A stretch of DNA of 64,000 nucleotides from Bacilli bacterium (lineage in GTDB: Bacteria > Bacillota_I > Bacilli_A > RF39 > UBA660): the NCBI GenBank assembly GCA_017441065.1, contig JAFSAI010000024.1, positions 1,142 through 65,141 on the forward strand. Reading direction: 5' to 3'. This document shows positions 1 through 64,000 of the stretch, in pieces. The translations under genes were made by a program, and so were the position numbers. The notes beneath the pieces were generated by a model that searched no databases, was not told the origin of the DNA, and saw only the letters and a program-made list of their open reading frames with translations. How positions within the stretch are numbered: the first letter of the stretch is position 1; the number at the start of each line of letters is the position of its first letter.

Positions 1-295
1 TACAATTACATCATTAGAGTGTATGGCATTGAATGTCGGAGAAGAAGATAAAATTGTTGGATTCAGTGATAAAAATGGTTATTATATTGGGATATTTAAT
101 GATGAATATACACTAGTTGGAGAATATGAATATTTAAGCAATGCTGAATTTGAAGAATTTTCAAACAAATATAATGTTATATTAGATATTAAAATAAATT
201 ATGAAAAAGTTATTAACTATGCATTAACTAAGGATTCAATTAATCCACACATAGTAAATCCGATTTATATTAAAAAGATAGATGTTGAAAAATGA
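1..295 (+). CDS. tsaB: C-terminal part of tRNA threonylcarbamoyladenosine protein TsaB (5' end outside the window)
   Basis: The open frame runs from the window edge. It overlaps the rimI start (ATGA at 292-295) in the classic tsaB-rimI-tsaD order. The assignment rests on context rather than a strong motif. Confidence 0.5.
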   Translation, partial: TITSLECMALNVGEEDKIVGFSDKNGYYIGIFNDEYTLVGEYEYLSNAEFEEFSNKYNVILDIKINYEKVINYALTKDSINPHIVNPIYIKKIDVEK

Positions 296-711
296 TTAGA
301 AAAGCCACAGAAAAAGATATAGTAGAAATAATAAAATTAGGGAGTATATTAAATACTAACTTTTCAAAAACTTATGATATTAGTCAATATTTAAAAGATG
401 AGAAATATATAATTCTACTTAATGAAGATGATGGTATTAATGCATTTATAATTGTGTATAAAAATATAGATTATTTTGAATTAGAAGCCATTGCAGTAAA
501 TATTAACTTTAGAAAAAAAGGAATAGCCAGTAGATTAATAAATTTTTTTGAAGAAAAATATACAAAAAAGGGCGATTCAATATTGTTAGAAGTTGCAGTT
601 AACAATGAAGCTGCAGTGTCATTGTATAAAAAAATAGGATTTGAAATCATAAATATTAGAAAAAAATATTATGACCAAATAGATGCTTATGTAATGAAGA
701 AGGTGATTTAG
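292..711 (+). CDS. rimI: GNAT acetyltransferase, ribosomal-protein-alanine N-acetyltransferase RimI-like
   Basis: 139 aa with a GNAT acetyl-CoA motif (AVNINFRKKGIASRLI). It sits between tsaB and tsaD and overlaps both neighbours. Confidence 0.8.
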   Translation: MIRKATEKDIVEIIKLGSILNTNFSKTYDISQYLKDEKYIILLNEDDGINAFIIVYKNIDYFELEAIAVNINFRKKGIASRLINFFEEKYTKKGDSILLEVAVNNEAAVSLYKKIGFEIINIRKKYYDQIDAYVMKKVI

Positions 712-1715
712 TGAAAGATATAAATATTCTTAGTATAGAAACATCATGTGATGAAACAAGCATAGCAATAGTAAAAAATGGAGTTGAAGTAGTCGCATTA
801 ACAATTCTTACTCAAATGGATACTCACGCTAATTTTGGGGGAGTTGTTCCTGAAATAGCATCTCGTATGCATGCGGAAAATATAACAATGGTTTTAGAAG
901 AAACTCTTAATAAAGCTAAGATGACAGTTGAAGATTGCGATGCTATTGCTGTTACATATTCTCCAGGATTATTAGGATCACTTTTAGTTGGCATAGAATT
1001 TGCCAAAGTTTTAGCATATGTATATAATAAACCCTTAATTAAGGTAAATCACTTAATTGGACATATTTATGCAAATAAAATCGGAGACAATCTAAAATTT
1101 CCTTGTTTGGCACTAGTAATTAGTGGTGGACATACTGAATTAATTAAAATGACTGGGGATTATGAATTTGAAAAATTAGGTGAAACACAAGATGACGCTA
1201 TAGGTGAAGCATTTGATAAAGTTGCAAGAGTTATCGGTTTAAAATATCCAGGTGGACCAAACATAGAAAGATTGGCTAGTGAAGGTAAAGATACATATAA
1301 ACTGCCAATTCCAGTGAATGATAACACATATAATTTCAGTTATAGCGGTCTAAAGAGTAGTGTAATTAATTTAGTAAATAATGAACGACAACGAGGAAAT
1401 GAAATCAGAAAAGAAGATTTAGCTTGTTCTTTTCAAACTACAGCAGTAGATGAATTAAAAAGAAAATTGGAGCTTGCATTAAAAAATACAAATATAAAAA
1501 ATGTAATAATTGCTGGTGGAGTATCTGCAAATAAATATTTAAGAAGCGAGTTAGCTACAATTTGTCAAAAATATAATGCCACATTAGATTTACCAGAGTT
1601 TATTTATTGTACTGATAATGCAGCTATGATAGGAGCAGCTGCATATCCTTTATTCATAAAAGGTGAGTTTGCCGATTTAGATTTAAATGCTGAATCGAAT
1701 TCACAAATATGTTAA
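711..1715 (+). CDS. tsaD: tRNA N6-adenosine threonylcarbamoyltransferase TsaD
   Basis: 334 aa with hallmark Kae1/TsaD segments: ETSCDETS, HMHAEN, SGGHTEL, DDAIGEAFDKVAR and CTDNAAMIG. The GTG start overlaps the rimI stop. Confidence 0.95.
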   Translation: MKDINILSIETSCDETSIAIVKNGVEVVALTILTQMDTHANFGGVVPEIASRMHAENITMVLEETLNKAKMTVEDCDAIAVTYSPGLLGSLLVGIEFAKVLAYVYNKPLIKVNHLIGHIYANKIGDNLKFPCLALVISGGHTELIKMTGDYEFEKLGETQDDAIGEAFDKVARVIGLKYPGGPNIERLASEGKDTYKLPIPVNDNTYNFSYSGLKSSVINLVNNERQRGNEIRKEDLACSFQTTAVDELKRKLELALKNTNIKNVIIAGGVSANKYLRSELATICQKYNATLDLPEFIYCTDNAAMIGAAAYPLFIKGEFADLDLNAESNSQIC

Positions 1716-1775
1716 TAACTCCATAATTATCAACAAAATTTACAATTAATGTAAAATATGATATAATTTAGGTAC

Positions 1776-2126
1776 GGGGTAGTTTGGTTTCGACATGTAA
1801 ATACTAGAAATGATTGCAAGTGGTAGGCATACCTAAAATGCATAAAAAAATAAATAACGAAACTAATTATAGTTTTGCTCCAGTATACGCTTAATAACGC
1901 GTAGGAGTACTTTATAATAGCTTTGCTTATAGGGCAATTATAAGGTTAATACATATAAGATATATTATTTTATTTGATTAATGTAAAATAATGAATATTT
2001 AATTAATCTTGTTATATAGAAAGTGTGTTGGAGCTGTCTATATAATAAAATAAATTCCAACTAAACTTGTAGATATTGTTTAATAGGTTATATTGGACAC
2101 GAGTTCAACTCTCGTCTACTCCACCA
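1776..2126 (+). ncRNA. ssrA: tmRNA (ssrA)
   Basis: 5' GGGGUAG pairs with 3' CUACUCC followed by ACCA, including a G3:U pair (alanine identity). There is a T-arm-like GGACACGAGTTCAACTCTCGTC. The internal tag frame ends NETNYSFAPVYA and is followed by tandem TAA TAA (1892-1897). Confidence 0.9.
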
Positions 2127-2137
2127 AATTAGTGAAT

Positions 2138-2162
2138 AAATCTCAATATTGAGATTTTTTTA
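2138..2162 (+). terminator. Rho-independent terminator after tmRNA
   Basis: Perfect palindrome AAATCTCAAT/ATTGAGATTT followed by a T-run. Confidence 0.7.
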
Positions 2163-2219
2163 TTTGACAAATAATTGCTAATTTAATAAATTCATTATAA
2201 AATATATCTAGGTGATAGT

Positions 2220-2663
2220 ATGGGAAAAGTATATAATAAAGTATTAGAATTTGAAAGAAAATATTCTGGCGGAATTACATGGCGCTTAAAAAGACATTGC
2301 AAAGTTGTTGAAGAATACATAAATCCAGACGAAGAAGTATTATATGCTTTCTGTGCTCAAAAAAACGAAAAAGTAACAGAAATATTTAATACATTTGTAA
2401 TTGTAGTAACATCAAAAAGACTTTTATTAGGACATAAAAGACTTTTGTGGGGAAGTTTTCTATATTCAGTAACTCCGGATTTATACAATGATTTACAAGT
2501 ATATAAAGGCCTTATTTGGGGTAAAATTACAATTGATACAGTTAAAGAAAAAATAATTTTAACTAATTTACCAAAAAGTGGTTTAGATGAAATTGAAACT
2601 ACTATTTCAGAATTCATGATGGATGCTAAACAAAGATATAATGATGAAGAAGAAGGAAAGTAA
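2220..2663 (+). CDS. Hypothetical protein, bacterial PH-domain-like (tentative)
   Basis: 147 aa with RBS GGTGA. The pattern EEVLYAFCAQ...VIVVTSKRLLLG is typical of bacterial PH (YokE-like) domains. The family call is from memory only. Confidence 0.55.
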   Translation: MGKVYNKVLEFERKYSGGITWRLKRHCKVVEEYINPDEEVLYAFCAQKNEKVTEIFNTFVIVVTSKRLLLGHKRLLWGSFLYSVTPDLYNDLQVYKGLIWGKITIDTVKEKIILTNLPKSGLDEIETTISEFMMDAKQRYNDEEEGK

Positions 2664-3729
2664 ATTAGTAATATTTCTTACAATTTTAATAGTTATATTT
2701 AGTACTTTTATATATTTTGTATTTAAACCATATGAATATAAACAAGAATATTTTATAAATGAATATAAAGTAGAAGAAAAGTTTAATAAACAAGATAAAT
2801 ATTATACTTTTACAATTACAAATGGTAATGAAAAATATGTATATTTAATAGAAAATAAATATTCTCGAAAAAGAGAACTAATTCAAGAAATACAAATAGC
2901 AAAAAATGAAGATGAAATTTGTATATTACCTAAAAGCAATAAAATTGCTTTTTACCCATTATGTAATAGTGATAATAATATTTATGCTTATAATTTATCT
3001 AATATAAAAGATCTAGATTATAAATATAATAAAATAAAAAATTTCAATGAAGAATATAAGAATATTAAACTGAATAAGTTAAATGATATATCATTTTTAT
3101 TATATAATTATAAAGGCTTTTATTTAATAAATGAAAAAGCCAAAAAAGATATTAAATTATTTGATAAGGATATATACACAATACAATTAATATATCAACA
3201 AGATCAATATCTTCTTGTTCCAGATTATAATCAAAGCTATTTCTTTAATAAAATTTATGTAATAAATATTCTAAATGGAAAAATCAAAGAAATAGATTTT
3301 GAATATGATATTTCGTATGAAAGTATTTTTTTAGGAAGTTACAAAAATAATGTATATTTATTAGATAATAAGGAAGAAAAAGAGTATAAAATAAATATAA
3401 AGAAAAATGAAATTGAAGAAATAGAATTTCAAACATTAGAAGAAAATAAAATGGTAAAAAAGGATTTTAAAAAGATTAAACCATTTCCAACTAAAAATAT
3501 TTTTGAATACGAGATTATTGATGGTAAAATATATCATGTTATTGATAATAACAAAATAAGAATTTCTAATTTAGATGTTGATAAAATAGTATCAACAATG
3601 AAAGACACTGTTTATTATTTAAGTAACGAAAATTTATATATGTATAATAATCAGTACGGAGAAATATTATTGATTAGTAATTTTGAATGGAATTTTAATA
3701 ACACAAATATGATTTATTTATATAAATAA
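2641..3729 (+). CDS. Hypothetical membrane-anchored protein
   Basis: Long ORF with one N-terminal TM helix (LVIFLTILIVIFSTFIYFVF). The start is uncertain (2623 or 2641). No recognisable domain. Confidence 0.55.
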   Translation: MMKKKESKLVIFLTILIVIFSTFIYFVFKPYEYKQEYFINEYKVEEKFNKQDKYYTFTITNGNEKYVYLIENKYSRKRELIQEIQIAKNEDEICILPKSNKIAFYPLCNSDNNIYAYNLSNIKDLDYKYNKIKNFNEEYKNIKLNKLNDISFLLYNYKGFYLINEKAKKDIKLFDKDIYTIQLIYQQDQYLLVPDYNQSYFFNKIYVINILNGKIKEIDFEYDISYESIFLGSYKNNVYLLDNKEEKEYKINIKKNEIEEIEFQTLEENKMVKKDFKKIKPFPTKNIFEYEIIDGKIYHVIDNNKIRISNLDVDKIVSTMKDTVYYLSNENLYMYNNQYGEILLISNFEWNFNNTNMIYLYK

Positions 3730-3771
3730 CACATTTGTGTTTTTTTCATACCTTATATTAGAGGTGGAAAA

Positions 3772-4221
3772 ATGTTTGAAAGTTATCGTATAAGAAAAGG
3801 GGAAGATTTATATACCATTGCAAACAAATGTAATACTACAGTAAAAGTATTAAAAGATTTAAATAATATATATTATTTAGATATGGTTAGAGAAGGAATG
3901 GATATAATTGTTCCGACTGACAGCAAAGAATATTTTAATTACTATACAGTAGAAAGCGGAGATAGTTTATATGCTATAGCAAGGAAATATAACATAAATC
4001 CAGAATTATTAGCTAATATGAATGGATTGAATATGGATGACTATATTTATCCAAATCAAACCCTTTTGATTCCTAAAAACGGATATTCATATTATATTAC
4101 AGCAGAAGGAGATACTTTAGATGAAGTTATAAAAGCTTTTAATTCTAATAAAGATAAATTTTTAAATGAAAATAGTACAATATATTTATTATCTGGTCAA
4201 TTATTAGTAAATAAAAAGTAG
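3772..4221 (+). CDS. LysM domain protein (2-3 LysM modules)
   Basis: Repeated LysM signatures: YRIRKGEDLYTIANK, YTVESGDSLYAIARKYN...LLIP and YITAEGDTLDEV. RBS GAGGTGG. Confidence 0.8.
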   Translation: MFESYRIRKGEDLYTIANKCNTTVKVLKDLNNIYYLDMVREGMDIIVPTDSKEYFNYYTVESGDSLYAIARKYNINPELLANMNGLNMDDYIYPNQTLLIPKNGYSYYITAEGDTLDEVIKAFNSNKDKFLNENSTIYLLSGQLLVNKK

Positions 4222-4283
4222 TTTACGGTCATGTAATTTACTTTTTTTTAGTTTCTTGATATTATAATATTAGGAGAATAGAT

Positions 4284-5888
4284 ATGATATTTAAGAAACC
4301 ATATGCATTTTTAATTAAATATTTTAAGTTAATAAATTTAGCATTAGCAATATTATCAATTTATATTACATACAGATCATATAATATAATTAGTTTTTTT
4401 AATGAATATATTACTCAAAACTATTCTGGAAATTTTTATCCAGGATTTTCAGATAATTACATTTCTTTGTCTATATATGTTGTAATTATTTTGATAATTA
4501 TTGGAATATCATTTATATGTTTGCTATTCAAATATAAGAAAAAGCCAATAAAAGAATATTTAACAAGTATATTATATTTTATAATATTTTTTATATTTTT
4601 AACATTTATAAAAAATATAATGGTTACTTTGGAAACAAATGTTATAACTGCAGAAACAGCTAGAATATATCGTGATTTATCAATGATTTCAATTATACCT
4701 CAACCTATTTTTATAATATTATTTTTAGTAAGAGGTTTAGGATTTAATTTAAAAAAATTTAATTTTAAAGAAGACTTAAAAGAAATGGAAATTTCTGAAC
4801 AAGATAGTGAAGAAGTAGAAATTACCATTAAAAGAGATGGAGTCAAATTAAAAAGAAATATTAGAAGATTTGGTAGAGAATTTATTTATTATATTAAAGA
4901 AAACAAATTTATTTTTATAATAATATGTATATGTTTAACTATAGCATTTGGTTTTTTATTATATAAATCGTTACCAGAAATAGTAGACAAAAATTATAAT
5001 CAAGGGGATACCTTTAATATTGGGAATTTAGTATATAAAGTGGAAGATAGTATTATTACCAATATTGATTATAAAGGAGAGTCTTTAGGAAAAGATACAT
5101 ATTACGTTGTTACTAGATTATATATAGAAAATACTTCATTTGAAGATACAACCTTAGATTATAACAATTTCAGATTATTAATAGGAGATAGTTATGTTTA
5201 TCCAGTAGTAGATAAAGGAAGTAATTTTATTGATTATGCTGAAAATTTTTATGGAAAAGTAATTAAAGCTGAGTCAAAGCAATTATACTCATTAGTATTT
5301 AAAATAAAAGATAATGAAGTTAAGAAAAATTATGATATAAAAATTTCTAGAGGATCAGCGTTAAGTGGAAATCAATTAATTGGAAGCTTTAACTATGTTA
5401 CAATAACTCCAATTGTAATCAATAAGGTAACAGTTGAACAAACCACAAACAAGGGAGAAGAGATATCTTTTGTAAATAGTAATTTAGGTAATAGTAAATT
5501 AACATTATCAAATCCAATAATTACTGACAAATATCTATATGATTATGAATATTGTGTTAATAGTAATTGTAAAACTTACAAAGATATAGTTAGTATTGAT
5601 TATACCAAAAATAATAAATTATTATTAATCCTTGATTATGAATTTATTTTAGATAAAGAAATTCCTTATTATAAATATTCGAAATCAATAAACACATTTG
5701 TTGATACATTTATGAAAATTAGATATTCAGATGGTGATGAATTTAAATATTATGATATAACTAATGTAACACCTAGTAAATTAAAAAATAAAATTGTGTT
5801 AGAAACTACAAATAAAATAAAAAATGCTGAAGAATTGGCAATATCAATTACTATTAGAAATAAGGAATATATAATAAATTTAAAATAA
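4284..5888 (+). CDS. Multi-pass membrane protein with an extracellular beta-rich C-terminal domain (DUF4352-like, tentative)
   Basis: 534 aa with several hydrophobic helices in the first 230 aa, followed by a soluble domain. RBS AGGAG. Confidence 0.65.
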   Translation: MIFKKPYAFLIKYFKLINLALAILSIYITYRSYNIISFFNEYITQNYSGNFYPGFSDNYISLSIYVVIILIIIGISFICLLFKYKKKPIKEYLTSILYFIIFFIFLTFIKNIMVTLETNVITAETARIYRDLSMISIIPQPIFIILFLVRGLGFNLKKFNFKEDLKEMEISEQDSEEVEITIKRDGVKLKRNIRRFGREFIYYIKENKFIFIIICICLTIAFGFLLYKSLPEIVDKNYNQGDTFNIGNLVYKVEDSIITNIDYKGESLGKDTYYVVTRLYIENTSFEDTTLDYNNFRLLIGDSYVYPVVDKGSNFIDYAENFYGKVIKAESKQLYSLVFKIKDNEVKKNYDIKISRGSALSGNQLIGSFNYVTITPIVINKVTVEQTTNKGEEISFVNSNLGNSKLTLSNPIITDKYLYDYEYCVNSNCKTYKDIVSIDYTKNNKLLLILDYEFILDKEIPYYKYSKSINTFVDTFMKIRYSDGDEFKYYDITNVTPSKLKNKIVLETTNKIKNAEELAISITIRNKEYIINLK

Positions 5889-6179
5889 ATCATTTAATAT
5901 ATTTTTCTAAATTATTTAAATCAGTATTTTGTTGTAACATTTTATAATAATTTATTAAAATCTTATTATAAAAATTAATTTTATTTTTAATACATTTAAA
6001 TTTAAATACAGAATATAAAATACACAGGTTTGTGTATTTTTTTTCAATTGGTTTAATAATCTTTATATAATATTTATATTCTTTTTTCATATTATCACAC
6101 GTATATTATAACACAAAGAGGACATATTAGTTACCGGATATTATAATTTTATAATGTAAAAATTATTTTGGTGGTAAAT

Positions 6180-6422
6180 ATGACAACATTTAAAAGAGAA
6201 TTTAAGTTTGAAAATAACATAAGAGAAAATATTTCAAAAAATATAAGAAAATATAGATTGGAATCAGGAATTACTCAAGAACAATTAGCGGTAGATATTG
6301 GATTATCTTATGATTTTGTAAGAAGACTAGAATTTAAAAAGGGAAAAGTTGGGTGCTCTATAGATACTTTATATAAAATTTCTGTAGTGTTAAATACAAG
6401 GATTGACAAATTTTTTGAATAG
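6180..6422 (+). CDS. Small XRE-family HTH regulator (paralogue of 37106-37348)
   Basis: The HTH is GITQEQLAVDIGLSYDFVRRLE. With the ATG at 6180 it is 80 aa, the same length as the paralogue and with a matching N-terminus (MTTFKREFKF vs MTAFKRDFKF). Confidence 0.8.
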   Translation: MTTFKREFKFENNIRENISKNIRKYRLESGITQEQLAVDIGLSYDFVRRLEFKKGKVGCSIDTLYKISVVLNTRIDKFFE

Positions 6423-6452
6423 TATATGTTATAATCATTTTAGGTGATAAAA

Positions 6453-7649
6453 ATGCAAAAGAAATATATAGAATTATTATTAAAAAGATGTTTATGTATT
6501 GAAGAGGGAACACCGTTATTCATTCACTATAACAAACTCAATAAAGATTTTGTTAATGCCCTGGTAGAATATGCTAAAAATATGGGAATAACTGATATTT
6601 ATTTAGATGAAGAAGATTCTGAATATTTACATGATTTATTAAATAAATTAAGTTTAGAAGAAATTGAAAGCCATGAAGCTTTTAATTGCAAGTGCTGGGA
6701 TGAATATGCAAAAAAAGGTGCAGCATTTTTAATGTTAGATACAACAATTCCTAAATTAATGGAAGATATAGATAGCGAAAAAATAGCTAAGTCTTCTTTT
6801 GTAAGAAGAAAAACAAAACCTGTGTATAAAGAAAAGCAATTAAAATCTTTAATTCCATGGTGTATTGCAGCATTACCAAATGAGGAATGGGCAAAAGATT
6901 TATTTCCTAAAAGTGATAATAAATTAGAAGATTTTTGGAATACAATAGCAGATATATGTATGTTAAATAGTGATAATCCAATTGAAAATTGGAACAATTT
7001 ATTAGAAAAACAGAAAAAAACAATTAAATATTTAAATGAATTAGAAATAAAAAAATTATATTATAAAAATGAATTAGGTACAGATTTTGAAATTAAATTA
7101 TCAGAAAAAGCATTATGGAAAGGTGCTTGTACTGGTAAATGGATAGTTAATTTGCCAAGTTATGAAGTGTTTACAACTCCAGACTATAAAACGGCAAATG
7201 GAATAGTATATAGTTCTATGCCACTTTTATATAATGGAAAAGAAATCAAGGATTTTTATTTAGAATTCAAAAATGGTAAAGTGTCTAATTTTGATGCAAA
7301 AGAAGGAAAAGATATATTAAAAGAAATAATTAATAGTGATGAATTATCTTCTTATTTAGGAGAAGTGGCATTAGTAAATTACGATTCGCCAATTTCTAAA
7401 ACTAATTTAATATTTAAAAATACTTTATTTGATGAAAATGCATCATGTCATTTAGCTTTAGGTTCTGGCTTTATTGAATGTATTAAAGATTCTAAAAATT
7501 TAGAACAGGAAGAACTAGAAAAATTGGGAGTAAACTTTTCAAAAAATCATGTAGATTTTATGATTGGAACAAAAGATTTAATAATAGAAGCCGATACCAA
7601 TAAAGGCAAAATTGTTATAATGAAAGATGGCAATTTAGTTATTAATTAA
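6453..7649 (+). CDS. M29-family aminopeptidase (AmpS/PepS-like)
   Basis: About 398 aa. The C-terminal segments GEVALVNYDSPI, DENASCHLALGSGF and NHVDFMIG resemble thermophilic metalloprotease M29. Confidence 0.8.
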   Translation: MQKKYIELLLKRCLCIEEGTPLFIHYNKLNKDFVNALVEYAKNMGITDIYLDEEDSEYLHDLLNKLSLEEIESHEAFNCKCWDEYAKKGAAFLMLDTTIPKLMEDIDSEKIAKSSFVRRKTKPVYKEKQLKSLIPWCIAALPNEEWAKDLFPKSDNKLEDFWNTIADICMLNSDNPIENWNNLLEKQKKTIKYLNELEIKKLYYKNELGTDFEIKLSEKALWKGACTGKWIVNLPSYEVFTTPDYKTANGIVYSSMPLLYNGKEIKDFYLEFKNGKVSNFDAKEGKDILKEIINSDELSSYLGEVALVNYDSPISKTNLIFKNTLFDENASCHLALGSGFIECIKDSKNLEQEELEKLGVNFSKNHVDFMIGTKDLIIEADTNKGKIVIMKDGNLVIN

Positions 7650-7656
7650 CAAAAAT

Positions 7657-7690
7657 AAAAAAGGAATATAAAATTCCTTTTTGTTTTTTT
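7657..7690. terminator. Bidirectional hairpin terminator between the aminopeptidase gene and tRNA-Cys
   Basis: AAAAAGGAAT-ATAAA-ATTCCTTTTT flanked by A-runs and T-runs. Confidence 0.6.
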
Positions 7691-7691
7691 A

Positions 7692-7765
7692 TGGAGGAGC
7701 CGGCCGGATTTGAACCGGCGATGACGGTGTTGCAGACCGGGGCCTTACCACTTGGCTACGGCTCC
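7692..7765 (-). tRNA. tRNA-Cys (GCA)
   Basis: The reverse complement GGAGCCGTAGCCAAGTGGTAAGGCCCCGGTCTGCAACACCGTCATCGCCGGTTCAAATCCGGCCGGCTCCTCCA folds as a cloverleaf. The anticodon loop is CTGCAAC, the discriminator is U, and CCA is encoded. Confidence 0.9.
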
Positions 7766-7991
7766 ATATATAACATTATATGCAATTTGTTTGCTAATAT
7801 TAATTCTAACTGATAATATAAAAAAAGTCAATTAATTAGCTTGTTTAAAACAATATAATGTTTCAAAATTATCAAAAAAACTTTATAATAAAGATAATTT
7901 TTCTAATTGCAACTTAAATTTAACAATAAACAACTGGAAGTTGGTAGTTGCTAATAACAATTTTAGATAAAATGTATGCGAGGTGAAAGAA

Positions 7992-9437
7992 ATGAGATTT
8001 GGTGAGAAATTAACTAAGTTAAGAAAAGAAGAAGGAATGTCACAAGAGGATTTAGCTAATAGTTTGAATGTTTCAAGACAAGCCGTGTCAAAATGGGAAT
8101 CAAATAGTTCTTATCCTGAAACTGATAAAATAATTGCCATATGTAAGTTATTTAATTGTAGTATGGATGAGCTAATAGGATTAAAAGAAGGTAAGGAAAA
8201 AAAGAACAATAAAATATTAGATAGTGTAAATAAATTTTTTGATTTATTTATAAAAGGTATTAAATTGTTTTATAGTATGACTTTTAAACAAAAAATAAAG
8301 TGTTTATTTGAAATGTTGTTTTATGGAATTATATTATTTGTATTCTTTTTGATTCTTAATAATATATTAATAGAAATTTTTAGAAATTTATTTTATTTAA
8401 TTCCGGATGAGTTGTTATTTATTTTAATACAAACATTTAAGGGGATTTTATATTTAATATTTTTAATAGTAGGTGTGTGTGTTCTTGTAAAATTATATCG
8501 AGTAAGATATTTAGATTATTATGAAGAATATGATAATAAAAAACAAGATTTAAAAAATGAAGAAATAATTATAGAAGAAAAACAAGAACCTAAAATAAAT
8601 ATAAAAGAAGAAAAGATAATTATTAGAGATCCAGATAATGGATTTAAACCAATTTCATGGATAAAAAATTGCTTTATAATAATTGTAAAAATGATATTAT
8701 CTTGTTTAGCCTTTGGTTTAGCAATAGCATTTGTTGTGTTAATAGCATGTAATATATTTGTAATATATTTTATGAATAGTGGTCTATTAATATTGTATAT
8801 TTTTTTAGTTATACTAGGAATTATTATAGGAATATACATTTTATTAGAAATTATTATAAAATTTATATTTGATATGAAACAAAGTCCTAAAAGATTATTT
8901 GTAATGTTTATATTAGCAATGTTAATAATAGGTATTAGTAGTGGTTTCTTTGCTTGTGAATTAACTACTTTTAGTATTGTTGATAAACCTGAATATAGTA
9001 ATTTAATTTATGAGGAAAAAATAGAAATGCAAGATAATCTAATAATAACTTCTTTAGATGATTATAATACTGAAATAATTATTGAAGAAAGAGATGACAT
9101 ATTAATAGACTTTTATGGTTCAGAATATAATATTTCACCAATTTATACATTTACAGATGATGTTTATTGTAGAGAAAATTATGGTAACAGAGATAATGCT
9201 GTATTATCAAAAACTTATACTTATTATAATTATTATGATTATTTTAATGGTAATACATTTAATGATTTTCTAAGAAATAGTTTAAAACTACTTGAAGAAA
9301 AAAAGATTATTACTGATGATTTATTATTTAGTGTTGAAGCCAAGATTCATATTTCAAAAGATAATTATGAAAAATTAAAACAAAATCTAAATAGTTGTGT
9401 ATATAGGTCATATGAGATATATGATTATAATAATTAG
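7992..9437 (+). CDS. XRE-family HTH protein fused to a multi-pass membrane domain
   Basis: N-terminal HTH_3 (FGEKLTKLRKEEGMSQEDLANSLNVSRQAVSKWE) followed by several TM helices. RBS GAGGTGA lies 5 nt upstream of the ATG at 7992. Confidence 0.8.
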   Translation: MRFGEKLTKLRKEEGMSQEDLANSLNVSRQAVSKWESNSSYPETDKIIAICKLFNCSMDELIGLKEGKEKKNNKILDSVNKFFDLFIKGIKLFYSMTFKQKIKCLFEMLFYGIILFVFFLILNNILIEIFRNLFYLIPDELLFILIQTFKGILYLIFLIVGVCVLVKLYRVRYLDYYEEYDNKKQDLKNEEIIIEEKQEPKINIKEEKIIIRDPDNGFKPISWIKNCFIIIVKMILSCLAFGLAIAFVVLIACNIFVIYFMNSGLLILYIFLVILGIIIGIYILLEIIIKFIFDMKQSPKRLFVMFILAMLIIGISSGFFACELTTFSIVDKPEYSNLIYEEKIEMQDNLIITSLDDYNTEIIIEERDDILIDFYGSEYNISPIYTFTDDVYCRENYGNRDNAVLSKTYTYYNYYDYFNGNTFNDFLRNSLKLLEEKKIITDDLLFSVEAKIHISKDNYEKLKQNLNSCVYRSYEIYDYNN

Positions 9438-9552
9438 CCTTTTTAAGGCTTTTTTTGTTACAATTTCTTGAAAACTTCACATTTAACGAATATACTTAAA
9501 ATGTAGTTTTAAAATTTTACTTATTAAAATATATATATTTAGGAGGCAACTT

Positions 9553-11967
9553 ATGTTAGAAATTAAAAATATCAAAAAAGTTTATAAGTTAGAAAACTTT
9601 GAACAAAATGCTTTAAATGATGTAAGTATTAATTTTAGAAAAAGTGAATTTGTATCAATTTTAGGTCCATCAGGAAGTGGGAAGACAACTCTTTTAAATA
9701 TTATTGGTGGTCTTGATAAATATACTTCAGGAGACCTAATTATAAATGGTGTATCTACAAAAGATTATACAGATCATGATTGGGATATTTATCGTAATCA
9801 TAAAGTAGGTTTTGTATTTCAAAGTTATAATTTAATACCACATCAATCAGTTTTATCAAATGTAGAATTGGCACTTACTTTAAGTGGAGTATCAAAAAAA
9901 GAAAGAAAAGAAAAAGCAAGACAAGCATTAGAGAGTGTTGGATTAATAGACCATATTAATAAAAAACCTAATCAATTATCTGGTGGTCAAATGCAAAGAG
10001 TTGCAATAGCAAGAGCGCTTGTAAATAATCCGGATATAGTACTTGCAGATGAACCATCAGGAGCATTAGATACAAAAACTAGTGTTCAAATAATGGATTT
10101 ATTAAAGGAAATTGCGAAAGATAGACTAGTAATAATGGTTACTCATAATCCAGAATTAGCAAAAGAGTATTCAACAAGAATAATTAATTTAAAAGATGGT
10201 GTAGTAGAGGGAGATAGTAATCCTTATACTGATGAAATAAGAGTATCCAAAGAAAAAAATAAAAAGAAGCATAAATCAAGTATGTCTTTTAAAACAGCAG
10301 TATCATTAAGTCTAAACAATTTAATGACAAAAAAAGGAAGAACATTGCTTACTGCATTTGCAGGAAGTATTGGAATAATTGGTATTTCATTGATTATGGC
10401 TTTATCTAATGGTATAGAATTATATATTGATAAGGTACAAGAAGATACATTAACAAGTTATCCACTAACTATTGAAAAACAAACAGTAGATATTACATCT
10501 TTTATGAGTAGTATGGCAGAAAAAAATACTGAAGAACATACTGATAATAAAGTTTATTCAAATAATGTAATGACTGATATGATGAGTATGGTAACTAGAG
10601 AAGTTTCAACAAATAATTTAGTTGATTTTAAAAAATATATTGAAAATAATGATGAAATAAAAGATTTAGTTAACGATATAAAATATTCATATAATTTTGA
10701 TTTAAATATATATTCTACTGATACTAGTAAAGGAATATTAAAAGTAAATCCATCTAATATTTTAGCAGAACTTGGAATGGGTTCTGAAATGATGAATACA
10801 TATAATTTATGGACAGAACTTACTAATAATAAGAAGTTGTTAGATAGTCAATATGATGTTGTAGCAGGTCGTTTACCAAAAGAATATAATGAAATTGTTT
10901 TAATAATTGATGAAAACGATTCTGTAAGCGATTATGCGTTATATTCTTTAGGATTAAAAGATAAAAACGAATTATATGCTTTATTTCAAAGTACAATGAG
11001 AGGTGAAGAATATAATACAGAAGAAAAAGATTATACTTACGAAGAAATATTAGACTTAAAATATAAATTAGTATTAAATTCAGAACTTTATCAAAAAGAA
11101 AATGGTATATGGTTAAATAAAGAAAATGATATTACTTATATGAAAAAATTAGTAGATGGTTCTGAAGAAATTAAAGTAGTTGGTATAATTAAACCTAACG
11201 AAGAAGCTGCAATATCTAGTACTACTGGTGGTATAGGATATATAAAAGAACTGCAAGAACATGTAATAGAAAAAAATAATAATTCAAAAATAGCTAAAGA
11301 ACAATTATCTAATTCAGAAATAAATGTATTTACTGGTGGAAAGTTTCAAGGTGTTGAAAGTTATGAGAATAATCTTAGTTTAATGGGTGTTGTAGATATA
11401 AACTCACCAAGTATAATTAATATTTATCCAAAAAGTTTTGAAGCAAAAGAAGAAATTCAAAATTTAATAAATGAATATAATGATAATAATGATGAAGAAA
11501 ATAAAATTCAATATACAGACTATGTTGGACTTTTAATGAATAGTGTAACTACAATAGTAAATATGATAAGTTATGTATTAATAGCATTTGTAAGTATATC
11601 TTTAGTGGTATCATCTATTATGATAGGTATAATAACTTATATTAGTGTACTAGAAAGAACTAAAGAAATAGGAATTTTAAGAAGTATTGGTGCTAGTAAA
11701 AAGGATATAAGTAGAGTATTTAATGCTGAAACATTTATTATTGGTTTAACATCAGGATTAATTGGAATACTTATAACATTATTAATAAGTTTACCAACAA
11801 ACATAGTACTTAAAAATCTAGTTGGAATATCAGATTTATGTAAAATGCCACTTAGTGGAAGTATTGTTTTAGTATTAATAAGTGTTATATTAACTGTAAT
11901 CGCTGGTTTAATACCTGCTAAAGTAGCTAGTAAAAAAGATCCAGTTATAGCATTAAGAACAGAATAG
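9553..11967 (+). CDS. ABC transporter, fused ATP-binding and FtsX/MacB-type permease protein
   Basis: Walker A GPSGSGKTT, signature LSGGQMQRVAIARAL, Walker B VLADEPSGALD, and C-terminal FtsX-like TM helices. Confidence 0.9.
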   Translation: MLEIKNIKKVYKLENFEQNALNDVSINFRKSEFVSILGPSGSGKTTLLNIIGGLDKYTSGDLIINGVSTKDYTDHDWDIYRNHKVGFVFQSYNLIPHQSVLSNVELALTLSGVSKKERKEKARQALESVGLIDHINKKPNQLSGGQMQRVAIARALVNNPDIVLADEPSGALDTKTSVQIMDLLKEIAKDRLVIMVTHNPELAKEYSTRIINLKDGVVEGDSNPYTDEIRVSKEKNKKKHKSSMSFKTAVSLSLNNLMTKKGRTLLTAFAGSIGIIGISLIMALSNGIELYIDKVQEDTLTSYPLTIEKQTVDITSFMSSMAEKNTEEHTDNKVYSNNVMTDMMSMVTREVSTNNLVDFKKYIENNDEIKDLVNDIKYSYNFDLNIYSTDTSKGILKVNPSNILAELGMGSEMMNTYNLWTELTNNKKLLDSQYDVVAGRLPKEYNEIVLIIDENDSVSDYALYSLGLKDKNELYALFQSTMRGEEYNTEEKDYTYEEILDLKYKLVLNSELYQKENGIWLNKENDITYMKKLVDGSEEIKVVGIIKPNEEAAISSTTGGIGYIKELQEHVIEKNNNSKIAKEQLSNSEINVFTGGKFQGVESYENNLSLMGVVDINSPSIINIYPKSFEAKEEIQNLINEYNDNNDEENKIQYTDYVGLLMNSVTTIVNMISYVLIAFVSISLVVSSIMIGIITYISVLERTKEIGILRSIGASKKDISRVFNAETFIIGLTSGLIGILITLLISLPTNIVLKNLVGISDLCKMPLSGSIVLVLISVILTVIAGLIPAKVASKKDPVIALRTE

Positions 11968-11971
11968 CAAT

Positions 11972-12001
11972 AAAAAAGAGTTTCGTTTGAAACTCTTTTT
12001 A
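11972..12001. terminator. Bidirectional terminator between the ABC gene and the SDR gene
   Basis: AAAAAGAGTTTC-GTTT-GAAACTCTTTTT. Confidence 0.65.
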
Positions 12002-12745
12002 CATTACTAAACCACCATCAATATTTATAATAGTTCCAGTTGTAAATAATGATTCATCACTTGCTAAATGAACATATAAACCAACCAAATCTTTTGGTTC
12101 AGCACCTCTATGAAGCGGTGTCATCATATTAAGTCTTTCAATTGTTGCTGCATCACAAGTTTCTTTAACCATATCTGTCATTACAACTCCAGGAGCAATC
12201 GAATTAACTCTAATATTGTATTTTCCTAATTCTTTAGCATTTGATTTAGTTAAACCATTAATTGCTGCTTTAGAAGCAGTGTATGCTGATTGTGTAGAAG
12301 CACCATATAAACTTACAAAAGAACTTGTGTTAATAATACTACCACCATTTTCTTTCATATATTTAACAGCTTCTCTAGTACACCTAAATGTACCTACTAA
12401 ATTTACATCAATAACATTAATAAAGTCTTCGTCAGTCATACTTTCTAAAGGTTTATAAGGTGCAATTCCTGCATTATTAACTAAAATATCTAGTTTTCCA
12501 AACTCACTAATAGTTTTATTAAATAATTCTACAACTTCATCAGTTTTTGAAATATCAACTTTACAAGCAAGCATTTTAGCATTTGGATATTCTTCTAAAA
12601 TTTTATTTTTAGCATCATTAGTACTTTCAATAGTCATACCACATAAAACTACTTTAGCACCATTTCTTACAAATTCTTTTGCAACAGCAAAACCAATACC
12701 AGTAGAACTTCCGGTAATAATTGCTACTTTATTTTCTAATCTCAT
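11999..12745 (-). CDS. Short-chain dehydrogenase/reductase (FabG-like)
   Basis: TGSSTGIG cofactor motif, NNAG, and the catalytic YTASKAA (YxxxK). Confidence 0.9.
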   Translation of the reverse strand: MRLENKVAIITGSSTGIGFAVAKEFVRNGAKVVLCGMTIESTNDAKNKILEEYPNAKMLACKVDISKTDEVVELFNKTISEFGKLDILVNNAGIAPYKPLESMTDEDFINVIDVNLVGTFRCTREAVKYMKENGGSIINTSSFVSLYGASTQSAYTASKAAINGLTKSNAKELGKYNIRVNSIAPGVVMTDMVKETCDAATIERLNMMTPLHRGAEPKDLVGLYVHLASDESLFTTGTIINIDGGLVM

Positions 12746-12864
12746 TTTATCAACTCCATAGATATTATAACATTTTCTATTTATTAGGGCAAATTTAAAG
12801 ACGATTTATTGCGATATAAAAAATCTTATGCTATACTTTTATATAGAATAAGGAGCATTTATTT

Positions 12865-13596
12865 ATGAATAAAAAGGTTGATAATAGTGCTTTAAAAAAT
12901 AATAATTATGAAGAAGATTTAGAAATAAAAAAAGTAGCATATATGCAAAATCCAATGCAAAATATTCTTTTATATGTTTTAATATGCTTATTTTGCATTA
13001 TGCTAGGAGCTTCTATAGTGTTTATTAATAGTTATTACCAAAAGAAAGTTGAATCAAATAGTTTAGAAAAAATTGAAATAACTACTAAGAAAAGCAATGT
13101 TATAATTACTAATCTTGGAGAAATAAAAGAAACTATAACAAAGAATTCTTTTGTTAATAAAACAGATTATACAATAGAAAAAATCAATACAATGGAAATA
13201 GAAACAAAAAAAGATTCAGAAGATAATGGCATAATTAAGTTTAACATTATATATGATATTTATAATAATGATTTTCCAAGAAATGAGTATGCCACTAATG
13301 ATAGTGATGTATTAGTTAGATTTTCATACTCTCATGATGGAGCGCATTGGACATATGTAAATAATGTTATATCTACAAATGAAAGTACTTTAAGACCATT
13401 AATGGGAAATTTCTATGATATATCTGGTTTAATAACAAAACTAAAGGTTGTAACTAATTATGAATTATCAAGTACCCCGGGAGAAAAAGTGGAGATGTAC
13501 TGGAGAAGCGAAACAACATTTAAATATAATAAAAACGAAAAACTAAATAGTAATTATAAAGCAAATTTTAAAATAGAGTATAAAAGTAATGACTAA
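12865..13596 (+). CDS. Hypothetical membrane-anchored extracellular protein
   Basis: 243 aa with RBS AAGGAG and a single TM (ILLYVLICLFCIMLGASIVFI). It lies directly upstream of a SipW-type signal peptidase gene. Confidence 0.6.
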   Translation: MNKKVDNSALKNNNYEEDLEIKKVAYMQNPMQNILLYVLICLFCIMLGASIVFINSYYQKKVESNSLEKIEITTKKSNVIITNLGEIKETITKNSFVNKTDYTIEKINTMEIETKKDSEDNGIIKFNIIYDIYNNDFPRNEYATNDSDVLVRFSYSHDGAHWTYVNNVISTNESTLRPLMGNFYDISGLITKLKVVTNYELSSTPGEKVEMYWRSETTFKYNKNEKLNSNYKANFKIEYKSND

Positions 13597-13664
13597 TGGA
13601 GTTTTTTCATATTGTTAATATTTAAAAATTTGTATATAATAAATGTAGAATAAGGATGAGTTGT

Positions 13665-14369
13665 ATGAATACTAAAAAAGATGAAACACATTACAATTTT
13701 AAAGGACTATTTAAGTATATTTCTACTGTAGTCAGTTGGACAATATTTGTTTTACTAATTATAGTAGGCGTATTATTAATCTATTACTATATTTCAGTTA
13801 GATTATACGCTACAAAAGGTGATAAATACGAACCAAAGTTTTCAGTTTATACTATAGTAAGTCAAAGTATGGAGCCAAATATAGAAGTATACGATGTTAT
13901 AATTAATACTAAAGTTGATGACATTAGTGAAGTAAAAGTTAATGATGTAATTACATTTATTTCAACATGGCAAGTTACTCAAGGTATGACAATTACTCAT
14001 AGAGTTGTTGGAACAAAAACATTAGATGATGGTTCAACTTGTTTAATAACTAGAGGTGATAATAACACCCAAGAAGATCAAGCTTGTGTTAGAGAAAGAG
14101 ACATTATAGGAGTTACAAAAGCAGTAATTCCTGGACTTGGAAAAGTTCAATTCTTCTTATCAAGTAAGATTGGTTGGTTATTATTAATATTATTACCAGC
14201 ACTATATATAATAGGAAAAGATATAGTAAAAATATTTAGATTATCAAAAGAAATAAAAGACGAAGAAAAAAATAAAAAGGCAAAAACTACAAACCAAAAA
14301 AAATTGCAAACCAAAAAATTAGAAGAAGCTTATAGCGATTTAAAAAAAGTAAAGAGTAAGAAAAAATAA
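13665..14369 (+). CDS. Signal peptidase I, SipW/archaeal type (S26B)
   Basis: SQSMEPNI (catalytic Ser), ITHRVV (His) and RGDNN boxes. There is a second C-terminal TM and a Lys-rich tail. The start is 13656 or 13665. Confidence 0.8.
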   Translation: MNTKKDETHYNFKGLFKYISTVVSWTIFVLLIIVGVLLIYYYISVRLYATKGDKYEPKFSVYTIVSQSMEPNIEVYDVIINTKVDDISEVKVNDVITFISTWQVTQGMTITHRVVGTKTLDDGSTCLITRGDNNTQEDQACVRERDIIGVTKAVIPGLGKVQFFLSSKIGWLLLILLPALYIIGKDIVKIFRLSKEIKDEEKNKKAKTTNQKKLQTKKLEEAYSDLKKVKSKKK

Positions 14370-14457
14370 TCTTACTTTTTTATTTTGTTTTGCTTAAAAG
14401 AAAACTTTACTTTTTTTCTTGAATGCTTTATAATTTCTAGTGAGAAGGAGTGTTTAT

Positions 14458-14997
14458 ATGGAATTAAAAGGATCAAGAACTGAAGCTAACTTAATGGCAG
14501 CATTTGCTGGAGAAAGTCAAGCTCGAAATAAATATACTTATTATGCAAGTAAAGCAAAAAAAGATGGTTATGAACAAATAGCTGCTATTTTTGAGGAAAC
14601 TGCTAATAATGAAAAAGAACATGCAAAAATGTGGTTTAAAGAATTACATGGTGGAGAAGTGCCTGGAACTTTAGACAACCTAGCTGATGCAGCTGCTGGT
14701 GAAAACTATGAATGGACAGACATGTATGCTGAATTTGCTAAAGTTGCAAAAGAAGAAGGATTTGACCGTATTGCTTTCTTATTTGAAGAAGTAGGAAAAA
14801 TTGAAAAAGAACATGAAGAAAGATATAGAAAACTAATTACTAATATAGAAGAAGGATTAGTGTTCTCAAATGATGGAGATACTATTTGGGTATGTCGTAA
14901 TTGTGGACATGTAGTTGTTGGTGGAAAAGCTCCAGAAATGTGTCCAGTATGCAAACATCCAAAAAGTTACTTTGAAAGAAAAGCAACTAACTATTAA
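14458..14997 (+). CDS. rbr: Rubrerythrin
   Basis: Diiron four-helix motifs ([24 protein letters not shown]) plus a C-terminal rubredoxin-like CRNCGH...CPVCKHP. Confidence 0.9.
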
Positions 14998-15029
14998 AAA
15001 ACACGATGATTTAAATTAAGTAGATTTAT

Positions 15030-15228
15030 TAATTCTGATTTAGAGAAAAAGTACATAAGGTGAAAGTATTTTTAGATAAATAATAAATCAAAATTCAGTT
15101 AATGAGTGTTGTTGAGTAATTCGCATTAAGAATTAAAGTGTATGATTAATTTCATAAATAAAGGTGGTACCGCGGGTATAAACTCGTCCTTTGTTTATGA
15201 AATTTTTTATTTTAAAAGAAAGGTGATA
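15030..15228 (+). promoter_or_regulatory. T-box leader (tRNA-Phe responsive) controlling pheST
   Basis: Stem I elements AGAGA (15042) and AGTA (15050). The conserved T-box sequence AAAGGTGGTACCGCG is at 15159-15175, followed by a hairpin and T-run. UUC specifier candidates are at 15094 and 15120. It occupies the false N-terminal extension of track ORF 15142. Confidence 0.8.
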
Positions 15229-15231
15229 AAA

Positions 15232-16281
15232 ATGTATAATGATAAGATACAAGAATTAATGAATGAAATAAGTGGAATATTTGATAGTGTCAATAATAAA
15301 CAAGAATTAGAAAACTTAAAAACAGAATATTTAGGAAAAAATGGAAAAATTACATTATTAAATCAGCTAATAAGAGAAATACCCGCAGAAGAAAAAAAAG
15401 AATTTGGGATGAAAGTTAATGAAATTAGAACTAAATTCAATGATGAATATTCAAAAGTAGCTTCTATGATTGAAGAAAAAGAAATTAATGAGAAATTAAA
15501 TAGTGAAGCAATTGATGTAAGTTTGCCAGGTACTAAAATACCAGTTGGAACAGCACATCCAATTGAAAGAATTATTGAGAGTTTAGAAACATTACTAATG
15601 AGTATGGGGTATGATGTAGTAGAAGGTCCTGAAGTAGAAAAAGATTTATATAATTTTGAATTGTTAAATTTACCAAAAGGACATCCTGCAAGAGATGCTC
15701 AAGATACATTCTATATAAAAGGAGAAGAATGGTTACTTAGAAGCCAAACAAGTCCTGTTCAAGCTAGATGCATGTTAGAACACGAAGGAAAAGATCCAAT
15801 TAGAATCATTTGTCCAGGTAAAACTTATAGAAGAGATGAAGATGATGCAACACATTCTCATCAATTTACACAAATGGAAGGATTACTTGTAGATAAAGGA
15901 ATTACTTTAGGTGATTTAAAAGGAACATTTGAAGAAATAGCAAAAATGTTATTTGGAAAGAGTCGTGAAACTAGATTTAGACCAAGTTTTTATCCATTTA
16001 CTGAACCAAGTGTTGAAATGGATATAAGTTGTTTTAATTGCAACAGCAAAGGGTGCCATATCTGTAAAGGTACAGGATGGATAACAGTTGGTGGTGCTGG
16101 TATGGTAAATCCAATCGTATTAAAAAATTGTGGTTATGATCCAGAAAAATGGAATGGGTTTGCTTTTGGTTTTGGTATTGAAAGACTAGCAATGTTAAAA
16201 TATGGCATTAATGATATAAGAACTTTTTATATTAATCATGATATAAGAACATTAGAACAATTTGATAGAAGGGAGTATTAA
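15232..16281 (+). CDS. pheS: Phenylalanine--tRNA ligase alpha subunit
   Basis: Class II aaRS motifs (HPARDAQDTFY, FRPSFYPFTEPS, GFAFGFGIERLAM). RBS AGGTGA precedes the ATG at 15232. Confidence 0.95.
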   Translation: MYNDKIQELMNEISGIFDSVNNKQELENLKTEYLGKNGKITLLNQLIREIPAEEKKEFGMKVNEIRTKFNDEYSKVASMIEEKEINEKLNSEAIDVSLPGTKIPVGTAHPIERIIESLETLLMSMGYDVVEGPEVEKDLYNFELLNLPKGHPARDAQDTFYIKGEEWLLRSQTSPVQARCMLEHEGKDPIRIICPGKTYRRDEDDATHSHQFTQMEGLLVDKGITLGDLKGTFEEIAKMLFGKSRETRFRPSFYPFTEPSVEMDISCFNCNSKGCHICKGTGWITVGGAGMVNPIVLKNCGYDPEKWNGFAFGFGIERLAMLKYGINDIRTFYINHDIRTLEQFDRREY

Positions 16282-16282
16282 G

Positions 16283-18670
16283 ATGGCTATTAGTTTAAAT
16301 TGGGTAAACGATTACATTGATATAGAAAAAGAAGATAAAGTTTTGCTTGCAAACAAAATTACTAAGGCTGGAATAAATGTTGAAAAAGTAACTGTTTTCA
16401 ACATTAAGAATCTTGTAGTTGGTGAAGTTTTAGAATGTGAAATGCATCCTGATAGTGATCATTTACATGTTTGTAAAGTAAATATTGGAGATAATACAAC
16501 ACAAATAGTATGTGGTGCAAGTAATGTAAGAGCAGGAATAAAGGTTATTGTAGCACTTCCTGGAGCAGTATTACCTGGAGACTTTGAAATTAAACAAAGT
16601 AAAATAAGAGGAATAGAATCTAATGGTATGATATGTGCTCTATTTGAATTAGGTTTAGAAGAAAAAACAGAAGAAACCTATAATAAAGGTATATGTGAAT
16701 TACCAATAGATGCACCAGTTGGAGAAGATGCATTTAAATATTTAGGATATGGTGATACTTCATATGAACTAGATTTAAATCCAAATAGAACTGATTGTAA
16801 TAATCATTTATGTTTTGCATACGAAGTAGCAGCAGTATTAAAAAAACAAGTTAAGATGCCTGATATTACATTTAAAGAAACAGATGAATTAGTAGATTCT
16901 TTAGTAAGCTTGAGAGTAGATACAGAAAATGTACCAATGTATAATCTAATGATTGCTAAAGATGTAACAATTAAAGAAAGTCCAGATTTTATTAAAAAAA
17001 GATTAGAAACAGCTGGTATAAGAAGCATTAATAATGTAGTTGATATTTCTAATTATGTAATGCTTGAATATGGTCAACCACTTCATTTCTTTGATAAAGA
17101 TATTGTGGGTGATAAAATAGTTGTTAGAATGGCTAGTGAAGAAGAAAAAGTAATAACATTAGATAAACAAGAAAGAACTCTAAGTAATGAAGATATTGTT
17201 ATAACTGATGGAGATAAAGTATTATGTGTAGCAGGAGTTATGGGCGGTCTTGATTCTGGTATAAATGATAATACTAAAAATATTTTAATTGAATCTGCTA
17301 TCTTTAATCCATATAATATAAGATACACTTCATTAAGATTAGGGCTACGTAGTGAAGCTAGTTTAAGGTTAGAAAAACCACTTAGCTATGAATATTGTGA
17401 ACTAGCTATAAAAAGAGCTTGTCATTTATTAGAAAAATATGCTGATGCCAAAATAGTAAAAGGCTCAATTAGTTATGATCGTATTGATAGAAGTCCCAAA
17501 AAAATTAAAGTAAGTTTAGATGAAATAAATTCAATTTTAGGTATGACTTTAACAAATGAAGACGTAGAAAGTACATTTGACAGCTTAGGTTTTGCTTACA
17601 CAGTAGATAATAATACTTATGAAGTAACAGTACCAAATAGAAGACAAGATATAGCAATGCAAAAAGAAGATATTATTGAAGAAGTTGGAAGAATTTATGG
17701 ATATGATAATATTCAACCAACATTACCTTTAGTAAATATCAAAAAAGGAGAATATTCTGAATCAGCAAAATTTAGAAAGATTATATCTAAACGAATTCGT
17801 AGTTTAGGATTTAATGAACTTAGAACTTATACTTTATTAAATGAAGAAGATGTTACAAAATATAATTATAATTTTGGAGATATAATTATATTAAATAGAC
17901 CAATGCTTAAAGAAAGAGCTTGTGTAAGACAAAGTTTATTAACTTCACTAGTAGAAGTTGCAAAATATAATATAAGTAAAAAGAACAAAGATTTAATGTT
18001 ATATGAGATTGCAAACACATATTCTGGAAGTGAAGAATATACAGAAGACACTAAATTAGCATTTTTAGTATCTGGAAAATATATTTCAAATACATGGAAT
18101 CAAAATAGTTATGATATAGATTTCTATTTTATTAAAGGAGTAGTAGAAAATCTATTAACATTTGTAGGTTTAAACAATAGATATACTTTATCTTTAAGTG
18201 ATAAATTACCTAAAGAAATTCATCCAAAAATAAATAGTGAAATAATAGTTGGAGGAAAAAGTATAGGTTACTTTGGTAAATTACATCCAGTTGTTTCTAA
18301 AGAAGATATGTATGTTTGTGAAATATCTTTAACAAAATTAAATATGAATAAAACTGGTGATGTTAAATACCAAGAATTAAATAAATATCCAAAGATAGAA
18401 AAAGATTTAGCTTTTGTAGTAGATGATAAGATTGAAAGTTTTGAAATACTTAAAGAGATCAAAAAAAGTGGCGGAAAGCTTTTAACAGATGTAAAAGTAT
18501 TTGATATTTATAAAGGTGATAAAATAGATAGTGATAAAAAATCAATAGCTTATAATTTAACATTTGAAGATTATACAAGGACATTAACTGAAGAAGAAGT
18601 TATGAATATATTTACAAATATTATTAAATCTATTGAAAATAAATTTAATGCTACTTTAAGAGATAAATAA
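16283..18670 (+). CDS. pheT: Phenylalanine--tRNA ligase beta subunit
   Basis: About 795 aa, with an N-terminal tRNA-binding domain (HPDSDHLHVCKV), B3/4, B5 and C-terminal FDX-ACB regions. The start follows the pheS stop by 1 nt. Confidence 0.95.
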   Translation: MAISLNWVNDYIDIEKEDKVLLANKITKAGINVEKVTVFNIKNLVVGEVLECEMHPDSDHLHVCKVNIGDNTTQIVCGASNVRAGIKVIVALPGAVLPGDFEIKQSKIRGIESNGMICALFELGLEEKTEETYNKGICELPIDAPVGEDAFKYLGYGDTSYELDLNPNRTDCNNHLCFAYEVAAVLKKQVKMPDITFKETDELVDSLVSLRVDTENVPMYNLMIAKDVTIKESPDFIKKRLETAGIRSINNVVDISNYVMLEYGQPLHFFDKDIVGDKIVVRMASEEEKVITLDKQERTLSNEDIVITDGDKVLCVAGVMGGLDSGINDNTKNILIESAIFNPYNIRYTSLRLGLRSEASLRLEKPLSYEYCELAIKRACHLLEKYADAKIVKGSISYDRIDRSPKKIKVSLDEINSILGMTLTNEDVESTFDSLGFAYTVDNNTYEVTVPNRRQDIAMQKEDIIEEVGRIYGYDNIQPTLPLVNIKKGEYSESAKFRKIISKRIRSLGFNELRTYTLLNEEDVTKYNYNFGDIIILNRPMLKERACVRQSLLTSLVEVAKYNISKKNKDLMLYEIANTYSGSEEYTEDTKLAFLVSGKYISNTWNQNSYDIDFYFIKGVVENLLTFVGLNNRYTLSLSDKLPKEIHPKINSEIIVGGKSIGYFGKLHPVVSKEDMYVCEISLTKLNMNKTGDVKYQELNKYPKIEKDLAFVVDDKIESFEILKEIKKSGGKLLTDVKVFDIYKGDKIDSDKKSIAYNLTFEDYTRTLTEEEVMNIFTNIIKSIENKFNATLRDK

Positions 18671-18717
18671 TTATAAAAATACTTAGTTTTTACTGAGTAT
18701 TTTTTTAGTGGTAAAAA

Positions 18718-18762
18718 TTGACAATAACGAAAAAAATAGAGTATAATAGTAACATAAGTTAC
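18718..18762 (+). promoter_or_regulatory. Promoter plus palindromic operator of the TetR gene
   Basis: TTGACA (18718) - 18 nt - TATAAT (18742). The palindrome GTAAC-ATAA-GTTAC at 18749-18762 lies just downstream of the -10 box. Confidence 0.5.
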
Positions 18763-18789
18763 CGTAGTATAGATTGGGGGATGTATATT

Positions 18790-19338
18790 ATGCCAGCAAG
18801 TTGCAAAATTACTAAAGAGGAAATTATTAAGAAAGCCGTAGTAATGGTTAATAAAAAAGGTTGGGATTCAATTAACGCAAGAGATTTAGCATCATCTTTA
18901 AAAATTTCTACTAAACCATTATATAGAATTTATCAAAACATGGATGAAATTAAAGAAGATATGTATAAAGAAATTTATAAACAATATGATGAATTCATTA
19001 CAAGTAGAGTAGATAATAAAAAGGCATTAGTAACTCTTTGTGTAGCATACGTTGAATTTGCTAAGATGTATAAAAATTTATTTATAAGTTTATTTTTATC
19101 AAATAATTTAAAATGGAAAAGCGTCGATGATGTTCTAAATGAAAAATGGAATCAAGGGGCAATTATTAATTTAGTAAATAAACAAGGATATACTTTTGAA
19201 GAAGCTAAAGAACTATTTATGCATGTTTGGTTATACGCAAATGGTTTAGCAACTTTAATAGCAACAAATAAAATAGATATAGATGACAAAGAAATAATAG
19301 TTAGAATAGTGAAAATATTTAAGACTTTAGAGAAATAA
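18790..19338 (+). CDS. TetR/AcrR-family transcriptional regulator
   Basis: N-terminal TetR HTH (GWDSINARDLASSLKISTKPLYRIY). The ATG at 18790 sits about 9 nt after GGGGG. The track start at 18718 is actually the -35 box. Confidence 0.8.
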   Translation: MPASCKITKEEIIKKAVVMVNKKGWDSINARDLASSLKISTKPLYRIYQNMDEIKEDMYKEIYKQYDEFITSRVDNKKALVTLCVAYVEFAKMYKNLFISLFLSNNLKWKSVDDVLNEKWNQGAIINLVNKQGYTFEEAKELFMHVWLYANGLATLIATNKIDIDDKEIIVRIVKIFKTLEK

Positions 19339-19389
19339 CTTTAAATGAAGTATGTATTTTGTTATAATAATTACTATGTAGGAGGTAAA

Positions 19390-19959
19390 ATGAAAAAAAT
19401 AGTATTAAGTATAGTTACTGCATTAATGGTATTTGCAATGATGCCTTTAGTAAAAGCTGAAGAAACAGTTTCTGTATATATGTTTAGTAAAAATGGATGT
19501 TCTGCATGTGTATCTGCACAAGAATATTTTGAAAATTTAGCTGAAGAAAATCCAGGATTGTTCGAATTAGTTGAATTAGAGGTTTTTGATGCAGAATGGA
19601 ATTTTGTAAGTGAAGATTTACAAAAATTGCTTATTGCAACATACGAAAGATTTGGTGAAGATACATCTAAAGCTGCGACACCAACAATAGTAATTGGTGA
19701 TTATCATACAGTTGGTCTTCCTCAAGATACGACTGAAGTTTATGACGCAATTGTAGCTGCAAAAGACGAAGAAAAAACTGATGAAGTAAAAAAATTAGCT
19801 GATGATCTTGATATTAAAATCGAAGATATTCGTAAATCATCTTCAAATTCAACTGATACACCAGAAGGCGGAAAATATGATGCAATTATTGTAGTAGGTA
19901 TTTTTGTAGTATTAATTGGAGGATTTGCCGGATTAGTTATTGCTGGTAAAAAACAATAA
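19390..19959 (+). CDS. Secreted, membrane-anchored thioredoxin-fold protein (CxxC)
   Basis: RBS AGGAGG, a signal peptide (MKKIVLSIVTALMVFAMMPLVKA), a CSAC motif and a C-terminal TM helix. Confidence 0.6.
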   Translation: MKKIVLSIVTALMVFAMMPLVKAEETVSVYMFSKNGCSACVSAQEYFENLAEENPGLFELVELEVFDAEWNFVSEDLQKLLIATYERFGEDTSKAATPTIVIGDYHTVGLPQDTTEVYDAIVAAKDEEKTDEVKKLADDLDIKIEDIRKSSSNSTDTPEGGKYDAIIVVGIFVVLIGGFAGLVIAGKKQ

Positions 19960-20043
19960 ATAAAAGCTCCTTGTGGAGTTTTTTATTTGTAAGTAATTGA
20001 GTTAATAGGTAGTTTTTGATATAATCAAAATAGGGTTGATAAT

Positions 20044-20529
20044 ATGAAAGAAAAAAGAGTTAAAGAATTAAAAAATGAACTGAATGTTTTGTTAAAAGAA
20101 GAAGTTGAAAAAGAATTAATTCTAAATGATTCAAAATTAGAAGACGAAAAGATAAGTGTTAAAGATATTGTTAAAGATATTTATTTAAAAAGAGGAATTG
20201 ATGTTTCAAAATTAAATAAAGGACTAATAAATAATCTGATAGACAATATAAGTGAATTATTCAATTTATTTAAAAATAAAGATAAGAAGACAAAAAATAA
20301 AATGTACTTAGAAATTGTTTATATAGTGTTATTGCTTATATTAATGAAAATTCCTTTTGATCTAGTTAGAGATATAGGATATGAGTATATAGAACTTATA
20401 ACTACAAATTCACTATTCTATACTTTGTGGAATTTCGCATTTTTATTACTTTATACTATTACTTTAATATGTTCTGTTATAGTCTTAATAAGAAATTTTA
20501 ATAAAAAATATAAAGATACTTCATTATAG
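20044..20529 (+). CDS. Hypothetical membrane protein
   Basis: 161 aa with a charged N-terminal helix followed by two TM helices. Confidence 0.5.
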   Translation: MKEKRVKELKNELNVLLKEEVEKELILNDSKLEDEKISVKDIVKDIYLKRGIDVSKLNKGLINNLIDNISELFNLFKNKDKKTKNKMYLEIVYIVLLLILMKIPFDLVRDIGYEYIELITTNSLFYTLWNFAFLLLYTITLICSVIVLIRNFNKKYKDTSL

Positions 20530-20562
20530 TATCTTTTTTATTGCAATAAAAAAAGCAAGTCA

Positions 20563-21579
20563 TTAACTTGCTAATTTGTATGGATTTGTTATGTATGAAC
20601 GTTTTCCTTTGTTATTAACACGATAATCAGCAACTACTTCAGATTTGTCATTTTTAGAAATTGTAACAGTCATTCGAAGTTCGTAACCAACAATACCATC
20701 ACCACTAGTATTAACAACAGCAGTAACTTTTCTATTTAATGCTAAAGTTCCTTCTAATTTTAATGCTTCAACATCTTTTTTGATTTTTATTGTTTCTGAA
20801 TCCATTAATTTATTTATTTCAGTAGTCATACTTTCGTCTTTATATAAGTCTAAGCTTACAGCACATCCATTTGATGTAACATCAATTGCAACTAAATGAT
20901 TATTTGTATCATATTTATTATTACCATATTTACAATTAACTGTAGGAACTTCCGGTTCTGAAGGTTTCTTACCAATAGTTAATTTTGTTTCTTCAACAAC
21001 TTGATTACCGCTTTCATCGCTAGCAGCTATTTTTATAGCATAAGTTCCTTCTTTTTTGAAACTGGAATAATCAACTTTATTTCCATCTTCATCGACACCA
21101 CTATAAAATTCAATTTTACAAGCTACATTACTATTGTCTTCGCATTTATCAACAAAATCTTTTGCACTATAAGTTTTATTTTGTTCAATAGTAACATTTT
21201 TAACAGTCAAAGTAGGTTTAGTAGTATCTACAACTATTAATTTGCTATCATAATTTTTTTCGTTTATTGTAATTTTAACCTGATATTCTCCTGGTGTTGA
21301 AACATTAAAATTATCAGGATATTCAATATCAATGTTACTTATATCAACGTTTTCAATTTTAGAAAAGAATATTTCATTAGTGTATTTTTCATTAACTTCT
21401 ATAGTTGTTTCTTGTTTAATGCTTAGAGCACCTTCAGGTGTATTGTGATTTTCACCTTGAAAATTTGATGTAATTATAAAGCATATGATAACACCTATAA
21501 TACATATACCTATTATTACTAAATTGATAATAGTTCTTTTTGTATTATATACTCTATTATAGAAAAACTTTTTTGCCAT
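20563..21579 (-). CDS. Membrane-anchored surface protein with Ig-like repeats (tentative)
   Basis: The start is at MAKKFFYN. It has one N-terminal TM and a beta-rich repetitive ectodomain (YQVKITINEKNY, YAIKIAASDESGN). Confidence 0.6.
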   Translation of the reverse strand: MAKKFFYNRVYNTKRTIINLVIIGICIIGVIICFIITSNFQGENHNTPEGALSIKQETTIEVNEKYTNEIFFSKIENVDISNIDIEYPDNFNVSTPGEYQVKITINEKNYDSKLIVVDTTKPTLTVKNVTIEQNKTYSAKDFVDKCEDNSNVACKIEFYSGVDEDGNKVDYSSFKKEGTYAIKIAASDESGNQVVEETKLTIGKKPSEPEVPTVNCKYGNNKYDTNNHLVAIDVTSNGCAVSLDLYKDESMTTEINKLMDSETIKIKKDVEALKLEGTLALNRKVTAVVNTSGDGIVGYELRMTVTISKNDKSEVVADYRVNNKGKRSYITNPYKLAS

Positions 21580-21692
21580 AATAAAACCTCTATTCTTAAT
21601 ATATATTAATAATATCATAATATACATTAAATTGCCAATAGTTAATTATAGAAAATTAATGGAGTTGCATACAATTTTAGTAGCATTCACTA

Positions 21693-21815
21693 TTGCATAT
21701 TTAAGCATTTTGTGGTATCATCTTAAATGCAATTTGCAGAAATTGCAGTTATGTGGGAGGGAATGCGGATTTGCCCATTACCACTAACGCGAAAAATTTT
21801 ATAGGAGGTGTTTTC
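21693..21815 (+). promoter_or_regulatory. rplKA promoter and structured leader (possible L1-binding autoregulatory site)
   Basis: TTGCAT - 17 nt - TGgTATCAT (21693-21721). An 8-bp hairpin TGCAATTT-GCAG-AAATTGCA sits at 21728-21747, followed by a GTGGGAGGGAATGCGGATTTGCCCATTACCAC element. The L1-site interpretation is inference. Confidence 0.4.
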
Positions 21816-22403
21816 GTGGCAAAAGAAGTCGTAAAGAAAATTAAACTTGAAATTCAAGCTGGAAAAGCAACACCAGCACCACCAGTTGGAACAGTTTTAG
21901 GACCTGCTGGAATCAATTTACAAGAGTTCTGTACAAAATTTAATGACGCAACTCGTGAAAAAATGGGTGACGTTGTTCCTTGTGAAATCTCAATTTATGA
22001 AGATAGAACATTCGATTTTGTATTAAAAACTCCACCTGCTGGATTCTTACTTAAAAAGGTAGCAAAAATTCAAAAGGGAAGCGCAAAAGGTGCAAATGAA
22101 ATCGTTGCAACAATCACTGAAGCTGATTTAAGAAGTATAGCAGAAATCAAATTACCTGATTTAAATGCTTATACAGTAGAAGAAGCTATGAATATCGTAG
22201 AAGGTACTGCTAGAAATATGGGAATCGCTGTTTCAGGACGTACTGATAAAGAATTAGCTGAACAAGCAAAAGAAGCTTTAGAAGAAGAAAAAGAACAAGC
22301 TAAACGTGAAGCAGCTTTAGAAGCAATGGCTGAAGAAGCTCAAAATCTTGATGTTGCTAACGTTGAAGCAATGAACGAAAAAGAAGAAAAAACAGAAGAA
22401 TAA
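21816..22403 (+). CDS. rplK: 50S ribosomal protein L11 with an unusual ~55-aa acidic C-terminal extension
   Basis: GTG start after AGGAGG. The L11 core is [30 protein letters not shown]...[11 protein letters not shown]. It is 195 aa, versus about 141 aa for typical L11. Confidence 0.9.
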
Positions 22404-22459
22404 TAAATAATAAAAAAATTTCAAATCCGCTAATTAACCACAGTTAGGAGGAAATATAA

Positions 22460-23158
22460 ATGAGAAAACATAGTAAAAAATATGTGGAAGTTTCTAAAAA
22501 TGTTGAAAGTACTAAACTTTACACAAAAGAAGAAGCAACTAAATTAGTAAAAGAAACATCAACAACTAAATTTGATAGTACTGTAGAAGTAGCTATTAAA
22601 TTAAATATTGATGCTAAAAAAACTGATCAACAATTACGTGGTTCATTAGTTATGCCTAATGGAACTGGTAAAAGTAAAAAAGTTTTAGTTATTGCTAAAG
22701 GTGCTTTTGCTGAAGAAGCTAAAGCTGCTGGTGCTGATTATGTTGGAGATAAAGATATGCTTGAAAAAATCAAAGCTGAAAATTGGTTTGATTTTGATGT
22801 AGTAGTAGCTACTCCAGATATGATGCCAGAAGTTGGTAAAATTGGTAACATTTTAGGACCAAAAGGTTTAATGCCTAACCCTAAAACTGGTACAGTTACA
22901 ACTAAAGTAGCTGATGTTGTAAAAGATCTTAAGAGTGGTATGGTTACTTATAGAACTGATTCTTATGGTAATATTCATACTATAATTGGTAAAGTATCTT
23001 TTGATGAAACTAAACTATTAGAAAATTTAGAATATGTAGTAAGAACTATAAATAAAGCAAAACCTCAAACAGTAAAAGGTATATTTATAGATAAAATTAC
23101 AGTATCAACAACTATGGGTCCTGGAATTAAAGTAGATAAAAATTCTTTTGACATTTAA
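22460..23158 (+). CDS. rplA: 50S ribosomal protein L1
   Basis: 232 aa with typical L1 segments (FDSTVEVAIKLNID, GPKGLMPNPKTGTVT). Confidence 0.95.
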   Translation: MRKHSKKYVEVSKNVESTKLYTKEEATKLVKETSTTKFDSTVEVAIKLNIDAKKTDQQLRGSLVMPNGTGKSKKVLVIAKGAFAEEAKAAGADYVGDKDMLEKIKAENWFDFDVVVATPDMMPEVGKIGNILGPKGLMPNPKTGTVTTKVADVVKDLKSGMVTYRTDSYGNIHTIIGKVSFDETKLLENLEYVVRTINKAKPQTVKGIFIDKITVSTTMGPGIKVDKNSFDI

Positions 23159-23176
23159 TTAGTTGTGATATATAAT
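23148..23176 (+). promoter_or_regulatory. rplJL promoter
   Basis: TTGACA - 17 nt - TATAAT. The -35 box overlaps the end of rplA. Confidence 0.6.
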
Positions 23177-23302
23177 ACTTGAAGAAAAGAAAAAACCGAA
23201 GACAGCAGGGAAGCAATTTTAAAAATCCTGCCGAGGGGAACTTTAAACTTTTGTTTTTTAGCTTCCCAATCGGAAGCTTTTCTTAATATATAAGGAGGAA
23301 AC
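23177..23302 (+). promoter_or_regulatory. Ribosomal protein L10 leader-like attenuator
   Basis: Structured 5' UTR with a GCAGG...CCTGC helix, followed by the hairpin GCTTCC-CAATC-GGAAGC plus TTTT directly before the rplJ RBS. This is the position and architecture expected for the Firmicute L10 leader. Confidence 0.5.
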
Positions 23303-23803
23303 ATGGCAAGCGAAAAAATTCTTAATGAGAAGAAAATTATCGTAAGTGAAATTATTGATAATGTAAAAAATAGCGAATCAGTTATTTTATTCCAATATCA
23401 AGGTTTAACAGTTGCTGAAATGAGCGATTTAAGAAATAAGCTTAATGAAGTTGGTTCAAACGTTAAAATTTACAAAAACACTTTATTAAAAAGAGCTTTA
23501 AGTGAATTAAATGTTAACATGGATGAATTTCTTGAAGGACCTAATGCAGTTTTATTTGGTGAAACTTTATTAGAACCAATTAAGATTATTGCTGAATTTG
23601 CTAAAGAACATGAAAAATTAAACATTCGTGTTGGTATTATCAGTGGCGATGTAGCTAGTCTAGAAACAATTAAAGAATACGCTAGTATTCCATCTCGTGA
23701 AGGACTACTTACTATGTTAGCTGGTGGAATGATTCAATATGTTAAAGATTTATCAATAAGTTTAAATCTTTATGCCGAACAATTAGAGGGAAAGGAAGAT
23801 TAG
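23303..23803 (+). CDS. rplJ: 50S ribosomal protein L10
   Basis: 166 aa in the conserved position before rplL. Confidence 0.95.
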   Translation: MASEKILNEKKIIVSEIIDNVKNSESVILFQYQGLTVAEMSDLRNKLNEVGSNVKIYKNTLLKRALSELNVNMDEFLEGPNAVLFGETLLEPIKIIAEFAKEHEKLNIRVGIISGDVASLETIKEYASIPSREGLLTMLAGGMIQYVKDLSISLNLYAEQLEGKED

Positions 23804-23804
23804 A

Positions 23805-24173
23805 ATGGCAAAATTAACTAGAGAAGATTTTATAAGTGCATTAAAAGAAATGACAATTCTTGAAGTAAAAGAATTAGTAGATGCAATGAAAGAAGAATTT
23901 GGTGTAGATCCTTCTGCAGTAGCAGTAGCAGCTGCTCCAGTAGCTGGTGCTGAAGATGCTGGATCATCAACAAAAACAGTAGTATTAAAATCTGCTGGTG
24001 GAAACAAGATTGCAGTTATCAAAATCATTAAAGAAATTACAGGCTTAGGATTAGTTGAAGCTAAAGGTTTAGCTGACAATGGTGGAAATATTAAAGAAAA
24101 TATTCCTGCTGATGAAGCTCAATCAATTGCTGATCAATTAACTGAAGCTGGTGCTGAAGTAGAATTAGCATAA
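23805..24173 (+). CDS. rplL: 50S ribosomal protein L7/L12
   Basis: 122 aa with an Ala-rich hinge and the C-terminal domain KIAVIKIIKEITGLGLVEAK. Confidence 0.95.
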   Translation: MAKLTREDFISALKEMTILEVKELVDAMKEEFGVDPSAVAVAAAPVAGAEDAGSSTKTVVLKSAGGNKIAVIKIIKEITGLGLVEAKGLADNGGNIKENIPADEAQSIADQLTEAGAEVELA

Positions 24174-24177
24174 TTTA

Positions 24178-24206
24178 AAAAAGGCAATATTTATTGCTTT
24201 TTTTTG
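24178..24206 (+). terminator. Terminator after rplL
   Basis: AAGGCAAT-ATTT-ATTGCTTT followed by a T-run. Confidence 0.6.
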
Positions 24207-24238
24207 TTGCCTAATTTATAATTAATATTGGTGATACT

Positions 24239-24514
24239 ATGAGAAAAACATTGGGGATTATATTTAAAGTACTACTAGTAACAGTAGTAGTGGTTTGGAT
24301 TGGATTAATTTTGGTTGAATATTTTAGATATCAAGATAATGAACCTATGTTAGTAGTATTAAAAGAGGAAACTCTTGCTTATGAAGATGGTCATGTTTAT
24401 GTATATTGGGGACTTGGATATAAGTCAATAACTTATGAAAGAACTAGTATTTATGGCAAAGAATTTGGCCATGTATTTATACCAGTAAGAGATACGTTGC
24501 CTAATAATAGTTAG
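24239..24514 (+). CDS. Small membrane protein, hypothetical
   Basis: 91 aa with one N-terminal TM. It appears co-oriented and co-transcribed with the following gene. Confidence 0.5.
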   Translation: MRKTLGIIFKVLLVTVVVVWIGLILVEYFRYQDNEPMLVVLKEETLAYEDGHVYVYWGLGYKSITYERTSIYGKEFGHVFIPVRDTLPNNS

Positions 24515-24525
24515 AGGGAATTTTG

Positions 24526-24906
24526 ATGAAATTAGATAAAAATGGATGGGGAACAATGGAAATGCTTTTGTTAAGTGGGGGTTTATTACTTGCACTTATA
24601 GTAGCAATTTTCTTTATTTTTCAGTTATATGGCTCTTTAGGAGGAGCTGTTGGAAATAAGCAATATATAGATTTAGAAAATTCGTTAGAAGAAGCAGCAA
24701 ATAGATATATAGAAGATAAAAATGTGGCTGTAAACGGAGAATATAAAATAAGTTATGAAACATTAAATTCTAATGGATATATAACTAGATTAAAAGATAT
24801 AGATGGAAATGATTGTACTGGTTATGTAAGAATAACTAATGTAGATAGTATTAACCATTATGCAGCTTATATTTCTTGCAAAAATTATCAAACATTAAAC
24901 TACTAA
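24526..24906 (+). CDS. Prepilin/pseudopilin-like protein (tentative)
   Basis: The N-terminus KNG/WGTMEMLLLSGGLLLALIVAIFF resembles a class III signal peptide (Gly, then Glu at +5, then a hydrophobic helix). The C-terminus carries 2 Cys. Confidence 0.45.
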   Translation: MKLDKNGWGTMEMLLLSGGLLLALIVAIFFIFQLYGSLGGAVGNKQYIDLENSLEEAANRYIEDKNVAVNGEYKISYETLNSNGYITRLKDIDGNDCTGYVRITNVDSINHYAAYISCKNYQTLNY

Positions 24907-24924
24907 AATAGTAATAAAAATATA

Positions 24925-24954
24925 TTGACAAAACATATAATAAAATGATATAGT
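24925..24954 (+). promoter_or_regulatory. str-operon (rpsL) promoter
   Basis: TTGACA - 18 nt - TATAGT, followed by the 5' UTR hairpin GTTCTAC-CTTG-GTAGAAC. Confidence 0.5.
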
Positions 24955-25047
24955 AATATCGCATTTTGATTAGGTTCTACCTTGGTAGAACTTAATTTAA
25001 AAATAATTTTGATACACTTGGATTCGTGTTCATAGAAGGGAGATATT

Positions 25048-25455
25048 ATGCCAACAATAAATCAATTAGTAAAGAAAAATCGTCAAAAGAAAACAAAGAA
25101 AAGTAAGAGTCCAGTACTTAATGTTGGATTTAATACATTAGAAAGAAAACAAACTAATGCAACAAGTCCACAAAAAAGAGGGGTATGTACTCGTGTAGGA
25201 ACTAAAACACCTAAGAAACCAAACTCAGCGTTAAGAAAATATGCACGTGTTAGACTTTCTAATGGTAAAGAAATCGATGCATACATTCCAGGAGAAGGAC
25301 ATAACTTACAAGAACACAGCGTAGTATTAGTACGTGGTGGACGTGTAAAAGACTTAATTGGTGTACGTTATCATGTAATTCGTGGTACATTAGATACTCA
25401 CGGTGTTGAAAATCGTAAACAAGGTCGTAGTAAATACGGTACAAAAAGAAAATAA
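25048..25455 (+). CDS. rpsL: 30S ribosomal protein S12
   Basis: [10 protein letters not shown]...[10 protein letters not shown]...[15 protein letters not shown]. Confidence 0.97.
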
Positions 25456-25496
25456 TTAAATAAAATAAAAAAATAGAAGAAGGAGGAAAATAAAAC

Positions 25497-25964
25497 ATGC
25501 GTAAAAGAAGAGCAGTTAAAAGAGATGTATTACCAGATCCTATATATAATTCAAAAGTTGTAACTAAATTAGTTAACGCAATTATGTTAGATGGTAAAAA
25601 AGGTACAGCTCAAAAGATTTTATACGAAGCTTTTGATATAGTTGAACAACAAACTGGCAAAAAAGCTATTGATGTTTATGCAGAAGCTATGAAAAATATA
25701 AGCCCAGCACTAGAAGTTAAATCTCGTCGTGTTGGTGGATCTAACTACCAAGTACCAATGGAAGTTACTGATGAAAGAGCTCAAACTCTAGCATTACGTT
25801 GGTTAGTTAATTATGCAAAATTAAGAAACGGAAAGGGTATGGCTATAAATTTAGCAAATGAAATTATTGATGCTGCTAATGGTGTAGGCGGAGCTGTTAA
25901 AAAACGTGAAGATACACATAAAATGGCTGAAGCAAACAAAGCATTTGCTCATTATAGATGGTAA
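25497..25964 (+). CDS. rpsG: 30S ribosomal protein S7
   Basis: 155 aa, beginning [17 protein letters not shown] and ending AFAHYRW. Confidence 0.97.
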
Positions 25965-25970
25965 TAAAAT

Positions 25971-28043
25971 ATGGCAAGAGACGTATCTATTGATAAAATT
26001 CGTAATATCGGTATCATGGCTCACATCGATGCTGGTAAAACAACAACAACAGAAAGAATTCTATTCCATACAGGTATAACTCATAAAATTGGAGAAACTC
26101 ACGATGGTGAATCTCAAATGGACTGGATGGAACAAGAAAAAGAACGTGGTATCACAATTACTAGTGCTGCAACAACTGCACACTGGAAAGGACATCGTTT
26201 AAATATAATCGATACTCCAGGTCACGTAGACTTCACAATTGAAGTTCAAAGAAGTTTAAGAGTATTAGATGGTGCAGTAGCACTTATCGATGCTCAAGCA
26301 GGTGTAGAACCTCAAACTGAAACAGTTTGGAGACAAGCTAATGAGTACAAAGTTCCAAGAATGATTTGTGCTAATAAAATGGGTAAATTAGGAGCAGATT
26401 TCTATTATAGTTTAACTACTATCAAAGATAGATTAGGAGCTAAAGCTGCACCAATCGAATTACCAATTGGATCTGAATCAGAATTCTGTGGAATTGTTAA
26501 CTTAGTAACAATGAAAGCTTACAAATTTGATGGAAGCGAACAAGAAAATGCTGAAGAAATTGAAATTCCAGCAGATATGAAAGATAAATGTGAAGAATAT
26601 AGAACATTATTAATTGAATCTGTAGCAGATCATGATGAAGAATTAATGATGAAATATCTTGATGGTGAAGAAATCACTGTTGAAGATTTAAAGAAAGCTA
26701 TTAGAACAGCTACATTATCAGTAGAATTCTTCCCAGTATTATGTGCTGATGCGTTAAGTAACCAAGGTATTAAACCATTACTTGATGCAATTATAGACTA
26801 TCTACCAGCACCAACTGACGTAGAAGCTATTACATGTACTGATAAAAATGGAAATGACGTATTACGTCATCCAGATGATAAAGAACCATTTACAGCATTA
26901 GCATTCAAAATAATGACTGACCCATATGTAGGAAGATTATCATTCTTCCGTGTATACTCAGGTGTACTAACTAGTGGTTCTTATGTATTAAACTCTACTA
27001 AAGGAGAAAAAGAAAGAATTGGTCGTATTTTACAAATGCATGCTAACCAAAGAAAAGAAATAACTGAGGTTTATGCAGGTGAAATCGCTGCTGCTGTTGG
27101 ATTAAAAAATACTACTACAGCTGATACACTATGTGATGAAAAGAATCCATGTATCATGAAAGGTATGGAATTCCCAGCACCAGTTATCGATATAGCTATT
27201 GAACCAAAATCTAAAAATGACCAAGATAAAATGGCTATTGCTATTCAAAAATTAGTTGAAGAAGACCCAACATTAAGAGTTAAAACTGATCATGAAACTG
27301 GACAAACAGTTTTATCAGGAATGGGAGAACTTCACTTAGATGTTATTATAGACCGTATGAGAAGAGAATTTGGTGTTGAATGTAATAGTGGTAAACCACA
27401 AGTTGCATACCGTGAAACTTTAACTCAAACAGCTGAATGTGAAGGTAAATATATTAAACAATCAGGTGGACGTGGACAATATGGACATGTATGGATCAAA
27501 TTCGAACCAAATCATGAAAAAGGTTATGAATTCGTTGATGCTATCGTTGGTGGTGTAGTTCCTCGTGAATATATTCCTGTTACAGATAAAGGATTACAAG
27601 AAGCTATGGCTGGTGGAATCCTTGCTGGTTATCCAATGGTAGATGTTAAAGCAACTTTATTTGATGGATCATACCATGATGTAGACTCATCAGAAATGGC
27701 ATTCAAAATTGCTGCTAGTATGGCTTTAAAAGAAGCTAAAAACAAATGTAAACCAGTTCTTTTAGAACCAATTATGAAAGTTGACGTAGTTGTTCCAGAA
27801 GAATATATGGGTAACGTTATGGGAGATTTAACTTCTCGTCGTGGTAGACCATTAGGACAAGAATCTCGTGGTAATGCATTACAAATTTCTGCAATGGTTC
27901 CACTAGCTGAAATGTTTGGTTATGCTACAACATTACGTTCAAACTCTCAAGGACGTGGTACATTCACAATGGTATTAGATCATTATGAAGAAGTACCTAA
28001 AAATATTGCTGAAGAAATTATTAAGAAAAACAGCATTAACTAA
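25971..28043 (+). CDS. fusA: Elongation factor G
   Basis: 690 aa with [20 protein letters not shown] and NKMGK G-motifs. Confidence 0.97.
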
Positions 28044-28115
28044 AATAATACTTGAAAATATTTCAAGCATTAGATAAAATATAATAGTAAAAGAAAAAGA
28101 AAGGAATGAAATTAT

Positions 28116-29285
28116 ATGGCAAGAGAAAAATTTGATCGTTCAAAAGAACACGTTAATGTAGGTACTATTGGACACGTTGACCATGGTAAAACTACTACTA
28201 CTGCTGCTATTACAAAATTATTTTCAAAAGAATTCGTTTCTTATGAAAATATAGATAAAGCTCCAGAAGAAAGAGAAAGAGGTATTACTATTAATACTGC
28301 TCACGTTGAGTATGAAACTGAAAAACGTCACTATGCTCACGTTGACTGTCCAGGACACGCAGACTATGTTAAAAACATGATTACTGGTGCTGCTCAAATG
28401 GATGGTGCTATTCTTGTAGTTTCTGCTGCAGATGGACCTATGCCACAAACTAGAGAACATATTTTGTTATCTCGTCAAGTTGGTGTTCCAAAAATCGTTG
28501 TATTTATGAACAAATGTGATCAAGTAGATGATCCAGAACTATTAGACTTAGTAGAAATGGAAATTAGAGAATTATTAGGAGAATATGGTTTTGATGCTGA
28601 ATGTCCTATCGTTCGTGGTAGTGCATTAAAAGCTCTTGAAGGTGACGCTGAAGCTGAACAAGCTATTCGTGACTTAATTGCTGCAGTTGATTCTTATATT
28701 GAAGCTCCTGCTCGTGATTCTGAAAAACCATTCTTAATGAGTATCGAAGACGTATTCACTATTTCAGGACGTGGTACTGTTGTTACAGGACGTGTTGAAC
28801 GTGGTGTATTAAAACTAAATGATGAAGTTGAAATTGTTGGTTTAAGACCTACAACTAAATCAGTAGTTACAGGAATCGAAATGTTCCGTAAGTCATTAGA
28901 CTTTGCTCAAGCTGGAGACAACGCTGGTGTACTTCTACGTGGTATCTCTCGTGATGATGTTGAACGTGGACAAGTATTAGCTAAACCAGGAACAGTTACT
29001 CCACATACTAAGTTTAAAGCTAGTGTTTATGTATTAAGTAAAGAAGAAGGCGGACGTCATACTCCATTCTTCTCAAATTACAGACCACAATTCTATTTCA
29101 GAACTACAGACGTAACTGGTGTTATTGAGTTACCTGCTGGTGTTGAAATGGTAATGCCTGGTGATAACGTAGATATGACTGTTGAATTAATTGCTCCAGT
29201 AGCTCTAGAAAACGGTACTAAATTCTCAATTCGTGAAGGTGGACGTACTGTTGGTTCTGGTATTGTTACAGAAATTATTCAATAA
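28116..29285 (+). CDS. tuf: Elongation factor Tu
   Basis: 389 aa with [17 protein letters not shown] and NKCD motifs. Confidence 0.97.
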
Positions 29286-29294
29286 TAAAAAATT

Positions 29295-29317
29295 AAGTAG
29301 CTTCGGCTACTTTTTTA
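29295..29317 (+). terminator. Terminator after tuf
   Basis: AAGTAGC-TTCG-GCTACTT followed by TTTTT. Confidence 0.8.
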
Positions 29318-29406
29318 TTGTCATAAAAAATGTTAAGTAAAAGATATTCATATTTAAAACTTATATAAAATATACTATAATATTAGTATAATAGGGGTGA
29401 AAAACT

Positions 29407-30303
29407 ATGAAATATATTATAGATACAGATCCAGGAATAGATGATGCTATTGCAATATGTATGGCAATAAGAAATAAATTAGATGTAATTGGGTTTACAT
29501 TAGCTACTGGGAATGTAGATCCTGATAAAAGTGAAAATAATTTAAAAATTATAGAAGATTTTTTAGATACAAATATTCCAATTTTTAAAGGAGAAATCAT
29601 TAATAGAAGTTCAGAAACTGCCGAATATGCTCATGGAAAAGATGGTCTAGGATATGCAGTGTTTCCGCAAAATGAAACAAGAAGAATTGAAAAAATGTCT
29701 GCAGAAGACTTCATAATAAAAGCATCAAAAAAACATAAAGATGATTTAACTGTAGTATGTTTAGGGCCTCTTACAAATTTAGCAAATGCAATTAGAAAAG
29801 ATAGAAATTTACCGAAGAGAATAAAACATTTAGTAGTAATGGGGGCTACATTTGATCCTGATGCTAGTGAAGCGTATAAAGAGTTCAACATAAAAATAGA
29901 TCCACTAGCAGCAAAATTAGTATTAAATTCCCCGTTTGAAGAAATTAAAGTTATAACTCATGAAGTAGGAGTTAAATCATTTGTTGAAAAAGATTATGTT
30001 TTAAATTTAAAAAACTCTGATGATTTAATCTCTAGATTTGTAGGATTGATATCTGAAAAATATATTGAATTTAGTTATGAACACCATGGTACTATTGGTC
30101 TTGGTACACCAGATCCAACTACAATAGCATCAATAATTGATAAAGATTTAATTACTTATGAACCATTTAAGATAGATGTTAAAACTGAAGGGGAAGATGT
30201 TGGCTATAGTTATGCAACTAAAGTAGAAAAAAGTAATATATTACTTTCAACAGATTTTGATTTAGAAAGATTTAGACAAATATTCAAGAATACTTTTAAA
30301 TAG
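29407..30303 (+). CDS. Nucleoside hydrolase (IUNH family)
   Basis: N-terminal aspartate cluster IIDTDPGIDDAIAI. 298 aa. Confidence 0.85.
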   Translation: MKYIIDTDPGIDDAIAICMAIRNKLDVIGFTLATGNVDPDKSENNLKIIEDFLDTNIPIFKGEIINRSSETAEYAHGKDGLGYAVFPQNETRRIEKMSAEDFIIKASKKHKDDLTVVCLGPLTNLANAIRKDRNLPKRIKHLVVMGATFDPDASEAYKEFNIKIDPLAAKLVLNSPFEEIKVITHEVGVKSFVEKDYVLNLKNSDDLISRFVGLISEKYIEFSYEHHGTIGLGTPDPTTIASIIDKDLITYEPFKIDVKTEGEDVGYSYATKVEKSNILLSTDFDLERFRQIFKNTFK

Positions 30304-30351
30304 TATTCTTTTTATTTTAAAATAAATGTTATAATTGGATTAGGTGATATT

Positions 30352-31323
30352 ATGAATAATAAAAATATTCAAAATATAATTAGTAATAATAAATTGGGAA
30401 CAATTAAAGATATTGAATTGTTTGATAGTAGTCAAAATAGAGTATATAAAGTAACTACTTATAAAGGAATTTTTGTAATAAAAGAGTTTTCCAAAGACGC
30501 TATTGGTAACTATTACTATTTGAGAAAGAGAAAAGAACAAATAAGAATTAGTAATTTATTAAATAAAAAAGGCATTTTTACAGTTGTTCCTATCTCTTTT
30601 AATAAAAGTTTTTTTCAACATTTAAATAATCATTATTATTTAATTTATAATTTTGTAGAAGAAAAACCATTAAAGAAAGAAGAACTTACTATTGAACATA
30701 TAAAAAAATTAGCCACTATTCAAAGTAGGATTCATAAATTAAACATAAAAAATACTTTAACTTGTTCATATAAAAATATAAATATAAATTTAATTAAACA
30801 ATTGAATATAGCTAAAAAAGTAAGCAATGATTTATATCATGTTTTAGATAATAATAAAAATGTTTTAGAAGAAATTATTAACAATTGTAATAACAAGACT
30901 AAGATTATGAAAAATAATTTATGTATCAGTCATAATGATTATAAATTATTAAATATATTATGGAAAAATAATGAAGTTAAGTTAATAGATTTTGATGCAA
31001 TGGGATTATCTAATCCAACTTGTTCATTATGTGAAAGTGCTTATACTTTTTCAAAAAAGCCCAAAAGCATTAATTTTGACTTCTATAAAGAATATTTAGA
31101 GGCATATATAAAAGAATATGGACCTATTAAAGAAAACTACTTAGATGCGCTTTACGCTAGTTTTAATGGCAAATTACAATGGTTATCTTATATGTTTTCA
31201 AAAAATCATTTAAAAAAGAATAATTATATTGATGAAACTATTAGTATGATAAATGAATTAGTAACTTATTATAATAATATAGATAAATTTAATGAAATAT
31301 ATTTAAAGATTATTAACAAATAG
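30352..31323 (+). CDS. Phosphotransferase of the APH/choline-kinase family
   Basis: Brenner motif ISHNDYKLLNILW and the metal-binding IDFD. Confidence 0.75.
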   Translation: MNNKNIQNIISNNKLGTIKDIELFDSSQNRVYKVTTYKGIFVIKEFSKDAIGNYYYLRKRKEQIRISNLLNKKGIFTVVPISFNKSFFQHLNNHYYLIYNFVEEKPLKKEELTIEHIKKLATIQSRIHKLNIKNTLTCSYKNININLIKQLNIAKKVSNDLYHVLDNNKNVLEEIINNCNNKTKIMKNNLCISHNDYKLLNILWKNNEVKLIDFDAMGLSNPTCSLCESAYTFSKKPKSINFDFYKEYLEAYIKEYGPIKENYLDALYASFNGKLQWLSYMFSKNHLKKNNYIDETISMINELVTYYNNIDKFNEIYLKIINK

Positions 31324-31383
31324 TTAATAGTCTTTTTTTTAACAAATTAATATATTTCTCATATAATACCACAGGTGATAAAT

Positions 31384-32580
31384 ATGGCTAAAAAGGTGGT
31401 TATTGATGCTGGCCATGGTGGTAGTGATCCAGGAACTAGTGGCAACGGAATAGTCGAAAAAGATTATACTTTAAAAATTAGTGAATATATGAAAAAGAGA
31501 TTTGATGAGCTTGGAATAGAAAGTAGCTTAACAAGAGATAGTGATGTATCTTTAGATGCTACTGCAAGACCAAAAAGAGCACAAAGTTTTTATGGAACAG
31601 GAAATGATGTAATTTTAGTATCCAATCATATTAATGCTGGTGGCGGTGATGGTGCAGAAATAATCTATGCTCTAAGAAATAGTGATAATTTATCTAGAAG
31701 AATAGCTTCCGAAATAGAAAAAACAGGACAAAATGTAAGAAAATATTATCAACGAAGACTTCCCAGTAATCCTGCAAAAGATTATTATTATATTTTAAGA
31801 GATACTCCAAATAATGAATCTATTATAGTTGAATATGGTTTTGTAGATTCAACTGGTGATGATGTTAGTCAGTTGAAAAACAATTGGGAAGAATTAGCCG
31901 AAGCGGTAGTAAAAGCTATTGCAGAATATATTGGGGTAGATTATACATTTGAAGGTAATGTAAACGAAAACTATTATAAAGTAAAAAGTGGAGATACTTT
32001 ATGGAACATAGCTAGATTAAATGGAGTAACTGTTAATGAATTAAAAGCTGCAAATAATTTAACTAGCAATTCATTGTCAATAGGTCAACTTTTATATATT
32101 CCTAAAAAAGAAACAGAAATTGTTGAGACAAAAATTTATACTGTAAAAAGTGGAGATACTTTATATGGTATTGCGAACAAATATAATTTAACAGTGGATG
32201 AGTTAAAAAAATTAAATAATCTTACATCAAATTCATTATCAATAGGTCAAAAATTGAATGTGTCAAAAGAAGAACAAGAAACAGAAACAACTTATACTGT
32301 TGTTAAAGGAGATACTTTATATGGTATTGCCAATAAATTTGGCATAAATGTTAATAACTTAAAAGATATTAACAATTTAACAAGTAATACTTTATCAATA
32401 GGTCAAGTTTTAAAAATACCTGTAAGTACAGAAGATAAATTAACCTATACCGTAAAAAAGGGAGATACTCTATATAGTATTGCAAGAACTTATAATACAG
32501 ATGTTAATACAATAAAAAAGTTGAATAATTTAACTAGCAATTCATTATCAATAGGACAAACGTTAATATTGCCAAATTAA
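31384..32580 (+). CDS. N-acetylmuramoyl-L-alanine amidase (Amidase_3) with four C-terminal LysM domains
   Basis: The Amidase_3 domain shows VVIDAGHGGSDPG...NHINAGG...E. Four YxVKxGDTLxxIA...LSIGQxL modules follow. Confidence 0.9.
   Translation: MAKKVVIDAGHGGSDPGTSGNGIVEKDYTLKISEYMKKRFDELGIESSLTRDSDVSLDATARPKRAQSFYGTGNDVILVSNHINAGGGDGAEIIYALRNSDNLSRRIASEIEKTGQNVRKYYQRRLPSNPAKDYYYILRDTPNNESIIVEYGFVDSTGDDVSQLKNNWEELAEAVVKAIAEYIGVDYTFEGNVNENYYKVKSGDTLWNIARLNGVTVNELKAANNLTSNSLSIGQLLYIPKKETEIVETKIYTVKSGDTLYGIANKYNLTVDELKKLNNLTSNSLSIGQKLNVSKEEQETETTYTVVKGDTLYGIANKFGINVNNLKDINNLTSNTLSIGQVLKIPVSTEDKLTYTVKKGDTLYSIARTYNTDVNTIKKLNNLTSNSLSIGQTLILPN
31972..32577 (+). repeat. Four tandem LysM-coding repeat units inside the amidase gene
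   Basis: Recurring DNA blocks GGAGATACTTTATATGGTATTGC and AATAATTTAACTAGCAATTCATT(G/A)TCAATAGG(T/A)CAA, at roughly 150-nt spacing. Confidence 0.85.
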
Positions 32581-32632
32581 GTCTATATCATAGACTTTTT
32601 CTTTTTGGTTAAAATACATAACAGGTGATATT

Positions 32633-33091
32633 GTGAATAAAATAATAAATATTGACATATTAAAAGAAGAGTTTATTTTAGAAAAGTATAATACAAAAAA
32701 AGTAAATAAAAATATAATTGAATATCTTATAAAAGAAGCAAGATTTATTGCAGGTTATAAAGAAATAAAGATTATTATTAATAATAAGTGTGAATCTAAT
32801 ATAAATATTAAGGAAAAAATAATTGAAGGATTAAAAGAAGAGTATAATATTGTTTCTAAAATCTTTTATCAAAATAATATAATTCAAATTGTTATGATTT
32901 TTTTAGGAATTGGAATATTATTTTTATCAACATTAATAAAAAATAATTTAATTTGGAAAGAAGTTATTATTATAATTGGTTGGGTACCAATTTGGAAAAC
33001 TGTTGACTTTGAACTAGGAAAAGATTTTAAAGGCAGAAAAAGAAAGAAAATAATAAAAAGATTATTAAAAAGTGAATTTATTGAAAATTAA
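32633..33091 (+). CDS. Hypothetical 2-TM membrane protein (paralogue-like of 34270-34836)
   Basis: 152 aa with a soluble N-domain followed by a TM hairpin containing GWVPIWKTVDFEL. Confidence 0.55.
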   Translation: MNKIINIDILKEEFILEKYNTKKVNKNIIEYLIKEARFIAGYKEIKIIINNKCESNINIKEKIIEGLKEEYNIVSKIFYQNNIIQIVMIFLGIGILFLSTLIKNNLIWKEVIIIIGWVPIWKTVDFELGKDFKGRKRKKIIKRLLKSEFIEN

Positions 33092-33129
33092 AAGCCGTTA
33101 TTTTTAACGACTTTTATCTTAATAGATTT

Positions 33130-33885
33130 TTATATTCTATTTCTATTATATTCCATTGCTTCAATAGGGAAATCATCTTGGACATTCAGTAATGTTCCGT
33201 CTAACTTTTGCTTATACATAGCGTTTGCAAATAATCTTATAGTATTTACAATTCTATCGGCATCTATCCTAGTTATTCCATATTTAGAACATTCTTCATC
33301 AGAAATTTTTACAGCTTTTAAATGAAATTCATAAAAGATGTCTGCTAAATCATAGCCATCTTTAATCTTTTCGTCTACAAAAGGATGATATCTAAGTTCT
33401 GGAATAATATCGGGATTATTCATATCAACATTTTTTTCGCTTTGATATTTTATAAATGTAGAAGAAGAGTGAACTTTATCAATCATATGTACAGTTTTAG
33501 CTTCTATATCAGCTCTACTTTCATAATTATTTAGTATTGTTTTAAAATCTAAAATATCGCCAAAGTTTTTAATTAAATATTCAATTGCTAAATTAGTAAC
33601 TCGTTTTATTTCTTCTTCTGATACACCTTCAAATTTTGTTATATCACCAGTAATTGCTTCTGGTAGATCATGACACAATATATAATCAACAACTTTATTG
33701 TAATCTAATATTTTAGGGAGTTTATCTTGCAAAATTCTAAATATAAGTAATAAATCTAGAATATGATTCTTGATATCTTCAATTCTTTTTCTTTCAATAT
33801 GCCAAAGTAATGGTCCGGTTCTTTCTGTATCTCCTAAAAGATCAAAAATCATAAATAATTTTACTTGTTTATCAAATGATTCCAT
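33130..33885 (-). CDS. HD-domain phosphohydrolase (YfbR-like 5'-deoxynucleotidase family, tentative)
   Basis: HD motif ILCHDLPEAITGDI and a downstream HMIDK. Confidence 0.7.
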   Translation of the reverse strand: MESFDKQVKLFMIFDLLGDTERTGPLLWHIERKRIEDIKNHILDLLLIFRILQDKLPKILDYNKVVDYILCHDLPEAITGDITKFEGVSEEEIKRVTNLAIEYLIKNFGDILDFKTILNNYESRADIEAKTVHMIDKVHSSSTFIKYQSEKNVDMNNPDIIPELRYHPFVDEKIKDGYDLADIFYEFHLKAVKISDEECSKYGITRIDADRIVNTIRLFANAMYKQKLDGTLLNVQDDFPIEAMEYNRNRI

Positions 33886-33887
33886 TA

Positions 33888-34220
33888 TTATCTTCCTTCT
33901 TTACGAGAGTTACTTTGATTCATAATTTCAATAACTTGAGAAAGTCCTTCTGGATCATTTTTCAAAAATCTTATTACATCAAATGGCAAACTATTTGTAG
34001 ATTTTGCTACAGCATCATACATCGTTCTTTTGCCGTTCTCATCTAAATTATAAAAAGTAATTAATGATTCAACCAATTTTTCATTTGGTGTTCTATTACC
34101 ATTTTCTAAATCATGTAAATATGGCGCTGACAAACCAATTGCATCTCCTAAAGCTCTAAGTGTTACATTGTTATTGGCTCTTAAAGTTTTAAATAAAATT
34201 GTAAATTCAGTAGTTTTCAA
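33888..34220 (-). CDS. XRE-family HTH regulator
   Basis: HTH NVTLRALGDAIGLSAPYLHDLENGNRTP. A TTG start 7 nt after AGGGAGG is preferred over the track ATG at 34304, which would overlap the upstream gene. Confidence 0.7.
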   Translation of the reverse strand: MKTTEFTILFKTLRANNNVTLRALGDAIGLSAPYLHDLENGNRTPNEKLVESLITFYNLDENGKRTMYDAVAKSTNSLPFDVIRFLKNDPEGLSQVIEIMNQSNSRKEGR

Positions 34221-34269
34221 AAGTATTCCTCCCTTTAGTAAATATATTTTAACATATTTTAAAAAAATA

Positions 34270-34836
34270 TTATTTATCAAATACAAAAGTAATTTCGGAA
34301 TCATATAATTGTTGATAATTAAGTCTTTTCCATTTTAAGTCACTTTTATCAATAGTTTGAAGTTCTACCATTTCCCATATGGCTACCCACCAAACTACAC
34401 ATATAAAATTAGAAATTACAGCTCCAATATATTTTTCAGTTAATAAATTAATAACTAATATTATCATTCCTATTAATCCATATATTAAAGATTTTTTATT
34501 TATTTTAGAAATGTCATAATCAGCATCATCTATATCCATTCCATAATTATTCTTTATAGCTTTAATCATTTTATTTTTTTCTTCTTCATTTACTTTTGGT
34601 GAGTGAATTTCGATAATTATGTCCATATTCATTGGAATCATATATGCAATTTCTTCAATATACTTGCATACATCATCAGATAACTCAAATTTTTTATAGT
34701 CGTGTTTCATAAATAAATCATCGATGTTTTCAAGTTCAACAGGAATTACAGCTTTTCCATTTACTACATAATTTTTATTAATATAATTTTCTTCATTATA
34801 TTTAATTTTTCTGTTTTTTCTTTTGATTTTTTTCAT
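34270..34836 (-). CDS. Hypothetical 2-TM membrane protein
   Basis: 188 aa with RBS GAGGAG. The TM hairpin contains VWWVAIWEMVELQ, similar to 32633-33091. Confidence 0.55.
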   Translation of the reverse strand: MKKIKRKNRKIKYNEENYINKNYVVNGKAVIPVELENIDDLFMKHDYKKFELSDDVCKYIEEIAYMIPMNMDIIIEIHSPKVNEEEKNKMIKAIKNNYGMDIDDADYDISKINKKSLIYGLIGMIILVINLLTEKYIGAVISNFICVVWWVAIWEMVELQTIDKSDLKWKRLNYQQLYDSEITFVFDK

Positions 34837-34920
34837 AAGTTCTCCTCTAATTATTATAACACATAAAAAAGGTGATTTTTTCTATTTTTGTGATAGAATA
34901 GTTGGAAGGAGTGGTTCAAT

Positions 34921-35421
34921 GTGTTGCCATCAGAAAAACTTAGGTTATTAATTTCAAAATTATATGGCATTGATTTAGAAAAATATGCTTGGCCAGAAGA
35001 ATTAAGAAATGTAATATTTTCTCTAGAACTTGATAAGACTTTAGAAACTAATGCAACTTACTTAGGTGAAATTTATCAATATGGTTTTAATATTGGCCAT
35101 TGTGGTTTAACTTCTAGATATCTAGTTAGAGGTATAAAAGGTGCCAAACTCCATTATGGTATTTCTGATATTTTGAAAGGTACCAAAGCATCTTTGAATG
35201 GCAATCATGCATGGACAATTATTAACAATGTTTTAGTAGATACAACTTTAATGATTTGCATACCTATTGATAAGATGGCTGAATTAGGTTATGTAACAGA
35301 GCGAATTATATCTGATGATAGTGCTAAAATGTTATCTGAGTATGACCTATACGATAATGATTTTAGTGAAATGAAAATTAATCAAAATTTCCAAGAAGAA
35401 TTATTACGAATAAATAGATAA
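34921..35421 (+). CDS. Hypothetical protein with a transglutaminase-like Cys-His-Asp pattern (tentative)
   Basis: GHCGLTS ... NHAWTII ... LVDTT matches the order and spacing of the C/H/D triad in transglutaminase-like cysteine peptidases. Confidence 0.45.
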   Translation: MLPSEKLRLLISKLYGIDLEKYAWPEELRNVIFSLELDKTLETNATYLGEIYQYGFNIGHCGLTSRYLVRGIKGAKLHYGISDILKGTKASLNGNHAWTIINNVLVDTTLMICIPIDKMAELGYVTERIISDDSAKMLSEYDLYDNDFSEMKINQNFQEELLRINR

Positions 35422-35530
35422 TTTGTTTTTTAGAATAACGACTTTGTTATTATATTATCCTTTCATATATTATAGCAAGGAGGCGATTATATAAATAATT
35501 ATAGAAAAGCACAGCAAAGAATTAAAGAAT

Positions 35531-35704
35531 ATGCAAGTTGTAGACAAAATTTTTGCTGATTTCTATGCATTAATGCCGCCAGATAATGCTGCAACAGTAG
35601 CTCATGGCACGGATGTGAGTTTCCCAGGTGGAACGCAACCTGTATCAGCTCATCTTATGATACTTCAATTAAGACAGATTATTATTAAACAATTTAGAGT
35701 ATAA
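35531..35704 (+). CDS. Small ORF (57 aa) in a locally GC-richer patch; may be a gene remnant
   Basis: ATG...TAA frame MQVVDKIFADFYALMPPDNAATVAHGTDVSFPGGTQPVSAHLMILQLRQIIIKQFRV. There is no convincing RBS. An AAGGAGG at about 35479 is followed by a different, start-less frame. Confidence 0.2.
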   Translation: MQVVDKIFADFYALMPPDNAATVAHGTDVSFPGGTQPVSAHLMILQLRQIIIKQFRV

Positions 35705-35795
35705 AAAAAAGATTTATCTTTAGAATAAATCGTAAAAATCTCTGGCACGATTTTAAAGGCAATTTCCAATTTCTTGTTTTTTACACCTTTCTTTT

Positions 35796-36248
35796 TTATT
35801 TAATTTTCTTTTTACAATTAATATCTAAATTACAAATTAATCCTTCTTTGATACAGTATGGAACAACTTCATTTTTTAAAGTATTTGACAATAAATTCAT
35901 ATCATCTTCAATTCCAAACCACATAAATTTTTCAATTTCATCAGATGTAGTTATTTCACCTTTTAGTTCTCCATTGTATTTGAATACATAAAAATGAATT
36001 TTTGTAGTTTGATCACTTGTTGCAATTTCTTGAAAGTCCATCACAAATTCAAAGTTATTTTCATCAAATATTGCATTTTCTCCTAATTCTTCATGACATT
36101 CTCTAATAGCTGCTTGTAATGTAGTTTCTCCTTTTTCAACGCTACCACCAATCATTTGAAATGTAGGTCTTTTTCTTGGCTTATCTATCAAAAGTTTCCC
36201 ATCTTTAAAAAACATTGTACCAACTACATTTATTATTTTTTCTTGCAT
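35796..36248 (-). CDS. NUDIX hydrolase
   Basis: Nudix box GGSVEKGETTLQAAIRECHEELGE. RBS AGGAGG. Confidence 0.85.
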   Translation of the reverse strand: MQEKIINVVGTMFFKDGKLLIDKPRKRPTFQMIGGSVEKGETTLQAAIRECHEELGENAIFDENNFEFVMDFQEIATSDQTTKIHFYVFKYNGELKGEITTSDEIEKFMWFGIEDDMNLLSNTLKNEVVPYCIKEGLICNLDINCKKKIK

Positions 36249-36336
36249 GAATATTCCTCCTAAAATTTATTAAAAAACTTGATACTTTAGTACCAAGTTT
36301 CATATTAACGAACGTATTGGTTCGACTAAATCTCAA

Positions 36337-36410
36337 TGGCAGGGGATGAGAGAATCGAACTCCCAACTAAAGTTTTGGAGACTCCTATTATACCATTTAA
36401 CTAATCCCCT
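36337..36410 (-). tRNA. tRNA-Trp (CCA)
   Basis: The reverse complement AGGGGATTAGTTAAATGGTATAATAGGAGTCTCCAAAACTTTAGTTGGGAGTTCGATTCTCTCATCCCCTGCCA folds as a cloverleaf. The anticodon loop is CTCCAAA. Confidence 0.9.
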
Positions 36411-36481
36411 AAATGGACACAAGAAGATTATAGCACAAATATTTTTAAAATACTAGCATAATATAAATATAGGTGGTATAA

Positions 36482-36901
36482 ATGCTTGTTAGTTATAATA
36501 CAAAAGAAAAAGATTTGCTTGCTAGAATTATGAGAGCAGAAGCACTTAATGAAGGCGACTTAGGAATGCTTATGGTAGGTAATGTTGTTGTTAATAGAGT
36601 AGTAGCTGATTGTTACACTTTTAAAGAAGTAGATTCTATAACAGATGCTATATATCAAAAGAATCAATTTTCAGGTACAGAATCATCTTTGTTTTACGGA
36701 GGGGCTACTACAGCAGAAATAAGACTAGCAGAAAGAATACTTAGAGGAGAATATTATTATCCTGCAACACATTCTTTATGGTTTTATGCACCAGGTAATA
36801 TATCTTGTAAAGCAGAGTGGTATAGCCAACCTTTAGCGGGTAAATACAAAAATCATTGCTTTTATAGGCCTGATTCAGGAATTTGCCAAGAATTATATTA
36901 A
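36482..36901 (+). CDS. Cell wall hydrolase, SleB/CwlJ (Hydrolase_2) family
   Basis: LLARIMRAEALNEGDLGMLMVGNVVVNRV...QKNQFS is the signature of spore cortex-lytic hydrolases. Confidence 0.8.
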   Translation: MLVSYNTKEKDLLARIMRAEALNEGDLGMLMVGNVVVNRVVADCYTFKEVDSITDAIYQKNQFSGTESSLFYGGATTAEIRLAERILRGEYYYPATHSLWFYAPGNISCKAEWYSQPLAGKYKNHCFYRPDSGICQELY

Positions 36902-36960
36902 AAATAATTTTTATTTAATAAAGTTTTATGATATAATTTTATACGCAAGGAGTGAGTTAA

Positions 36961-37065
36961 ATGAAAGTTATAAAGAAAAATTTACCTAAAGGTGTTAAAA
37001 AATGTTTTGGAAAAGTTAAAGGCGTAAAAGTTAAATTTGTTGCTAAAGATAAAAAAACAAAATAA
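36961..37065 (+). CDS. Very basic 34-aa small protein (not in the ORF track)
   Basis: RBS AAGGAG 8 nt upstream of the ATG. The peptide is MKVIKKNLPKGVKKCFGKVKGVKVKFVAKDKKTK. A strong terminator hairpin AAAATCACTAT-GGTT-ATAGTGATTTT follows. Confidence 0.4.
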   Translation: MKVIKKNLPKGVKKCFGKVKGVKVKFVAKDKKTK

Positions 37066-37105
37066 TTTTAAACTAAAAATCACTATGGTTATATAGTGAT
37101 TTTTT

Positions 37106-37348
37106 TTATTCAAAGAATTTATCTATTCTTGTATTTAATACAACAGAGATTTTATATAGGGTATCAATTGAACAACCTATATCACCTTGTCTAAATTCTA
37201 ATCTTCTAGTAAAGTCGTAAGATTTACCTATGTCTAGTGCTAATTGTTCTTGCGTTATGCCAGCTGCTAACCTATATTTTTTAATATTCATAGATATCTT
37301 TTTTCTAATATCCGGATCAAACTTAAAGTCTCTTTTAAATGCAGTCAT
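37106..37348 (-). CDS. Small XRE-family HTH regulator (paralogue of 6180-6422)
   Basis: 80 aa with an identical C-terminal 25 residues (IDTLYKISVVLNTRIDKFFE). The DNA has diverged at synonymous sites. Confidence 0.8.
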   Translation of the reverse strand: MTAFKRDFKFDPDIRKKISMNIKKYRLAAGITQEQLALDIGKSYDFTRRLEFRQGDIGCSIDTLYKISVVLNTRIDKFFE

Positions 37349-37481
37349 TTTATCACCACTATAATTGTGTCAATTTAGTTTTATTTTGTCCGGTAACTTT
37401 AAAGTCCTGTGTGCGCATAATAAAATTGAAATATAAACAAATGTATGATATATTTTTTATAGATATTTTAGGGTGTTTATA

Positions 37482-39461
37482 ATGGAAATAAAAAATTTAA
37501 AAGGTGTAGGAGTAACACTAGAGAAAAAATTAAATAATTTAAATATATATACTATCGAAGATTTAATTGAAAATTATCCTTATAGATACAATTTTATAAA
37601 TATAGTTAATATTAATAATGTATTAGATAATGAAAATTGTATGATAAGAGCTACTATAGTAGATAGTGGAAGAGTACAATATATTAAGAAAAATTTTAAT
37701 AGATTAGCATTTAGAGTAGTATCAGAAAATGTAATATTAAATGTTACTATTTTTAATCGTGCTTTTTTAAAACAAAATTTAACTATTGGTAGAGAAATAA
37801 TACTAATTGGTAAATATAACAAAATGAAATCCTCTTTTGTAGCTAGTGATATTAAATTTAATTTAGAAAACAATACAATTGAACCAGTATATCATTTAGT
37901 GGAAGGTATTAAAAATAATCAAATTATTAAACTTATGGATGAAGCGTTAAAATATGATTTAACTTATGATATTATACCTGACGAGTTAGCTAGTAAATAT
38001 AATTTTATTAGTAAAAAAGATGCTATAAAATATATACATAAGCCTGAATCTATGGAAGAAGCAAAAAAAGCTATAGTTAGACTTAAATATGAAGAATTAT
38101 TTAATTTTATGTTTAAAATAAACTATTTAAAGAAAATGAATAATAAAGCTGCAGGTATTAAGAGAAGTGTTAGTGAAGAATCTAAAGATACATTTTTAAA
38201 AGAGTTACCTTTTACTTTAACAAAAGATCAACTAACTGCAGTTAACGATATATATAAAGATTTAACTGATGGATATAGAATGAATAGATTAGTTCTTGGA
38301 GATGTTGGTAGTGGTAAAACTATAGTAGCAACTTATGCGATATATCTAAATTATTTAAGTGGTTATCAAAGCGCATTAATGGCTCCTACTGAAATACTTG
38401 CTGAACAACATTATAAAAGTATTAGTAAAACTTTAGAAAAATTTAATATTAAAACTGGTCTTCTTACTGGTTCAATGAAAAAAAGAGAAAAAGATAAAGT
38501 ATTAGAAGAATTAAAAAATGGAGACATAAATTTAATTATAGGTACTCATGCTTTAATTAGTGATGGAGTAGACTTTAAAAATTTAGGACTAGTTGTAACG
38601 GATGAACAACATAGATTTGGGGTAGGTCAAAGAAATACTTTAAGAGATAAAGGTATAACTCCAGATGTCCTATATTTATCTGCAACACCAATACCAAGAA
38701 CTTATGCTTTAACTATTTATGGTGATTTGGATATATCAATAATTAAAACAAAACCAAATGGTAGAAAAGAAATAATTACTAAAGTAGAGACTGAAAGTAA
38801 TATCAAAGATGTGTTATATAAAATGTTAGAAGAGTTAAAAAATAATCATCAAATATATGTAGTATCGCCATTAATTGAAAATAATGAAGAATTAGATTTA
38901 AAAAGTGTATTTGATTTAAAAGAAAAATTAGATATGGCTTTTCAAAACAAAGTATCTATTGGTGTACTTCATGGTAAGCTAAAACAAAATGAAAAAGATG
39001 AAATAATGGAAAATTTTAAAAATGGTAATATCAAAATACTTATTTCTACAACTGTAATTGAAGTAGGTATAGATGTACCAAATTCAACAATGATGGTTAT
39101 TTATAATGCCGAAAGATTCGGTCTAGCTACACTTCATCAGCTTCGTGGAAGAGTTGGTAGAAACGATTTACAGAGTTATTGTTATCTAATCAGTAATAAA
39201 GAAATAGATAGATTAAAAGTACTTGAAGAAAGTAATGACGGTTTTTATATTAGTGAAAAAGATTTTCAAATGAGAGGATCTGGTGATTTATTTGGTGTTA
39301 AACAAAGTGGAGATATTCCATTTAAAATAGCTAGTTTAAAAGATGATTATCAAATACTTTTACAAGCTAAATTAGACTCATTAGAATACATAGAAAAAGA
39401 ATTATATTTAAATAATTCTTATTATAAAGATTTAATAGAAGGTATTAGTTTTATTAATTAA
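37482..39461 (+). CDS. recG: ATP-dependent DNA helicase RecG
   Basis: Wedge/OB N-domain, Walker A GDVGSGKT, DEQHRFG, SATPIPRT and QLRGRVGR. Confidence 0.92.
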   Translation: MEIKNLKGVGVTLEKKLNNLNIYTIEDLIENYPYRYNFINIVNINNVLDNENCMIRATIVDSGRVQYIKKNFNRLAFRVVSENVILNVTIFNRAFLKQNLTIGREIILIGKYNKMKSSFVASDIKFNLENNTIEPVYHLVEGIKNNQIIKLMDEALKYDLTYDIIPDELASKYNFISKKDAIKYIHKPESMEEAKKAIVRLKYEELFNFMFKINYLKKMNNKAAGIKRSVSEESKDTFLKELPFTLTKDQLTAVNDIYKDLTDGYRMNRLVLGDVGSGKTIVATYAIYLNYLSGYQSALMAPTEILAEQHYKSISKTLEKFNIKTGLLTGSMKKREKDKVLEELKNGDINLIIGTHALISDGVDFKNLGLVVTDEQHRFGVGQRNTLRDKGITPDVLYLSATPIPRTYALTIYGDLDISIIKTKPNGRKEIITKVETESNIKDVLYKMLEELKNNHQIYVVSPLIENNEELDLKSVFDLKEKLDMAFQNKVSIGVLHGKLKQNEKDEIMENFKNGNIKILISTTVIEVGIDVPNSTMMVIYNAERFGLATLHQLRGRVGRNDLQSYCYLISNKEIDRLKVLEESNDGFYISEKDFQMRGSGDLFGVKQSGDIPFKIASLKDDYQILLQAKLDSLEYIEKELYLNNSYYKDLIEGISFIN

Positions 39462-39496
39462 AAATAGCATATAATTTTATATAAAGAAGGATTTAT

Positions 39497-39853
39497 ATGT
39501 TACCAAATGTACCACCAAAATTATTTTCATTTAGTGCAGTAGTAGTTGGTTACATACTAATAGATGATATGACTGCAAATGAACAAAATGCATTAGGAAA
39601 CTGGCTTATGCTTGTAGCACAAGTTTTATCTACTAATGCATTTTATCGTGCCGTAATGCAGGAAAGAGGATTAGAACCAAGAGAATCTACAGAAACTGGT
39701 AGAAATAATTCTTATACGTTTGGCAATGATAACAATAATAACAATTATAATTTTAATCGAAATGAATGTAATGAAACAGTAGAGATGCTTGAGAAAATGG
39801 TTAGAGCTATGCAACAAGAAATATGTGATATAAAGAAAAACATTTCAAAATGA
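39497..39853 (+). CDS. Hypothetical protein
   Basis: 118 aa with a good RBS, a hydrophobic N-terminal segment and an Asn-rich linker. Confidence 0.5.
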   Translation: MLPNVPPKLFSFSAVVVGYILIDDMTANEQNALGNWLMLVAQVLSTNAFYRAVMQERGLEPRESTETGRNNSYTFGNDNNNNNYNFNRNECNETVEMLEKMVRAMQQEICDIKKNISK

Positions 39854-39859
39854 AATGTT

Positions 39860-41323
39860 CTAATCATAGTATAAATTATCAGAATGAAATTTGTCTTCAC
39901 AAGTAAGTCTAATTCCAAGTTCTGTTAATACTTTTTTATCACCATTTGTAACTATGTATGTAGCATGAGCTTCTAAGTTTTTTAATTTACTTAAACAAGA
40001 TAATGCTTTTTCAACAACTGGGTTAGTTACTGAACATACACTTAAGGCAATCATTACTTCAGGTAGTTGTAATGGTGATTTACTTTTTCTTTGTTTTAAT
40101 ATTGGTTCTAGAACAGATGGACTTAATAAATTAATGTTATCAGGTATCTTACTTAATACTTTAATAGCATTAATTATTAAAGCGCTAGGAGCACTAAGTA
40201 ATTCGGTTTCTTTACCAGTTATAATTTTTCTTTTAGATAATTTGATAGCTAAAACATTTTTATTAGAAATCTTACTTTTTTCTAAAGCTTTATCAACAGT
40301 TTCTAATAAAGTTTCATCAATATTTAGTTCATTCATTAGGACTTTAATTCTATCTGGAACTTCCATACTTACTAAACCTGTTTTATAGTTAACTTTTTCT
40401 TGGTAATATCTTCTTACTATTTCTTTATTAGCAGCTTCTTTTACTATTTCATCATCTGTAATACATTCTTTTATCATATTAACTCCCATATCAGTAGGAG
40501 ATTTATAAATATCTGTATTAGTAATTCTATTTAATATAGCTTTTAAAATAGGGAATGTTTGTAAATCTCTATTATAGTTAACTGCAGTAATATTATATTC
40601 AGATAAATGGAATGAATCTATTTGATTAACGTCTGATAAGTCAGCAGTAGCAGCTTCATAAGCAACATTTACTGGATGTTTAAGTGGTAGATTCCAAACT
40701 GGGAATGTTTCAAATTTAGCATAACCAGCATTAATGCCTCTTTTATGTTCATGATAAAGTTGAGATAAACAAGTAGCAAGTTTACCAGAACCTGGACCAG
40801 GAGCATTAACTAATACTAATTTTTTTGTAGTTTCAATATATTCATTAACTCCATATCCTTCTTCACTAACTATTGTATCAACATCACTAGGATATCCTTT
40901 AGTAAATGTATGAACATAAGTCTTAATACCGTGACGATTTAATTTGTTAATAAACTTATCAACACTTCTTTGATTATTATATAAAGTAATAACAACTGAA
41001 TTAATTAAGAAACCTAAGTTAACTAAATTATCAATTAATCTCATTACTTCAACATCATAAGTTATACCAAATTCTGCTCTTGTTTTATTTCTTTCAATGT
41101 CATTTGCATTAATACAAAAAATAATTTCTAAATCATTTTTAAGTTCTTTAAACATATTGATTTTAGCATCAGGTTCAAATCCAGGTAATACTCTTGATGC
41201 ATGATAATCATCAAATAATTTACCACCAATTTCTAAATATAATTTATCAAATAATTTAAATCTTTCTTTTATTTTTTTACTTTGTATTTTTATATATTTT
41301 TTATTATCAAAACCACTTTTCAT
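39860..41323 (-). CDS. DUF1846 (UPF0371) family protein
   Basis: 487 aa. The N-terminus FDNKKYIKIQSKKIKERF...YLEIGGKLFDDYHASRVLPGFEPD matches my memory of the conserved UPF0371 family. Confidence 0.75.
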   Translation of the reverse strand: MKSGFDNKKYIKIQSKKIKERFKLFDKLYLEIGGKLFDDYHASRVLPGFEPDAKINMFKELKNDLEIIFCINANDIERNKTRAEFGITYDVEVMRLIDNLVNLGFLINSVVITLYNNQRSVDKFINKLNRHGIKTYVHTFTKGYPSDVDTIVSEEGYGVNEYIETTKKLVLVNAPGPGSGKLATCLSQLYHEHKRGINAGYAKFETFPVWNLPLKHPVNVAYEAATADLSDVNQIDSFHLSEYNITAVNYNRDLQTFPILKAILNRITNTDIYKSPTDMGVNMIKECITDDEIVKEAANKEIVRRYYQEKVNYKTGLVSMEVPDRIKVLMNELNIDETLLETVDKALEKSKISNKNVLAIKLSKRKIITGKETELLSAPSALIINAIKVLSKIPDNINLLSPSVLEPILKQRKSKSPLQLPEVMIALSVCSVTNPVVEKALSCLSKLKNLEAHATYIVTNGDKKVLTELGIRLTCEDKFHSDNLYYD

Positions 41324-41491
41324 AAAACCACCACCATTATAGTAATCTTATCACTTGATAATAATATATATAAGAATTTTAATAAAAATTTTTTTGTGTT
41401 ATAATTAAAATGAACCCCATAAAACTTTAGAATGTTTGTTTTTGTAGATATAGTATGTTAGAATAAATTTCATTAAATTGAGGTTTTTACT

Positions 41492-42295
41492 ATGGATTTA
41501 TTAAAACAATTAGATCATGAACTTTCAAATATGTACTTAAATGATTTTGAAAAAGTACGTTATATATATTTAAGAGCATGTCAATTATTTTCTTTTGATG
41601 CTAGATATAATTACACTAGTTTATTTAATGATGCTAGTCTTTACGATAGTATTATTAATAGACAAATTGATATAAGCAATGTTGAAGATTATTTAGTAGT
41701 ATGCCATCCATTTAGTAGAGATGTATTAATTAGGTTAATAAGGGAATTAACAACAGCTCAAGTAGAACTTCTTGAAGGAGCACATAGTTTTGTTGAATAT
41801 AAAGTAAATTCAGAGCAAATTTGGTTTTTAGATGCTACTTATGGTGATCTAGCTCGAGTAAAAATGGGATTAGACACTAGAGGGTTTACTGGGACACATC
41901 CGTATGACAAAGAATTTTTATCAGAAACAGATTCTATATTAGGATATAAACCAAAATTAAAAAAGGAATATTTATCACAAATAGATATTAGCTCTAAAGA
42001 ATCTATATTTGAAAGTATTAATATATTGTTAAAAAATAGTAAATGCCAAAAAGAATTTTCAGATGCTTTGTTTTTTGTAGAGTGGTTATTGTTAGGAATT
42101 AATTATTATGAATGGAATAATTCATGTTATGTAGGAGAAGACTACAGTTTTCATCAAATATTTAAGCCTTTCGAGAGTAATGAATATTTTTGCTTAGATA
42201 ATACTAATGGTTATTATGAAATAAAATGTATGAATGAAGAAGAGTGTATGAGATTAACAAGAGGGTTAAGGACTAAGGATAATATAATTAAATAA
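41492..42295 (+). CDS. Hypothetical protein with a transglutaminase-like Cys-His-Asp pattern (tentative)
   Basis: VVCHPFS ... GAHSFVEY ... WFLDATYGD shows the order and spacing typical of the transglutaminase-like fold. Confidence 0.45.
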   Translation: MDLLKQLDHELSNMYLNDFEKVRYIYLRACQLFSFDARYNYTSLFNDASLYDSIINRQIDISNVEDYLVVCHPFSRDVLIRLIRELTTAQVELLEGAHSFVEYKVNSEQIWFLDATYGDLARVKMGLDTRGFTGTHPYDKEFLSETDSILGYKPKLKKEYLSQIDISSKESIFESINILLKNSKCQKEFSDALFFVEWLLLGINYYEWNNSCYVGEDYSFHQIFKPFESNEYFCLDNTNGYYEIKCMNEEECMRLTRGLRTKDNIIK

Positions 42296-42314
42296 AATAG
42301 TGTGAGGTTAGTAT

Positions 42315-43319
42315 ATGACAGAAGATTTATTAAAAAGAATAGAAGAATTAGAAGAACAAAATAAAAAATTAAAAGAGCGTCTTAGAAAACGAAATAATCA
42401 TAGTGTTATAAAGACTAAAAAGAAAGATATAGTAAAATATTGGACTTTACTTCAAGATGAATGTGGATTAAGTGTTGATTGGGCTGAAGCTCATGAAAGA
42501 TGTTGGCGATGTGGACATAAAGCACCACTACAAAGATGCCATATAATTCCTGATAGTTTAGGTGGTAAAGATGAACCAGCTAATTTAGTACTACTATGTT
42601 CTAGATGTCATATAGATGCGCCGAATGTTGAAAGTACAACTTTTATGTGGGATTGGATAAGAGCAAATGGAACAGCAATCTATGATACATTTTGGAGTCT
42701 TCGTGCCCAAAAAGAATATGAGTTTGTTTATGGTAAATCTTTTGCGCAGGAATTAATTGATAGAGATATAGTATCTGATTATGATTTAAGATTATTTTGG
42801 AATTTAAAAATAGGAAGAAGTGTTCATCATTTTGCACACCCTTGGAATAATGAATCTACTGATGCAGGTCTTTTAAAAATGCGATTAGATGAATTTGATA
42901 AAAATCATCCTGTAATAAATAAGAAAAGTGAAGCATTTAGAGAGAAAGAAAAAGAGTTTGAATATTTTATTTTAAAAGTATGTGATATAGCAAAAAAATA
43001 TAATTTTGATGTGTGGGAAGGCAGAAGTCAAAATCCACATTCTGTTACAGTAAGTTCGTGGATTGATAGAAATAAAAAAAATAGAATCTCAATTAAATTA
43101 TTTAAAGGAAATATTTATAAAGCTTGTTTTACTGATGAAATAAATCCAAATAGAAATAAAGCAAAGGATTATGTAATAGAATTAGGAACACAGGAAAGTG
43201 CGATAAAGTTTTTAAATAAAGAATTAGAAAAATTTACTAATGAATATGGAATGAAAGAAAAACAAAAATATGTTTTTACCATAAATCCAATATTTCATTT
43301 GAGAGATGATGAAGAATAA
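42315..43319 (+). CDS. HNH endonuclease domain protein with N-terminal coiled coil
   Basis: CWRCGHKAPLQRCHIIPDSLGGKDEPANLVLLCSRCHIDAPN is a CxxC...H...N...CxxCH HNH motif. The remaining ~200 aa are unassigned. Confidence 0.75.
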   Translation: MTEDLLKRIEELEEQNKKLKERLRKRNNHSVIKTKKKDIVKYWTLLQDECGLSVDWAEAHERCWRCGHKAPLQRCHIIPDSLGGKDEPANLVLLCSRCHIDAPNVESTTFMWDWIRANGTAIYDTFWSLRAQKEYEFVYGKSFAQELIDRDIVSDYDLRLFWNLKIGRSVHHFAHPWNNESTDAGLLKMRLDEFDKNHPVINKKSEAFREKEKEFEYFILKVCDIAKKYNFDVWEGRSQNPHSVTVSSWIDRNKKNRISIKLFKGNIYKACFTDEINPNRNKAKDYVIELGTQESAIKFLNKELEKFTNEYGMKEKQKYVFTINPIFHLRDDEE

Positions 43320-43397
43320 AAATAGTAGTGTACATTATTTTGTTAAATTTAACTTTTATTAATTGACAACAAAAAATTAATATAATATGATTATTAT

Positions 43398-43498
43398 AGC
43401 ATGATAGTAGTCATGCTAATGATATAACTCTTACGAATTTCAAAGGTGAGAGTGAATCAACCAAAACCCCCTGAAGAGGCCGAAAGGCCTCATTTTTT
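43398..43498 (+). ncRNA. Candidate structured small RNA / conserved 3' hairpin module (copy 1)
   Basis: Three consecutive hairpins: AGCATGA-TAGTAG-TCATGCT (43398-43417), CTCTTAC...GTGAGAG (43428-43452), and GAGGCC-GAAA-GGCCTC plus a T-run (43476-43498). The last ~32 nt recur at 46525-46556. Confidence 0.3.
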
Positions 43499-43559
43499 GT
43501 ATGATCATACCGAAAAATAAGCAAATAATACGATTTTTTTTGTAAGATGTTACAACGCT

Positions 43560-43581
43560 AGATACTATTTAGATACTATTT
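43560..43581 (+). repeat. Two tandem AGATACTATTT units
   Basis: The exact 11-mer occurs twice. The same AGATACT core is arrayed six times at 46321-46419. Confidence 0.8.
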
Positions 43582-43759
43582 ATTTGAAAAAATCAGATTT
43601 TTAAGATATAAAATTATATCTTTTTTGAAAATGAATACTTAAAGTGTAATAGAAATAATAAGGAAATCATTTTTATAAAGTCTAATTTATATTCTTAAAG
43701 TGGAATTCCGTTGTCTTCAGTACGATTTGGTTATATTTTTGTGATATAATCATATTGAG

Positions 43760-45043
43760 GTGATTATTTTGATAAAGAGCAAGATTGTGTCAAGAAATGA
43801 TGATATAGCCACTTTATTTGAAATAATAAGAAATACAGAGTCTTATAAAGAGAATAGTGAAAATGGATTAGTAATACTATTGAATGGTGAATGGGGGACA
43901 GGAAAGTCTACTTTTCTATCAGAATTAAAAAAATGTATAAATGAACAAGACGATTTAGAATTATTTAACGAATATAATGCATATGAATATGATTGTTATG
44001 ATAATGCATATATTCCATTCTTTGCTTCAATATCGGATAAAATACAATTAGAAAAGAGGTTTTCAAGTTTTATTAAATCAATTGGAATAGGTACAGCTTC
44101 AGGACTTCAAGTACTAATTTCATCGGTTTTTAAAAGTTTTATTAAAAATGTAACTAAAGTAGATTTAAACGATGTGTCTGATGAATTACAAAAAGTATTA
44201 GATGAAGTAGAAGATGACTATTTAGAACATTTTCAAGAATTTAAAGAACATAAAGAATACATTAAAGATAAAATGAATGAATTATGTAAAAAGAAAAAAC
44301 AAATTTTTATTATAGATGAGCTAGATAGATGTAAGCCCAGCTTTGCTATGGAAACATTGGAAATAGTTAAACACTTTTTTGATATTCAAAATTGTGTATT
44401 TATCATATCAGTAGATAAAATACAATTAGAAGAATCTTCAAAAGCTATTTATGGTAATATTAATAGCGAAAAATACTTCAGTAAATTGTTTGATTACCAA
44501 TTCAATTTATTACCCATTAATTTTTATGATGCAATTGATTTAGAAGATCAAAATGAAGAGTTGATAAAGCTTACGAGCAAAGTATATGGTTATCTAAATA
44601 TTTCTTTACGTGATGGTAAAAAAATATTTAATGAGTTAATCAGCAAGAACAAAAGTTGGACGATTTATCAAAGTTCATTTATGTTATTTTTATTTATATT
44701 AAAATATACTGATTTATCATTTTATAATGCATTTTTAAATAAAGATTATTTGAAGTATAAAGAATTATTTGAAGGCACATATAATGTAAATCTTGAAAAA
44801 TATAAAAAAATATTGGGGACGAAAATTGGGAATGATATGACTTATGGTGAAATATTAGATGAAGTTAATTATTGTTTAAATCATATGTGGTATGATTTGG
44901 GTGAAGTTAATTCAAATACTTATGTATCTTTTTCTGGTAGTACCAAAAGTAGGTCATTAGTAGGTGAAGATGTAAAAAAATATATACCATTAAAAAAATA
45001 TGATGGAACATTAAAAGAGAATATAAAAAGTATTATAGGTTAA
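43760..45043 (+). CDS. KAP-family P-loop NTPase
   Basis: Walker A LLNGEWGTGKSTFL and the KAP-type Walker B IFIIDELDRC, with a hydrophobic insert (IGIGTASGLQVLISSVF) between them. The start is uncertain (43760, 43769 or 43787). Confidence 0.75.
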   Translation: MIILIKSKIVSRNDDIATLFEIIRNTESYKENSENGLVILLNGEWGTGKSTFLSELKKCINEQDDLELFNEYNAYEYDCYDNAYIPFFASISDKIQLEKRFSSFIKSIGIGTASGLQVLISSVFKSFIKNVTKVDLNDVSDELQKVLDEVEDDYLEHFQEFKEHKEYIKDKMNELCKKKKQIFIIDELDRCKPSFAMETLEIVKHFFDIQNCVFIISVDKIQLEESSKAIYGNINSEKYFSKLFDYQFNLLPINFYDAIDLEDQNEELIKLTSKVYGYLNISLRDGKKIFNELISKNKSWTIYQSSFMLFLFILKYTDLSFYNAFLNKDYLKYKELFEGTYNVNLEKYKKILGTKIGNDMTYGEILDEVNYCLNHMWYDLGEVNSNTYVSFSGSTKSRSLVGEDVKKYIPLKKYDGTLKENIKSIIG

Positions 45044-45061
45044 ATTTGAAGGAGGAATCCA

Positions 45062-45751
45062 ATGAAAAAAATATTTAAAGATTGGACTATATTTGAAAAG
45101 ATACTATTAATAGGAAGCATTCTAATTGTGAGTTTAACAGGCATAATTTTTAAATCTGATTTGTTAACTACATTATGCTCAATAGTAGGAATAATAACAG
45201 CATTGTTATTAGCAAAAGGAAAATCTTTAGGTCAAGTATTTGGTTTATTAATTGTAATTTTATATTCAATAGTTTCTTTTAAAAATAAATTCTATGGAGA
45301 GGTAATTATATATTTGTTAATAATGCTACCAATGTATATAATGGGCATTATATCATGGGTAAAACATCAAAATAAAGAAACAAACTCAGTGGAAGTTAAT
45401 AAAATAACAAAAAATGAATGGGGTATAGTTGCTTTAATTAGTATTGTATGTTTTATATGCATTTATTTTATATTGAAAAGTTTTAATACGAATCAATTAT
45501 TCATTTCTTCATTATCAGTGTTAGATAGCTTATTTGCTATTTATTTACAAATTAGAAGAAGTAAATATAGTTTTTATTTCTATGTTATAAATGATTTGGT
45601 ATTAATATTATTATGGGGAATTCCTTGTATTATGGGGAGTGTAGTTTTAATTCCAATGTTAATGAATCCTATAATTAATTTAATAAATGATATTTACGGA
45701 ATAATTAATTGGAGAAAATTAGAAAGCGTACAAGAAAAAAATAATAAATAA
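45062..45751 (+). CDS. pnuC: Nicotinamide riboside transporter PnuC-like membrane protein
   Basis: 229 aa with about 7 TM helices. The N-terminus W..FE....IGS..., the segment LLAKGKSLGQVFGLL and the Trp-containing loops (ISWVKH, INWRK) match my memory of PnuC. RBS GGAGG. Confidence 0.65.
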   Translation: MKKIFKDWTIFEKILLIGSILIVSLTGIIFKSDLLTTLCSIVGIITALLLAKGKSLGQVFGLLIVILYSIVSFKNKFYGEVIIYLLIMLPMYIMGIISWVKHQNKETNSVEVNKITKNEWGIVALISIVCFICIYFILKSFNTNQLFISSLSVLDSLFAIYLQIRRSKYSFYFYVINDLVLILLWGIPCIMGSVVLIPMLMNPIINLINDIYGIINWRKLESVQEKNNK

Positions 45752-45812
45752 ATGGTTAATAAACCAATAAAAAAGGATATCATGATGATATCCTAAAAAA
45801 CCACTTGAGGAA

Positions 45813-46025
45813 CTATCCCAGATTATTTCTTTTACTTCTATCTGGATTCGAAGCTATAAACTTTTTACCAGTATCTTGCTGTGTTCTAACATGATAATTA
45901 GGATACAAACCGTTTTCGACTTTTTTAACTGCTTGATTAATTGTCATGTTAAACCCAAGACGATTATCGTGTAACACTTTATTGAATCCTGTTGAAGATT
46001 CACTCTTTACTGACAATCTCTTCAT
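45813..46025 (-). CDS. Small hypothetical protein (DUF3892-like, tentative)
   Basis: 70 aa with a strong RBS AAGGAGG. The C-terminal YHVRT...KFIASNPDRSKRNNLG resembles the DUF3892 motif from memory. Confidence 0.5.
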   Translation of the reverse strand: MKRLSVKSESSTGFNKVLHDNRLGFNMTINQAVKKVENGLYPNYHVRTQQDTGKKFIASNPDRSKRNNLG

Positions 46026-46320
46026 AATTTAGCCTCCTTTCTGGAAGCTATAAATTGTATAGCAAAATGTAAAATATTCAAAAATCATTTTAACAAAATT
46101 GCTATTCTATGAATTCTTGGATATACTATTATTATCATAATAGGCTAAAAGTTATGATATTCAAGTTGCTATACATTATTTATAGCTTCTTAAATATGTT
46201 TTGCTAGAAAATCACATTAGTGATTTTTTTGTTTTTGTTCCTTATTTTCTAGCCAATAAAATTATATCATTTTTTAGCCGATTTTAAATAAAAAAACATA
46301 GTTTTTTTAATCAATTTTTT

Positions 46321-46420
46321 AGATACTGATTTAGATACTTTAAATGTTATTTTTGATATTAGATACTATTTTAGATACTTTAAATGTTATTTTTGATATT
46401 AGATACTATTTTAGATACTG
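46321..46420 (+). repeat. AGATACT iteron-like array containing a 40-bp tandem duplication
   Basis: AGATACTTTAAATGTTATTTTTGATATTAGATACTATTTT occurs twice exactly (46333-46372 and 46373-46412). Flanking AGATACT copies give six in 100 bp. An A/T-only tract lies just upstream. Confidence 0.9.
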
Positions 46421-46524
46421 AAAAATCAGTTTTTATTAAAGGATTTTAACAAGCTTTAAAGCCTTTTAAAGGATTTTAATTTGTAATAATGGAAAGAGTG
46501 GGAATTTAATGCATAAAAAAATTG

Positions 46525-46556
46525 CCCCCTGAAGAGAGCCGAAAGGCTCCATTTTT
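46525..46556 (+). repeat. Second copy of the CCCCCTGAAG + GNRA hairpin + T-run module
   Basis: CCCCCTGAAGAGAGCCGAAAGGCTCCATTTTT versus CCCCCTGAAGAGGCCGAAAGGCCTCATTTTTT at 43467-43498. The stem is maintained despite sequence changes. Confidence 0.8.
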
Positions 46557-46626
46557 GTTTATATTAAAGGTTTTTAGAACTATCGAGTAATTTTAGGTAC
46601 ACAAATTTAAAATAGGTTAAAATTTT

Positions 46627-46723
46627 CTATGACAAACTTACTGATGATTGTCTTTTTATCAGTAAATTTGTCATAGATATTAAAGTGCAAATATTAATTT
46701 CTAAAGTGCACAAATTGCACTTT
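46627..46723 (+). promoter_or_regulatory. Operator-like inverted repeats upstream of the fic gene
   Basis: A 19-bp inverted repeat CTATGACAAACTTACTGAT / ATCAGTAAATTTGTCATAG (1 mismatch, 12-nt spacer) spans 46627-46676. AAAGTGCA (46682) is followed by the palindrome AAAGTGCA-CAAAT-TGCACTTT (46703-46723). An extended -10 TGTTATAAT lies downstream. Confidence 0.5.
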
Positions 46724-46800
46724 GAAATTTCTTTTTTTATGTATATAATACTGCCAAATAGGAACTTTTTTGTTATAATGTTATTAGTGGAGGTGCTAAG

Positions 46801-47649
46801 ATGTCTGAAAGAGAATTAGATTCAAGTATAAATGATTATATTGAAATAGAAACACCTAAAAACTACGTGAAACAATTACAATGGGATATGGCTATTGGAC
46901 TCCAAGAAGTTGATAACTTAAAACCATCTAAGTATTTAGAAAAATTGTTACAAGAAAATGTAACAGGGGAAAAAACAATTTATGAAGTAGAACATGAGTT
47001 AAAACAATATTATGTAGAAAAAGATAAAACTGATAAAACAATTCAAGATGAATTTGAATGTGATCTAGTATCTACTAGAATAGTTCAATTGTTAGGAGAA
47101 GATAATTTTGAACTATCAGTAGACTATATAAAATATATACATGAAAATTTATTTAAAGATGTTTATGAATTTGCTGGAGATTTTAGAAAAGTAGATTTTT
47201 CTAAGCATGAAAGAATTTTAAATAATGATTCAGTTGCTTATGGTGATTGCAAATTGTTAGAACAATCATTAGATTATGATATATCGTTAGAAAAAAATAA
47301 AAACTATGGAAAAATGAATATAGTTGATGTAATTAATAATATAACTAACTTTTCTTCAAGCATATGGCAAATACATCCATTTAGAGAAGGTAATACTAGA
47401 ACTACAGCATTATTTATAGAAAAGTATTTAGTATCACTTGGATATGATGTAGATAACACTATGTTCAAAGAAAAATCAGTTTATTATAGAAATGCATTAG
47501 TAAGAAGTAATTATTTTAATAATTATTTAAATATAAAACAAGATAATAGTTTCTTAATTAAATTTTATGAAAATTTATTGTTAGGAAAGAATAATAACTT
47601 ACATTCAAGAGATTTAATTGTAGAAGAATTATTTAATAAAGAGAATTAA
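46801..47649 (+). CDS. Fic/DOC-family protein (probable AMPylase-type toxin/effector)
   Basis: Fic active-site loop HPFREGNTRTTALF (47374-47415) fits the HxFx(D/E)GNxRxxR pattern. RBS GGAGG. Confidence 0.85.
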   Translation: MSERELDSSINDYIEIETPKNYVKQLQWDMAIGLQEVDNLKPSKYLEKLLQENVTGEKTIYEVEHELKQYYVEKDKTDKTIQDEFECDLVSTRIVQLLGEDNFELSVDYIKYIHENLFKDVYEFAGDFRKVDFSKHERILNNDSVAYGDCKLLEQSLDYDISLEKNKNYGKMNIVDVINNITNFSSSIWQIHPFREGNTRTTALFIEKYLVSLGYDVDNTMFKEKSVYYRNALVRSNYFNNYLNIKQDNSFLIKFYENLLLGKNNNLHSRDLIVEELFNKEN

Positions 47650-47725
47650 AAAGAGGCGCTAGTACAGGCTTATTAATTTGATAAGTTTTTGTATTGGCGT
47701 TTTTTAGTATTAAGGAAGTGAAAAT

Positions 47726-49288
47726 ATGCAATATAATATATTCAAACTTGAAAATAAGGAAGAATTAAAAAAAGAAATGTTGGAAAGAAACTTTGAAAAG
47801 ATAGGTAATGAAATCGAGAGTGGTAAGTATAAATTAAATTTATATTATAAATACGATAATGATTTAAAACTAAGCTGGAAAAATATATTGGTAGAATTTG
47901 GTGAAACAAATCCACCTGCAAGGACTGGAATATCCGGTATAATTATTTGCGAAAGTTGTAATAATAATTATGCTATTACATATGGGGCTAGTAGTTTTTT
48001 GGCTCAAAAATATTCTGATAGAGAGTTTGGCTTTAATTTTGCAAAAAGAATAGAATTAAAGGAAATGAAAAGAAAAAGCTCAATGACCCCTCATTCAAGA
48101 AGAAATTCATCTATAACTTCATTTAAAAATACGAAAACGATTGTATTTGATAGTGGAGAAAATATAACTAGCTTATCTTTTACTCCGGACAATGAATTTT
48201 ATGGAAAAAGAATTGATATTGGTAAATCAATAAAATTAAAAACAGATATTTCATTAAGCGATATATATCAACTTTTTGATCAAATTGAAAGTGATGTAAG
48301 TAATAATATAATAAACAGAATCCCACTTTTAACTAAAATTACAAATGCTGATGAAATAGAACGATATGATAAAATGATGTATGATTCTTTAAGTAAAGAA
48401 TTTGATACTTATGGAAACTCTAATTCATCACAGTTTTCTATGAATGAATTTTATATTGTAGGTAGTAGTATTTACTTTGAAGAAGATCATACCCAAGTGG
48501 TTAAAGTAGGTAAGTATGAAGAAGAAATAGAGTTGCATAATTTGAATGATCTATTTGAATTGTCTAAAAATATTGGTGTTGATATACAAACAATTATTGA
48601 AAGAGGAAAAATAATTTATAAGGATTCTTCAAATGAAAAAATATATACTGAGAGTATAAGAAAATATATAAACTATGAAATAGAATCAGAAAATGTTTCG
48701 TTGTATAATGATGAATGGTTTTATTACAATGATGATTATTATGATTTAGTAATGAATGAAATAAAAACAATTGAAATTGAATATAATTCTTCTGATGATT
48801 ATACAAAAGAACAAATAGAAACTTTTAGGGTTAATGAAAAAGAATATAGAGAGGAAATTTTAAATAAAATTTTATCAAAAAAATATAATGGTAGATTATT
48901 AGATAGAGATATGTTTATTTCAAAATATGAAAATGAGTATTTTAATTCAGAATATAAAATAGAATTAGCTGATTTGTTATTGGATAATGAATATGTATCT
49001 GTAAAAATTGGTTCTGCACAGGCATTATCATATTGCGTAGATCAATCTGATTTATCAGCTAAGTTAATTGATGCTAAAAAAATAAATTTAGAGGAAAAAG
49101 GGTTGCCAATACCTGATAAATTTGGTGTTTGGTTTTATATGGAAAGTAATAGCGCTTTTGAAAATGGTACTGTTAATCTTCAAAAGATTCATTCAATTAT
49201 GTTATTAAGCAAATTAAGTACATGGTCAAAAAATATTAAAATTTTAGGAAAGACTCCAGTAATTCATATTAATAAATATATTAAATAA
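47726..49288 (+). CDS. Large hypothetical protein (possibly TIGR04141/DUF6119-type sporadically distributed family; unverified)
   Basis: 520 aa with RBS AAGGAAG and no motif I can assign. The family suggestion rests on size, N-terminal style and island context only. Confidence 0.5.
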   Translation: MQYNIFKLENKEELKKEMLERNFEKIGNEIESGKYKLNLYYKYDNDLKLSWKNILVEFGETNPPARTGISGIIICESCNNNYAITYGASSFLAQKYSDREFGFNFAKRIELKEMKRKSSMTPHSRRNSSITSFKNTKTIVFDSGENITSLSFTPDNEFYGKRIDIGKSIKLKTDISLSDIYQLFDQIESDVSNNIINRIPLLTKITNADEIERYDKMMYDSLSKEFDTYGNSNSSQFSMNEFYIVGSSIYFEEDHTQVVKVGKYEEEIELHNLNDLFELSKNIGVDIQTIIERGKIIYKDSSNEKIYTESIRKYINYEIESENVSLYNDEWFYYNDDYYDLVMNEIKTIEIEYNSSDDYTKEQIETFRVNEKEYREEILNKILSKKYNGRLLDRDMFISKYENEYFNSEYKIELADLLLDNEYVSVKIGSAQALSYCVDQSDLSAKLIDAKKINLEEKGLPIPDKFGVWFYMESNSAFENGTVNLQKIHSIMLLSKLSTWSKNIKILGKTPVIHINKYIK

Positions 49289-49297
49289 AAAAAGAGG

Positions 49298-49320
49298 CCT
49301 AGTCCTGTTAAAGGACTAGG
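49298..49320. terminator. Bidirectional hairpin between the 520-aa ORF and the integrase remnant
   Basis: CCTAGTCC-TGTTAAA-GGACTAGG. Confidence 0.6.
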
Positions 49321-49925
49321 TCATCTTTGTCTTTAGGTTTAACTATTTCATATTCTTCGTAATCATACGATTCTTCTTTTGGTTCGGGTAATGTTTCTTT
49401 GTGTTCTAATAAGATAGTTGGTTTAGTTTCTATAATATTATTATTTAATCTACTATTTTGTAGTTCGATAATATTAACAATGGTATCAAGTCTATTTTGA
49501 TACATATGTGAATAAGTATTCAATGTTTCATCTATTTTAGTATGTTCAAGATATTTAGCAACTAAAGTTATATTGGCACCGCTATCTATTAATAAAGAAG
49601 CACAACTATGTCTAAAGTCATATATTCTAATATCTTTAACTCTAGACATAAAAGCATTTTTTGTTTTTCTATCTAATAGAGTAGTAGCAGATAATGGATC
49701 AATATTTCCGAACACATACCAAGATTCTCTAAATCCATAATAATTAGCATAATCATTATATAAGTCAGATAAATCTTTTAATAAGAAATTTTGAATAGGG
49801 ATAGTTCTATAACTTGAACTTGTTTTAGATTTGGTAACAGCATAAGGTTTACCGAGCTTTGAGGAAAAATCTATTTCACGAGAAATTCTCTTATAAGGAC
49901 TAAGTAAAATTGTTATAAGATTTTT
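49308..49925 (-). pseudogene. 5'-truncated tyrosine recombinase (phage-type integrase) remnant
   Basis: Only the catalytic domain is present: KRISRE (Arg I), TKSKTSSSYRTIPI, YDFRHSCAS (HxxR) and LNTYSHM (Tyr). The frame stays open upstream to 49994, but there is no start codon and no N-terminal core-binding domain. Confidence 0.8.
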
Positions 49926-49988
49926 ATTTTTTTTAAATGCTAAAGTTGTGATATAATATGTTTGTAAGGTATTGGTGGTAGGTTTAAT

Positions 49989-50702
49989 ATGAAATTAAAT
50001 TCAATAATTAGTAATAATATTATAACTGAACTTGATAATTCTGATAATTTTGAAGACGTAGCTATTGTTTTGCATAAATATCAACAATATGAATTAAAAG
50101 GTTCTCATTTGGGAAGGGCTTTTGAAAAAATGTTTGTTAATTTAAATGGTTTTAGTCAATTTATACCAATGAGTGAATTAGAAAAATATCATCATTCATT
50201 CCATACAACCAACGGCGGAGATTGGTGTAGATCTAATCAAAGTTATTTAGGAAGAAAATATAATATAATTAGAGAAAAGCGTGGAGGCAGTATTTATGCT
50301 GTAAAGACGGATGGGATTAATAAAAATACTACTATTAATAGTGGCATAAGAAATGATATTGTAAATAGAATTCAGAAAGGCAGATGCGCAATTTTAGATG
50401 TTGGAACTAATATTGAATGTGATCATAAAGATGGTATGAAAGATGATTGGCGATTAAATGATAAAAATAGTCAGAACATTGATGATTTTCAGCCATTATC
50501 TAAATCGGCTAATGATGCTAAGCGTCAGCATTGTAGTTTATGTAAAAAATTAGGAAAACGTTATGATGCTAAAAGATTAGGATATTCGCATTCGTTTACG
50601 TTTGGAAATGAGAATTCTAAAACTTGTGTTGGCTGTTATTGGTATGATCCAATTGCTTTTAATAGAGAAATATCTAAAGATTTTGAAAAATTTGATAAAT
50701 AA
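49989..50702 (+). CDS. Putative type II restriction endonuclease, HNH/beta-beta-alpha-Me zinc-finger type
   Basis: ECDHKDG (50418-50435) ...N...FQPLSKSAN, plus HCSLC and CVGC zinc motifs. It lies convergent and tail-to-tail with an m5C methyltransferase gene. Confidence 0.6.
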   Translation: MKLNSIISNNIITELDNSDNFEDVAIVLHKYQQYELKGSHLGRAFEKMFVNLNGFSQFIPMSELEKYHHSFHTTNGGDWCRSNQSYLGRKYNIIREKRGGSIYAVKTDGINKNTTINSGIRNDIVNRIQKGRCAILDVGTNIECDHKDGMKDDWRLNDKNSQNIDDFQPLSKSANDAKRQHCSLCKKLGKRYDAKRLGYSHSFTFGNENSKTCVGCYWYDPIAFNREISKDFEKFDK

Positions 50703-50707
50703 AATAT

Positions 50708-50736
50708 AAAACAAGGAATTTTAATTATTCCTTGTT
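50708..50736. terminator. Bidirectional hairpin shared by the R and M genes
   Basis: AAACAAGGAAT-TTTAATT-ATTCCTTGTTT, overlapping the methylase stop codon. Confidence 0.6.
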
Positions 50737-51993
50737 TTCGTTTTCTAACATTATTTTTACTGCACATCCAATTGCTTTTCCTAATAGACAAGGAACTGCA
50801 TTTCCTATTTGAGTTAATTGCCATTTTTTTGAACCTTGAAATACAAAATCATCTGGAAATGATTGTAAACGTGCCAGTTCTCTTGCTGTTAATACTCTTG
50901 GAAGTTTTGGATGAATATTAGTTCCTCCATGGTTTTCTTTAATCGTGCAAGATGGTTCATTCCACGGACATTTTTTCCATGAATCAGAATAGTTTTTATA
51001 AAGACTCTTTCCTTCTTCTACATTTAATAGTCTTTGTTTCATTTCATCTGTATGTTTTGTAGTAACGTGATTAAATAGGGAATTATCAGGTATATTCATT
51101 AGATCTTCAATTGCATTTTTTGTTGTTACGTATTTTTGGGGCTCTAATAATGGTTTTGGGTGCAAGTTGTCTATTCCAATTCTATTTCCTATGAATATTA
51201 CTCTTTTTCTTGTTTGAGGAGTATAATAATCTGCGGCATTTAGTATGGTAACATTTATTTTATATCCAATTTTTTCGAAATCATTAATTATTTTTTCTTC
51301 AACTTTTCCACCTAGCATTGATCTTAGTCCAGGAACATTTTCCATAACTACAACTTTTGGCCTTAAATGGTCGACAATTTCTAACATATCCAGATATAAA
51401 GTGTTTCTATCGTCTGTAACTATTCTATTACCTGCCATACTGAACCCTTGACAAGGGAATCCTCCGACAATTAAATCAATATTTTTTCCCCAAACAGCAT
51501 CGTATAGATGTCTTTTTACATTATTATCTCTAATATCTCTGCTTTCAACATTTTCTTCAAATCCTTTTTTGTCCACAAAATTATATTTATATGTTGCTAC
51601 TGCTTGTTCCATAATTTCTACTGAACCGATTGGAGTCCAGCCTGCCATAACTAATCCACAAGATAATCCTCCTGCTCCAGAAAAAAGATCAATAAAATTA
51701 TATCCGTTTCTGTATTTAATATTTTTCCAGCCGTCTTTTGTCCAATCCTTACTTATATCAACAAAATTAATTTTTTTTGAATCTTCGTTTTTGTAATCTA
51801 CTTCGTCAAATATAGATTGGTTCTTTATGCCGCTTTGATAATTATTATACCATTCATTAAACCCTTCTTCAGAAATTCTGTATTTATTGTTTATCTTAGA
51901 CGCTTTTAAATTTCCCTCTGCAATTTGTCGCCTAATCGTTTTAATACTTTTGTTTGTTAGAATTGAAATTTCTTCCACATTATATATTTTCAT
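50725..51993 (-). CDS. DNA (cytosine-5)-methyltransferase with an N-terminal excisionase/MerR-like HTH
   Basis: Motif I FSGAGGLS, motif IV GGFPCQGFS, motif VI MENVPGL, motif VIII TPQTRKRV, motif X QIGNAVP. The N-terminal HTH is YNVEEISILTNKSIKTIRRQIAEGNLKA. The ATG at 51993 is preferred because the upstream TTG lies inside the promoter. Confidence 0.92.
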   Translation of the reverse strand: MKIYNVEEISILTNKSIKTIRRQIAEGNLKASKINNKYRISEEGFNEWYNNYQSGIKNQSIFDEVDYKNEDSKKINFVDISKDWTKDGWKNIKYRNGYNFIDLFSGAGGLSCGLVMAGWTPIGSVEIMEQAVATYKYNFVDKKGFEENVESRDIRDNNVKRHLYDAVWGKNIDLIVGGFPCQGFSMAGNRIVTDDRNTLYLDMLEIVDHLRPKVVVMENVPGLRSMLGGKVEEKIINDFEKIGYKINVTILNAADYYTPQTRKRVIFIGNRIGIDNLHPKPLLEPQKYVTTKNAIEDLMNIPDNSLFNHVTTKHTDEMKQRLLNVEEGKSLYKNYSDSWKKCPWNEPSCTIKENHGGTNIHPKLPRVLTARELARLQSFPDDFVFQGSKKWQLTQIGNAVPCLLGKAIGCAVKIMLENENKE

Positions 51994-52022
51994 ATTATCA
52001 TTCCTGTCCACTTTACATGTTA

Positions 52023-52051
52023 ATTTTACATAAGAGGAGGACAAAAGTCAA
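52023..52051 (-). promoter_or_regulatory. Methyltransferase promoter
   Basis: On the minus strand: TTGACT - 17 nt - TAAAAT. Confidence 0.55.
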
Positions 52052-52117
52052 TGGGCTTTTTTGATGTTACAATATTAACAATTTGTAGACTAAATAAACC
52101 AAATGTTTTTGCAATAT

Positions 52118-52146
52118 TTGACATATATTGTATTTTGGTGTAATAT
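52118..52146 (+). promoter_or_regulatory. Promoter of the five-gene operon
   Basis: TTGACA - 17 nt - TAATAT, with TG at -15/-14. It is flanked by an 11-bp inverted repeat AAATAAACCAA (52092-52102) / TTGGTTTATTT (52151-52161). Confidence 0.6.
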
Positions 52147-52175
52147 ATAGTTGGTTTATTTGAGGGGAGATAACT

Positions 52176-52394
52176 ATGAAAATTGAAAATAAAAGAGAAA
52201 AATTTATTCGCCTTGCTGAAAATAGAACTAACAAAGTTTTAAAAGAAATAGATTTAATAGGAAACCTTGCAAACAGAAGTAATTATGAGTATACACTGGA
52301 AGATACAGAAAAAATAATTAGGGCATTAAAAAAATCTGTGACAGATTTAGAAAATAAGTTTTCTAACAAAAGTAGGAGAGAATTTAAGTTATGA
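52176..52394 (+). CDS. Operon gene 1: small helical protein, unknown function
   Basis: 72 aa with RBS GAGGGGAG. The stop overlaps the next start (ATGA). Confidence 0.7.
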   Translation: MKIENKREKFIRLAENRTNKVLKEIDLIGNLANRSNYEYTLEDTEKIIRALKKSVTDLENKFSNKSRREFKL

Positions 52395-54583
52395 TTGCTT
52401 TATCAATTGAAGAATTAAATTTGTCTAACAAAGCAAAAAATGTATTAAGAAATTCTAATGTTGATGATATTTATTTAATGGCAATAGCTATAAATACGCC
52501 TGATTGTTTAATTGGATGTGGTGAAAAGACTTTGGCAGAATTAAAAAATGAAGTGGAAGAATTAAAAAAACAAGGTTATTATAGTGATGAATTTATAGAT
52601 AAATATTTGAGTTTTAATTTTATCGATTCTTTGGAGCTTTCAGTTCGCGCCAAAAATATTTTAAAACAAATGAAAATTTTTACACCTTCTGATTTAATTG
52701 ATTTATCTTTTGATGATTTAAATGGCTGTGCTGGGAAAAATACGGCATATGAAATTTTAGAATTTATTAACCAAAATAAAACAGATTTTATGTACAATCC
52801 AAATTGTAATTATAAATACCCTATTAAAAAAATTAATAATTTATGTGGAAACACAAAAATAGAATTGTTTTTAAATGTTTGTGATCGCCAAAAATATTTT
52901 GATAATAATATTTATAATATTTATGATTTAATTGTTTGTCCATTTGTTCCTAACAATTTTAATGATAAAGAACTACAAGAATTTAATTATTTTAAAAGTT
53001 TCTTTACAAAATTAGCTTATGGACAGTTAATTATTTCTATTAGTAGCAGTTTATCTTTAACATATATAAATATTCCTTTTAGTTTAAGTAATAAATATAA
53101 AATATTTGAGCTTGTTAAAATCAAAGAATTAATTTCTATTTGTGTGAACAATTTTAACGATTTTTCTTTGAAAGAACAATTAAATATTAAATTATATTTG
53201 AATTGGTTAAATACAATTGACATTCAAGATATAAATGAACATATTTTTAATAGTTTAAATTTATCAGATAAAGAAAAAGAAATAATGATTTTTAGAAATA
53301 TTATGACATTAGAGGAAACTGGCAATAAATTTGGTTTAACTAGAGAAAGAATAAGACAATTGGAATCAAAAATATGTGATAAGATAAGTCAAAAACTTTG
53401 CGAATTTCCTTTTAAGAAAATAATTGATAATGAAATATATTATTATGAACGTTGTACTGATTCGGAGAAGTTGTTATTGTATATAGATAGTGTTTTAGAT
53501 CAGTTTTATACTAAAATAAAAAAAGATAATAAATTTATTTTTATTAAAACCTCTGTTATAAATGAAATTTCTGATATGTTGAAAGAAAACAATACCTTTA
53601 TGAAAAAAAATGGTTACATTGAATATAGTTATAGCTGGAATAATGAAGTGTTAGATATAGCTTTGGATTATTTACAATTAAAACGACATAGAAACAATAT
53701 ATTTAACAATATTAACAAGAGTCAAATGGTAAAATTTGCATTAACCAAAATTAATAGACCAGTAAAAATTTATAATGAAGATGACAGAAGATTAATAATT
53801 GATACGATATATCACCTTTTTGGTGAATTGTTGGATGATTCTAGGGGATTAGAGGCTTTAATTGAAAAAAATTGTGTAAGAGTTGATTCAGGAATGTATG
53901 CTTTAGAAGATAATATTGTTCCATTAACAAAGGATACTTTTAATAAAATAGTAGAATATGTTAAAGATAATATAATAATTAATGCTAGAGATTTATTTGT
54001 TCCTTTTGGCGAAACTTTAATAGAACATAATTTGTTAAATGAGAATATTTTATATAGATATTTGAAAGAAAATTTATCTGATATATTATATTTTAATGGG
54101 GTGAGCGGGGTTATTTCTTCTAACTCTGATGATTCAAGTTGGGGAACTGTAATTATAAAATGCATTAAAGAAAAAGGTAAACCAATATCTAAAGCAGAAA
54201 TCATAGGAAGGTATCCTGTAACTACAGCTGTATATGATAATTTACCAATTAACTTTAATGACATTATTAAATGGGGAAAAGGTGAATTATTTTTAAAAAG
54301 CTTAATCTATTTTCCAGAAGAAGTTAAAACTAAATTTTTACAGTTGCTAAGTAAACAAAAAATTATGAAATTTGATGAGATCAGAGCTTTATTAAACTAC
54401 TTAGATAAAAGTATAATCTCTAGCAATCAAATAATTGATAACTATAGTTTAATAAGTTTTTTGAATAATACTGTTAAAGATAAAGTTGTTCTTAATAGAA
54501 AAAATGAGATAGCGATGATTAAAGAAGATTTTGGAGAAGTTAAAGTTGGTTCTTATTCTATTGCTGAAGAATTAACTATATAG
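52391..54583 (+). CDS. Operon gene 2: protein with two RNA polymerase alpha-CTD-like HhH modules, a sigma-70 region-4-like HTH and a ~390-aa unknown C-terminal region
   Basis: Residues 5-58 are IEELNLSNKAKNVLRNSNV...GCGEKTLAELK and residues 78-128 are LELSVRAKNILKQMKIFTPSDL...GCAGKNTAYEIL. Both parallel the alpha-CTD pattern (B. subtilis IEELDLSVRSYNCLKRAGI...NLGRKSLEEVK). Residues 288-335, LSDKEKEIMIFRNIMTLEETGNKFGLTRERIRQLESK, form a sigma r4 HTH. Confidence 0.75.
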   Translation: MIALSIEELNLSNKAKNVLRNSNVDDIYLMAIAINTPDCLIGCGEKTLAELKNEVEELKKQGYYSDEFIDKYLSFNFIDSLELSVRAKNILKQMKIFTPSDLIDLSFDDLNGCAGKNTAYEILEFINQNKTDFMYNPNCNYKYPIKKINNLCGNTKIELFLNVCDRQKYFDNNIYNIYDLIVCPFVPNNFNDKELQEFNYFKSFFTKLAYGQLIISISSSLSLTYINIPFSLSNKYKIFELVKIKELISICVNNFNDFSLKEQLNIKLYLNWLNTIDIQDINEHIFNSLNLSDKEKEIMIFRNIMTLEETGNKFGLTRERIRQLESKICDKISQKLCEFPFKKIIDNEIYYYERCTDSEKLLLYIDSVLDQFYTKIKKDNKFIFIKTSVINEISDMLKENNTFMKKNGYIEYSYSWNNEVLDIALDYLQLKRHRNNIFNNINKSQMVKFALTKINRPVKIYNEDDRRLIIDTIYHLFGELLDDSRGLEALIEKNCVRVDSGMYALEDNIVPLTKDTFNKIVEYVKDNIIINARDLFVPFGETLIEHNLLNENILYRYLKENLSDILYFNGVSGVISSNSDDSSWGTVIIKCIKEKGKPISKAEIIGRYPVTTAVYDNLPINFNDIIKWGKGELFLKSLIYFPEEVKTKFLQLLSKQKIMKFDEIRALLNYLDKSIISSNQIIDNYSLISFLNNTVKDKVVLNRKNEIAMIKEDFGEVKVGSYSIAEELTI

Positions 54584-54591
54584 GAGGGAAT

Positions 54592-56511
54592 ATGAATAAT
54601 AACATTAAATGGCAATTAAGGCCTACTTATACAGAAGGTGATAAATTTCATAATGGTGATACAGAAATTTTTAAATCTGGTAAATGGGCATTTTTAACTA
54701 GAGAGGTAATACAAAATTCAAATGATGCTTTTGATTCTATGAAAGATGAAAGTGGTAAATTAGTTATGAAATTTTCTATGGAGAATTTACCAATTAATGC
54801 TTTTCCTGATTTGGAAAATTTAAAAAAACATATAAACGGAACATATTCAATTAATAATTTGCCGGAAACATGTAAAAGTTTTTGCGAGAGTGCATTAAAA
54901 ACACTTTCAAGAGAATCGATAAAAATAATGAAAATATCAGATTTTAACACTTCTGGAGTATTGGGAAGTAATGACTTAAATAATATTAAAAGCCAATGGC
55001 GCGCATTGATTTATGATGAAGGAAATTCACAGAAAGATAGTAGACAGGCAGCGGGTAGTTTTGGATTAGGAAAAAATGCCCCATTTGCTTTATCTGGTAT
55101 TAATACAGTTTTTTATACAACAAAAGATAAGGATGGATTGTATGCTTTTGAAGGTGTTGCTAAACTTCATACTTCATATATTGATGATCAAAAATATGAA
55201 CCTAAAATATATTTTTCAAATTTATATAATAATAAAACAATACCATTAAATTACGATGATTGTAAGGATATAAATGATATTTTTAAGCGTGATATTAAAG
55301 GAACGGATATATTTATTATGGATGTTGATTATGATGAAGATAAAATAAAAAAAGAAATGATTCAAGCGGTAGTAGAAAATTTCTTCATTAGAATTCAAAA
55401 TTGTAAATTAGAAGTGGATATGTTTGGTGAGTTAATTAATAAAGATTCATTATTAAATATTGTTATGAAGTATTGTGATCAACCAATTGAATATACAAAT
55501 TCTAATATAAGATATGGTTATATAAAGCAGTATCTTAATACATATTTAGGAAAATATGAAAAAACAAAAATTTATAATGAAGAGGTTCCTGGTGTAGGAA
55601 AATTAAAATTGTTCATTGCTATTGACCCAGATATTAATGGAAAATGGGTTGCAATGTTTAGAACTAAAGGTATGAAAATTTTTGATTATAATTATAGATT
55701 AGCTCAACAACAATTTTCCGCAATCTTTATGCCAGATGATCCTGATGTGGATGAATTTTTAAGATCAATAGAAAATCCTACTCATGATTTATTTGATCCA
55801 GAAATTAGAATATCAGATAAAGATAAAAAAATAATAGCTCAGCAACGATATGATAAGATTATTAATTGGATTAAAGGTAAGATAGTAGAATTTACAAAGA
55901 TCAATGTCGATGAACAAGATTTTCTTGATGGTATGGAAGAGTATATTCAGTTGCTTGATGAGGATGAGAGTAAAGAACGAAAAGTAAAACAGCCTGATAT
56001 AGAAATTATTTCATACGAGCCTAAAAAACAAAGAATAAATATGTCAATACTTGATAATGCAGGTAGTGAAAAATTAGTAGAACCAGAGCCAGAACCGGAT
56101 GATGGAATTATTGATCATACAAATTCTTTGGAAGTATCTGTACCAAATGATGAAAAAGGTTCTGGTAAACAGTCAATTGTAAAAGATTATCATAATAATT
56201 TTTCTGTTAAACCGAAGATTATTTCATATAATAATACTTTAAGAACTGCTTTTGGAATTGAAAATCTTGACATTGACACAATAAATTTAGAGATACTTAC
56301 AGTTGGTGAAGATGATAATATTTCGGATTTTATTCCAAAAATACTTAAAGCGGTTGATTGTGTGAATAACGTTGAATTAAAAGTAGATAACAATAAAATA
56401 CTAAATATTAAAAATGAAAAAACTAACGTAATTGAAATAATTTTTGAACGTGATTTTCAGGCAAAATATAAAATTTCTGTGTATACAGTTAAAGCTATGG
56501 AGGATTTATAA
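54592..56511 (+). CDS. Operon gene 3: GHKL-superfamily ATPase (MORC/Hsp90/sacsin-like Bergerat fold) with an unknown C-terminal half
   Basis: N-box REVIQNSNDA (ExxxNxxDA, residues 37-46), G1-like ISDFNTSGV (115-123) and G2 GSFGLGKNAPF (155-165). RBS AGGAGGG. Confidence 0.75.
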   Translation: MNNNIKWQLRPTYTEGDKFHNGDTEIFKSGKWAFLTREVIQNSNDAFDSMKDESGKLVMKFSMENLPINAFPDLENLKKHINGTYSINNLPETCKSFCESALKTLSRESIKIMKISDFNTSGVLGSNDLNNIKSQWRALIYDEGNSQKDSRQAAGSFGLGKNAPFALSGINTVFYTTKDKDGLYAFEGVAKLHTSYIDDQKYEPKIYFSNLYNNKTIPLNYDDCKDINDIFKRDIKGTDIFIMDVDYDEDKIKKEMIQAVVENFFIRIQNCKLEVDMFGELINKDSLLNIVMKYCDQPIEYTNSNIRYGYIKQYLNTYLGKYEKTKIYNEEVPGVGKLKLFIAIDPDINGKWVAMFRTKGMKIFDYNYRLAQQQFSAIFMPDDPDVDEFLRSIENPTHDLFDPEIRISDKDKKIIAQQRYDKIINWIKGKIVEFTKINVDEQDFLDGMEEYIQLLDEDESKERKVKQPDIEIISYEPKKQRINMSILDNAGSEKLVEPEPEPDDGIIDHTNSLEVSVPNDEKGSGKQSIVKDYHNNFSVKPKIISYNNTLRTAFGIENLDIDTINLEILTVGEDDNISDFIPKILKAVDCVNNVELKVDNNKILNIKNEKTNVIEIIFERDFQAKYKISVYTVKAMEDL

Positions 56512-57404
56512 TGAGAATAAAATTTGATAATACTTATTTTCCAAAGCCAGTTTTAAATGAAAATTTAGATGATTTTAATAAAAATTCATTTAAAATTTCT
56601 TATAGTATTAAGAATTACGATAAAATTAGGCAAAAGTTAACTATAAATGTAAGTGTTGCGTTAGAAAATGAATATATTAAACGACAAATAAAAAGTGGGA
56701 AAGTTGTTCCATTGCTTCATTTAGAGCAAATTACTCAGAGACAGGTCGAACAATTATCTTTATCTGAAAGCAAAGAAGTTGAAATTGATTTGTTACAATA
56801 TGCTACAAATACTGAAATAGAAGTTATGGGTATATTGTATTGTAAAGAATCATTTGCTTTGATGGATGTAGAAAATTTAAACGATGTTTACAGAATGTTA
56901 GATAAACCAATATATTTTGGACGTGGAGATATAATTGGATATAGTAATTATATTGCCATAAAGTTGCCTGAAGATCGAAGAATAGGTAGTATTTTTAATT
57001 TAAATGGAGATAAAGATAAAATATTAAATGGAGATACATTGAAAGTTTCTTTAACAAATGATTTAATAGATATCATTTTAGAAGAAAAAGTTCATAAAAA
57101 ACTTGTAGATACTTATAGAAGTGATCCGTATGTAAAAAAATTAATTTTTTCTTCAATTGTTATTCCTGCATTAATTACAGCCTATACTGAAATGTTTAAT
57201 GATTATCCGACTTATAAAGAAAAGAAATGGTGTAAGAGTTTAGCTGATAAAATAGAAAAAGAAGAAAAATTAAAATCAGAAGAAATTTTTGTTCAATCAA
57301 ATTATGAATTAGATAAAATATATCATTATGTAAATATTGCAATGGGTGATTTATATAAAGATGCTATAGAATTTTATCATTCAAAACTGGAAGGTGATAA
57401 TTAG
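56511..57404 (+). CDS. Operon gene 4: hypothetical protein
   Basis: 297 aa. The start overlaps the previous stop (TAATG). No motif recognised. Confidence 0.65.
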   Translation: MRIKFDNTYFPKPVLNENLDDFNKNSFKISYSIKNYDKIRQKLTINVSVALENEYIKRQIKSGKVVPLLHLEQITQRQVEQLSLSESKEVEIDLLQYATNTEIEVMGILYCKESFALMDVENLNDVYRMLDKPIYFGRGDIIGYSNYIAIKLPEDRRIGSIFNLNGDKDKILNGDTLKVSLTNDLIDIILEEKVHKKLVDTYRSDPYVKKLIFSSIVIPALITAYTEMFNDYPTYKEKKWCKSLADKIEKEEKLKSEEIFVQSNYELDKIYHYVNIAMGDLYKDAIEFYHSKLEGDN

Positions 57405-57405
57405 T

Positions 57406-58143
57406 ATGGGAAAAATGTATTTGTTAAATGATAACGTGTTAGATAATTTAAAGAAATCTATTATTATTGAAAAATATAAACAAAATGCTTTTTTAGAAAA
57501 TGAATACCTTGGTAAACAATTCAGAACTTCTATAGATACTTTTATTGATATTAGTGATTTGCCCGAACTATATGTAAGGGAAAAAGATGAAGAACCCTTC
57601 TGGATTCAAGATTTAAATAATGCTATAAAACTTCATTCTGTCATAAATTCTAAAAATATTCCAATAAGATACTTGGTTGATGAAAGATTTTGGACTTATT
57701 TAACACATACTGTTTATTGGGATTATTTACAAAAAAGATGGCCAGCAGATTCTGAATCTAGAGTAAAACAAAAATGGTTTTTTGATGGTGGCAATCAAGT
57801 TTTTTCTAGACATTCTTTAGTTAGATTATGGTGGTTAGCAGAGTGCTCTTATTCAAATTATTACTCAAATCCGTATGAATTGACAAAAACAGCATTTGAA
57901 TTTCAAGATCCTTTTAATCAAGTAATTGAAAGAAAAATCAGTAAAAGTAGAAAAATATTTAGAGCTGCATTAAAGGCGTTGCATGATACTCCGGAAGCTT
58001 ATAAACTTAAAGGTGATAAAAACAGAACTAAATTTGGGAAAGCAATTAACACAATTGCTGGCGTAAAATTAATTGAAGTAATGTCAGAAGATGAAATTGT
58101 AAATATGTTTAAACAACAAATTGGATATATAATTAATGAATAA
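57406..58143 (+). CDS. Operon gene 5: hypothetical protein, Trp-rich
   Basis: 245 aa. The ATG lies 1 nt after the previous stop and is preceded by GGAAGGTGA. It has a conserved-looking core (RFWTYLTHTVYWDYLQKRWP...LVRLWWLAECSY) but no enzymatic motif. Confidence 0.65.
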   Translation: MGKMYLLNDNVLDNLKKSIIIEKYKQNAFLENEYLGKQFRTSIDTFIDISDLPELYVREKDEEPFWIQDLNNAIKLHSVINSKNIPIRYLVDERFWTYLTHTVYWDYLQKRWPADSESRVKQKWFFDGGNQVFSRHSLVRLWWLAECSYSNYYSNPYELTKTAFEFQDPFNQVIERKISKSRKIFRAALKALHDTPEAYKLKGDKNRTKFGKAINTIAGVKLIEVMSEDEIVNMFKQQIGYIINE

Positions 58144-58150
58144 AAATAAA

Positions 58151-58184
58151 GTCAAGAGTATATAAATTACGCTCTTGACTTTTA
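58151..58184 (+). terminator. Terminator of the five-gene operon
   Basis: GTCAAGAG - 13 nt - CTCTTGAC followed by TTTT. Confidence 0.55.
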
Positions 58185-58358
58185 AGGTGAATATAATAGA
58201 ATTTGTGGCTTTAAATATTATATAAGTCCAGACTATCTGGACTGTATAGCTTAAACTGATAAATATAACAACTTATAAATAGTTCTTTTATAAAATTATA
58301 ATTATCGTATTATTTGCAAAGTCATTTTTCAATGTTATAATTTCTATAGGAGGCTACT

Positions 58359-59695
58359 ATGAACATAACAGATAAAGCAAAAGAATTTGCAATCAAAGCG
58401 CATAAAGGTCAAGTAAGAAAAAGTGAACCAGAAAAACCAATGGTAATACATCCAATAAATGCTGGTGAAATATTAAAAGAATATAGTTTTGATGATAATG
58501 TTATCGCTGCAGGTTATCTTCATGATGTTGTTGAAGATACTTCATACACTAAAGAAGATATTGAAGAATTATTTGGTAGTGATATTGCATCTTTAGTAAT
58601 GGGTGCTTCAGAACCTGATAAATCTTTATCTTGGGAAGAAAGAAAAAAACATACTATTGAAAGTATTAAAGAATTAGATATGAGACATAAAGCAGTAGTA
58701 TGTGCAGATAAGATTAGTAACTTAGAAGATTTAAGAAACTTTTTTGAAAGAAATGGTGAGTATAACTTTGATGCTTTTAGAAGAGGATATAAAGAACAAA
58801 AATGGTATTATACTGGTGTATATGAAAGTTTAATAACTAATGAGGATGAAAATCATCCTATGTTTGTTAGATTAAAAGAATTAGTAGATCATATCTTTAA
58901 TGATATAAAGAATGATGAATATGTTAAGAATGTTATATTTAAAGACAATATGGAAGAATATAATAAGTTATTAAAATTACATTATCGTAAATTAGAAATA
59001 TATAAAATGAATAAATTTATAACTAATAAGAAACCATATGTAATTGAATTTACTGGAACACCTAGAACAGGTAAACAACACTTATAAATAACTTATTAGA
59101 TTTCTTTAAAAAATGTGGATTTAAAGTATCAGTAATTGAAGAATTTACTACTTCAAAAAGATATAAAAAAGATATATATCCAACATTAAAGGATAAATAT
59201 AAAAATATAGTAAATACAGAAATACCTAAATATGTATTAAAAGAATTAGAAGATACTATTAATGATAATCCAGATATTATTATAGTAGATAGATCTTTAT
59301 TCGATAGATTAATATGGGTAGATAGATTACATATAAAAAATGGTATGAGTGATGAAGAGTATAATGATTATAAAAAGTTATATATACCATTAATAAAAGA
59401 AAAAATAGATATTATAATATCTACTTATACTGATAGTATAACTTCTCTAAAAAGAGATTATAATGCTAATCTATCTTTAGAAAAAAGAAATTTCTTAAAT
59501 GAAGATAATGTTAATGAATATAATAACTCATTACTTAATATGAAAGAATTAGCAAGTAATGAAGATATTAATTTTTATTTATTTGATACTACTGATAAAA
59601 ATCAAAGAGAAATATCTTTTGAAGTTGCAGATGTAATACTTAGTGATATGAGAAGTAAGTATGTTGAAGAAATACAAAAAGAATATAGAAGTTAG
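58359..59695 (+). pseudogene. Frameshifted fusion gene: RelA/SpoT-type HD ((p)ppGpp-hydrolase-like) domain + P-loop kinase-like domain
   Basis: The HD domain shows HKGQVRKSE...IHPINAG...GYLHDVVEDT. The Walker A FTGTPRTGK is interrupted at 59073-59087. The -1 frame continues TTLINNLLDFF...IIIVDRSLFDR...(ORF 59345-59695). One extra A in the AAA run would restore GKTTL. Confidence 0.75.
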
Positions 59696-59756
59696 ATTTA
59701 AAAAATATGTGCTATAATAATTAAAGAAAAGAATTGCCATTGTTGTAGGAGTGTTT

Positions 59757-61319
59757 ATGATACATGTAAAAAAAATGGACATTAGTTTTTATTATAGACA
59801 ATCATTATATTATATAAATTATTTTTTTTATAATGATAATAATTTCAATTTTTTTATAAAAAAAATAATTAAAAACTTAAAATTATTACCTCAAAAATAT
59901 AGAAATCGATCAGATCAACAAAAGTTGCTTCCTCTAAAAAAAGAAATAATGAAACTTTTTGAATCTGAATTACTAAAATTTTCAAAAAAAGAAGTGTTAA
60001 TAAAGATTTTACCAATAATTTCTGATAAAATTTTTTTGAAAAAGCAATACAATTTTTATAGATATAATATTGACGGAACTTCAAATTTATTTTACAATGT
60101 TCAAAAAATAGAATTTGAAATTAAAGTATTAAAATTTATTTTAGAAAAAAGGCTCGCATTAAATGATGTTAATGTTAGAAAAAAAATAAAAAGGAAAGAA
60201 TTAATTGAAATTATTAGTTTGGGATCTTTTGTATACAAATTTCAAATTGTGTTAGATTTTATGTATTATGAAATGAATTTAGGCTCTGTTGAAATAGACG
60301 AAAATTATAATTTAAATATAGATTTTTGTCAAACAAATTTGAATACAAAATATTTAGAAGAAACTTATGATGCTAATGATATCATTTTAGATGATAATAT
60401 TTTAAAAGAATATATTAAATGTTTTAAATTGGATTTAGGATTTGACATTAATGATTTTACAGAAGTTTCATCATGTTTGTGTTTAGATATACCTACTAAG
60501 AACCCCTTTAAATTGAATAATAATATATTTATAATTAAAAAAAGCAAATTGATAGAATTAGTTTATAAGAAAAACCAAAGGAATTTATCATATGATACAA
60601 TAAACAACATATTAAATTACCTTATATTAAATAAAGATGAAGTCGTTGCAAATTATAGAAGAGAAGAAACAGTTAATAGAATAGATCAAAAGCCTATATT
60701 AGATTATAATGGAGTATTGTACTATTCTCCTGCAATGCTTTCAGAAATTCATCGCTATTTTATAAATGCAATATTAATATATGATTTTCCATTTAAAAAA
60801 GATTTAAAAAATATTAATAAATTGTTTGAAAAAATCAAAAAAAAGGCAGAAAAACAAATTGTATATGATACAGCAAATGTTTTAAAAAAATATATAAGCG
60901 GCCCGATATATGTTGAACGTAAATTACATCAAATAAATTCACTAATAGGAAAGTCATTTTCTGAAAGTATAGGAGATTTTGATATTTTGGCTATAGATAA
61001 TATGAAAAAAATAATTTATAATATTGAAATTAAAAATTTAAAATTATATTCTACAATTTATGAAATGTATAGGCAATATCATGGATTTTATGATAAAAAC
61101 AATTATGAAATAAAATTTAGTAGAAGAATAGATGCTTTATCAGAAAATAAAAAGAATATTTTCCCTGTGTGTTTTAATCTGAATGTTGATGAGTACCAAA
61201 TAGTAAATGTTTTTTTGACTAATAAAAGTTTTAATCCATTGTTTTCGAAAAGAAAAGATATTATATATTTGAGTTTTAATATGTTTGAAAATTATTTAAA
61301 GTTGAAAGGTAATTTATAA
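59757..61319 (+). CDS. Hypothetical protein with a C-terminal PD-(D/E)xK-like nuclease motif
   Basis: RBS AGGAG 6 nt before the ATG at 59757. The motif is GDFDILAID...IYNIEIKNLK at about 60968-61040. The rest is unassigned. Confidence 0.6.
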   Translation: MIHVKKMDISFYYRQSLYYINYFFYNDNNFNFFIKKIIKNLKLLPQKYRNRSDQQKLLPLKKEIMKLFESELLKFSKKEVLIKILPIISDKIFLKKQYNFYRYNIDGTSNLFYNVQKIEFEIKVLKFILEKRLALNDVNVRKKIKRKELIEIISLGSFVYKFQIVLDFMYYEMNLGSVEIDENYNLNIDFCQTNLNTKYLEETYDANDIILDDNILKEYIKCFKLDLGFDINDFTEVSSCLCLDIPTKNPFKLNNNIFIIKKSKLIELVYKKNQRNLSYDTINNILNYLILNKDEVVANYRREETVNRIDQKPILDYNGVLYYSPAMLSEIHRYFINAILIYDFPFKKDLKNINKLFEKIKKKAEKQIVYDTANVLKKYISGPIYVERKLHQINSLIGKSFSESIGDFDILAIDNMKKIIYNIEIKNLKLYSTIYEMYRQYHGFYDKNNYEIKFSRRIDALSENKKNIFPVCFNLNVDEYQIVNVFLTNKSFNPLFSKRKDIIYLSFNMFENYLKLKGNL

Positions 61320-61337
61320 AGCAGTTTTAAATGAAAA

Positions 61338-61363
61338 AAATACGGGGTACACCCGTATTTTTA
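61338..61363 (+). terminator. Terminator
   Basis: ATACGGGG-TACA-CCCGTAT followed by TTTT. Confidence 0.7.
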
Positions 61364-61423
61364 TATTTCTAAATATCTCCAATACTGAATACTATTATAT
61401 AAAGAAGTATTTAAGGAGAATTT

Positions 61424-62668
61424 ATGATTAAAAAAATATTATTTAGTGTGGTTTTATTAGTAGTACCCATTATAACTTTTGCTAGTGATAATACATCATT
61501 TGCAGTAGGTAATAAATTTTATGATACTTTGGAAGATGCCATATTAAATGCTAGTAGTACAGATACTATTGAATTATTTTCAAGTGCAAATTTAACTAAT
61601 CCATTAACAATAAATAAAGTTGTTAATATAGATTTAAATGGTAATAATATAACTGCACCTTCTACAGTATTTGTAGTCCAAGGTGGTACTTTAAATATTA
61701 GTGGTAAAGGAACAATAAAAGAAAATGAACCCTATAATGGTGCAATTAGAGTTATAGGTAAAACAAGTGATACCGAAGAAAAATATAGCTCGTTAAATGT
61801 AGGAAAAGATGTAACATTAGAAGGATGGTCAGGAATATTTATAACTCATACTTCTAATAAATCACATGGAGTATATGTAAATTTTGACGGTAGCATTAAT
61901 GCTTTAGATGATAAAGATGGCTCTAATGGAGCGGGACTATATGTTAATGGAAGTATACAACATGTTGAATCATCACCAATTATCAACATTACAGATAATG
62001 CTAAAATAACTTCAACTGGAACCGGTATTTATATTGCAGGTTATTCAACATTTAATATAGGAAATGCCTACATAGAAGGTAATCTTTCCGGAATCGGTAT
62101 TAAAAGTGGAAAACTTAATATAGATGGTGCTACTGTAGTATGTAATGGTAAAGATAGTACACCAACTGAGGGATATAATAATGGAATGAATGCATCAGGA
62201 ACTGCAATACAAATAGAATCAAATAGTGGTTATGCCGGTAATATGGTTTTAAATATTTCTTCTGGTACCATAAAAAGTAAAAATAGTAGTGTTATTTATG
62301 AATATATTGGAAAAGGAGATAGTACAGAAGTTAAATCTATAAGTATAACTGGAGGTACTTTTACTAGTGAAGCAGGAAAAAATGTATTCTTATTATCTAA
62401 TTCATTTAAAGATACCCACCAAAATTTTATAAGTGGTGGTAAATTTTCATCTAATCCTACCGATTTTTTAAAATCAGGATATACAGCAAATTTAGAAAAT
62501 AATTATTATGATATATCTAAAAGTGCTATGGCGGTATTTGGAACTAACTCAAATAGCAATAATACATTTAATGTATTAACAATTTTACTTTTAATAGTAT
62601 TTGGAATAATTATATATTTTAATAGATTAAAAATAGTGAATGTATTTAAAAAACTATTTAATATATAA
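61424..62668 (+). CDS. Secreted, C-terminally anchored protein with parallel beta-helix-like repeats
   Basis: Signal peptide MIKKILFSVVLLVVPIITFA, Gly/Asn/Ser/Thr-rich turns recurring at roughly 20-25-aa intervals, and a C-terminal TM (VLTILLLIVFGIIIYF). Confidence 0.65.
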   Translation: MIKKILFSVVLLVVPIITFASDNTSFAVGNKFYDTLEDAILNASSTDTIELFSSANLTNPLTINKVVNIDLNGNNITAPSTVFVVQGGTLNISGKGTIKENEPYNGAIRVIGKTSDTEEKYSSLNVGKDVTLEGWSGIFITHTSNKSHGVYVNFDGSINALDDKDGSNGAGLYVNGSIQHVESSPIINITDNAKITSTGTGIYIAGYSTFNIGNAYIEGNLSGIGIKSGKLNIDGATVVCNGKDSTPTEGYNNGMNASGTAIQIESNSGYAGNMVLNISSGTIKSKNSSVIYEYIGKGDSTEVKSISITGGTFTSEAGKNVFLLSNSFKDTHQNFISGGKFSSNPTDFLKSGYTANLENNYYDISKSAMAVFGTNSNSNNTFNVLTILLLIVFGIIIYFNRLKIVNVFKKLFNI

Positions 62669-62773
62669 TGTATCCTACCGCAAACGGTATAATAGGTACG
62701 AGTTATAAATATTCGTACTTTTTAATTTGTATATGTTATAATTTAGATATATTTTAGAAAGTAGTGAAGCAGT

Positions 62774-64000
62774 ATGGCAAAATATAAATGTATAATATGT
62801 GGACATATATATGATGAAGATAAAGAAGAAATTAAATTTGAAGATTTACCTGATACTTGGGTATGTCCAAAATGCATGGTACCAAAATCAATGTTTAGAT
62901 TAGTTGAAGATGAAGAAATAATTGAAACAGAGGAAAATGCTATTGATTATAATAATGCAATTAAAATATCAGAAGATAATATTTGTATAAAAAGAATATC
63001 AGAAAAATGCATTAACTGTGGAGTATGTACCAATACTTGTGCCGAACGTGAAGGAATAATAGATTTATGTGAAGGAAAAGCCTGTGTTAACTGTGGACAA
63101 TGTATTCAAAAATGTCCTACTGGCGCACTAGTACCTAAATCTGATATTGAAAAATTTGAGACAGCACTTAATAATGGGAAAATTTGTATTGCTTATACAG
63201 CTCCATCAGTAAGAGTAGCTTTAGGTGATGCTTTTGATATGTCTCATGGTGAATTTGTTCAAGGAAAATTAGTTTCAGCCTTAAGAAGTATAGGTTTTAA
63301 ATATGTATTAGATGTTACCTTTGGGGCAGACCTAACAATAATGGAAGAAGCAAATGAATTAGTTGAAAGAATCAAAAATGATGGAAAACTTCCAATGTTT
63401 ACTAGTTGTTGTCCTGCTTGGATAAAGTATGCTGAAATGTTTTATCCAGAAATACTAGAACATATTTCTAATTGTAAAAGTCCAATTGGAATGCAAGGAG
63501 AAATAGTGCATAATTACTTTACTAAAAAGATGAATTTGAATAAGGAAGATATATTCACAGTAGCGATTACACCATGTACTGCTAAAAAATATGAAGTAGC
63601 AAGAGAAGAAATTGGCGGTACTGATTGTGTACTAACTACAAGAGAATTAATTGAAATGTTAAAAAATAAAAATATTGATATTAAAAATTTAGAAGATAGT
63701 AATTATGATTCTCTATTAGGTGAAGGTAGTGGCGCTGGTATGATTTTTGGAAATACTGGTGGTGTTATGGAAGCAGCATTACGGGAAGCTTACTATATCT
63801 TAACTGGTAATTATTTAGAAGCTATAGAATTCAATGAAGTAAGAGGTCTAGATAATGTAAAAGAAGCATTTGTTACAATTGATGATATTGTATTAAATAT
63901 TGCTATCGTTAATGGAATGAGTTATGCCAAACCATTACTTGAAGATGTTAAAAATGGTGTATCTAAATACCATTATATAGAAATAATGAATTGCTATGGT
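62774..64000 (+). CDS. [FeFe]-hydrogenase with an N-terminal rubredoxin domain (3' end outside the window; absent from the ORF track)
   Basis: The rubredoxin domain is YKCIICGHIYDE...WVCPKCMVPKSMF. Two 4Fe-4S motifs follow (CINCGVCTNTC, CVNCGQCIQKCP). H-cluster motifs are FTSCCPAW, TPCTAKKYE, FGNTGGVMEAALR and EIMNCYG at the window edge. The frame is open for all 409 codons. Confidence 0.9.
   Translation, partial: MAKYKCIICGHIYDEDKEEIKFEDLPDTWVCPKCMVPKSMFRLVEDEEIIETEENAIDYNNAIKISEDNICIKRISEKCINCGVCTNTCAEREGIIDLCEGKACVNCGQCIQKCPTGALVPKSDIEKFETALNNGKICIAYTAPSVRVALGDAFDMSHGEFVQGKLVSALRSIGFKYVLDVTFGADLTIMEEANELVERIKNDGKLPMFTSCCPAWIKYAEMFYPEILEHISNCKSPIGMQGEIVHNYFTKKMNLNKEDIFTVAITPCTAKKYEVAREEIGGTDCVLTTRELIEMLKNKNIDIKNLEDSNYDSLLGEGSGAGMIFGNTGGVMEAALREAYYILTGNYLEAIEFNEVRGLDNVKEAFVTIDDIVLNIAIVNGMSYAKPLLEDVKNGVSKYHYIEIMNCYG

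What the first reader, a model, noticed from the sequence alone, without database searches (positions are those of the whole stretch)
52118..58184. Five-gene, translationally coupled operon (GHKL ATPase + RNA-polymerase-mimic protein + three orphans): candidate undescribed defence system
Five + strand ORFs (72, 730, 639, 297 and 245 aa) share one promoter (TTGACA-17-TAATAT, 52118-52146) and one terminator (58151-58184). They are tightly coupled: an ATGA overlap at 52391-52394, an 8-nt gap with AGGAGGG before 54592, a TAATG overlap at 56509-56513, and a stop and start 1 nt apart at 57402-57408.

Only two products carry readable domains. One has a GHKL/Bergerat ATPase head (ExxxNxxDA, GxxGxG). 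The other has two alpha-CTD-like HhH modules plus a sigma-70 region-4 HTH. I see no P-loop, helicase, methylase or classical nuclease motif in any of the five. The gene content therefore does not match the multi-gene systems I know that use GHKL/MutL-like ATPases (Mza needs Z1/AIPR-type partners; paraMORC pairs have helicase or nuclease partners), nor does it match BREX or DISARM.

The context is strongly defence-like. The operon is transcribed divergently from an m5C methylase of a type II RM pair. It abuts a truncated integrase and sits in a run of Fic, KAP NTPase, HNH and PD-(D/E)xK genes.
Basis: partly seen in the sequence, partly recalled or inferred. Interest (0 to 1): 0.92.

Follow-up and report, generated by a model that had tools for sequence, protein, structure and literature searches.

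The report
Methylase-linked GHKL defence candidate PDC-M33
This five-gene operon is real, but its last three genes are already catalogued as the untested phage-defence candidate PDC-M33; here they carry a conserved small first gene and a rare DNA-binding accessory gene, and, as in about half of their relatives, sit directly beside a cytosine DNA methylase.

Summary
There are five coupled + strand genes, a promoter conserved across loci, and a strong terminator hairpin.

"Undescribed" is not correct. PADLOC-DB models PDC-M33A, B and C match the 639-, 297- and 245-aa proteins (E 6e-101, 3e-25, 7e-40). PDC-M33 is one of 145 untested candidates from Payne et al. 2024.

What this analysis adds:
1. 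The 72-aa gene is a conserved first gene, present in 43 of 80 related loci, and PADLOC has no model for it.
2. The 730-aa alpha-CTD/sigma-r4 protein is a rare, position-shifting accessory (about 13 of 80 loci). Distant relatives pair instead with a PLD-helicase.
3. The ATPase is Hsp90/TRAP1-like: a GHKL domain and a transducer domain, then a disordered linker and a beta-sandwich. DUF6339 has a confident fold with no PDB match. No nuclease was found in the two modelled proteins or, by sequence search, in the other three.
4. A C5-cytosine methylase lies within 500 bp in 36 of 80 loci. In seven of them it overlaps the ATPase start. The neighbouring methylase is therefore probably linked to the system, not only a bystander type II RM gene.

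The best reading is a methylation-coupled, ATP-driven, restriction-like defence module whose effector is unidentified. Interest is moderate to high. Novelty: a new variant of a catalogued but uncharacterised kind.

The parts
52092..52161 (+). Promoter region of the operon. The -35 TTGACA is at 52118-52123 and the -10 TAATAT at 52141-52146. A perfect 11-nt inverted repeat brackets them: AAATAAACCAA (52092-52102) and TTGGTTTATTT (52151-52161).
   Evidence: Scan and repeats. TTGACA at an equivalent position in 31 of 41 related loci, and upstream AAATATT boxes enriched (29/40 vs 22/227 control regions; the test regions are very AT-rich, 23% G+C, and the controls were not composition-matched).
52176..52394 (+). 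s72: a small basic protein (72 aa, pI 9.8), probably helical (by eye, not modelled). It is the conserved first gene of the cassette. Motif: KRxKFxRLAExRTNK...LLGNxxNxxNYEYT...FKL.
   Evidence: Found directly upstream of the ATPase gene in 43 of 80 loci and in 6 of 10 viral contigs. Members are 30-61% identical across phyla. There is no PADLOC model and no significant Pfam or PDB relative.
52391..54583 (+). g730: accessory DNA-binding protein. Two RNA polymerase alpha-CTD-like HhH modules (about residues 3-62 and 76-122; 52397-52756), a sigma-70 region-4 HTH (residues 291-332; 53261-53386), and a conserved C-terminal region of about 400 aa with no known domain.
   Evidence: Pfam, NCBIfam and PDB hits. 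Family alignment A7 has R318, E319, R322 and Q323 invariant. Present in about 13 of 80 loci at three different positions. Only 10 homologues were found in the 5.8-billion-protein search.
54592..56511 (+). PDC-M33A: Hsp90/TRAP1-like GHKL ATPase with transducer domain (residues 1-445; 54592-55926), a disordered linker (452-527), and a C-terminal beta-sandwich (528-635; 56173-56496).
   Evidence: PADLOC PDC-M33A, E 5.7e-101 over the full length. Invariant GHKL motifs. AF2 model pLDDT 82. Foldseek hits TRAP1 (2e-9), Hsp90, GyrB43 and Topo IIb ATPase. The family has 7,685 representatives of 50%-identity clusters.
56511..57404 (+). PDC-M33B: 297-aa protein of unknown fold. No conserved acidic or histidine catalytic set; the only invariant residues are P13 and W240.
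   Evidence: PADLOC PDC-M33B, E 3e-25. Always follows A (76 of 80 loci; the rest were not detected, mostly at contig ends). No Pfam or PDB relative for any of 72 members.
57406..58143 (+). PDC-M33C: a DUF6339 protein, mostly alpha-helical, with conserved W96, R111 and W142-W143.
   Evidence: Pfam DUF6339 E 3e-40 and PADLOC PDC-M33C E 7e-40. AF2 model pLDDT 90, pTM 0.87. No structural match in PDB or BFVD (best E 1.3).
58148..58184 (+). Intrinsic terminator: a hairpin followed by a U-tract.
   Evidence: Fold -15.5 kcal/mol, z = -4.9; sequence.
50725..52044 (-). C5-cytosine DNA methyltransferase with an N-terminal HTH_17 domain, transcribed divergently from the operon. It is the probable modification partner or regulator of the cassette.
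   Evidence: Pfam DNA_methylase E 1e-69 and HTH_17 E 2e-6. A close methylase homologue (about 50-64% identical among the loci) lies next to the cassette in L001, L002, L017, L018, L058 and L064, and a more distant one in L060; it is divergent from s72 in L001, L017, L018, L058 and L060. For all 80 loci, 41 of 52 m5C methylase genes lie within 1 kb of the cassette.
49989..50702 (+). ICEA (NlaIII-like) family endonuclease, convergent with the methylase. It is the probable classical type II partner of the same methylase.
   Evidence: Pfam ICEA E 3e-38. The same ICEA-methylase-cassette layout occurs in L017 (ICEA E 4e-68) and L058.

Best explanation
The operon is a PDC-M33-type conflict or defence cassette. 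Its conserved core has four genes: s72, an Hsp90-like GHKL ATPase (M33A), M33B and the DUF6339 protein M33C. Here a rare accessory gene (g730) is inserted between s72 and the ATPase.

Proposed function: a restriction-like module coupled to the adjacent DNA methylase.
- The methylase marks host DNA.
- The ATPase, presumably as an ATP-gated dimeric clamp like Hsp90, GyrB or MutL, works with M33B/M33C and s72 on unmarked incoming DNA.
- No nuclease domain was detected in the core (M33B and s72 were not modelled), so the block would be either non-nucleolytic (BREX-like exclusion or clamping) or carried out by a recruited nuclease, such as the neighbouring type II enzyme.
- g730 keeps the -35-reading residues of sigma region 4 and has alpha-CTD modules. 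It most likely binds promoter-like DNA (TTGACA plus A/T-rich DNA), as a regulator of the operon or as an added DNA sensor.

Shown: gene content, folds, conservation and methylase linkage. Inferred: defence function, dependence on methylation, clamp mechanism and the role of g730.
For: Identity:
- PADLOC PDC-M33A/B/C hits.
- The A-B-C order is invariant wherever all three were detected (B in 76 and C in 73 of 80 loci; the rest mostly cut by contig ends).

Defence-like ecology:
- PDC-M33 was derived by guilt-by-embedding in RM, BREX and DISARM loci.
- Distribution is patchy: Bacillota, Bacteroidota, Pseudomonadota, CPR, Gastranaerophilales, Chloroflexota and Fusobacteriota.
- It occurs on 26 plasmids, including a Lactococcus conjugative plasmid where it sits between an AlwI-type RM system and AbiGI/GII, on 10 IMG/VR contigs and in 2 phage records.
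- In the window it lies among KAP NTPase, Fic, RM genes and an integrase remnant.

Methylase coupling:
- 34 of 140 immediate neighbours are C5 methylases, against 3 D12 m6A methylases.
- 41 of 52 methylase genes lie within 1 kb of the cassette, a density of 0.30 per flank in the first kb against 0.02 or less beyond 2 kb.
- The methylase ORF overlaps the ATPase start in L004, L007, L009, L052, L065, L068 and L076. In L083 it is embedded between s72 and A.
- It appears in every orientation and from several methylase subfamilies.
- In L012, L029, L035, L054 and L061 the gene beyond the methylase is not a recognisable endonuclease.
- D12 m6A methylases occupy the same adjacent slots in L044, L047 and L074 and lie one gene away in L025. 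This argues for self-marking rather than m5C-specific chemistry.

ATPase: GHKL motifs are invariant, and the fold matches the GHKL-plus-transducer modules of TRAP1, Hsp90, GyrB and Topo II.

g730: R318, E319, R322 and Q323 in the TRERxRQ helix are invariant.
Against: - No experiment exists for PDC-M33. It is one of the "145 untested" candidates.
- About half of the loci, including 15 of 35 with full 5-kb flanks, have no methylase nearby. For example, Lactococcus pS127 has no m5C methylase. Methylation may therefore not be obligatory.
- In at least 10 loci, including this window, the methylase has its own classical endonuclease: ICEA, HpaII, NgoFVII or LlaJI. The link could reflect co-mobility with type II RM systems.
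- No effector domain was identified.
- No component with evident sequence specificity matching the methylase was found.
- The dimeric-clamp behaviour is assumed from the GHKL family. It was not modelled.
Confidence: 0.45

Rival explanations
1. PDC-M33 is an autonomous defence system, for example abortive infection or sensing of a phage protein, that does not read methylation. It merely travels with, or is embedded beside, type II RM modules. Here the methylase belongs only to the ICEA endonuclease.
For: - The window, L017 and L058 have a complete ICEA-plus-methylase pair. L023 and L033 have HpaII R+M+Vsr. Four to six loci have NgoFVII-type enzymes.
- About 45-55% of loci lack an adjacent methylase.
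- Payne et al. found the cassette as cargo embedded in other systems.
- The C-terminal beta-sandwich of the ATPase is its least conserved folded domain (0.35 against 0.49 mean column identity), as expected for a sensor.
Against: - Adjacency is far tighter than island-level clustering: start-codon overlap in 7 loci and insertion inside the operon in L083.
- It is specific for DNA methylases rather than other defence genes.
- Several loci have the methylase but no recognisable endonuclease.
Confidence: 0.3
2. The cassette is not immunity. It is an m5C-associated DNA-maintenance module, with a MutL-like ATPase helping Vsr or a glycosylase to repair T:G mismatches from m5C deamination, or otherwise managing methylated DNA.
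For: - Vsr is present in 11 loci and HhH-GPD glycosylases in 4.
- MutL is known to stimulate Vsr (discussed in PMC2292703).
- The link is overwhelmingly to m5C rather than m6A methylases.
Against: - Vsr and glycosylases accompany m5C methylases anywhere, so their presence is explained without the cassette.
- The ATPase is Hsp90/TRAP1-like. MutL was not among the significant structural matches.
- D12 m6A methylases also occupy the slot.
- The cassette occurs without any methylase on plasmids next to Abi genes.
- Its sporadic, mobile distribution is atypical for a repair function.
Confidence: 0.07
3. g730 is an independent, embedded single-gene module, either a regulator or a separate sensor/defence gene. 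It happens to sit inside the operon and is not a subunit of the M33 complex. In the more exotic version it is an RNA polymerase decoy that detects phage proteins targeting sigma region 4 or alpha-CTD.
For: - It is absent from about 84% of loci and found upstream, inside or downstream of the cassette.
- Distant 984-aa relatives are instead translationally coupled to a PLD+ResIII/SNF2 helicase, with no M33 genes.
- Payne et al. show that defence genes are commonly embedded in other systems.
- The best PDB match is sigma-A region 4 (4g6d).
Against: - It recurs next to M33 in at least three arrangements across lineages. That argues for a specific functional tie.
- In the window it is translationally coupled on both sides.
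- The invariant residues are the DNA-reading ones of region 4.2. This favours DNA binding over pure protein mimicry (the residue roles are from established sigma-70 structural work, recalled and not tested here).
Confidence: 0.3

Closest known systems
PDC-M33 (PADLOC-DB v2 phage defence candidate; Payne et al. 2024, bioRxiv 10.1101/2024.01.29.577857; cassette CAS_00129)
   Same: The three genes A, B and C match its HMMs in the same order and on the same strand.
   Different: PDC-M33 is defined as three genes and is untested. The window adds the conserved s72 gene and the g730 accessory gene, neither of which hits any PADLOC model. The methylase linkage is mentioned nowhere in the paper's main text (0 occurrences of 'methyltransferase'); its supplementary files were searched only for the cassette and family identifiers.
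MORC/paraMORC GHKL ATPases of RM-linked operons (Iyer, Abhiman & Aravind 2008, PMC2292703)
   Same: A GHKL-plus-transducer ATPase encoded beside DNA methylases (mostly cytosine) and Vsr endonucleases. It is predicted to act as an ATP-driven engine in restriction-like systems.
   Different: - No Pfam HATPase_c or HATPase_c_3 hit.
- The structure is nearest Hsp90/TRAP1, not MutL or MORC.
- The partners are M33B, DUF6339 and s72 rather than SF-II helicases or RE-fold nucleases.
Mza system (MzaA sigma-70-like protein, MutL-like GHKL, Z1, DUF, AIPR)
   Same: It combines a GHKL ATPase with a protein of about 730 aa that carries a sigma region-4 HTH. Mza-like trios (m5C methylase, HATPase_c_3, Z1) even lie directly downstream of M33 in L004, L009 and L065.
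   Different: - The MzaA model matches only the region-4 helix (31.5 bits against a cutoff of 800).
- There are no Z1 or AIPR genes in the operon.
- Region 4 is mid-protein in g730 but near the C-terminal end of the MzaA model.
VcSduA / Shedu type I-D (paraMORC3), an experimentally validated GHKL defence protein (PMC12137116)
   Same: An N-terminal GHKL ATPase whose catalytic glutamate is needed for anti-phage activity, proposed to gate an effector.
   Different: VcSduA is a single protein with a C-terminal DUF4263 PD-(D/E)xK nuclease. M33A ends in a beta-sandwich, and no nuclease was detected in the cassette.
BREX / DISARM (multi-gene, methylation-based exclusion systems)
   Same: A multi-gene cassette linked to a DNA methylase. 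No obvious classical restriction nuclease in the core.
   Different: - No PglZ, BrxC, PglX, DrmA, DrmB or DrmC homologues; only chance-level PADLOC hits (BrxF 0.1, PglW 0.025).
- The methylase is optional and of ordinary type II Dcm type.

Membership tests
PDC-M33 (PADLOC candidate) | Protein matching the PDC-M33A model | tested here: met
   E 5.7e-101, residues 16-631 against model positions 15-622 of 627.
PDC-M33 (PADLOC candidate) | Proteins matching the PDC-M33B and PDC-M33C models | tested here: met
   B E 3.2e-25; C E 7.3e-40, plus three weaker C-variant models. C is also Pfam DUF6339, E 3e-40.
PDC-M33 (PADLOC candidate) | Cassette order A>>B>>C on one strand (FAM_02818>>FAM_02838>>FAM_01881) | tested here: met
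   The window has this order with overlapping or 1-nt junctions. The order is the same wherever all three were detected in the 80 loci.
PDC-M33 (PADLOC candidate) | Demonstrated anti-phage activity | not testable with these tools
   The source paper lists it among untested candidates. No paper mentions PDC-M33 or DUF6339.
GHKL ATPase superfamily | Bergerat-fold motifs: N-box ExxxNxxD, G1 DxxxxG, G2 GxxGxG | tested here: met
   E38, N42, D45, D117, G122, G155, G158 and G160 are invariant in 104 sequences.
GHKL ATPase superfamily | GHKL fold plus transducer (S5-like) domain | tested here: met
   Foldseek matches TRAP1 at 2e-9, Hsp90 at 7e-7, GyrB43 at 1e-5 and Topo IIb ATPase at 3e-5, over about 410-490 aligned columns. 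Global TM scores are low (about 0.3), because the model contains extra domains and domain orientation differs.
MORC / paraMORC | HATPase_c_3-type sequence signature / MORC-specific GhXhhpXXRhl motif | tested here: not met
   No Pfam HATPase_c or HATPase_c_3 hit at E up to 1. There is only a sub-threshold NCBIfam sacsin-like hit, E 0.085. The MORC motif itself was not searched.
Mza | MzaA equivalog | tested here: not met
   NF041931 scores 31.5 bits against a cutoff of 800, over the region-4 helix only. PADLOC MzaA E 3e-4 over 29 residues.
Mza | Z1 and AIPR partner genes | tested here: not met
   None of the five proteins hits Z1 or AIPR in Pfam or PADLOC.
BREX / DISARM | PglZ/BrxC/PglX or DrmA/DrmB/DrmC core genes | tested here: not met
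   Only chance-level PADLOC hits (BrxF 0.1, PglW 0.025).
Shedu type I-D (GHKL-DUF4263) | C-terminal DUF4263 PD-(D/E)xK nuclease | tested here: not met
   No Pfam hit. The C-terminus is a beta-sandwich in the model.
Type II RM pair (neighbouring genes) | C5 methylase plus an adjacent endonuclease-family gene | tested here: met
   DNA_methylase E 1e-69 and ICEA E 3e-38, convergent and 22 bp apart. Cognate specificity was not tested.

The most novel reading that the evidence does not exclude
s72-M33A-M33B-DUF6339 plus a neighbouring ordinary Dcm-type (or Dam-type) methylase form a new class of epigenetic immunity. An Hsp90-like GHKL clamp, with no nuclease of its own, excludes or silences unmethylated incoming DNA. 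In the rare g730 variant the system is additionally aimed at strong promoter-like DNA (TTGACA plus UP-like A/T tracts), or at phage factors that hijack sigma region 4 or alpha-CTD. That would tie restriction-like immunity to the transcription apparatus.
Probability: 0.15. Interest if true: 0.85.

Novelty: new variant of a known kind. Interest (0 to 1): 0.6.

Why it matters
PDC-M33 is widespread. The ATPase family has about 7,700 clusters at 50% identity, and at least 328 GTDB species representatives carry a relative. It also occurs on plasmids and prophage-like contigs. It is completely uncharacterised.

This analysis gives a sharper, testable definition: a four-gene core with a conserved small first gene and promoter, optional g730, and frequent operonic coupling to Dcm-type methylases. 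It also shows a core with an Hsp90-like ATPase, a protein fold with no solved relative, and no detectable nuclease.

If the methylase coupling is functional, this would be another route by which bacteria turn a simple methyl mark into immunity. It would also be a prokaryotic parallel to GHKL (MORC-type) readers of DNA methylation.

Lactococcal dairy plasmids carry the cassette next to AbiG, which makes it practically relevant and easy to test.

Tried and rejected
- **Profile searches against PDB sequences.** Profiles of A, B, C and s72 found no real relatives, only designed helical proteins or noise.
- **Pfam on M33B.** All 72 members gave nothing consistent.
- **Fusions in long DUF6339 variants.** Only DUF6339 was detected. 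The C-terminal tails looked GreA-C-terminal-like by eye, but only 2 of the 7 tail sequences scanned gave sub-threshold GreA_GreB hits (E 0.08-0.1), so this is not claimed.
- **s72 as a HEPN (DUF4145) domain.** 8 of 42 members gave weak hits (best E 0.009). The protein is too short, and I saw no Rx4-6H motif in the family consensus. Rejected as unproven.
- **Foldseek of DUF6339.** No match in PDB or BFVD.
- **Literature.** Searches for PDC-M33 and DUF6339 returned nothing. The PADLOC 2021 paper does not describe Mza.
- **Mza, BREX, DISARM and Shedu membership.** Tested and not met.
- **Housekeeping or vertically inherited locus.** Rejected. Flanking genes differ between loci, and the cassette occurs in many phyla, on plasmids and on viral contigs.

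Full report
**1. Observation**

The five + strand ORFs are present exactly as described.

The junctions read from the sequence are:
- an ATGA overlap at 52391-52394;
- stop TAG at 54581-54583, then GGAGGG, then ATG at 54592;
- a TAATG overlap at 56509-56513;
- TAG at 57402-57404, one base, then ATG at 57406.

The promoter TTGACA-17-TAATAT (52118-52146) is one of 57 consensus matches in a region where 62 are expected by chance. Alone it proves nothing. However, a perfect TTGAC(A) sits roughly 35-70 nt upstream of the small first gene in 31 of 41 related loci from several phyla. The consensus context is ataTTGACAatat, and A/T boxes (AAATATT) are enriched upstream. The enrichment may be inflated, because these upstream regions are only 23% G+C and the control regions were not composition-matched.

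The terminator hairpin folds at -15.5 kcal/mol (z = -4.9) and is followed by UUUU. The simple scan missed it because of its long loop.

**2. What the proteins are**

- **730-aa protein (g730).** It has two RNA_pol_A_CTD stretches (E 2e-11) and a Sigma70_r4 domain (E 5e-8). Against PDB sequences, only sigma region 4 and alpha-CTD are detectable.
- **639-aa protein (M33A).** It has no Pfam hit and no sequence relative in the PDB, even with a profile. All GHKL motifs are invariant in 104 homologues. An AlphaFold model (pLDDT 82) matches the GHKL-plus-transducer modules of TRAP1/Hsp90 (E 2e-9), GyrB and Topo II. These are followed by a disordered linker (residues 452-527) and a C-terminal beta-sandwich. 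The protein is Hsp90/sacsin-like rather than MutL/MORC-like, and it carries no nuclease.
- **245-aa protein (M33C).** It is Pfam DUF6339 (E 3e-40). Its model is confident (pLDDT 90, pTM 0.87), mostly helical, and matches nothing in PDB or BFVD.
- **297-aa protein (M33B).** No family was found in Pfam for any of 72 homologues, and it has no conserved catalytic-type residues.
- **72-aa protein (s72).** It is basic (pI 9.8), looks helical from its sequence (it was not modelled) and is strongly conserved.

**3. It is already catalogued**

PADLOC-DB v2 models PDC-M33A, PDC-M33B and PDC-M33C match the 639-, 297- and 245-aa proteins with E values of 5.7e-101, 3.2e-25 and 7.3e-40.

PDC-M33 is cassette CAS_00129 (three families, 98 occurrences) in the supplementary tables of Payne et al. 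2024. It was found by "guilt-by-embedding" inside RM, BREX and DISARM loci. It is explicitly one of 145 untested candidates.

No paper in the library mentions PDC-M33 or DUF6339.

**4. Comparative genomics**

A scan of GTDB species representatives found at least 328 relatives of the ATPase, and 80 loci were analysed. A full HMM search found 7,685 representatives of 50%-identity clusters.

Across the 80 loci:
- The order A-B-C is invariant wherever all three were detected; B was missed in 4 loci and C in 7, mostly at contig ends.
- The 72-aa gene lies directly upstream of A in 43 of 80 loci, and in 6 of 10 IMG/VR contigs. It is a conserved fourth core gene that PADLOC does not model.
- The g730 family is present in only about 13 of 80 loci, in three arrangements: between s72 and A (window, L001, L002), upstream, or downstream of C.
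- g730 is rare overall, with 10 hits among 5.8 billion proteins.
- Distant 984-aa relatives of g730 are coupled to a PLD+ResIII/SNF2 helicase rather than to M33.

g730 is thus a modular accessory, not a core subunit.

**5. The methylase link**

The strongest new result concerns the neighbouring methylase.
- Homologues of the window's C5 methylase lie within 10 kb in 46 of 80 loci.
- 41 of 52 such genes lie within 1 kb of the cassette. The density is 0.30 per flank in the first kb and 0.02 or less beyond 2 kb. In 36 of 80 loci the methylase is within 500 bp.
- Of 140 immediate flanking genes, 34 are C5 methylases, 6 are NgoFVII-type endonucleases, 5 are Vsr and 3 are D12 m6A methylases.
- The methylase ORF overlaps the ATPase start in seven loci. 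In L083 it sits inside the operon between s72 and A.
- It occurs in all orientations and from several subfamilies.

Some loci, including this window, also have a classical endonuclease next to the methylase:
- ICEA in the window, L017 and L058;
- HpaII in L023 and L033;
- NgoFVII and LlaJI in others.

Other loci (L012, L029, L035, L054, L061) have no recognisable endonuclease there.

In the window's subfamily the methylase carries an N-terminal HTH_17 domain and is transcribed divergently from the cassette. This places the cassette where a divergently transcribed R gene sits in SsoII-like RM systems. That comparison is from memory and was not tested.

About half of the loci have no adjacent methylase, for example Lactococcus pS127.

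**6. Mechanism**

The best-supported reading is a mobile defence or conflict cassette functionally coupled to a DNA methylase.
- The GHKL ATPase would act as an ATP-gated clamp or engine together with M33B, M33C and s72.
- Self-protection would come from the neighbouring methylase.
- The effector is unidentified. The block would be non-nucleolytic or would use a recruited nuclease.

In g730, R318, E319, R322 and Q323 are invariant across the family. These correspond to the -35-reading residues of sigma-70 region 4.2 (established knowledge, not tested here). I therefore favour binding to promoter-like DNA, as regulator or sensor, over pure protein mimicry.

Rival explanations:
- an autonomous system that merely co-travels with type II RM;
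- an m5C-damage maintenance module, which is unlikely given the Hsp90-like fold, the m6A-methylase cases and the plasmid and Abi contexts;
- g730 as an independent embedded gene or an RNA polymerase decoy.

**7. Comparison with known systems and verdict**

- **Membership of PDC-M33 is met** on all sequence and order criteria.
- **Mza is not met.** The MzaA model scores 31.5 bits against a cutoff of 800, and there are no Z1 or AIPR genes.
- **BREX, DISARM and Shedu type I-D are not met**.
- **Conceptually closest class:** the RM-linked MORC/paraMORC systems of Iyer et al. 2008, which are also tied to cytosine methylases and Vsr. The ATPase subfamily and the partner proteins differ.
- **Novelty:** a new variant (s72 plus a g730 insertion, methylase-coupled) of a catalogued but experimentally unexplored kind.
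- **Interest:** The cassette is not undiscovered, but it is widespread, lacks a detectable nuclease, contains a fold without solved relatives, and has a previously unremarked tight link to Dcm-type methylases that makes a clear experiment possible.

Noticed in passing
window 52092-52161; upstream regions of s72 in L001-L080: The promoter architecture is conserved across phyla: ataTTGACAatat, often forming a short palindrome around the -35, plus AAATATT(T) boxes about 25-30 nt upstream that resemble UP elements. In the window a perfect 11-nt inverted repeat brackets the promoter. These could be operators for s72, for the HTH of the methylase, or for g730.
   Followed up: partly
L004 13699-19666, L009 12873-19787, L065 13708-20435: Directly downstream of the M33 cassette lie a second, larger m5C methylase, a HATPase_c_3 GHKL protein and a Z1-domain protein. 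This is an Mza-like or paraMORC-type module, so two different GHKL systems flank shared methylases in Paenibacillus.
   Followed up: partly
L081 4960-9944, L082 2284-5678: 984-aa relatives of g730 (alpha-CTD plus sigma r4) overlap the start of a PLD + ResIII/SNF2 helicase gene, and no M33 genes were detected by HMM search of these loci. A similar PLD-helicase (f18) lies upstream of M33 in L004, L048 and L063. This may be a separate two-gene system that uses the same DNA-binding partner.
   Followed up: partly
L038, L047, L066, L067, L015 (C-terminal tails of long DUF6339 proteins); L037 3661-5223: Some DUF6339 proteins carry a C-terminal tail of about 60 aa that looks like the GreA/GreB C-terminal domain. 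Only 2 of the 7 tail sequences scanned gave sub-threshold Pfam hits (E about 0.1). By eye, the tail of the L037 protein resembles the N-terminal domain of the large g730 forms.
   Followed up: partly
window 52391-54583: The NCBI record annotates this gene as 637 aa (IJN13_03325, 87% of the ORF). Six homologues of 730-737 aa align over 100% of the long ORF, so the upstream ATG that overlaps the s72 stop is the better start.
   Followed up: yes
window 58359-59087 and 59345-59695: The HD_4-domain ORF ends just after a Walker-A-like GTPRTGK motif, and a separate 116-aa ORF follows after a gap. This looks like a frameshifted or split HD-plus-P-loop gene immediately downstream of the terminator.
   Followed up: no
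window 47726-49288 and 59751-61319: Two large ORFs (520 and 522 aa) flanking the island have no Pfam domain. They may be further uncharacterised defence-island cargo.
   Followed up: no
L093 (Lactococcus lactis plasmid pS127, NZ_CP061323.1, 106588-110213): A cultured dairy strain carries A-B-C (annotated as hypothetical, hypothetical and DUF6339 family) on a conjugative plasmid. The cassette sits between an AlwI-type RM system and abiGI/abiGII, without s72 or an m5C methylase. It is a convenient native system for testing.
   Followed up: partly
L014 345-566, L037 617-850: In two loci lacking s72, the ORF just upstream of the ATPase is a different small protein of about 75 aa (MADIxYEI...WTKE(V/L)N(L/F)ISWN...). 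By eye it resembles PC4/YdbC-like ssDNA-binding proteins.
   Followed up: no
80 loci: Presence of s72 correlates with presence of a nearby m5C methylase: 20 of 27 against 8 of 20 in loci with at least 3 kb of flank on each side (Fisher p = 0.03). Where the methylase ORF overlaps the ATPase start, s72 is absent.
   Followed up: partly

Follow-up and report, generated by a model that had tools for sequence, protein, structure and literature searches.

The window, by which we mean the whole stretch of 64,000 nt analysed here, carries an island with genes for HNH, KAP NTPase and Fic proteins, an integrase remnant, an IceA-like restriction endonuclease and C5 methyltransferase, and the PADLOC system PDC-M33ABC (in PADLOC, "PDC" stands for a candidate system); given this content, the term "defence island" used in the preliminary description is reasonable. 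The genes and signals around the lead gene of this cassette are the following.

50725..52044, minus strand: HTH_17 + C5 cytosine DNA methyltransferase, divergent, a near-constant neighbour of the module
52114..52146, plus strand: putative operon promoter, -35 TTGACA (52118-52123), 17-nt spacer, -10 TAATAT
52176..52394, plus strand: 72-aa helical ORF, conserved together with the lead protein; stop codon overlapping the start of the lead ORF (ATGA)
52391..54583, plus strand: lead-protein ORF, ATG start, 730 aa
54592..56511, plus strand: PDC-M33A, GHKL ATPase with Bergerat fold and transducer, disordered linker (aa 441-528) and Ig-like beta-sandwich (aa 529-635)
56511..57404, plus strand: PDC-M33B, 297 aa, PADLOC match
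57394..58143, plus strand: PDC-M33C / DUF6339, 249 aa, PADLOC match

PADLOC recognises the three cassette genes in canonical order (PDC-M33A, E=5.7e-101; PDC-M33B, 3.2e-25; PDC-M33C, 7.7e-40), while the 730-aa protein itself, which precedes M33A on the same strand with a gap of 8 nt, matches none of the PDC-M33 models. Searched by sequence against Pfam and the PDB, both as a single sequence and as a profile, M33A had no match, and its GHKL fold was revealed by structure prediction alone: the model matches the ATPase regions of TRAP1/Hsp90, GyrB and ParE (Foldseek, E=6e-9 to 1e-5). The Bergerat fold is marked by an N-box ExxxNxxD, a DxGxG-like G1 motif and a G2 motif GxxGxG. The corresponding residues of M33A (E38, N42, D45, D117, G122, G155, G158 and G160) do not vary among 32 homologues, which together with the fold matches confirms the earlier claim that the lead protein adjoins a GHKL ATPase, although Pfam misses it. 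M33B and M33C had no match to the PDB or Pfam by sequence, and as neither has a predicted activity, no nuclease was identified in the M33 cassette. No paper that we found mentions PDC-M33 or DUF6339.

The HTH_17-C5 methyltransferase gene adjoins the module in the window and in the loci L001, L002 (3' end only), L004 and L007-L012. We rejected the idea that it is a mere partner of the adjacent IceA-like nuclease, because it accompanies the module where IceA is absent (L007-L012).

The -35 TTGACA upstream of the small ORF sits within a conserved near-palindrome, the 15-mer ATATTTGACAWATAT, with ACAATAT/ATATTGT half-sites close by. Seven of nine related loci have this 15-mer, each in a single copy that lies 43-63 nt before the small ORF. 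In a region this rich in A+T, promoter-like hexamers as a class are no commoner than expected (63 against 81), and the putative promoter function of 52114..52146 is therefore proposed from position and conservation. The product of the 72-aa ORF is 50-89% identical in all nine loci bearing a two-alpha-CTD lead protein; where the lead protein is missing, the small ORF is absent or unrelated. It belongs to no family of Pfam, PADLOC or NCBIfam, and has two faint PHROG matches whose function is unknown.

Architecture of the lead protein

The public record begins the lead protein at M94, giving a product of 637 aa. Because the N-terminus is conserved and the first ATG overlaps the upstream ORF (ATGA), we judge that 730 aa is the correct length and that the public start-codon annotation is wrong and needs correction. 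The protein of this length was modelled with AlphaFold (pLDDT 73) and is laid out, from N- to C-terminus, as follows.

52397..52570, plus strand: alpha-CTD-like unit 1 (aa 3-60), with K14 at the R265 position and N17 at the N268 position
52616..52774, plus strand: alpha-CTD-like unit 2 (aa 76-128), with conserved S84-V85-R86-x-x-N89-x-L91 and G115
52778..53251, plus strand: conserved, mostly helical linker (aa 130-287), matching no family
53252..53398, plus strand: sigma-70 region-4-type HTH (aa 288-336), by Pfam, alignment and fold
53339..53371, plus strand: recognition helix T317-R-E-R-I-R-Q-L-E-S-K327 of this HTH
53444..54556, plus strand: conserved C-terminal alpha/beta region with winged-helix-like units (aa ~352-722), common to the Pbe-linked class
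54557..54583, plus strand: class-specific tail ...AEELTI and stop codon

Pfam, predicted fold and ORF coordinates thus agree with the preliminary description of a 730-aa ORF that stacks two alpha-CTD look-alikes and a sigma region 4. The Pfam model RNA_pol_A_CTD (PF03118) matches unit 2 over aa 76-122 (E=2.3e-11, 43.7 bits versus a cut-off of 23.8), whereas unit 1 scanned alone (aa 1-68) falls slightly below the cut-off (E=4e-4, 20.4 bits). Unit 1 is, however, an internal repeat of unit 2 (hhalign probability 96.4%, E=1e-9) and aligns to alpha-CTD chains of T. thermophilus and B. subtilis, so that the alpha-CTD pattern reported for residues 5-58 and 78-128 holds for the second unit by Pfam and for the first by its repeat match. 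In the tool alignments LSVRAKNILK of unit 2 faces LSVRAYNCLK of genuine alpha subunits; the proposed match of SVR-x-x-N-x-L-K to the R265/N268 segment of alpha is borne out, and the R86 codon (CGC) does lie at 52646-52648. The model matches the B. subtilis alpha-CTD 1z3e_B with probability 1.00, TM 0.76 and an rmsd of 1.5 A (Foldseek), a predicted alpha-CTD topology and not one of generic HhH repeats. A degenerate third HhH is possible in the linker at aa ~140-190 (hhalign probability 49% versus unit 1, 0.1% versus unit 2).

Among superfamily members possessing unit 2, R86 is 97%, G115 98% and N89 87% conserved, while the position equivalent to E261, a sigma-contact determinant, varies across the superfamily. 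Neither rpoA nor sigA of the host is present within the 64-kb window. Compared with genuine alpha-CTDs the units show ~30-45% identity, Firmicute sequences being no nearer than others, which argues that they are not recent copies of host sequence.

The sigma region 4 assigned earlier to residues 288-335 is equally well recognised: Sigma70_r4 (PF04545) matches aa 291-332 above its cut-off (E=4.9e-8, 32.8 bits versus 24.1), LTRERIRQLE aligns to VTRERIRQIE of SigA/RpoD region 4, and the model matches the sigmaA r4/beta-flap-tip chimera 7kug_D (Foldseek probability 1.00). Across 224 sequences R318, E319, R322 and R302 are 99% and R320 and Q323 100% conserved; the equivalents of E. coli R562, T583, R584, E585, R586, R588 and Q589 are conserved at 96-100%. 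By contrast, the equivalents of the activator contacts R596 and R599 vary across the superfamily, as does the N303 column, equivalent to E. coli F563, a residue important for flap binding. The best PDB sequence matches of the segment are the short rpoD region-4 chains 4g6d/4g8x/4g94, which come from crystals of S. aureus sigmaA r4 in complex with gp67 of phage G1.

The C-terminal region is homologous to that of a Ruegeria protein (probability 97%). In a fold search with the full-length model its 400 residues matched only insignificant structures of the cullin/UFL1/CapW/WHB type (best E=0.011, TM ~0.09). The tail EELT[ILV] occurs in 14 of 231 sequences, exclusively in the ~730-aa M33-linked class, and the Pbe-linked class ends in an acidic tail of the DDLDNID type. 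We suggest from this co-variation of tail and effector, the sole basis in a region that has no confident structural analogue, that the C-terminus may couple a DNA reader to its effector.

The superfamily and its gene contexts

The lead protein belongs to an unnamed superfamily of at least 441 representatives (full-length profile search, E<=1e-30, clusters at 50% identity). All members possess a sigma r4 and usually one to three alpha-CTDs, both Pfam domains (RNA_pol_A_CTD and Sigma70_r4) being found in ten of ten close members; NCBI labels them "sigma factor-like helix-turn-helix DNA-binding protein" or "RNAP subunit alpha C-terminal domain-containing protein". They measure 730-2000 aa and range from Bacillota to Pseudomonadota, and the fused alpha-CTD and sigma-r4 architecture is, to judge from this range, ancient. 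Although 229 members are only ~20% identical overall, the equivalents of alpha R265/N268/G296 and the sigma T-R-E-R-x-R-Q are near-invariant. This set consists of the DNA-contact residues of real RNA polymerase, whereas protein-contact positions vary.

Results on gene context refer to the window, L001-L012, the Pbe-class loci and a Ruegeria plasmid. The small two-alpha-CTD class of ~730 aa, to which the window protein belongs, leads GHKL-M33ABC beside the HTH_17-C5 methyltransferase. The ~880-aa class, which has many more members, heads PbeABCD cassettes beside dndBCD (neighbour matches: PbeA, E=2e-200; PbeC, 6e-74; plus DndB and DndC), and a third variant leads a PAPS-reductase/giant-protein cassette (PAPS_reduct/Fer4). 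Coupling to a GHKL ATPase, which the preliminary description noted for the window protein, therefore does not characterise the family, most members leading PbeABCD-Dnd. In every locus examined, the window and ~20 others, the lead gene is the first of its cassette, on the same strand and with a short gap or overlap; on the Ruegeria plasmid, whose distant member was reached indirectly through PbeA, it overlaps pbeA by 1 nt. Nearly every locus examined has a DNA-modification module, either the HTH_17-C5 methyltransferase or dndBCD / a PAPS-reductase gene. Many Pbe-class loci are located on conjugative elements.

The lead gene can also be missing. M33ABC occurs without it in L013, in L014 and in a second copy in L011, and PbeABCD does so on L. 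plantarum and Pseudanabaena plasmids; the archaeal PbeABCD system likewise has no lead protein (PMC6459918). Since the lead gene is optional for both cores, gene content indicates that its product is not a core mechanistic subunit. L011 has in addition a large r4-containing lead protein of 852 aa that is unrelated to that of the window.

Metagenome and viral contig matches to the alignment of the ~880-aa class (L015-L174) proved to be nearly all ordinary sigma genes, matched only over residues ~247-310; they are uninformative because the most conserved peptide, TRERxRQxE, is common to all sigma factors, and they were left out of all superfamily results. Searches (tblastn) with the window lead protein and with P0142 against phage and plasmid collections gave no match and thus, at that sensitivity, no sign of members borne on phages or plasmids; a fold search found no viral protein with the same architecture.

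Possible roles of the lead protein

Our preferred reading, held tentatively and at somewhat less than even confidence, is that the 730-aa protein serves as lead subunit and DNA reader in a restriction-like system linked to DNA modification, here composed of the 72-aa ORF product, the lead protein, M33A, M33B and M33C/DUF6339, with the HTH_17-C5 methyltransferase alongside. Its N-terminal half would be an RNA polymerase-independent array of the modules that the polymerase uses on the upstream part of promoters: through its two alpha-CTDs of (HhH)2 fold it would recognise the minor groove of A/T-rich DNA by the R265/N268/G296-type determinant, and the T-R-E-R-x-R-Q helix of its sigma r4 HTH would recognise a -35-like TTGACA in the major groove. 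The winged-helix-rich C-terminus and the class tail (EELTI here) would link this reader to the effector ATPase complex. The lead protein would thereby bring the effector to particular DNA, or gate the effector on such DNA, and might in addition feed back on its own expression by binding the palindromic -35 region. The support consists of the domains and folds, the near-invariance of the DNA contacts, the position of the lead gene, its occurrence with two or three effector cores, and tails that track the effector; we infer DNA binding, the recognised sequence, association with M33A-C and activity against invaders. An AT-rich or promoter-DNA-sensing module, the fallback of the preliminary description, is thus the interpretation most in line with the evidence.

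Some observations sit less easily with a DNA reader. The host has 25% G+C, and A/T tracts and TTGACA alone would not separate foreign from self. An ordinary transcription regulator would be expected to conserve its DNA contacts just as well, M33ABC and PbeABCD both occur without the lead gene, and the C-terminal region lacks a confident structural counterpart.

A dedicated transcription regulator is a rather unlikely alternative. The lead protein would bind the promoter of its own operon and repress the toxic restriction genes, or set their timing against that of the methyltransferase or Dnd genes, as an oversized counterpart of the C-proteins known from R-M systems, which would be especially useful on ICEs entering naive hosts. 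It is first in the operon and optional, like BrxR/CapW; the conserved 15-mer with its perfect TTGACA and repeated half-sites lies upstream in seven of nine loci, the -35-reading r4 residues are invariant, and the conjugative elements carrying many Pbe-class loci fit this explanation, as do the NCBI GO terms of relatives, which are transcription-related by inference only. However, a conserved -35 hexamer is expected of any sigmaA promoter, and the half-sites may equally serve the HTH_17 domain of the methyltransferase or the 72-aa protein. Lengths of 730-2000 aa, ~400 conserved non-HTH residues and effector-specific tails exceed regulatory need, and the reading frames of lead and effector genes often overlap, which suggests that both products are made in stoichiometric amounts. 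If the regulator were real, it would represent a new kind of control protein through which restriction systems become established on mobile elements.

Two further explanations turn from DNA to protein contacts. The preliminary description proposed a guard or decoy whose alpha-CTD and sigma-r4 parts mimic the RNA polymerase surfaces hit by phage takeover factors, so that the ATPase effector would be switched on once the bait is captured or modified, whether R265 is ADP-ribosylated by enzymes of the Alt/ModA type or region 4 is bound by AsiA- or gp67-type proteins. Both phage-targeted surfaces are indeed united on a single non-polymerase protein with nearly invariant key residues, the best r4 matches are the 4g6d/4g8x/4g94 chains, and an optional lead protein in front of different effectors is often seen for sensor modules. 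Against this, a DNA-modification module is present at almost every locus examined, which speaks for self/non-self logic based on modification; as modification marks self, such systems have no obvious need of a phage-protein sensor. Moreover, conservation falls on the DNA-contact set, with variation at the equivalents of E261, R596 and R599, which determine protein contacts; the alpha-CTD units do not look like recently copied host sequence; the architecture is ancient; and GHKL ATPases accompany only part of the family. The idea thus found no specific support, and we consider it distinctly unlikely, a DNA reader being most likely and a bait for phage proteins less so; it keeps a small probability because R265 of alpha-CTD is both a DNA contact and an ADP-ribosylation target, and because the host's rpoA and sigA lie outside the window. 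If true, it would be the first immune bait mimicking RNA polymerase. The least probable explanation is an adaptor docking on RNA polymerase, in which r4 would bind the beta-flap tip and so hold the restriction machinery on polymerase that is transcribing or free of sigma, allowing transcription of the invader to be sensed or blocked. The match to the flap-tip chimera 7kug_D agrees with it, cassettes of this kind are preceded in independent cases by a large r4 protein, as with MzaA and with the 852-aa protein of L011, unrelated to that of the window, and the published Pbe phenotype is non-degradative (PMC6459918). Yet the lead protein lacks sigma regions 2 and 3 as well as the alpha NTD, the F563-equivalent position is variable, the stretch after the HTH, which in sigma completes the flap-binding pocket, is replaced, and the invariant residues are DNA contacts. 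We regard decoy, pure regulator and docking adaptor all as possible roles beside that of DNA reader.

Should the lead protein be a DNA-targeting subunit, it would provide a concrete handle on where modification-linked systems act, among them the phosphorothioate systems, which modify only a minority of sites. A more specific version of the DNA reader, improbable at present, is that a promoter reader steers modification-linked ATPase machines (the Hsp90/MORC-like GHKL protein M33A here, the SMC-like PbeC and helicase PbeA elsewhere) to strong sigmaA-type promoters, with UP element and TTGACA, on unmodified incoming DNA, which they would then clamp or compact and silence without cleavage. This would be a bacterial analogue of MORC-type silencing and, if true, would account for the non-degradative, replication-blocking phenotype published for PbeABCD (PMC6459918).

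Comparison with known systems

The alpha-CTD units share the fold of the RpoA alpha-CTD (PF03118) and keep its "265 determinant" (R, N, G and K/S-type positions). Unlike RpoA, however, the window protein has no alpha-NTD (no Pfam match) and bears the alpha-CTD in tandem duplicate, with the 261-determinant position not conserved; the RpoA equivalog TIGR02027 reaches 33.1 bits versus a cut-off of 227.8 and covers aa 48-128 only. Likewise, the recognition helix T-R-E-R-I-R-Q-x-E-x-K is that of group 1-3 sigma factors, but all NCBIfam sigma models match aa ~235-339 only, 10-30 fold below their cut-offs, and Pfam detects neither Sigma70_r2 nor r3 in the protein. As region 2 and region 3 are absent, the window protein, judged by its domain content, cannot be a sigma factor.

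PbeABCD-Dnd resembles the window cassette in pairing ATPase machines with a DNA-modification module, and the dominant class of the superfamily lies directly upstream of pbeA, often overlapping it, in Bacillota ICEs and on an alphaproteobacterial plasmid. The system as published has four genes and no lead protein (PMC6459918), and in the window Pbe and Dnd genes are absent: the effector core is GHKL-M33ABC and the modification gene the C5 methyltransferase. PDC-M33 is defined by three genes, to which the 72-aa ORF and the 730-aa lead protein add an undescribed accessory pair in a subset. The poorly understood PbeABCD and the wholly uncharacterised PDC-M33 cores thus have an unstudied lead protein in common, and the superfamily merits inclusion in the definitions of both systems.

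MORC/paraMORC GHKL proteins in R-M contexts are also operon-linked to a DNA methyltransferase and HTH proteins, sigma or alpha-CTD partners not being mentioned for them (Iyer, Abhiman & Aravind 2008, PMC2292703). M33A differs in matching no Pfam HATPase model, its nearest structures being Hsp90/TRAP1 and GyrB.

We found no paper on alpha-CTD/sigma-r4 fusion proteins in defence systems. Sigma-type HTHs inside restriction and defence machinery nevertheless have precedents in MzaA and in some DndH variants, which carry an inserted sigma-related HTH (PMC10853773). MzaA (of MzaABCDE; NF041931, PDLC02203) is likewise a large lead-gene protein of ~700 aa with a sigma-70 region-4 HTH, encoded upstream of a cassette with a MutL/GHKL-type ATPase and reported from some related systems only (PMC9523054). 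Its match to the window protein is confined to the HTH (31.5 bits versus an equivalog cut-off of 800), with no alpha-CTD match or C-terminal similarity detected; r4 lies at the C-terminus of MzaA (profile positions 653-701 of 726) and in the middle of the window protein, and the genes downstream are MzaBCDE in the one case and M33ABC in the other. The lead proteins described here thus form an uncharacterised family that resembles sigma-HTH lead proteins such as MzaA.

RNA polymerase-like modules of the lead protein

An ATG opens the ORF at 52391-54583 (+), which codes for 730 aa. A Pfam scan of this lead protein matched RNA_pol_A_CTD at aa 76-122 (E=2.3e-11, 43.7 bits vs a cut-off of 23.8) and Sigma70_r4 at aa 291-332 (E=4.9e-8, 32.8 bits vs a cut-off of 24.1). 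Alpha-CTD unit 1, scanned by itself, scores slightly below the Pfam cut-off (20.4 bits, E=4e-4); it forms an internal repeat with unit 2 (hhalign probability 96.4%, E=1e-9) and is alignable to alpha-CTD chains from T. thermophilus and B. subtilis. In tool-made alignments, LSVRAKNILK of the lead protein corresponds to LSVRAYNCLK in genuine alpha subunits, and LTRERIRQLE to VTRERIRQIE in region 4 of SigA/RpoD. The AlphaFold2 model (mean pLDDT 73) superposes on the B. subtilis alpha-CTD 1z3e_B (probability 1.00, TM 0.76, rmsd 1.5 A, 30% identity) and likewise on that of T. thermophilus (1doq), and it matches the sigmaA-r4/beta-flap chimera 7kug_D with a probability of 1.00. The two alpha-CTD look-alikes and the sigma region 4 noticed in the preliminary description are therefore borne out, the predicted fold being that of alpha-CTDs rather than of generic HhH repeats, and the R86 codon (CGC, 52646-52648) had been placed correctly.

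The public record (locus IJN13_03325 of the MAG 'Bacilli bacterium') gives 637 aa with the start placed at M94, which removes unit 1 and half of unit 2 (aa 1-93, window 52391-52669). These residues are conserved across all homologues compared, the lead-gene ATG overlaps the stop of the preceding small ORF (ATGA), and a Shine-Dalgarno sequence (AGGAGA) precedes it. The M94 start is therefore mis-called, and the correct length is 730 aa.

Conservation was read from 229 superfamily sequences aligned to one profile. The conserved region 4 positions are R302 (99%), T306 (92%), L307 (99.6%), G311 (96%), T317 (96%), R318 (99%), E319 (99%), R320 (100%), R322 (99%), Q323 (100%), E325 (96%) and K327 (89%). 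Their E. coli sigma70 equivalents are, in order, R562, T572, L573 and G577 for R302-G311, and T583, R584, E585, R586, R588, Q589, E591 and K593 for T317-K327, a set that includes the residues contacting the -35 element. The equivalents of R596 and R599 (activator contact) and of F563 are variable. The alpha-CTD unit bordering the linker conserves R86 (E. coli R265; 97%), G115 (G296; 98%) and N89 (N268; 87%), while the equivalent of the sigma-contact determinant E261 is P, N, G or another residue. As DNA-contact positions are near-invariant and protein-contact positions vary, the DNA-contact set is the conserved core of both modules. The C-terminal tails are class-specific: EELT[ILV] is confined to the two-alpha-CTD class of about 730 aa (14/231 sequences), and at least 73 Pbe-class members end in an acidic tail of the DDLDNID type.

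The M33-linked module and its island

Three genes follow the lead gene (M33A, 54592-56511; M33B, 56511-57404; M33C, 57394-58143; all +) and correspond to PDC-M33, a candidate system of PADLOC (A, E=6e-101; B, E=3e-25; C, E=8e-40); M33C is also Pfam DUF6339. M33A is unrecognised by Pfam, its HATPase models included, and by PDB sequence searches. The columns that are invariant in a 32-member M33A alignment coincide exactly with the Bergerat motifs (E38, N42, D45; D117, G122; G155, G158, G160), and its model (pLDDT 77.5) matches the ATPase regions of TRAP1/Hsp90, GyrB and ParE at E=6e-9 to 1e-5, so that M33A is a GHKL ATPase that also carries a transducer domain. A disordered linker of about 90 residues and a C-terminal Ig-like beta-sandwich follow the transducer.

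An indexed search yielded only about 10 relatives. The window-type loci come from metagenomes (L001, L002, L004-L006, L012) and from Bacilli/Clostridia MAGs of rabbit, goat and sheep gut (L007-L010). Gene order is constant in all recovered loci (a 72-81-aa ORF, a lead protein of about 730-780 aa, M33A, M33B, M33C), and between L012 and the window M33A is 30% and the lead protein 25% identical. The small ORF (52176-52394) encodes a helical protein of 72 aa, is translationally coupled to the lead gene and matches no known family. Its identity among window-type loci is 50-89%, with the consensus KFIRLAENR.N..LKEI.LIGNLANKSNYEYT.ED..KII..LKKSV.DLE.KF, and it is conserved solely where a two-alpha-CTD lead protein is present. 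In L010 (Clostridia MAG JAFXHJ010000002.1) the lead gene is split into 181 + 546 aa (5760-7977) and M33A into 258 + 372 aa (7998-9904), which points either to decay of this copy or to an assembly/frameshift error.

The M33A family (at least 216 clusters) is far larger than the set of lead pairs, i.e., small ORF plus lead protein. In C. paraputrificum (L013), for example, M33ABC follows an LlaJI R-M system without the pair; the pair is likewise missing in L014, where the triplet comes after a D12 methyltransferase, and from a second copy in L011 (4-11466). In L011 two triplets stand in tandem with a GmrSD type IV restriction gene between them. The first of these lies behind an unrelated 852-aa protein whose TRERIRQIE sigma-r4 HTH is its sole similarity to the window lead protein; the second is preceded by a 90-aa ORF only and followed by an HTH_17-C5 methyltransferase. 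The lead pair is thus an optional accessory of M33ABC.

The intergenic DNA upstream of the small ORF (window 52026-52176; L001, L002, L004, L007-L009) is shared even between loci with protein identities of only 40-50%. In 7/9 loci a single copy of the 15-mer ATATTTGACAWATAT (window 52114-52128) stands 43-63 nt ahead of the small ORF; it is part of a 17-bp near-palindrome in which the -35 hexamer is embedded. The putative -35 and -10 elements are flanked or overlapped by repeated ACAATAT/ATATTGT half-sites; this AT-rich DNA shows no enrichment of promoter-like hexamers as such. Candidate binders of the predicted operator are the HTH_17 domain of the methyltransferase, the 72-aa protein and the r4 of the lead protein.

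Upstream of the module in the window, and divergent from it, lies an HTH_17 + C5 DNA methyltransferase, adjoined by an IceA-like nuclease. The window, L001, L002, L004 and L007-L012 all have an HTH_17-C5 methyltransferase beside the module, and some of these loci have no IceA gene. N6-adenine methyltransferases are the usual partners of IceA/NlaIII-type enzymes, so the C5 pairing in the window is odd. The surroundings comprise:

Features flanking the lead module in the window
within the flanks (41492-49288 and 58359-62668), PnuC-type NMN transporter
42315-43319, HNH endonuclease
43760-45043, KAP-family NTPase
46801-47649, Fic
within 49308-50738, minus strand, integrase C-terminal remnant of 135 aa
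50708-50738, bidirectional terminator hairpin with a perfect 12-bp stem, between the convergent IceA-like nuclease and C5 methyltransferase genes
58359-59087, HD_4 RelA/SpoT-hydrolase-like small protein

Several ORFs of 414-522 aa in the flanks (41492-49288, 58359-62668) have no family match. With methyltransferase, IceA-like nuclease, integrase remnant, Fic, KAP NTPase and HNH in the window, to speak of a defence island is fair.

Relatives in Pbe/Dnd-linked cassettes

An exhaustive profile search with the lead-protein family returned 441 cluster representatives at E<=1e-30. Most are about 870-890 aa long and match profile positions ~80-730, i.e., one alpha-CTD, linker, r4 and C-terminal region; others reach 1000-2000 aa with extra alpha-CTD/HhH units. 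Public names in this superfamily derive from domains only. The class of about 880-1100 aa provides the first gene of its cassette in all context look-ups, followed by a PLD-SNF2 helicase (683 aa), a ~50-aa ORF, an SMC-like ATPase (652 aa) and a ~170-aa protein, and then by dndB-dndC-dndD, in a setting of conjugative elements. PADLOC calls for these cassette genes are PbeA (E=2e-200), PbeC (6e-74), DndB (3e-132) and DndC (7e-128). In gut-metagenome ICE-like contigs of Bacillota (L175-L180, L183-L184), lead protein, PbeABCD and DndBCD immediately follow type IV secretion/conjugation genes (TraG/VirB4-like, PrgI, TrbL, sortase, CHAP), with a HARE-HTH/Mrr type IV nuclease gene just upstream in L175-L178. 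Pbe loci on L. plantarum and Pseudanabaena plasmids have no such lead protein.

A third effector context (L181 8001-19231, L182) consists of an HTH_26 76-aa gene, a 1076-aa lead protein, a 54-aa ORF, a 781-aa PAPS_reduct + Fe-S protein, a 1408-aa protein (no Pfam match) and a DUF7864/DUF7863 protein, and may be another sulfur- or base-modification-linked system. On a plasmid of Ruegeria sp. THAF33 (L185, NZ_CP045388.1, 42354-50216), dndD-E-A precede the gene of a protein of 1026 aa, named 'sigma factor-like helix-turn-helix DNA-binding protein', and the stop of this gene overlaps by one base the start of pbeA ('DNA phosphorothioation system restriction enzyme'). The 1026-aa protein matches Sigma70_r4 (E=2e-13) and, weakly, alpha-CTD/HhH, and its C-terminal region shows homology to that of the superfamily (hhalign probability 97%). 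It is a distant member; with this alphaproteobacterial case the lead-gene arrangement crosses phyla.

Since the family also leads Pbe-Dnd and PAPS-reductase cassettes, GHKL coupling is not a family property, and the common trait is the place of the lead gene in a modification-linked, restriction-like cassette. The earlier statement that the protein is coupled to a GHKL ATPase therefore holds for M33A at this locus and fails as a family trait, most relatives preceding other effectors.

Role of the lead protein and comparison with known systems

The best-supported reading, offered tentatively, is that of a DNA-reading subunit which couples recognition to the ATPase effector. The alpha-CTD heads, derived from RNAP, would read the A/T-rich minor groove, the likewise RNAP-derived r4 HTH would read a -35-like hexamer, and the conserved C-terminal region with its class-specific tail may link DNA recognition to the effector. 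The main rival, that the protein does no more than regulate expression or establishment of the operon, is supported by the optional nature of the lead gene, its position in the operon and the palindromic -35 element upstream. We consider it less likely, because the protein is large, has 400 conserved residues outside the HTH, often overlaps the effector gene translationally and has a tail that co-varies with the effector, all of which favour a physical partner over a mere regulator.

The guard/decoy idea that headed the preliminary description, in which the protein lures phage anti-RNAP factors, draws on R265 being both a DNA contact and an ADP-ribosylation target. Modification genes are however present near-universally, the protein-contact surfaces are variable, and the architecture is ancient, cross-phylum and only ~30-45% identical to real alpha-CTDs, so that a decoy is disfavoured and seems rather improbable. 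Docking on RNAP via the beta-flap is a further, minor rival of very low probability.

As a DNA-reading subunit or otherwise, the lead protein is none of its nearest named counterparts. It lacks the RpoA NTD (33 bits for the rpoA equivalog vs a cut-off of 228), which rules out RpoA; without region 2 or 3 it is no sigma factor; and its match to MzaA is confined to the HTH (31.5 bits vs a cut-off of 800). Gene sizes in the cassettes of the ~880-1100-aa class agree with the published PbeABCD system (helicase; 66 aa; SMC-like; 152 aa), in which, unlike here, a lead protein is undescribed (PMC6459918). The combination of alpha-CTD, r4 and C-terminal region, linked to PbeABCD and PDC-M33, appears undescribed in the literature and provides a testable entry into these two poorly understood defence cores. 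In its proposed mode of working the lead protein most resembles the MzaA-type sigma-HTH lead proteins (PMC9523054) and the sigma-related HTH inserted in some DndH proteins (PMC10853773).
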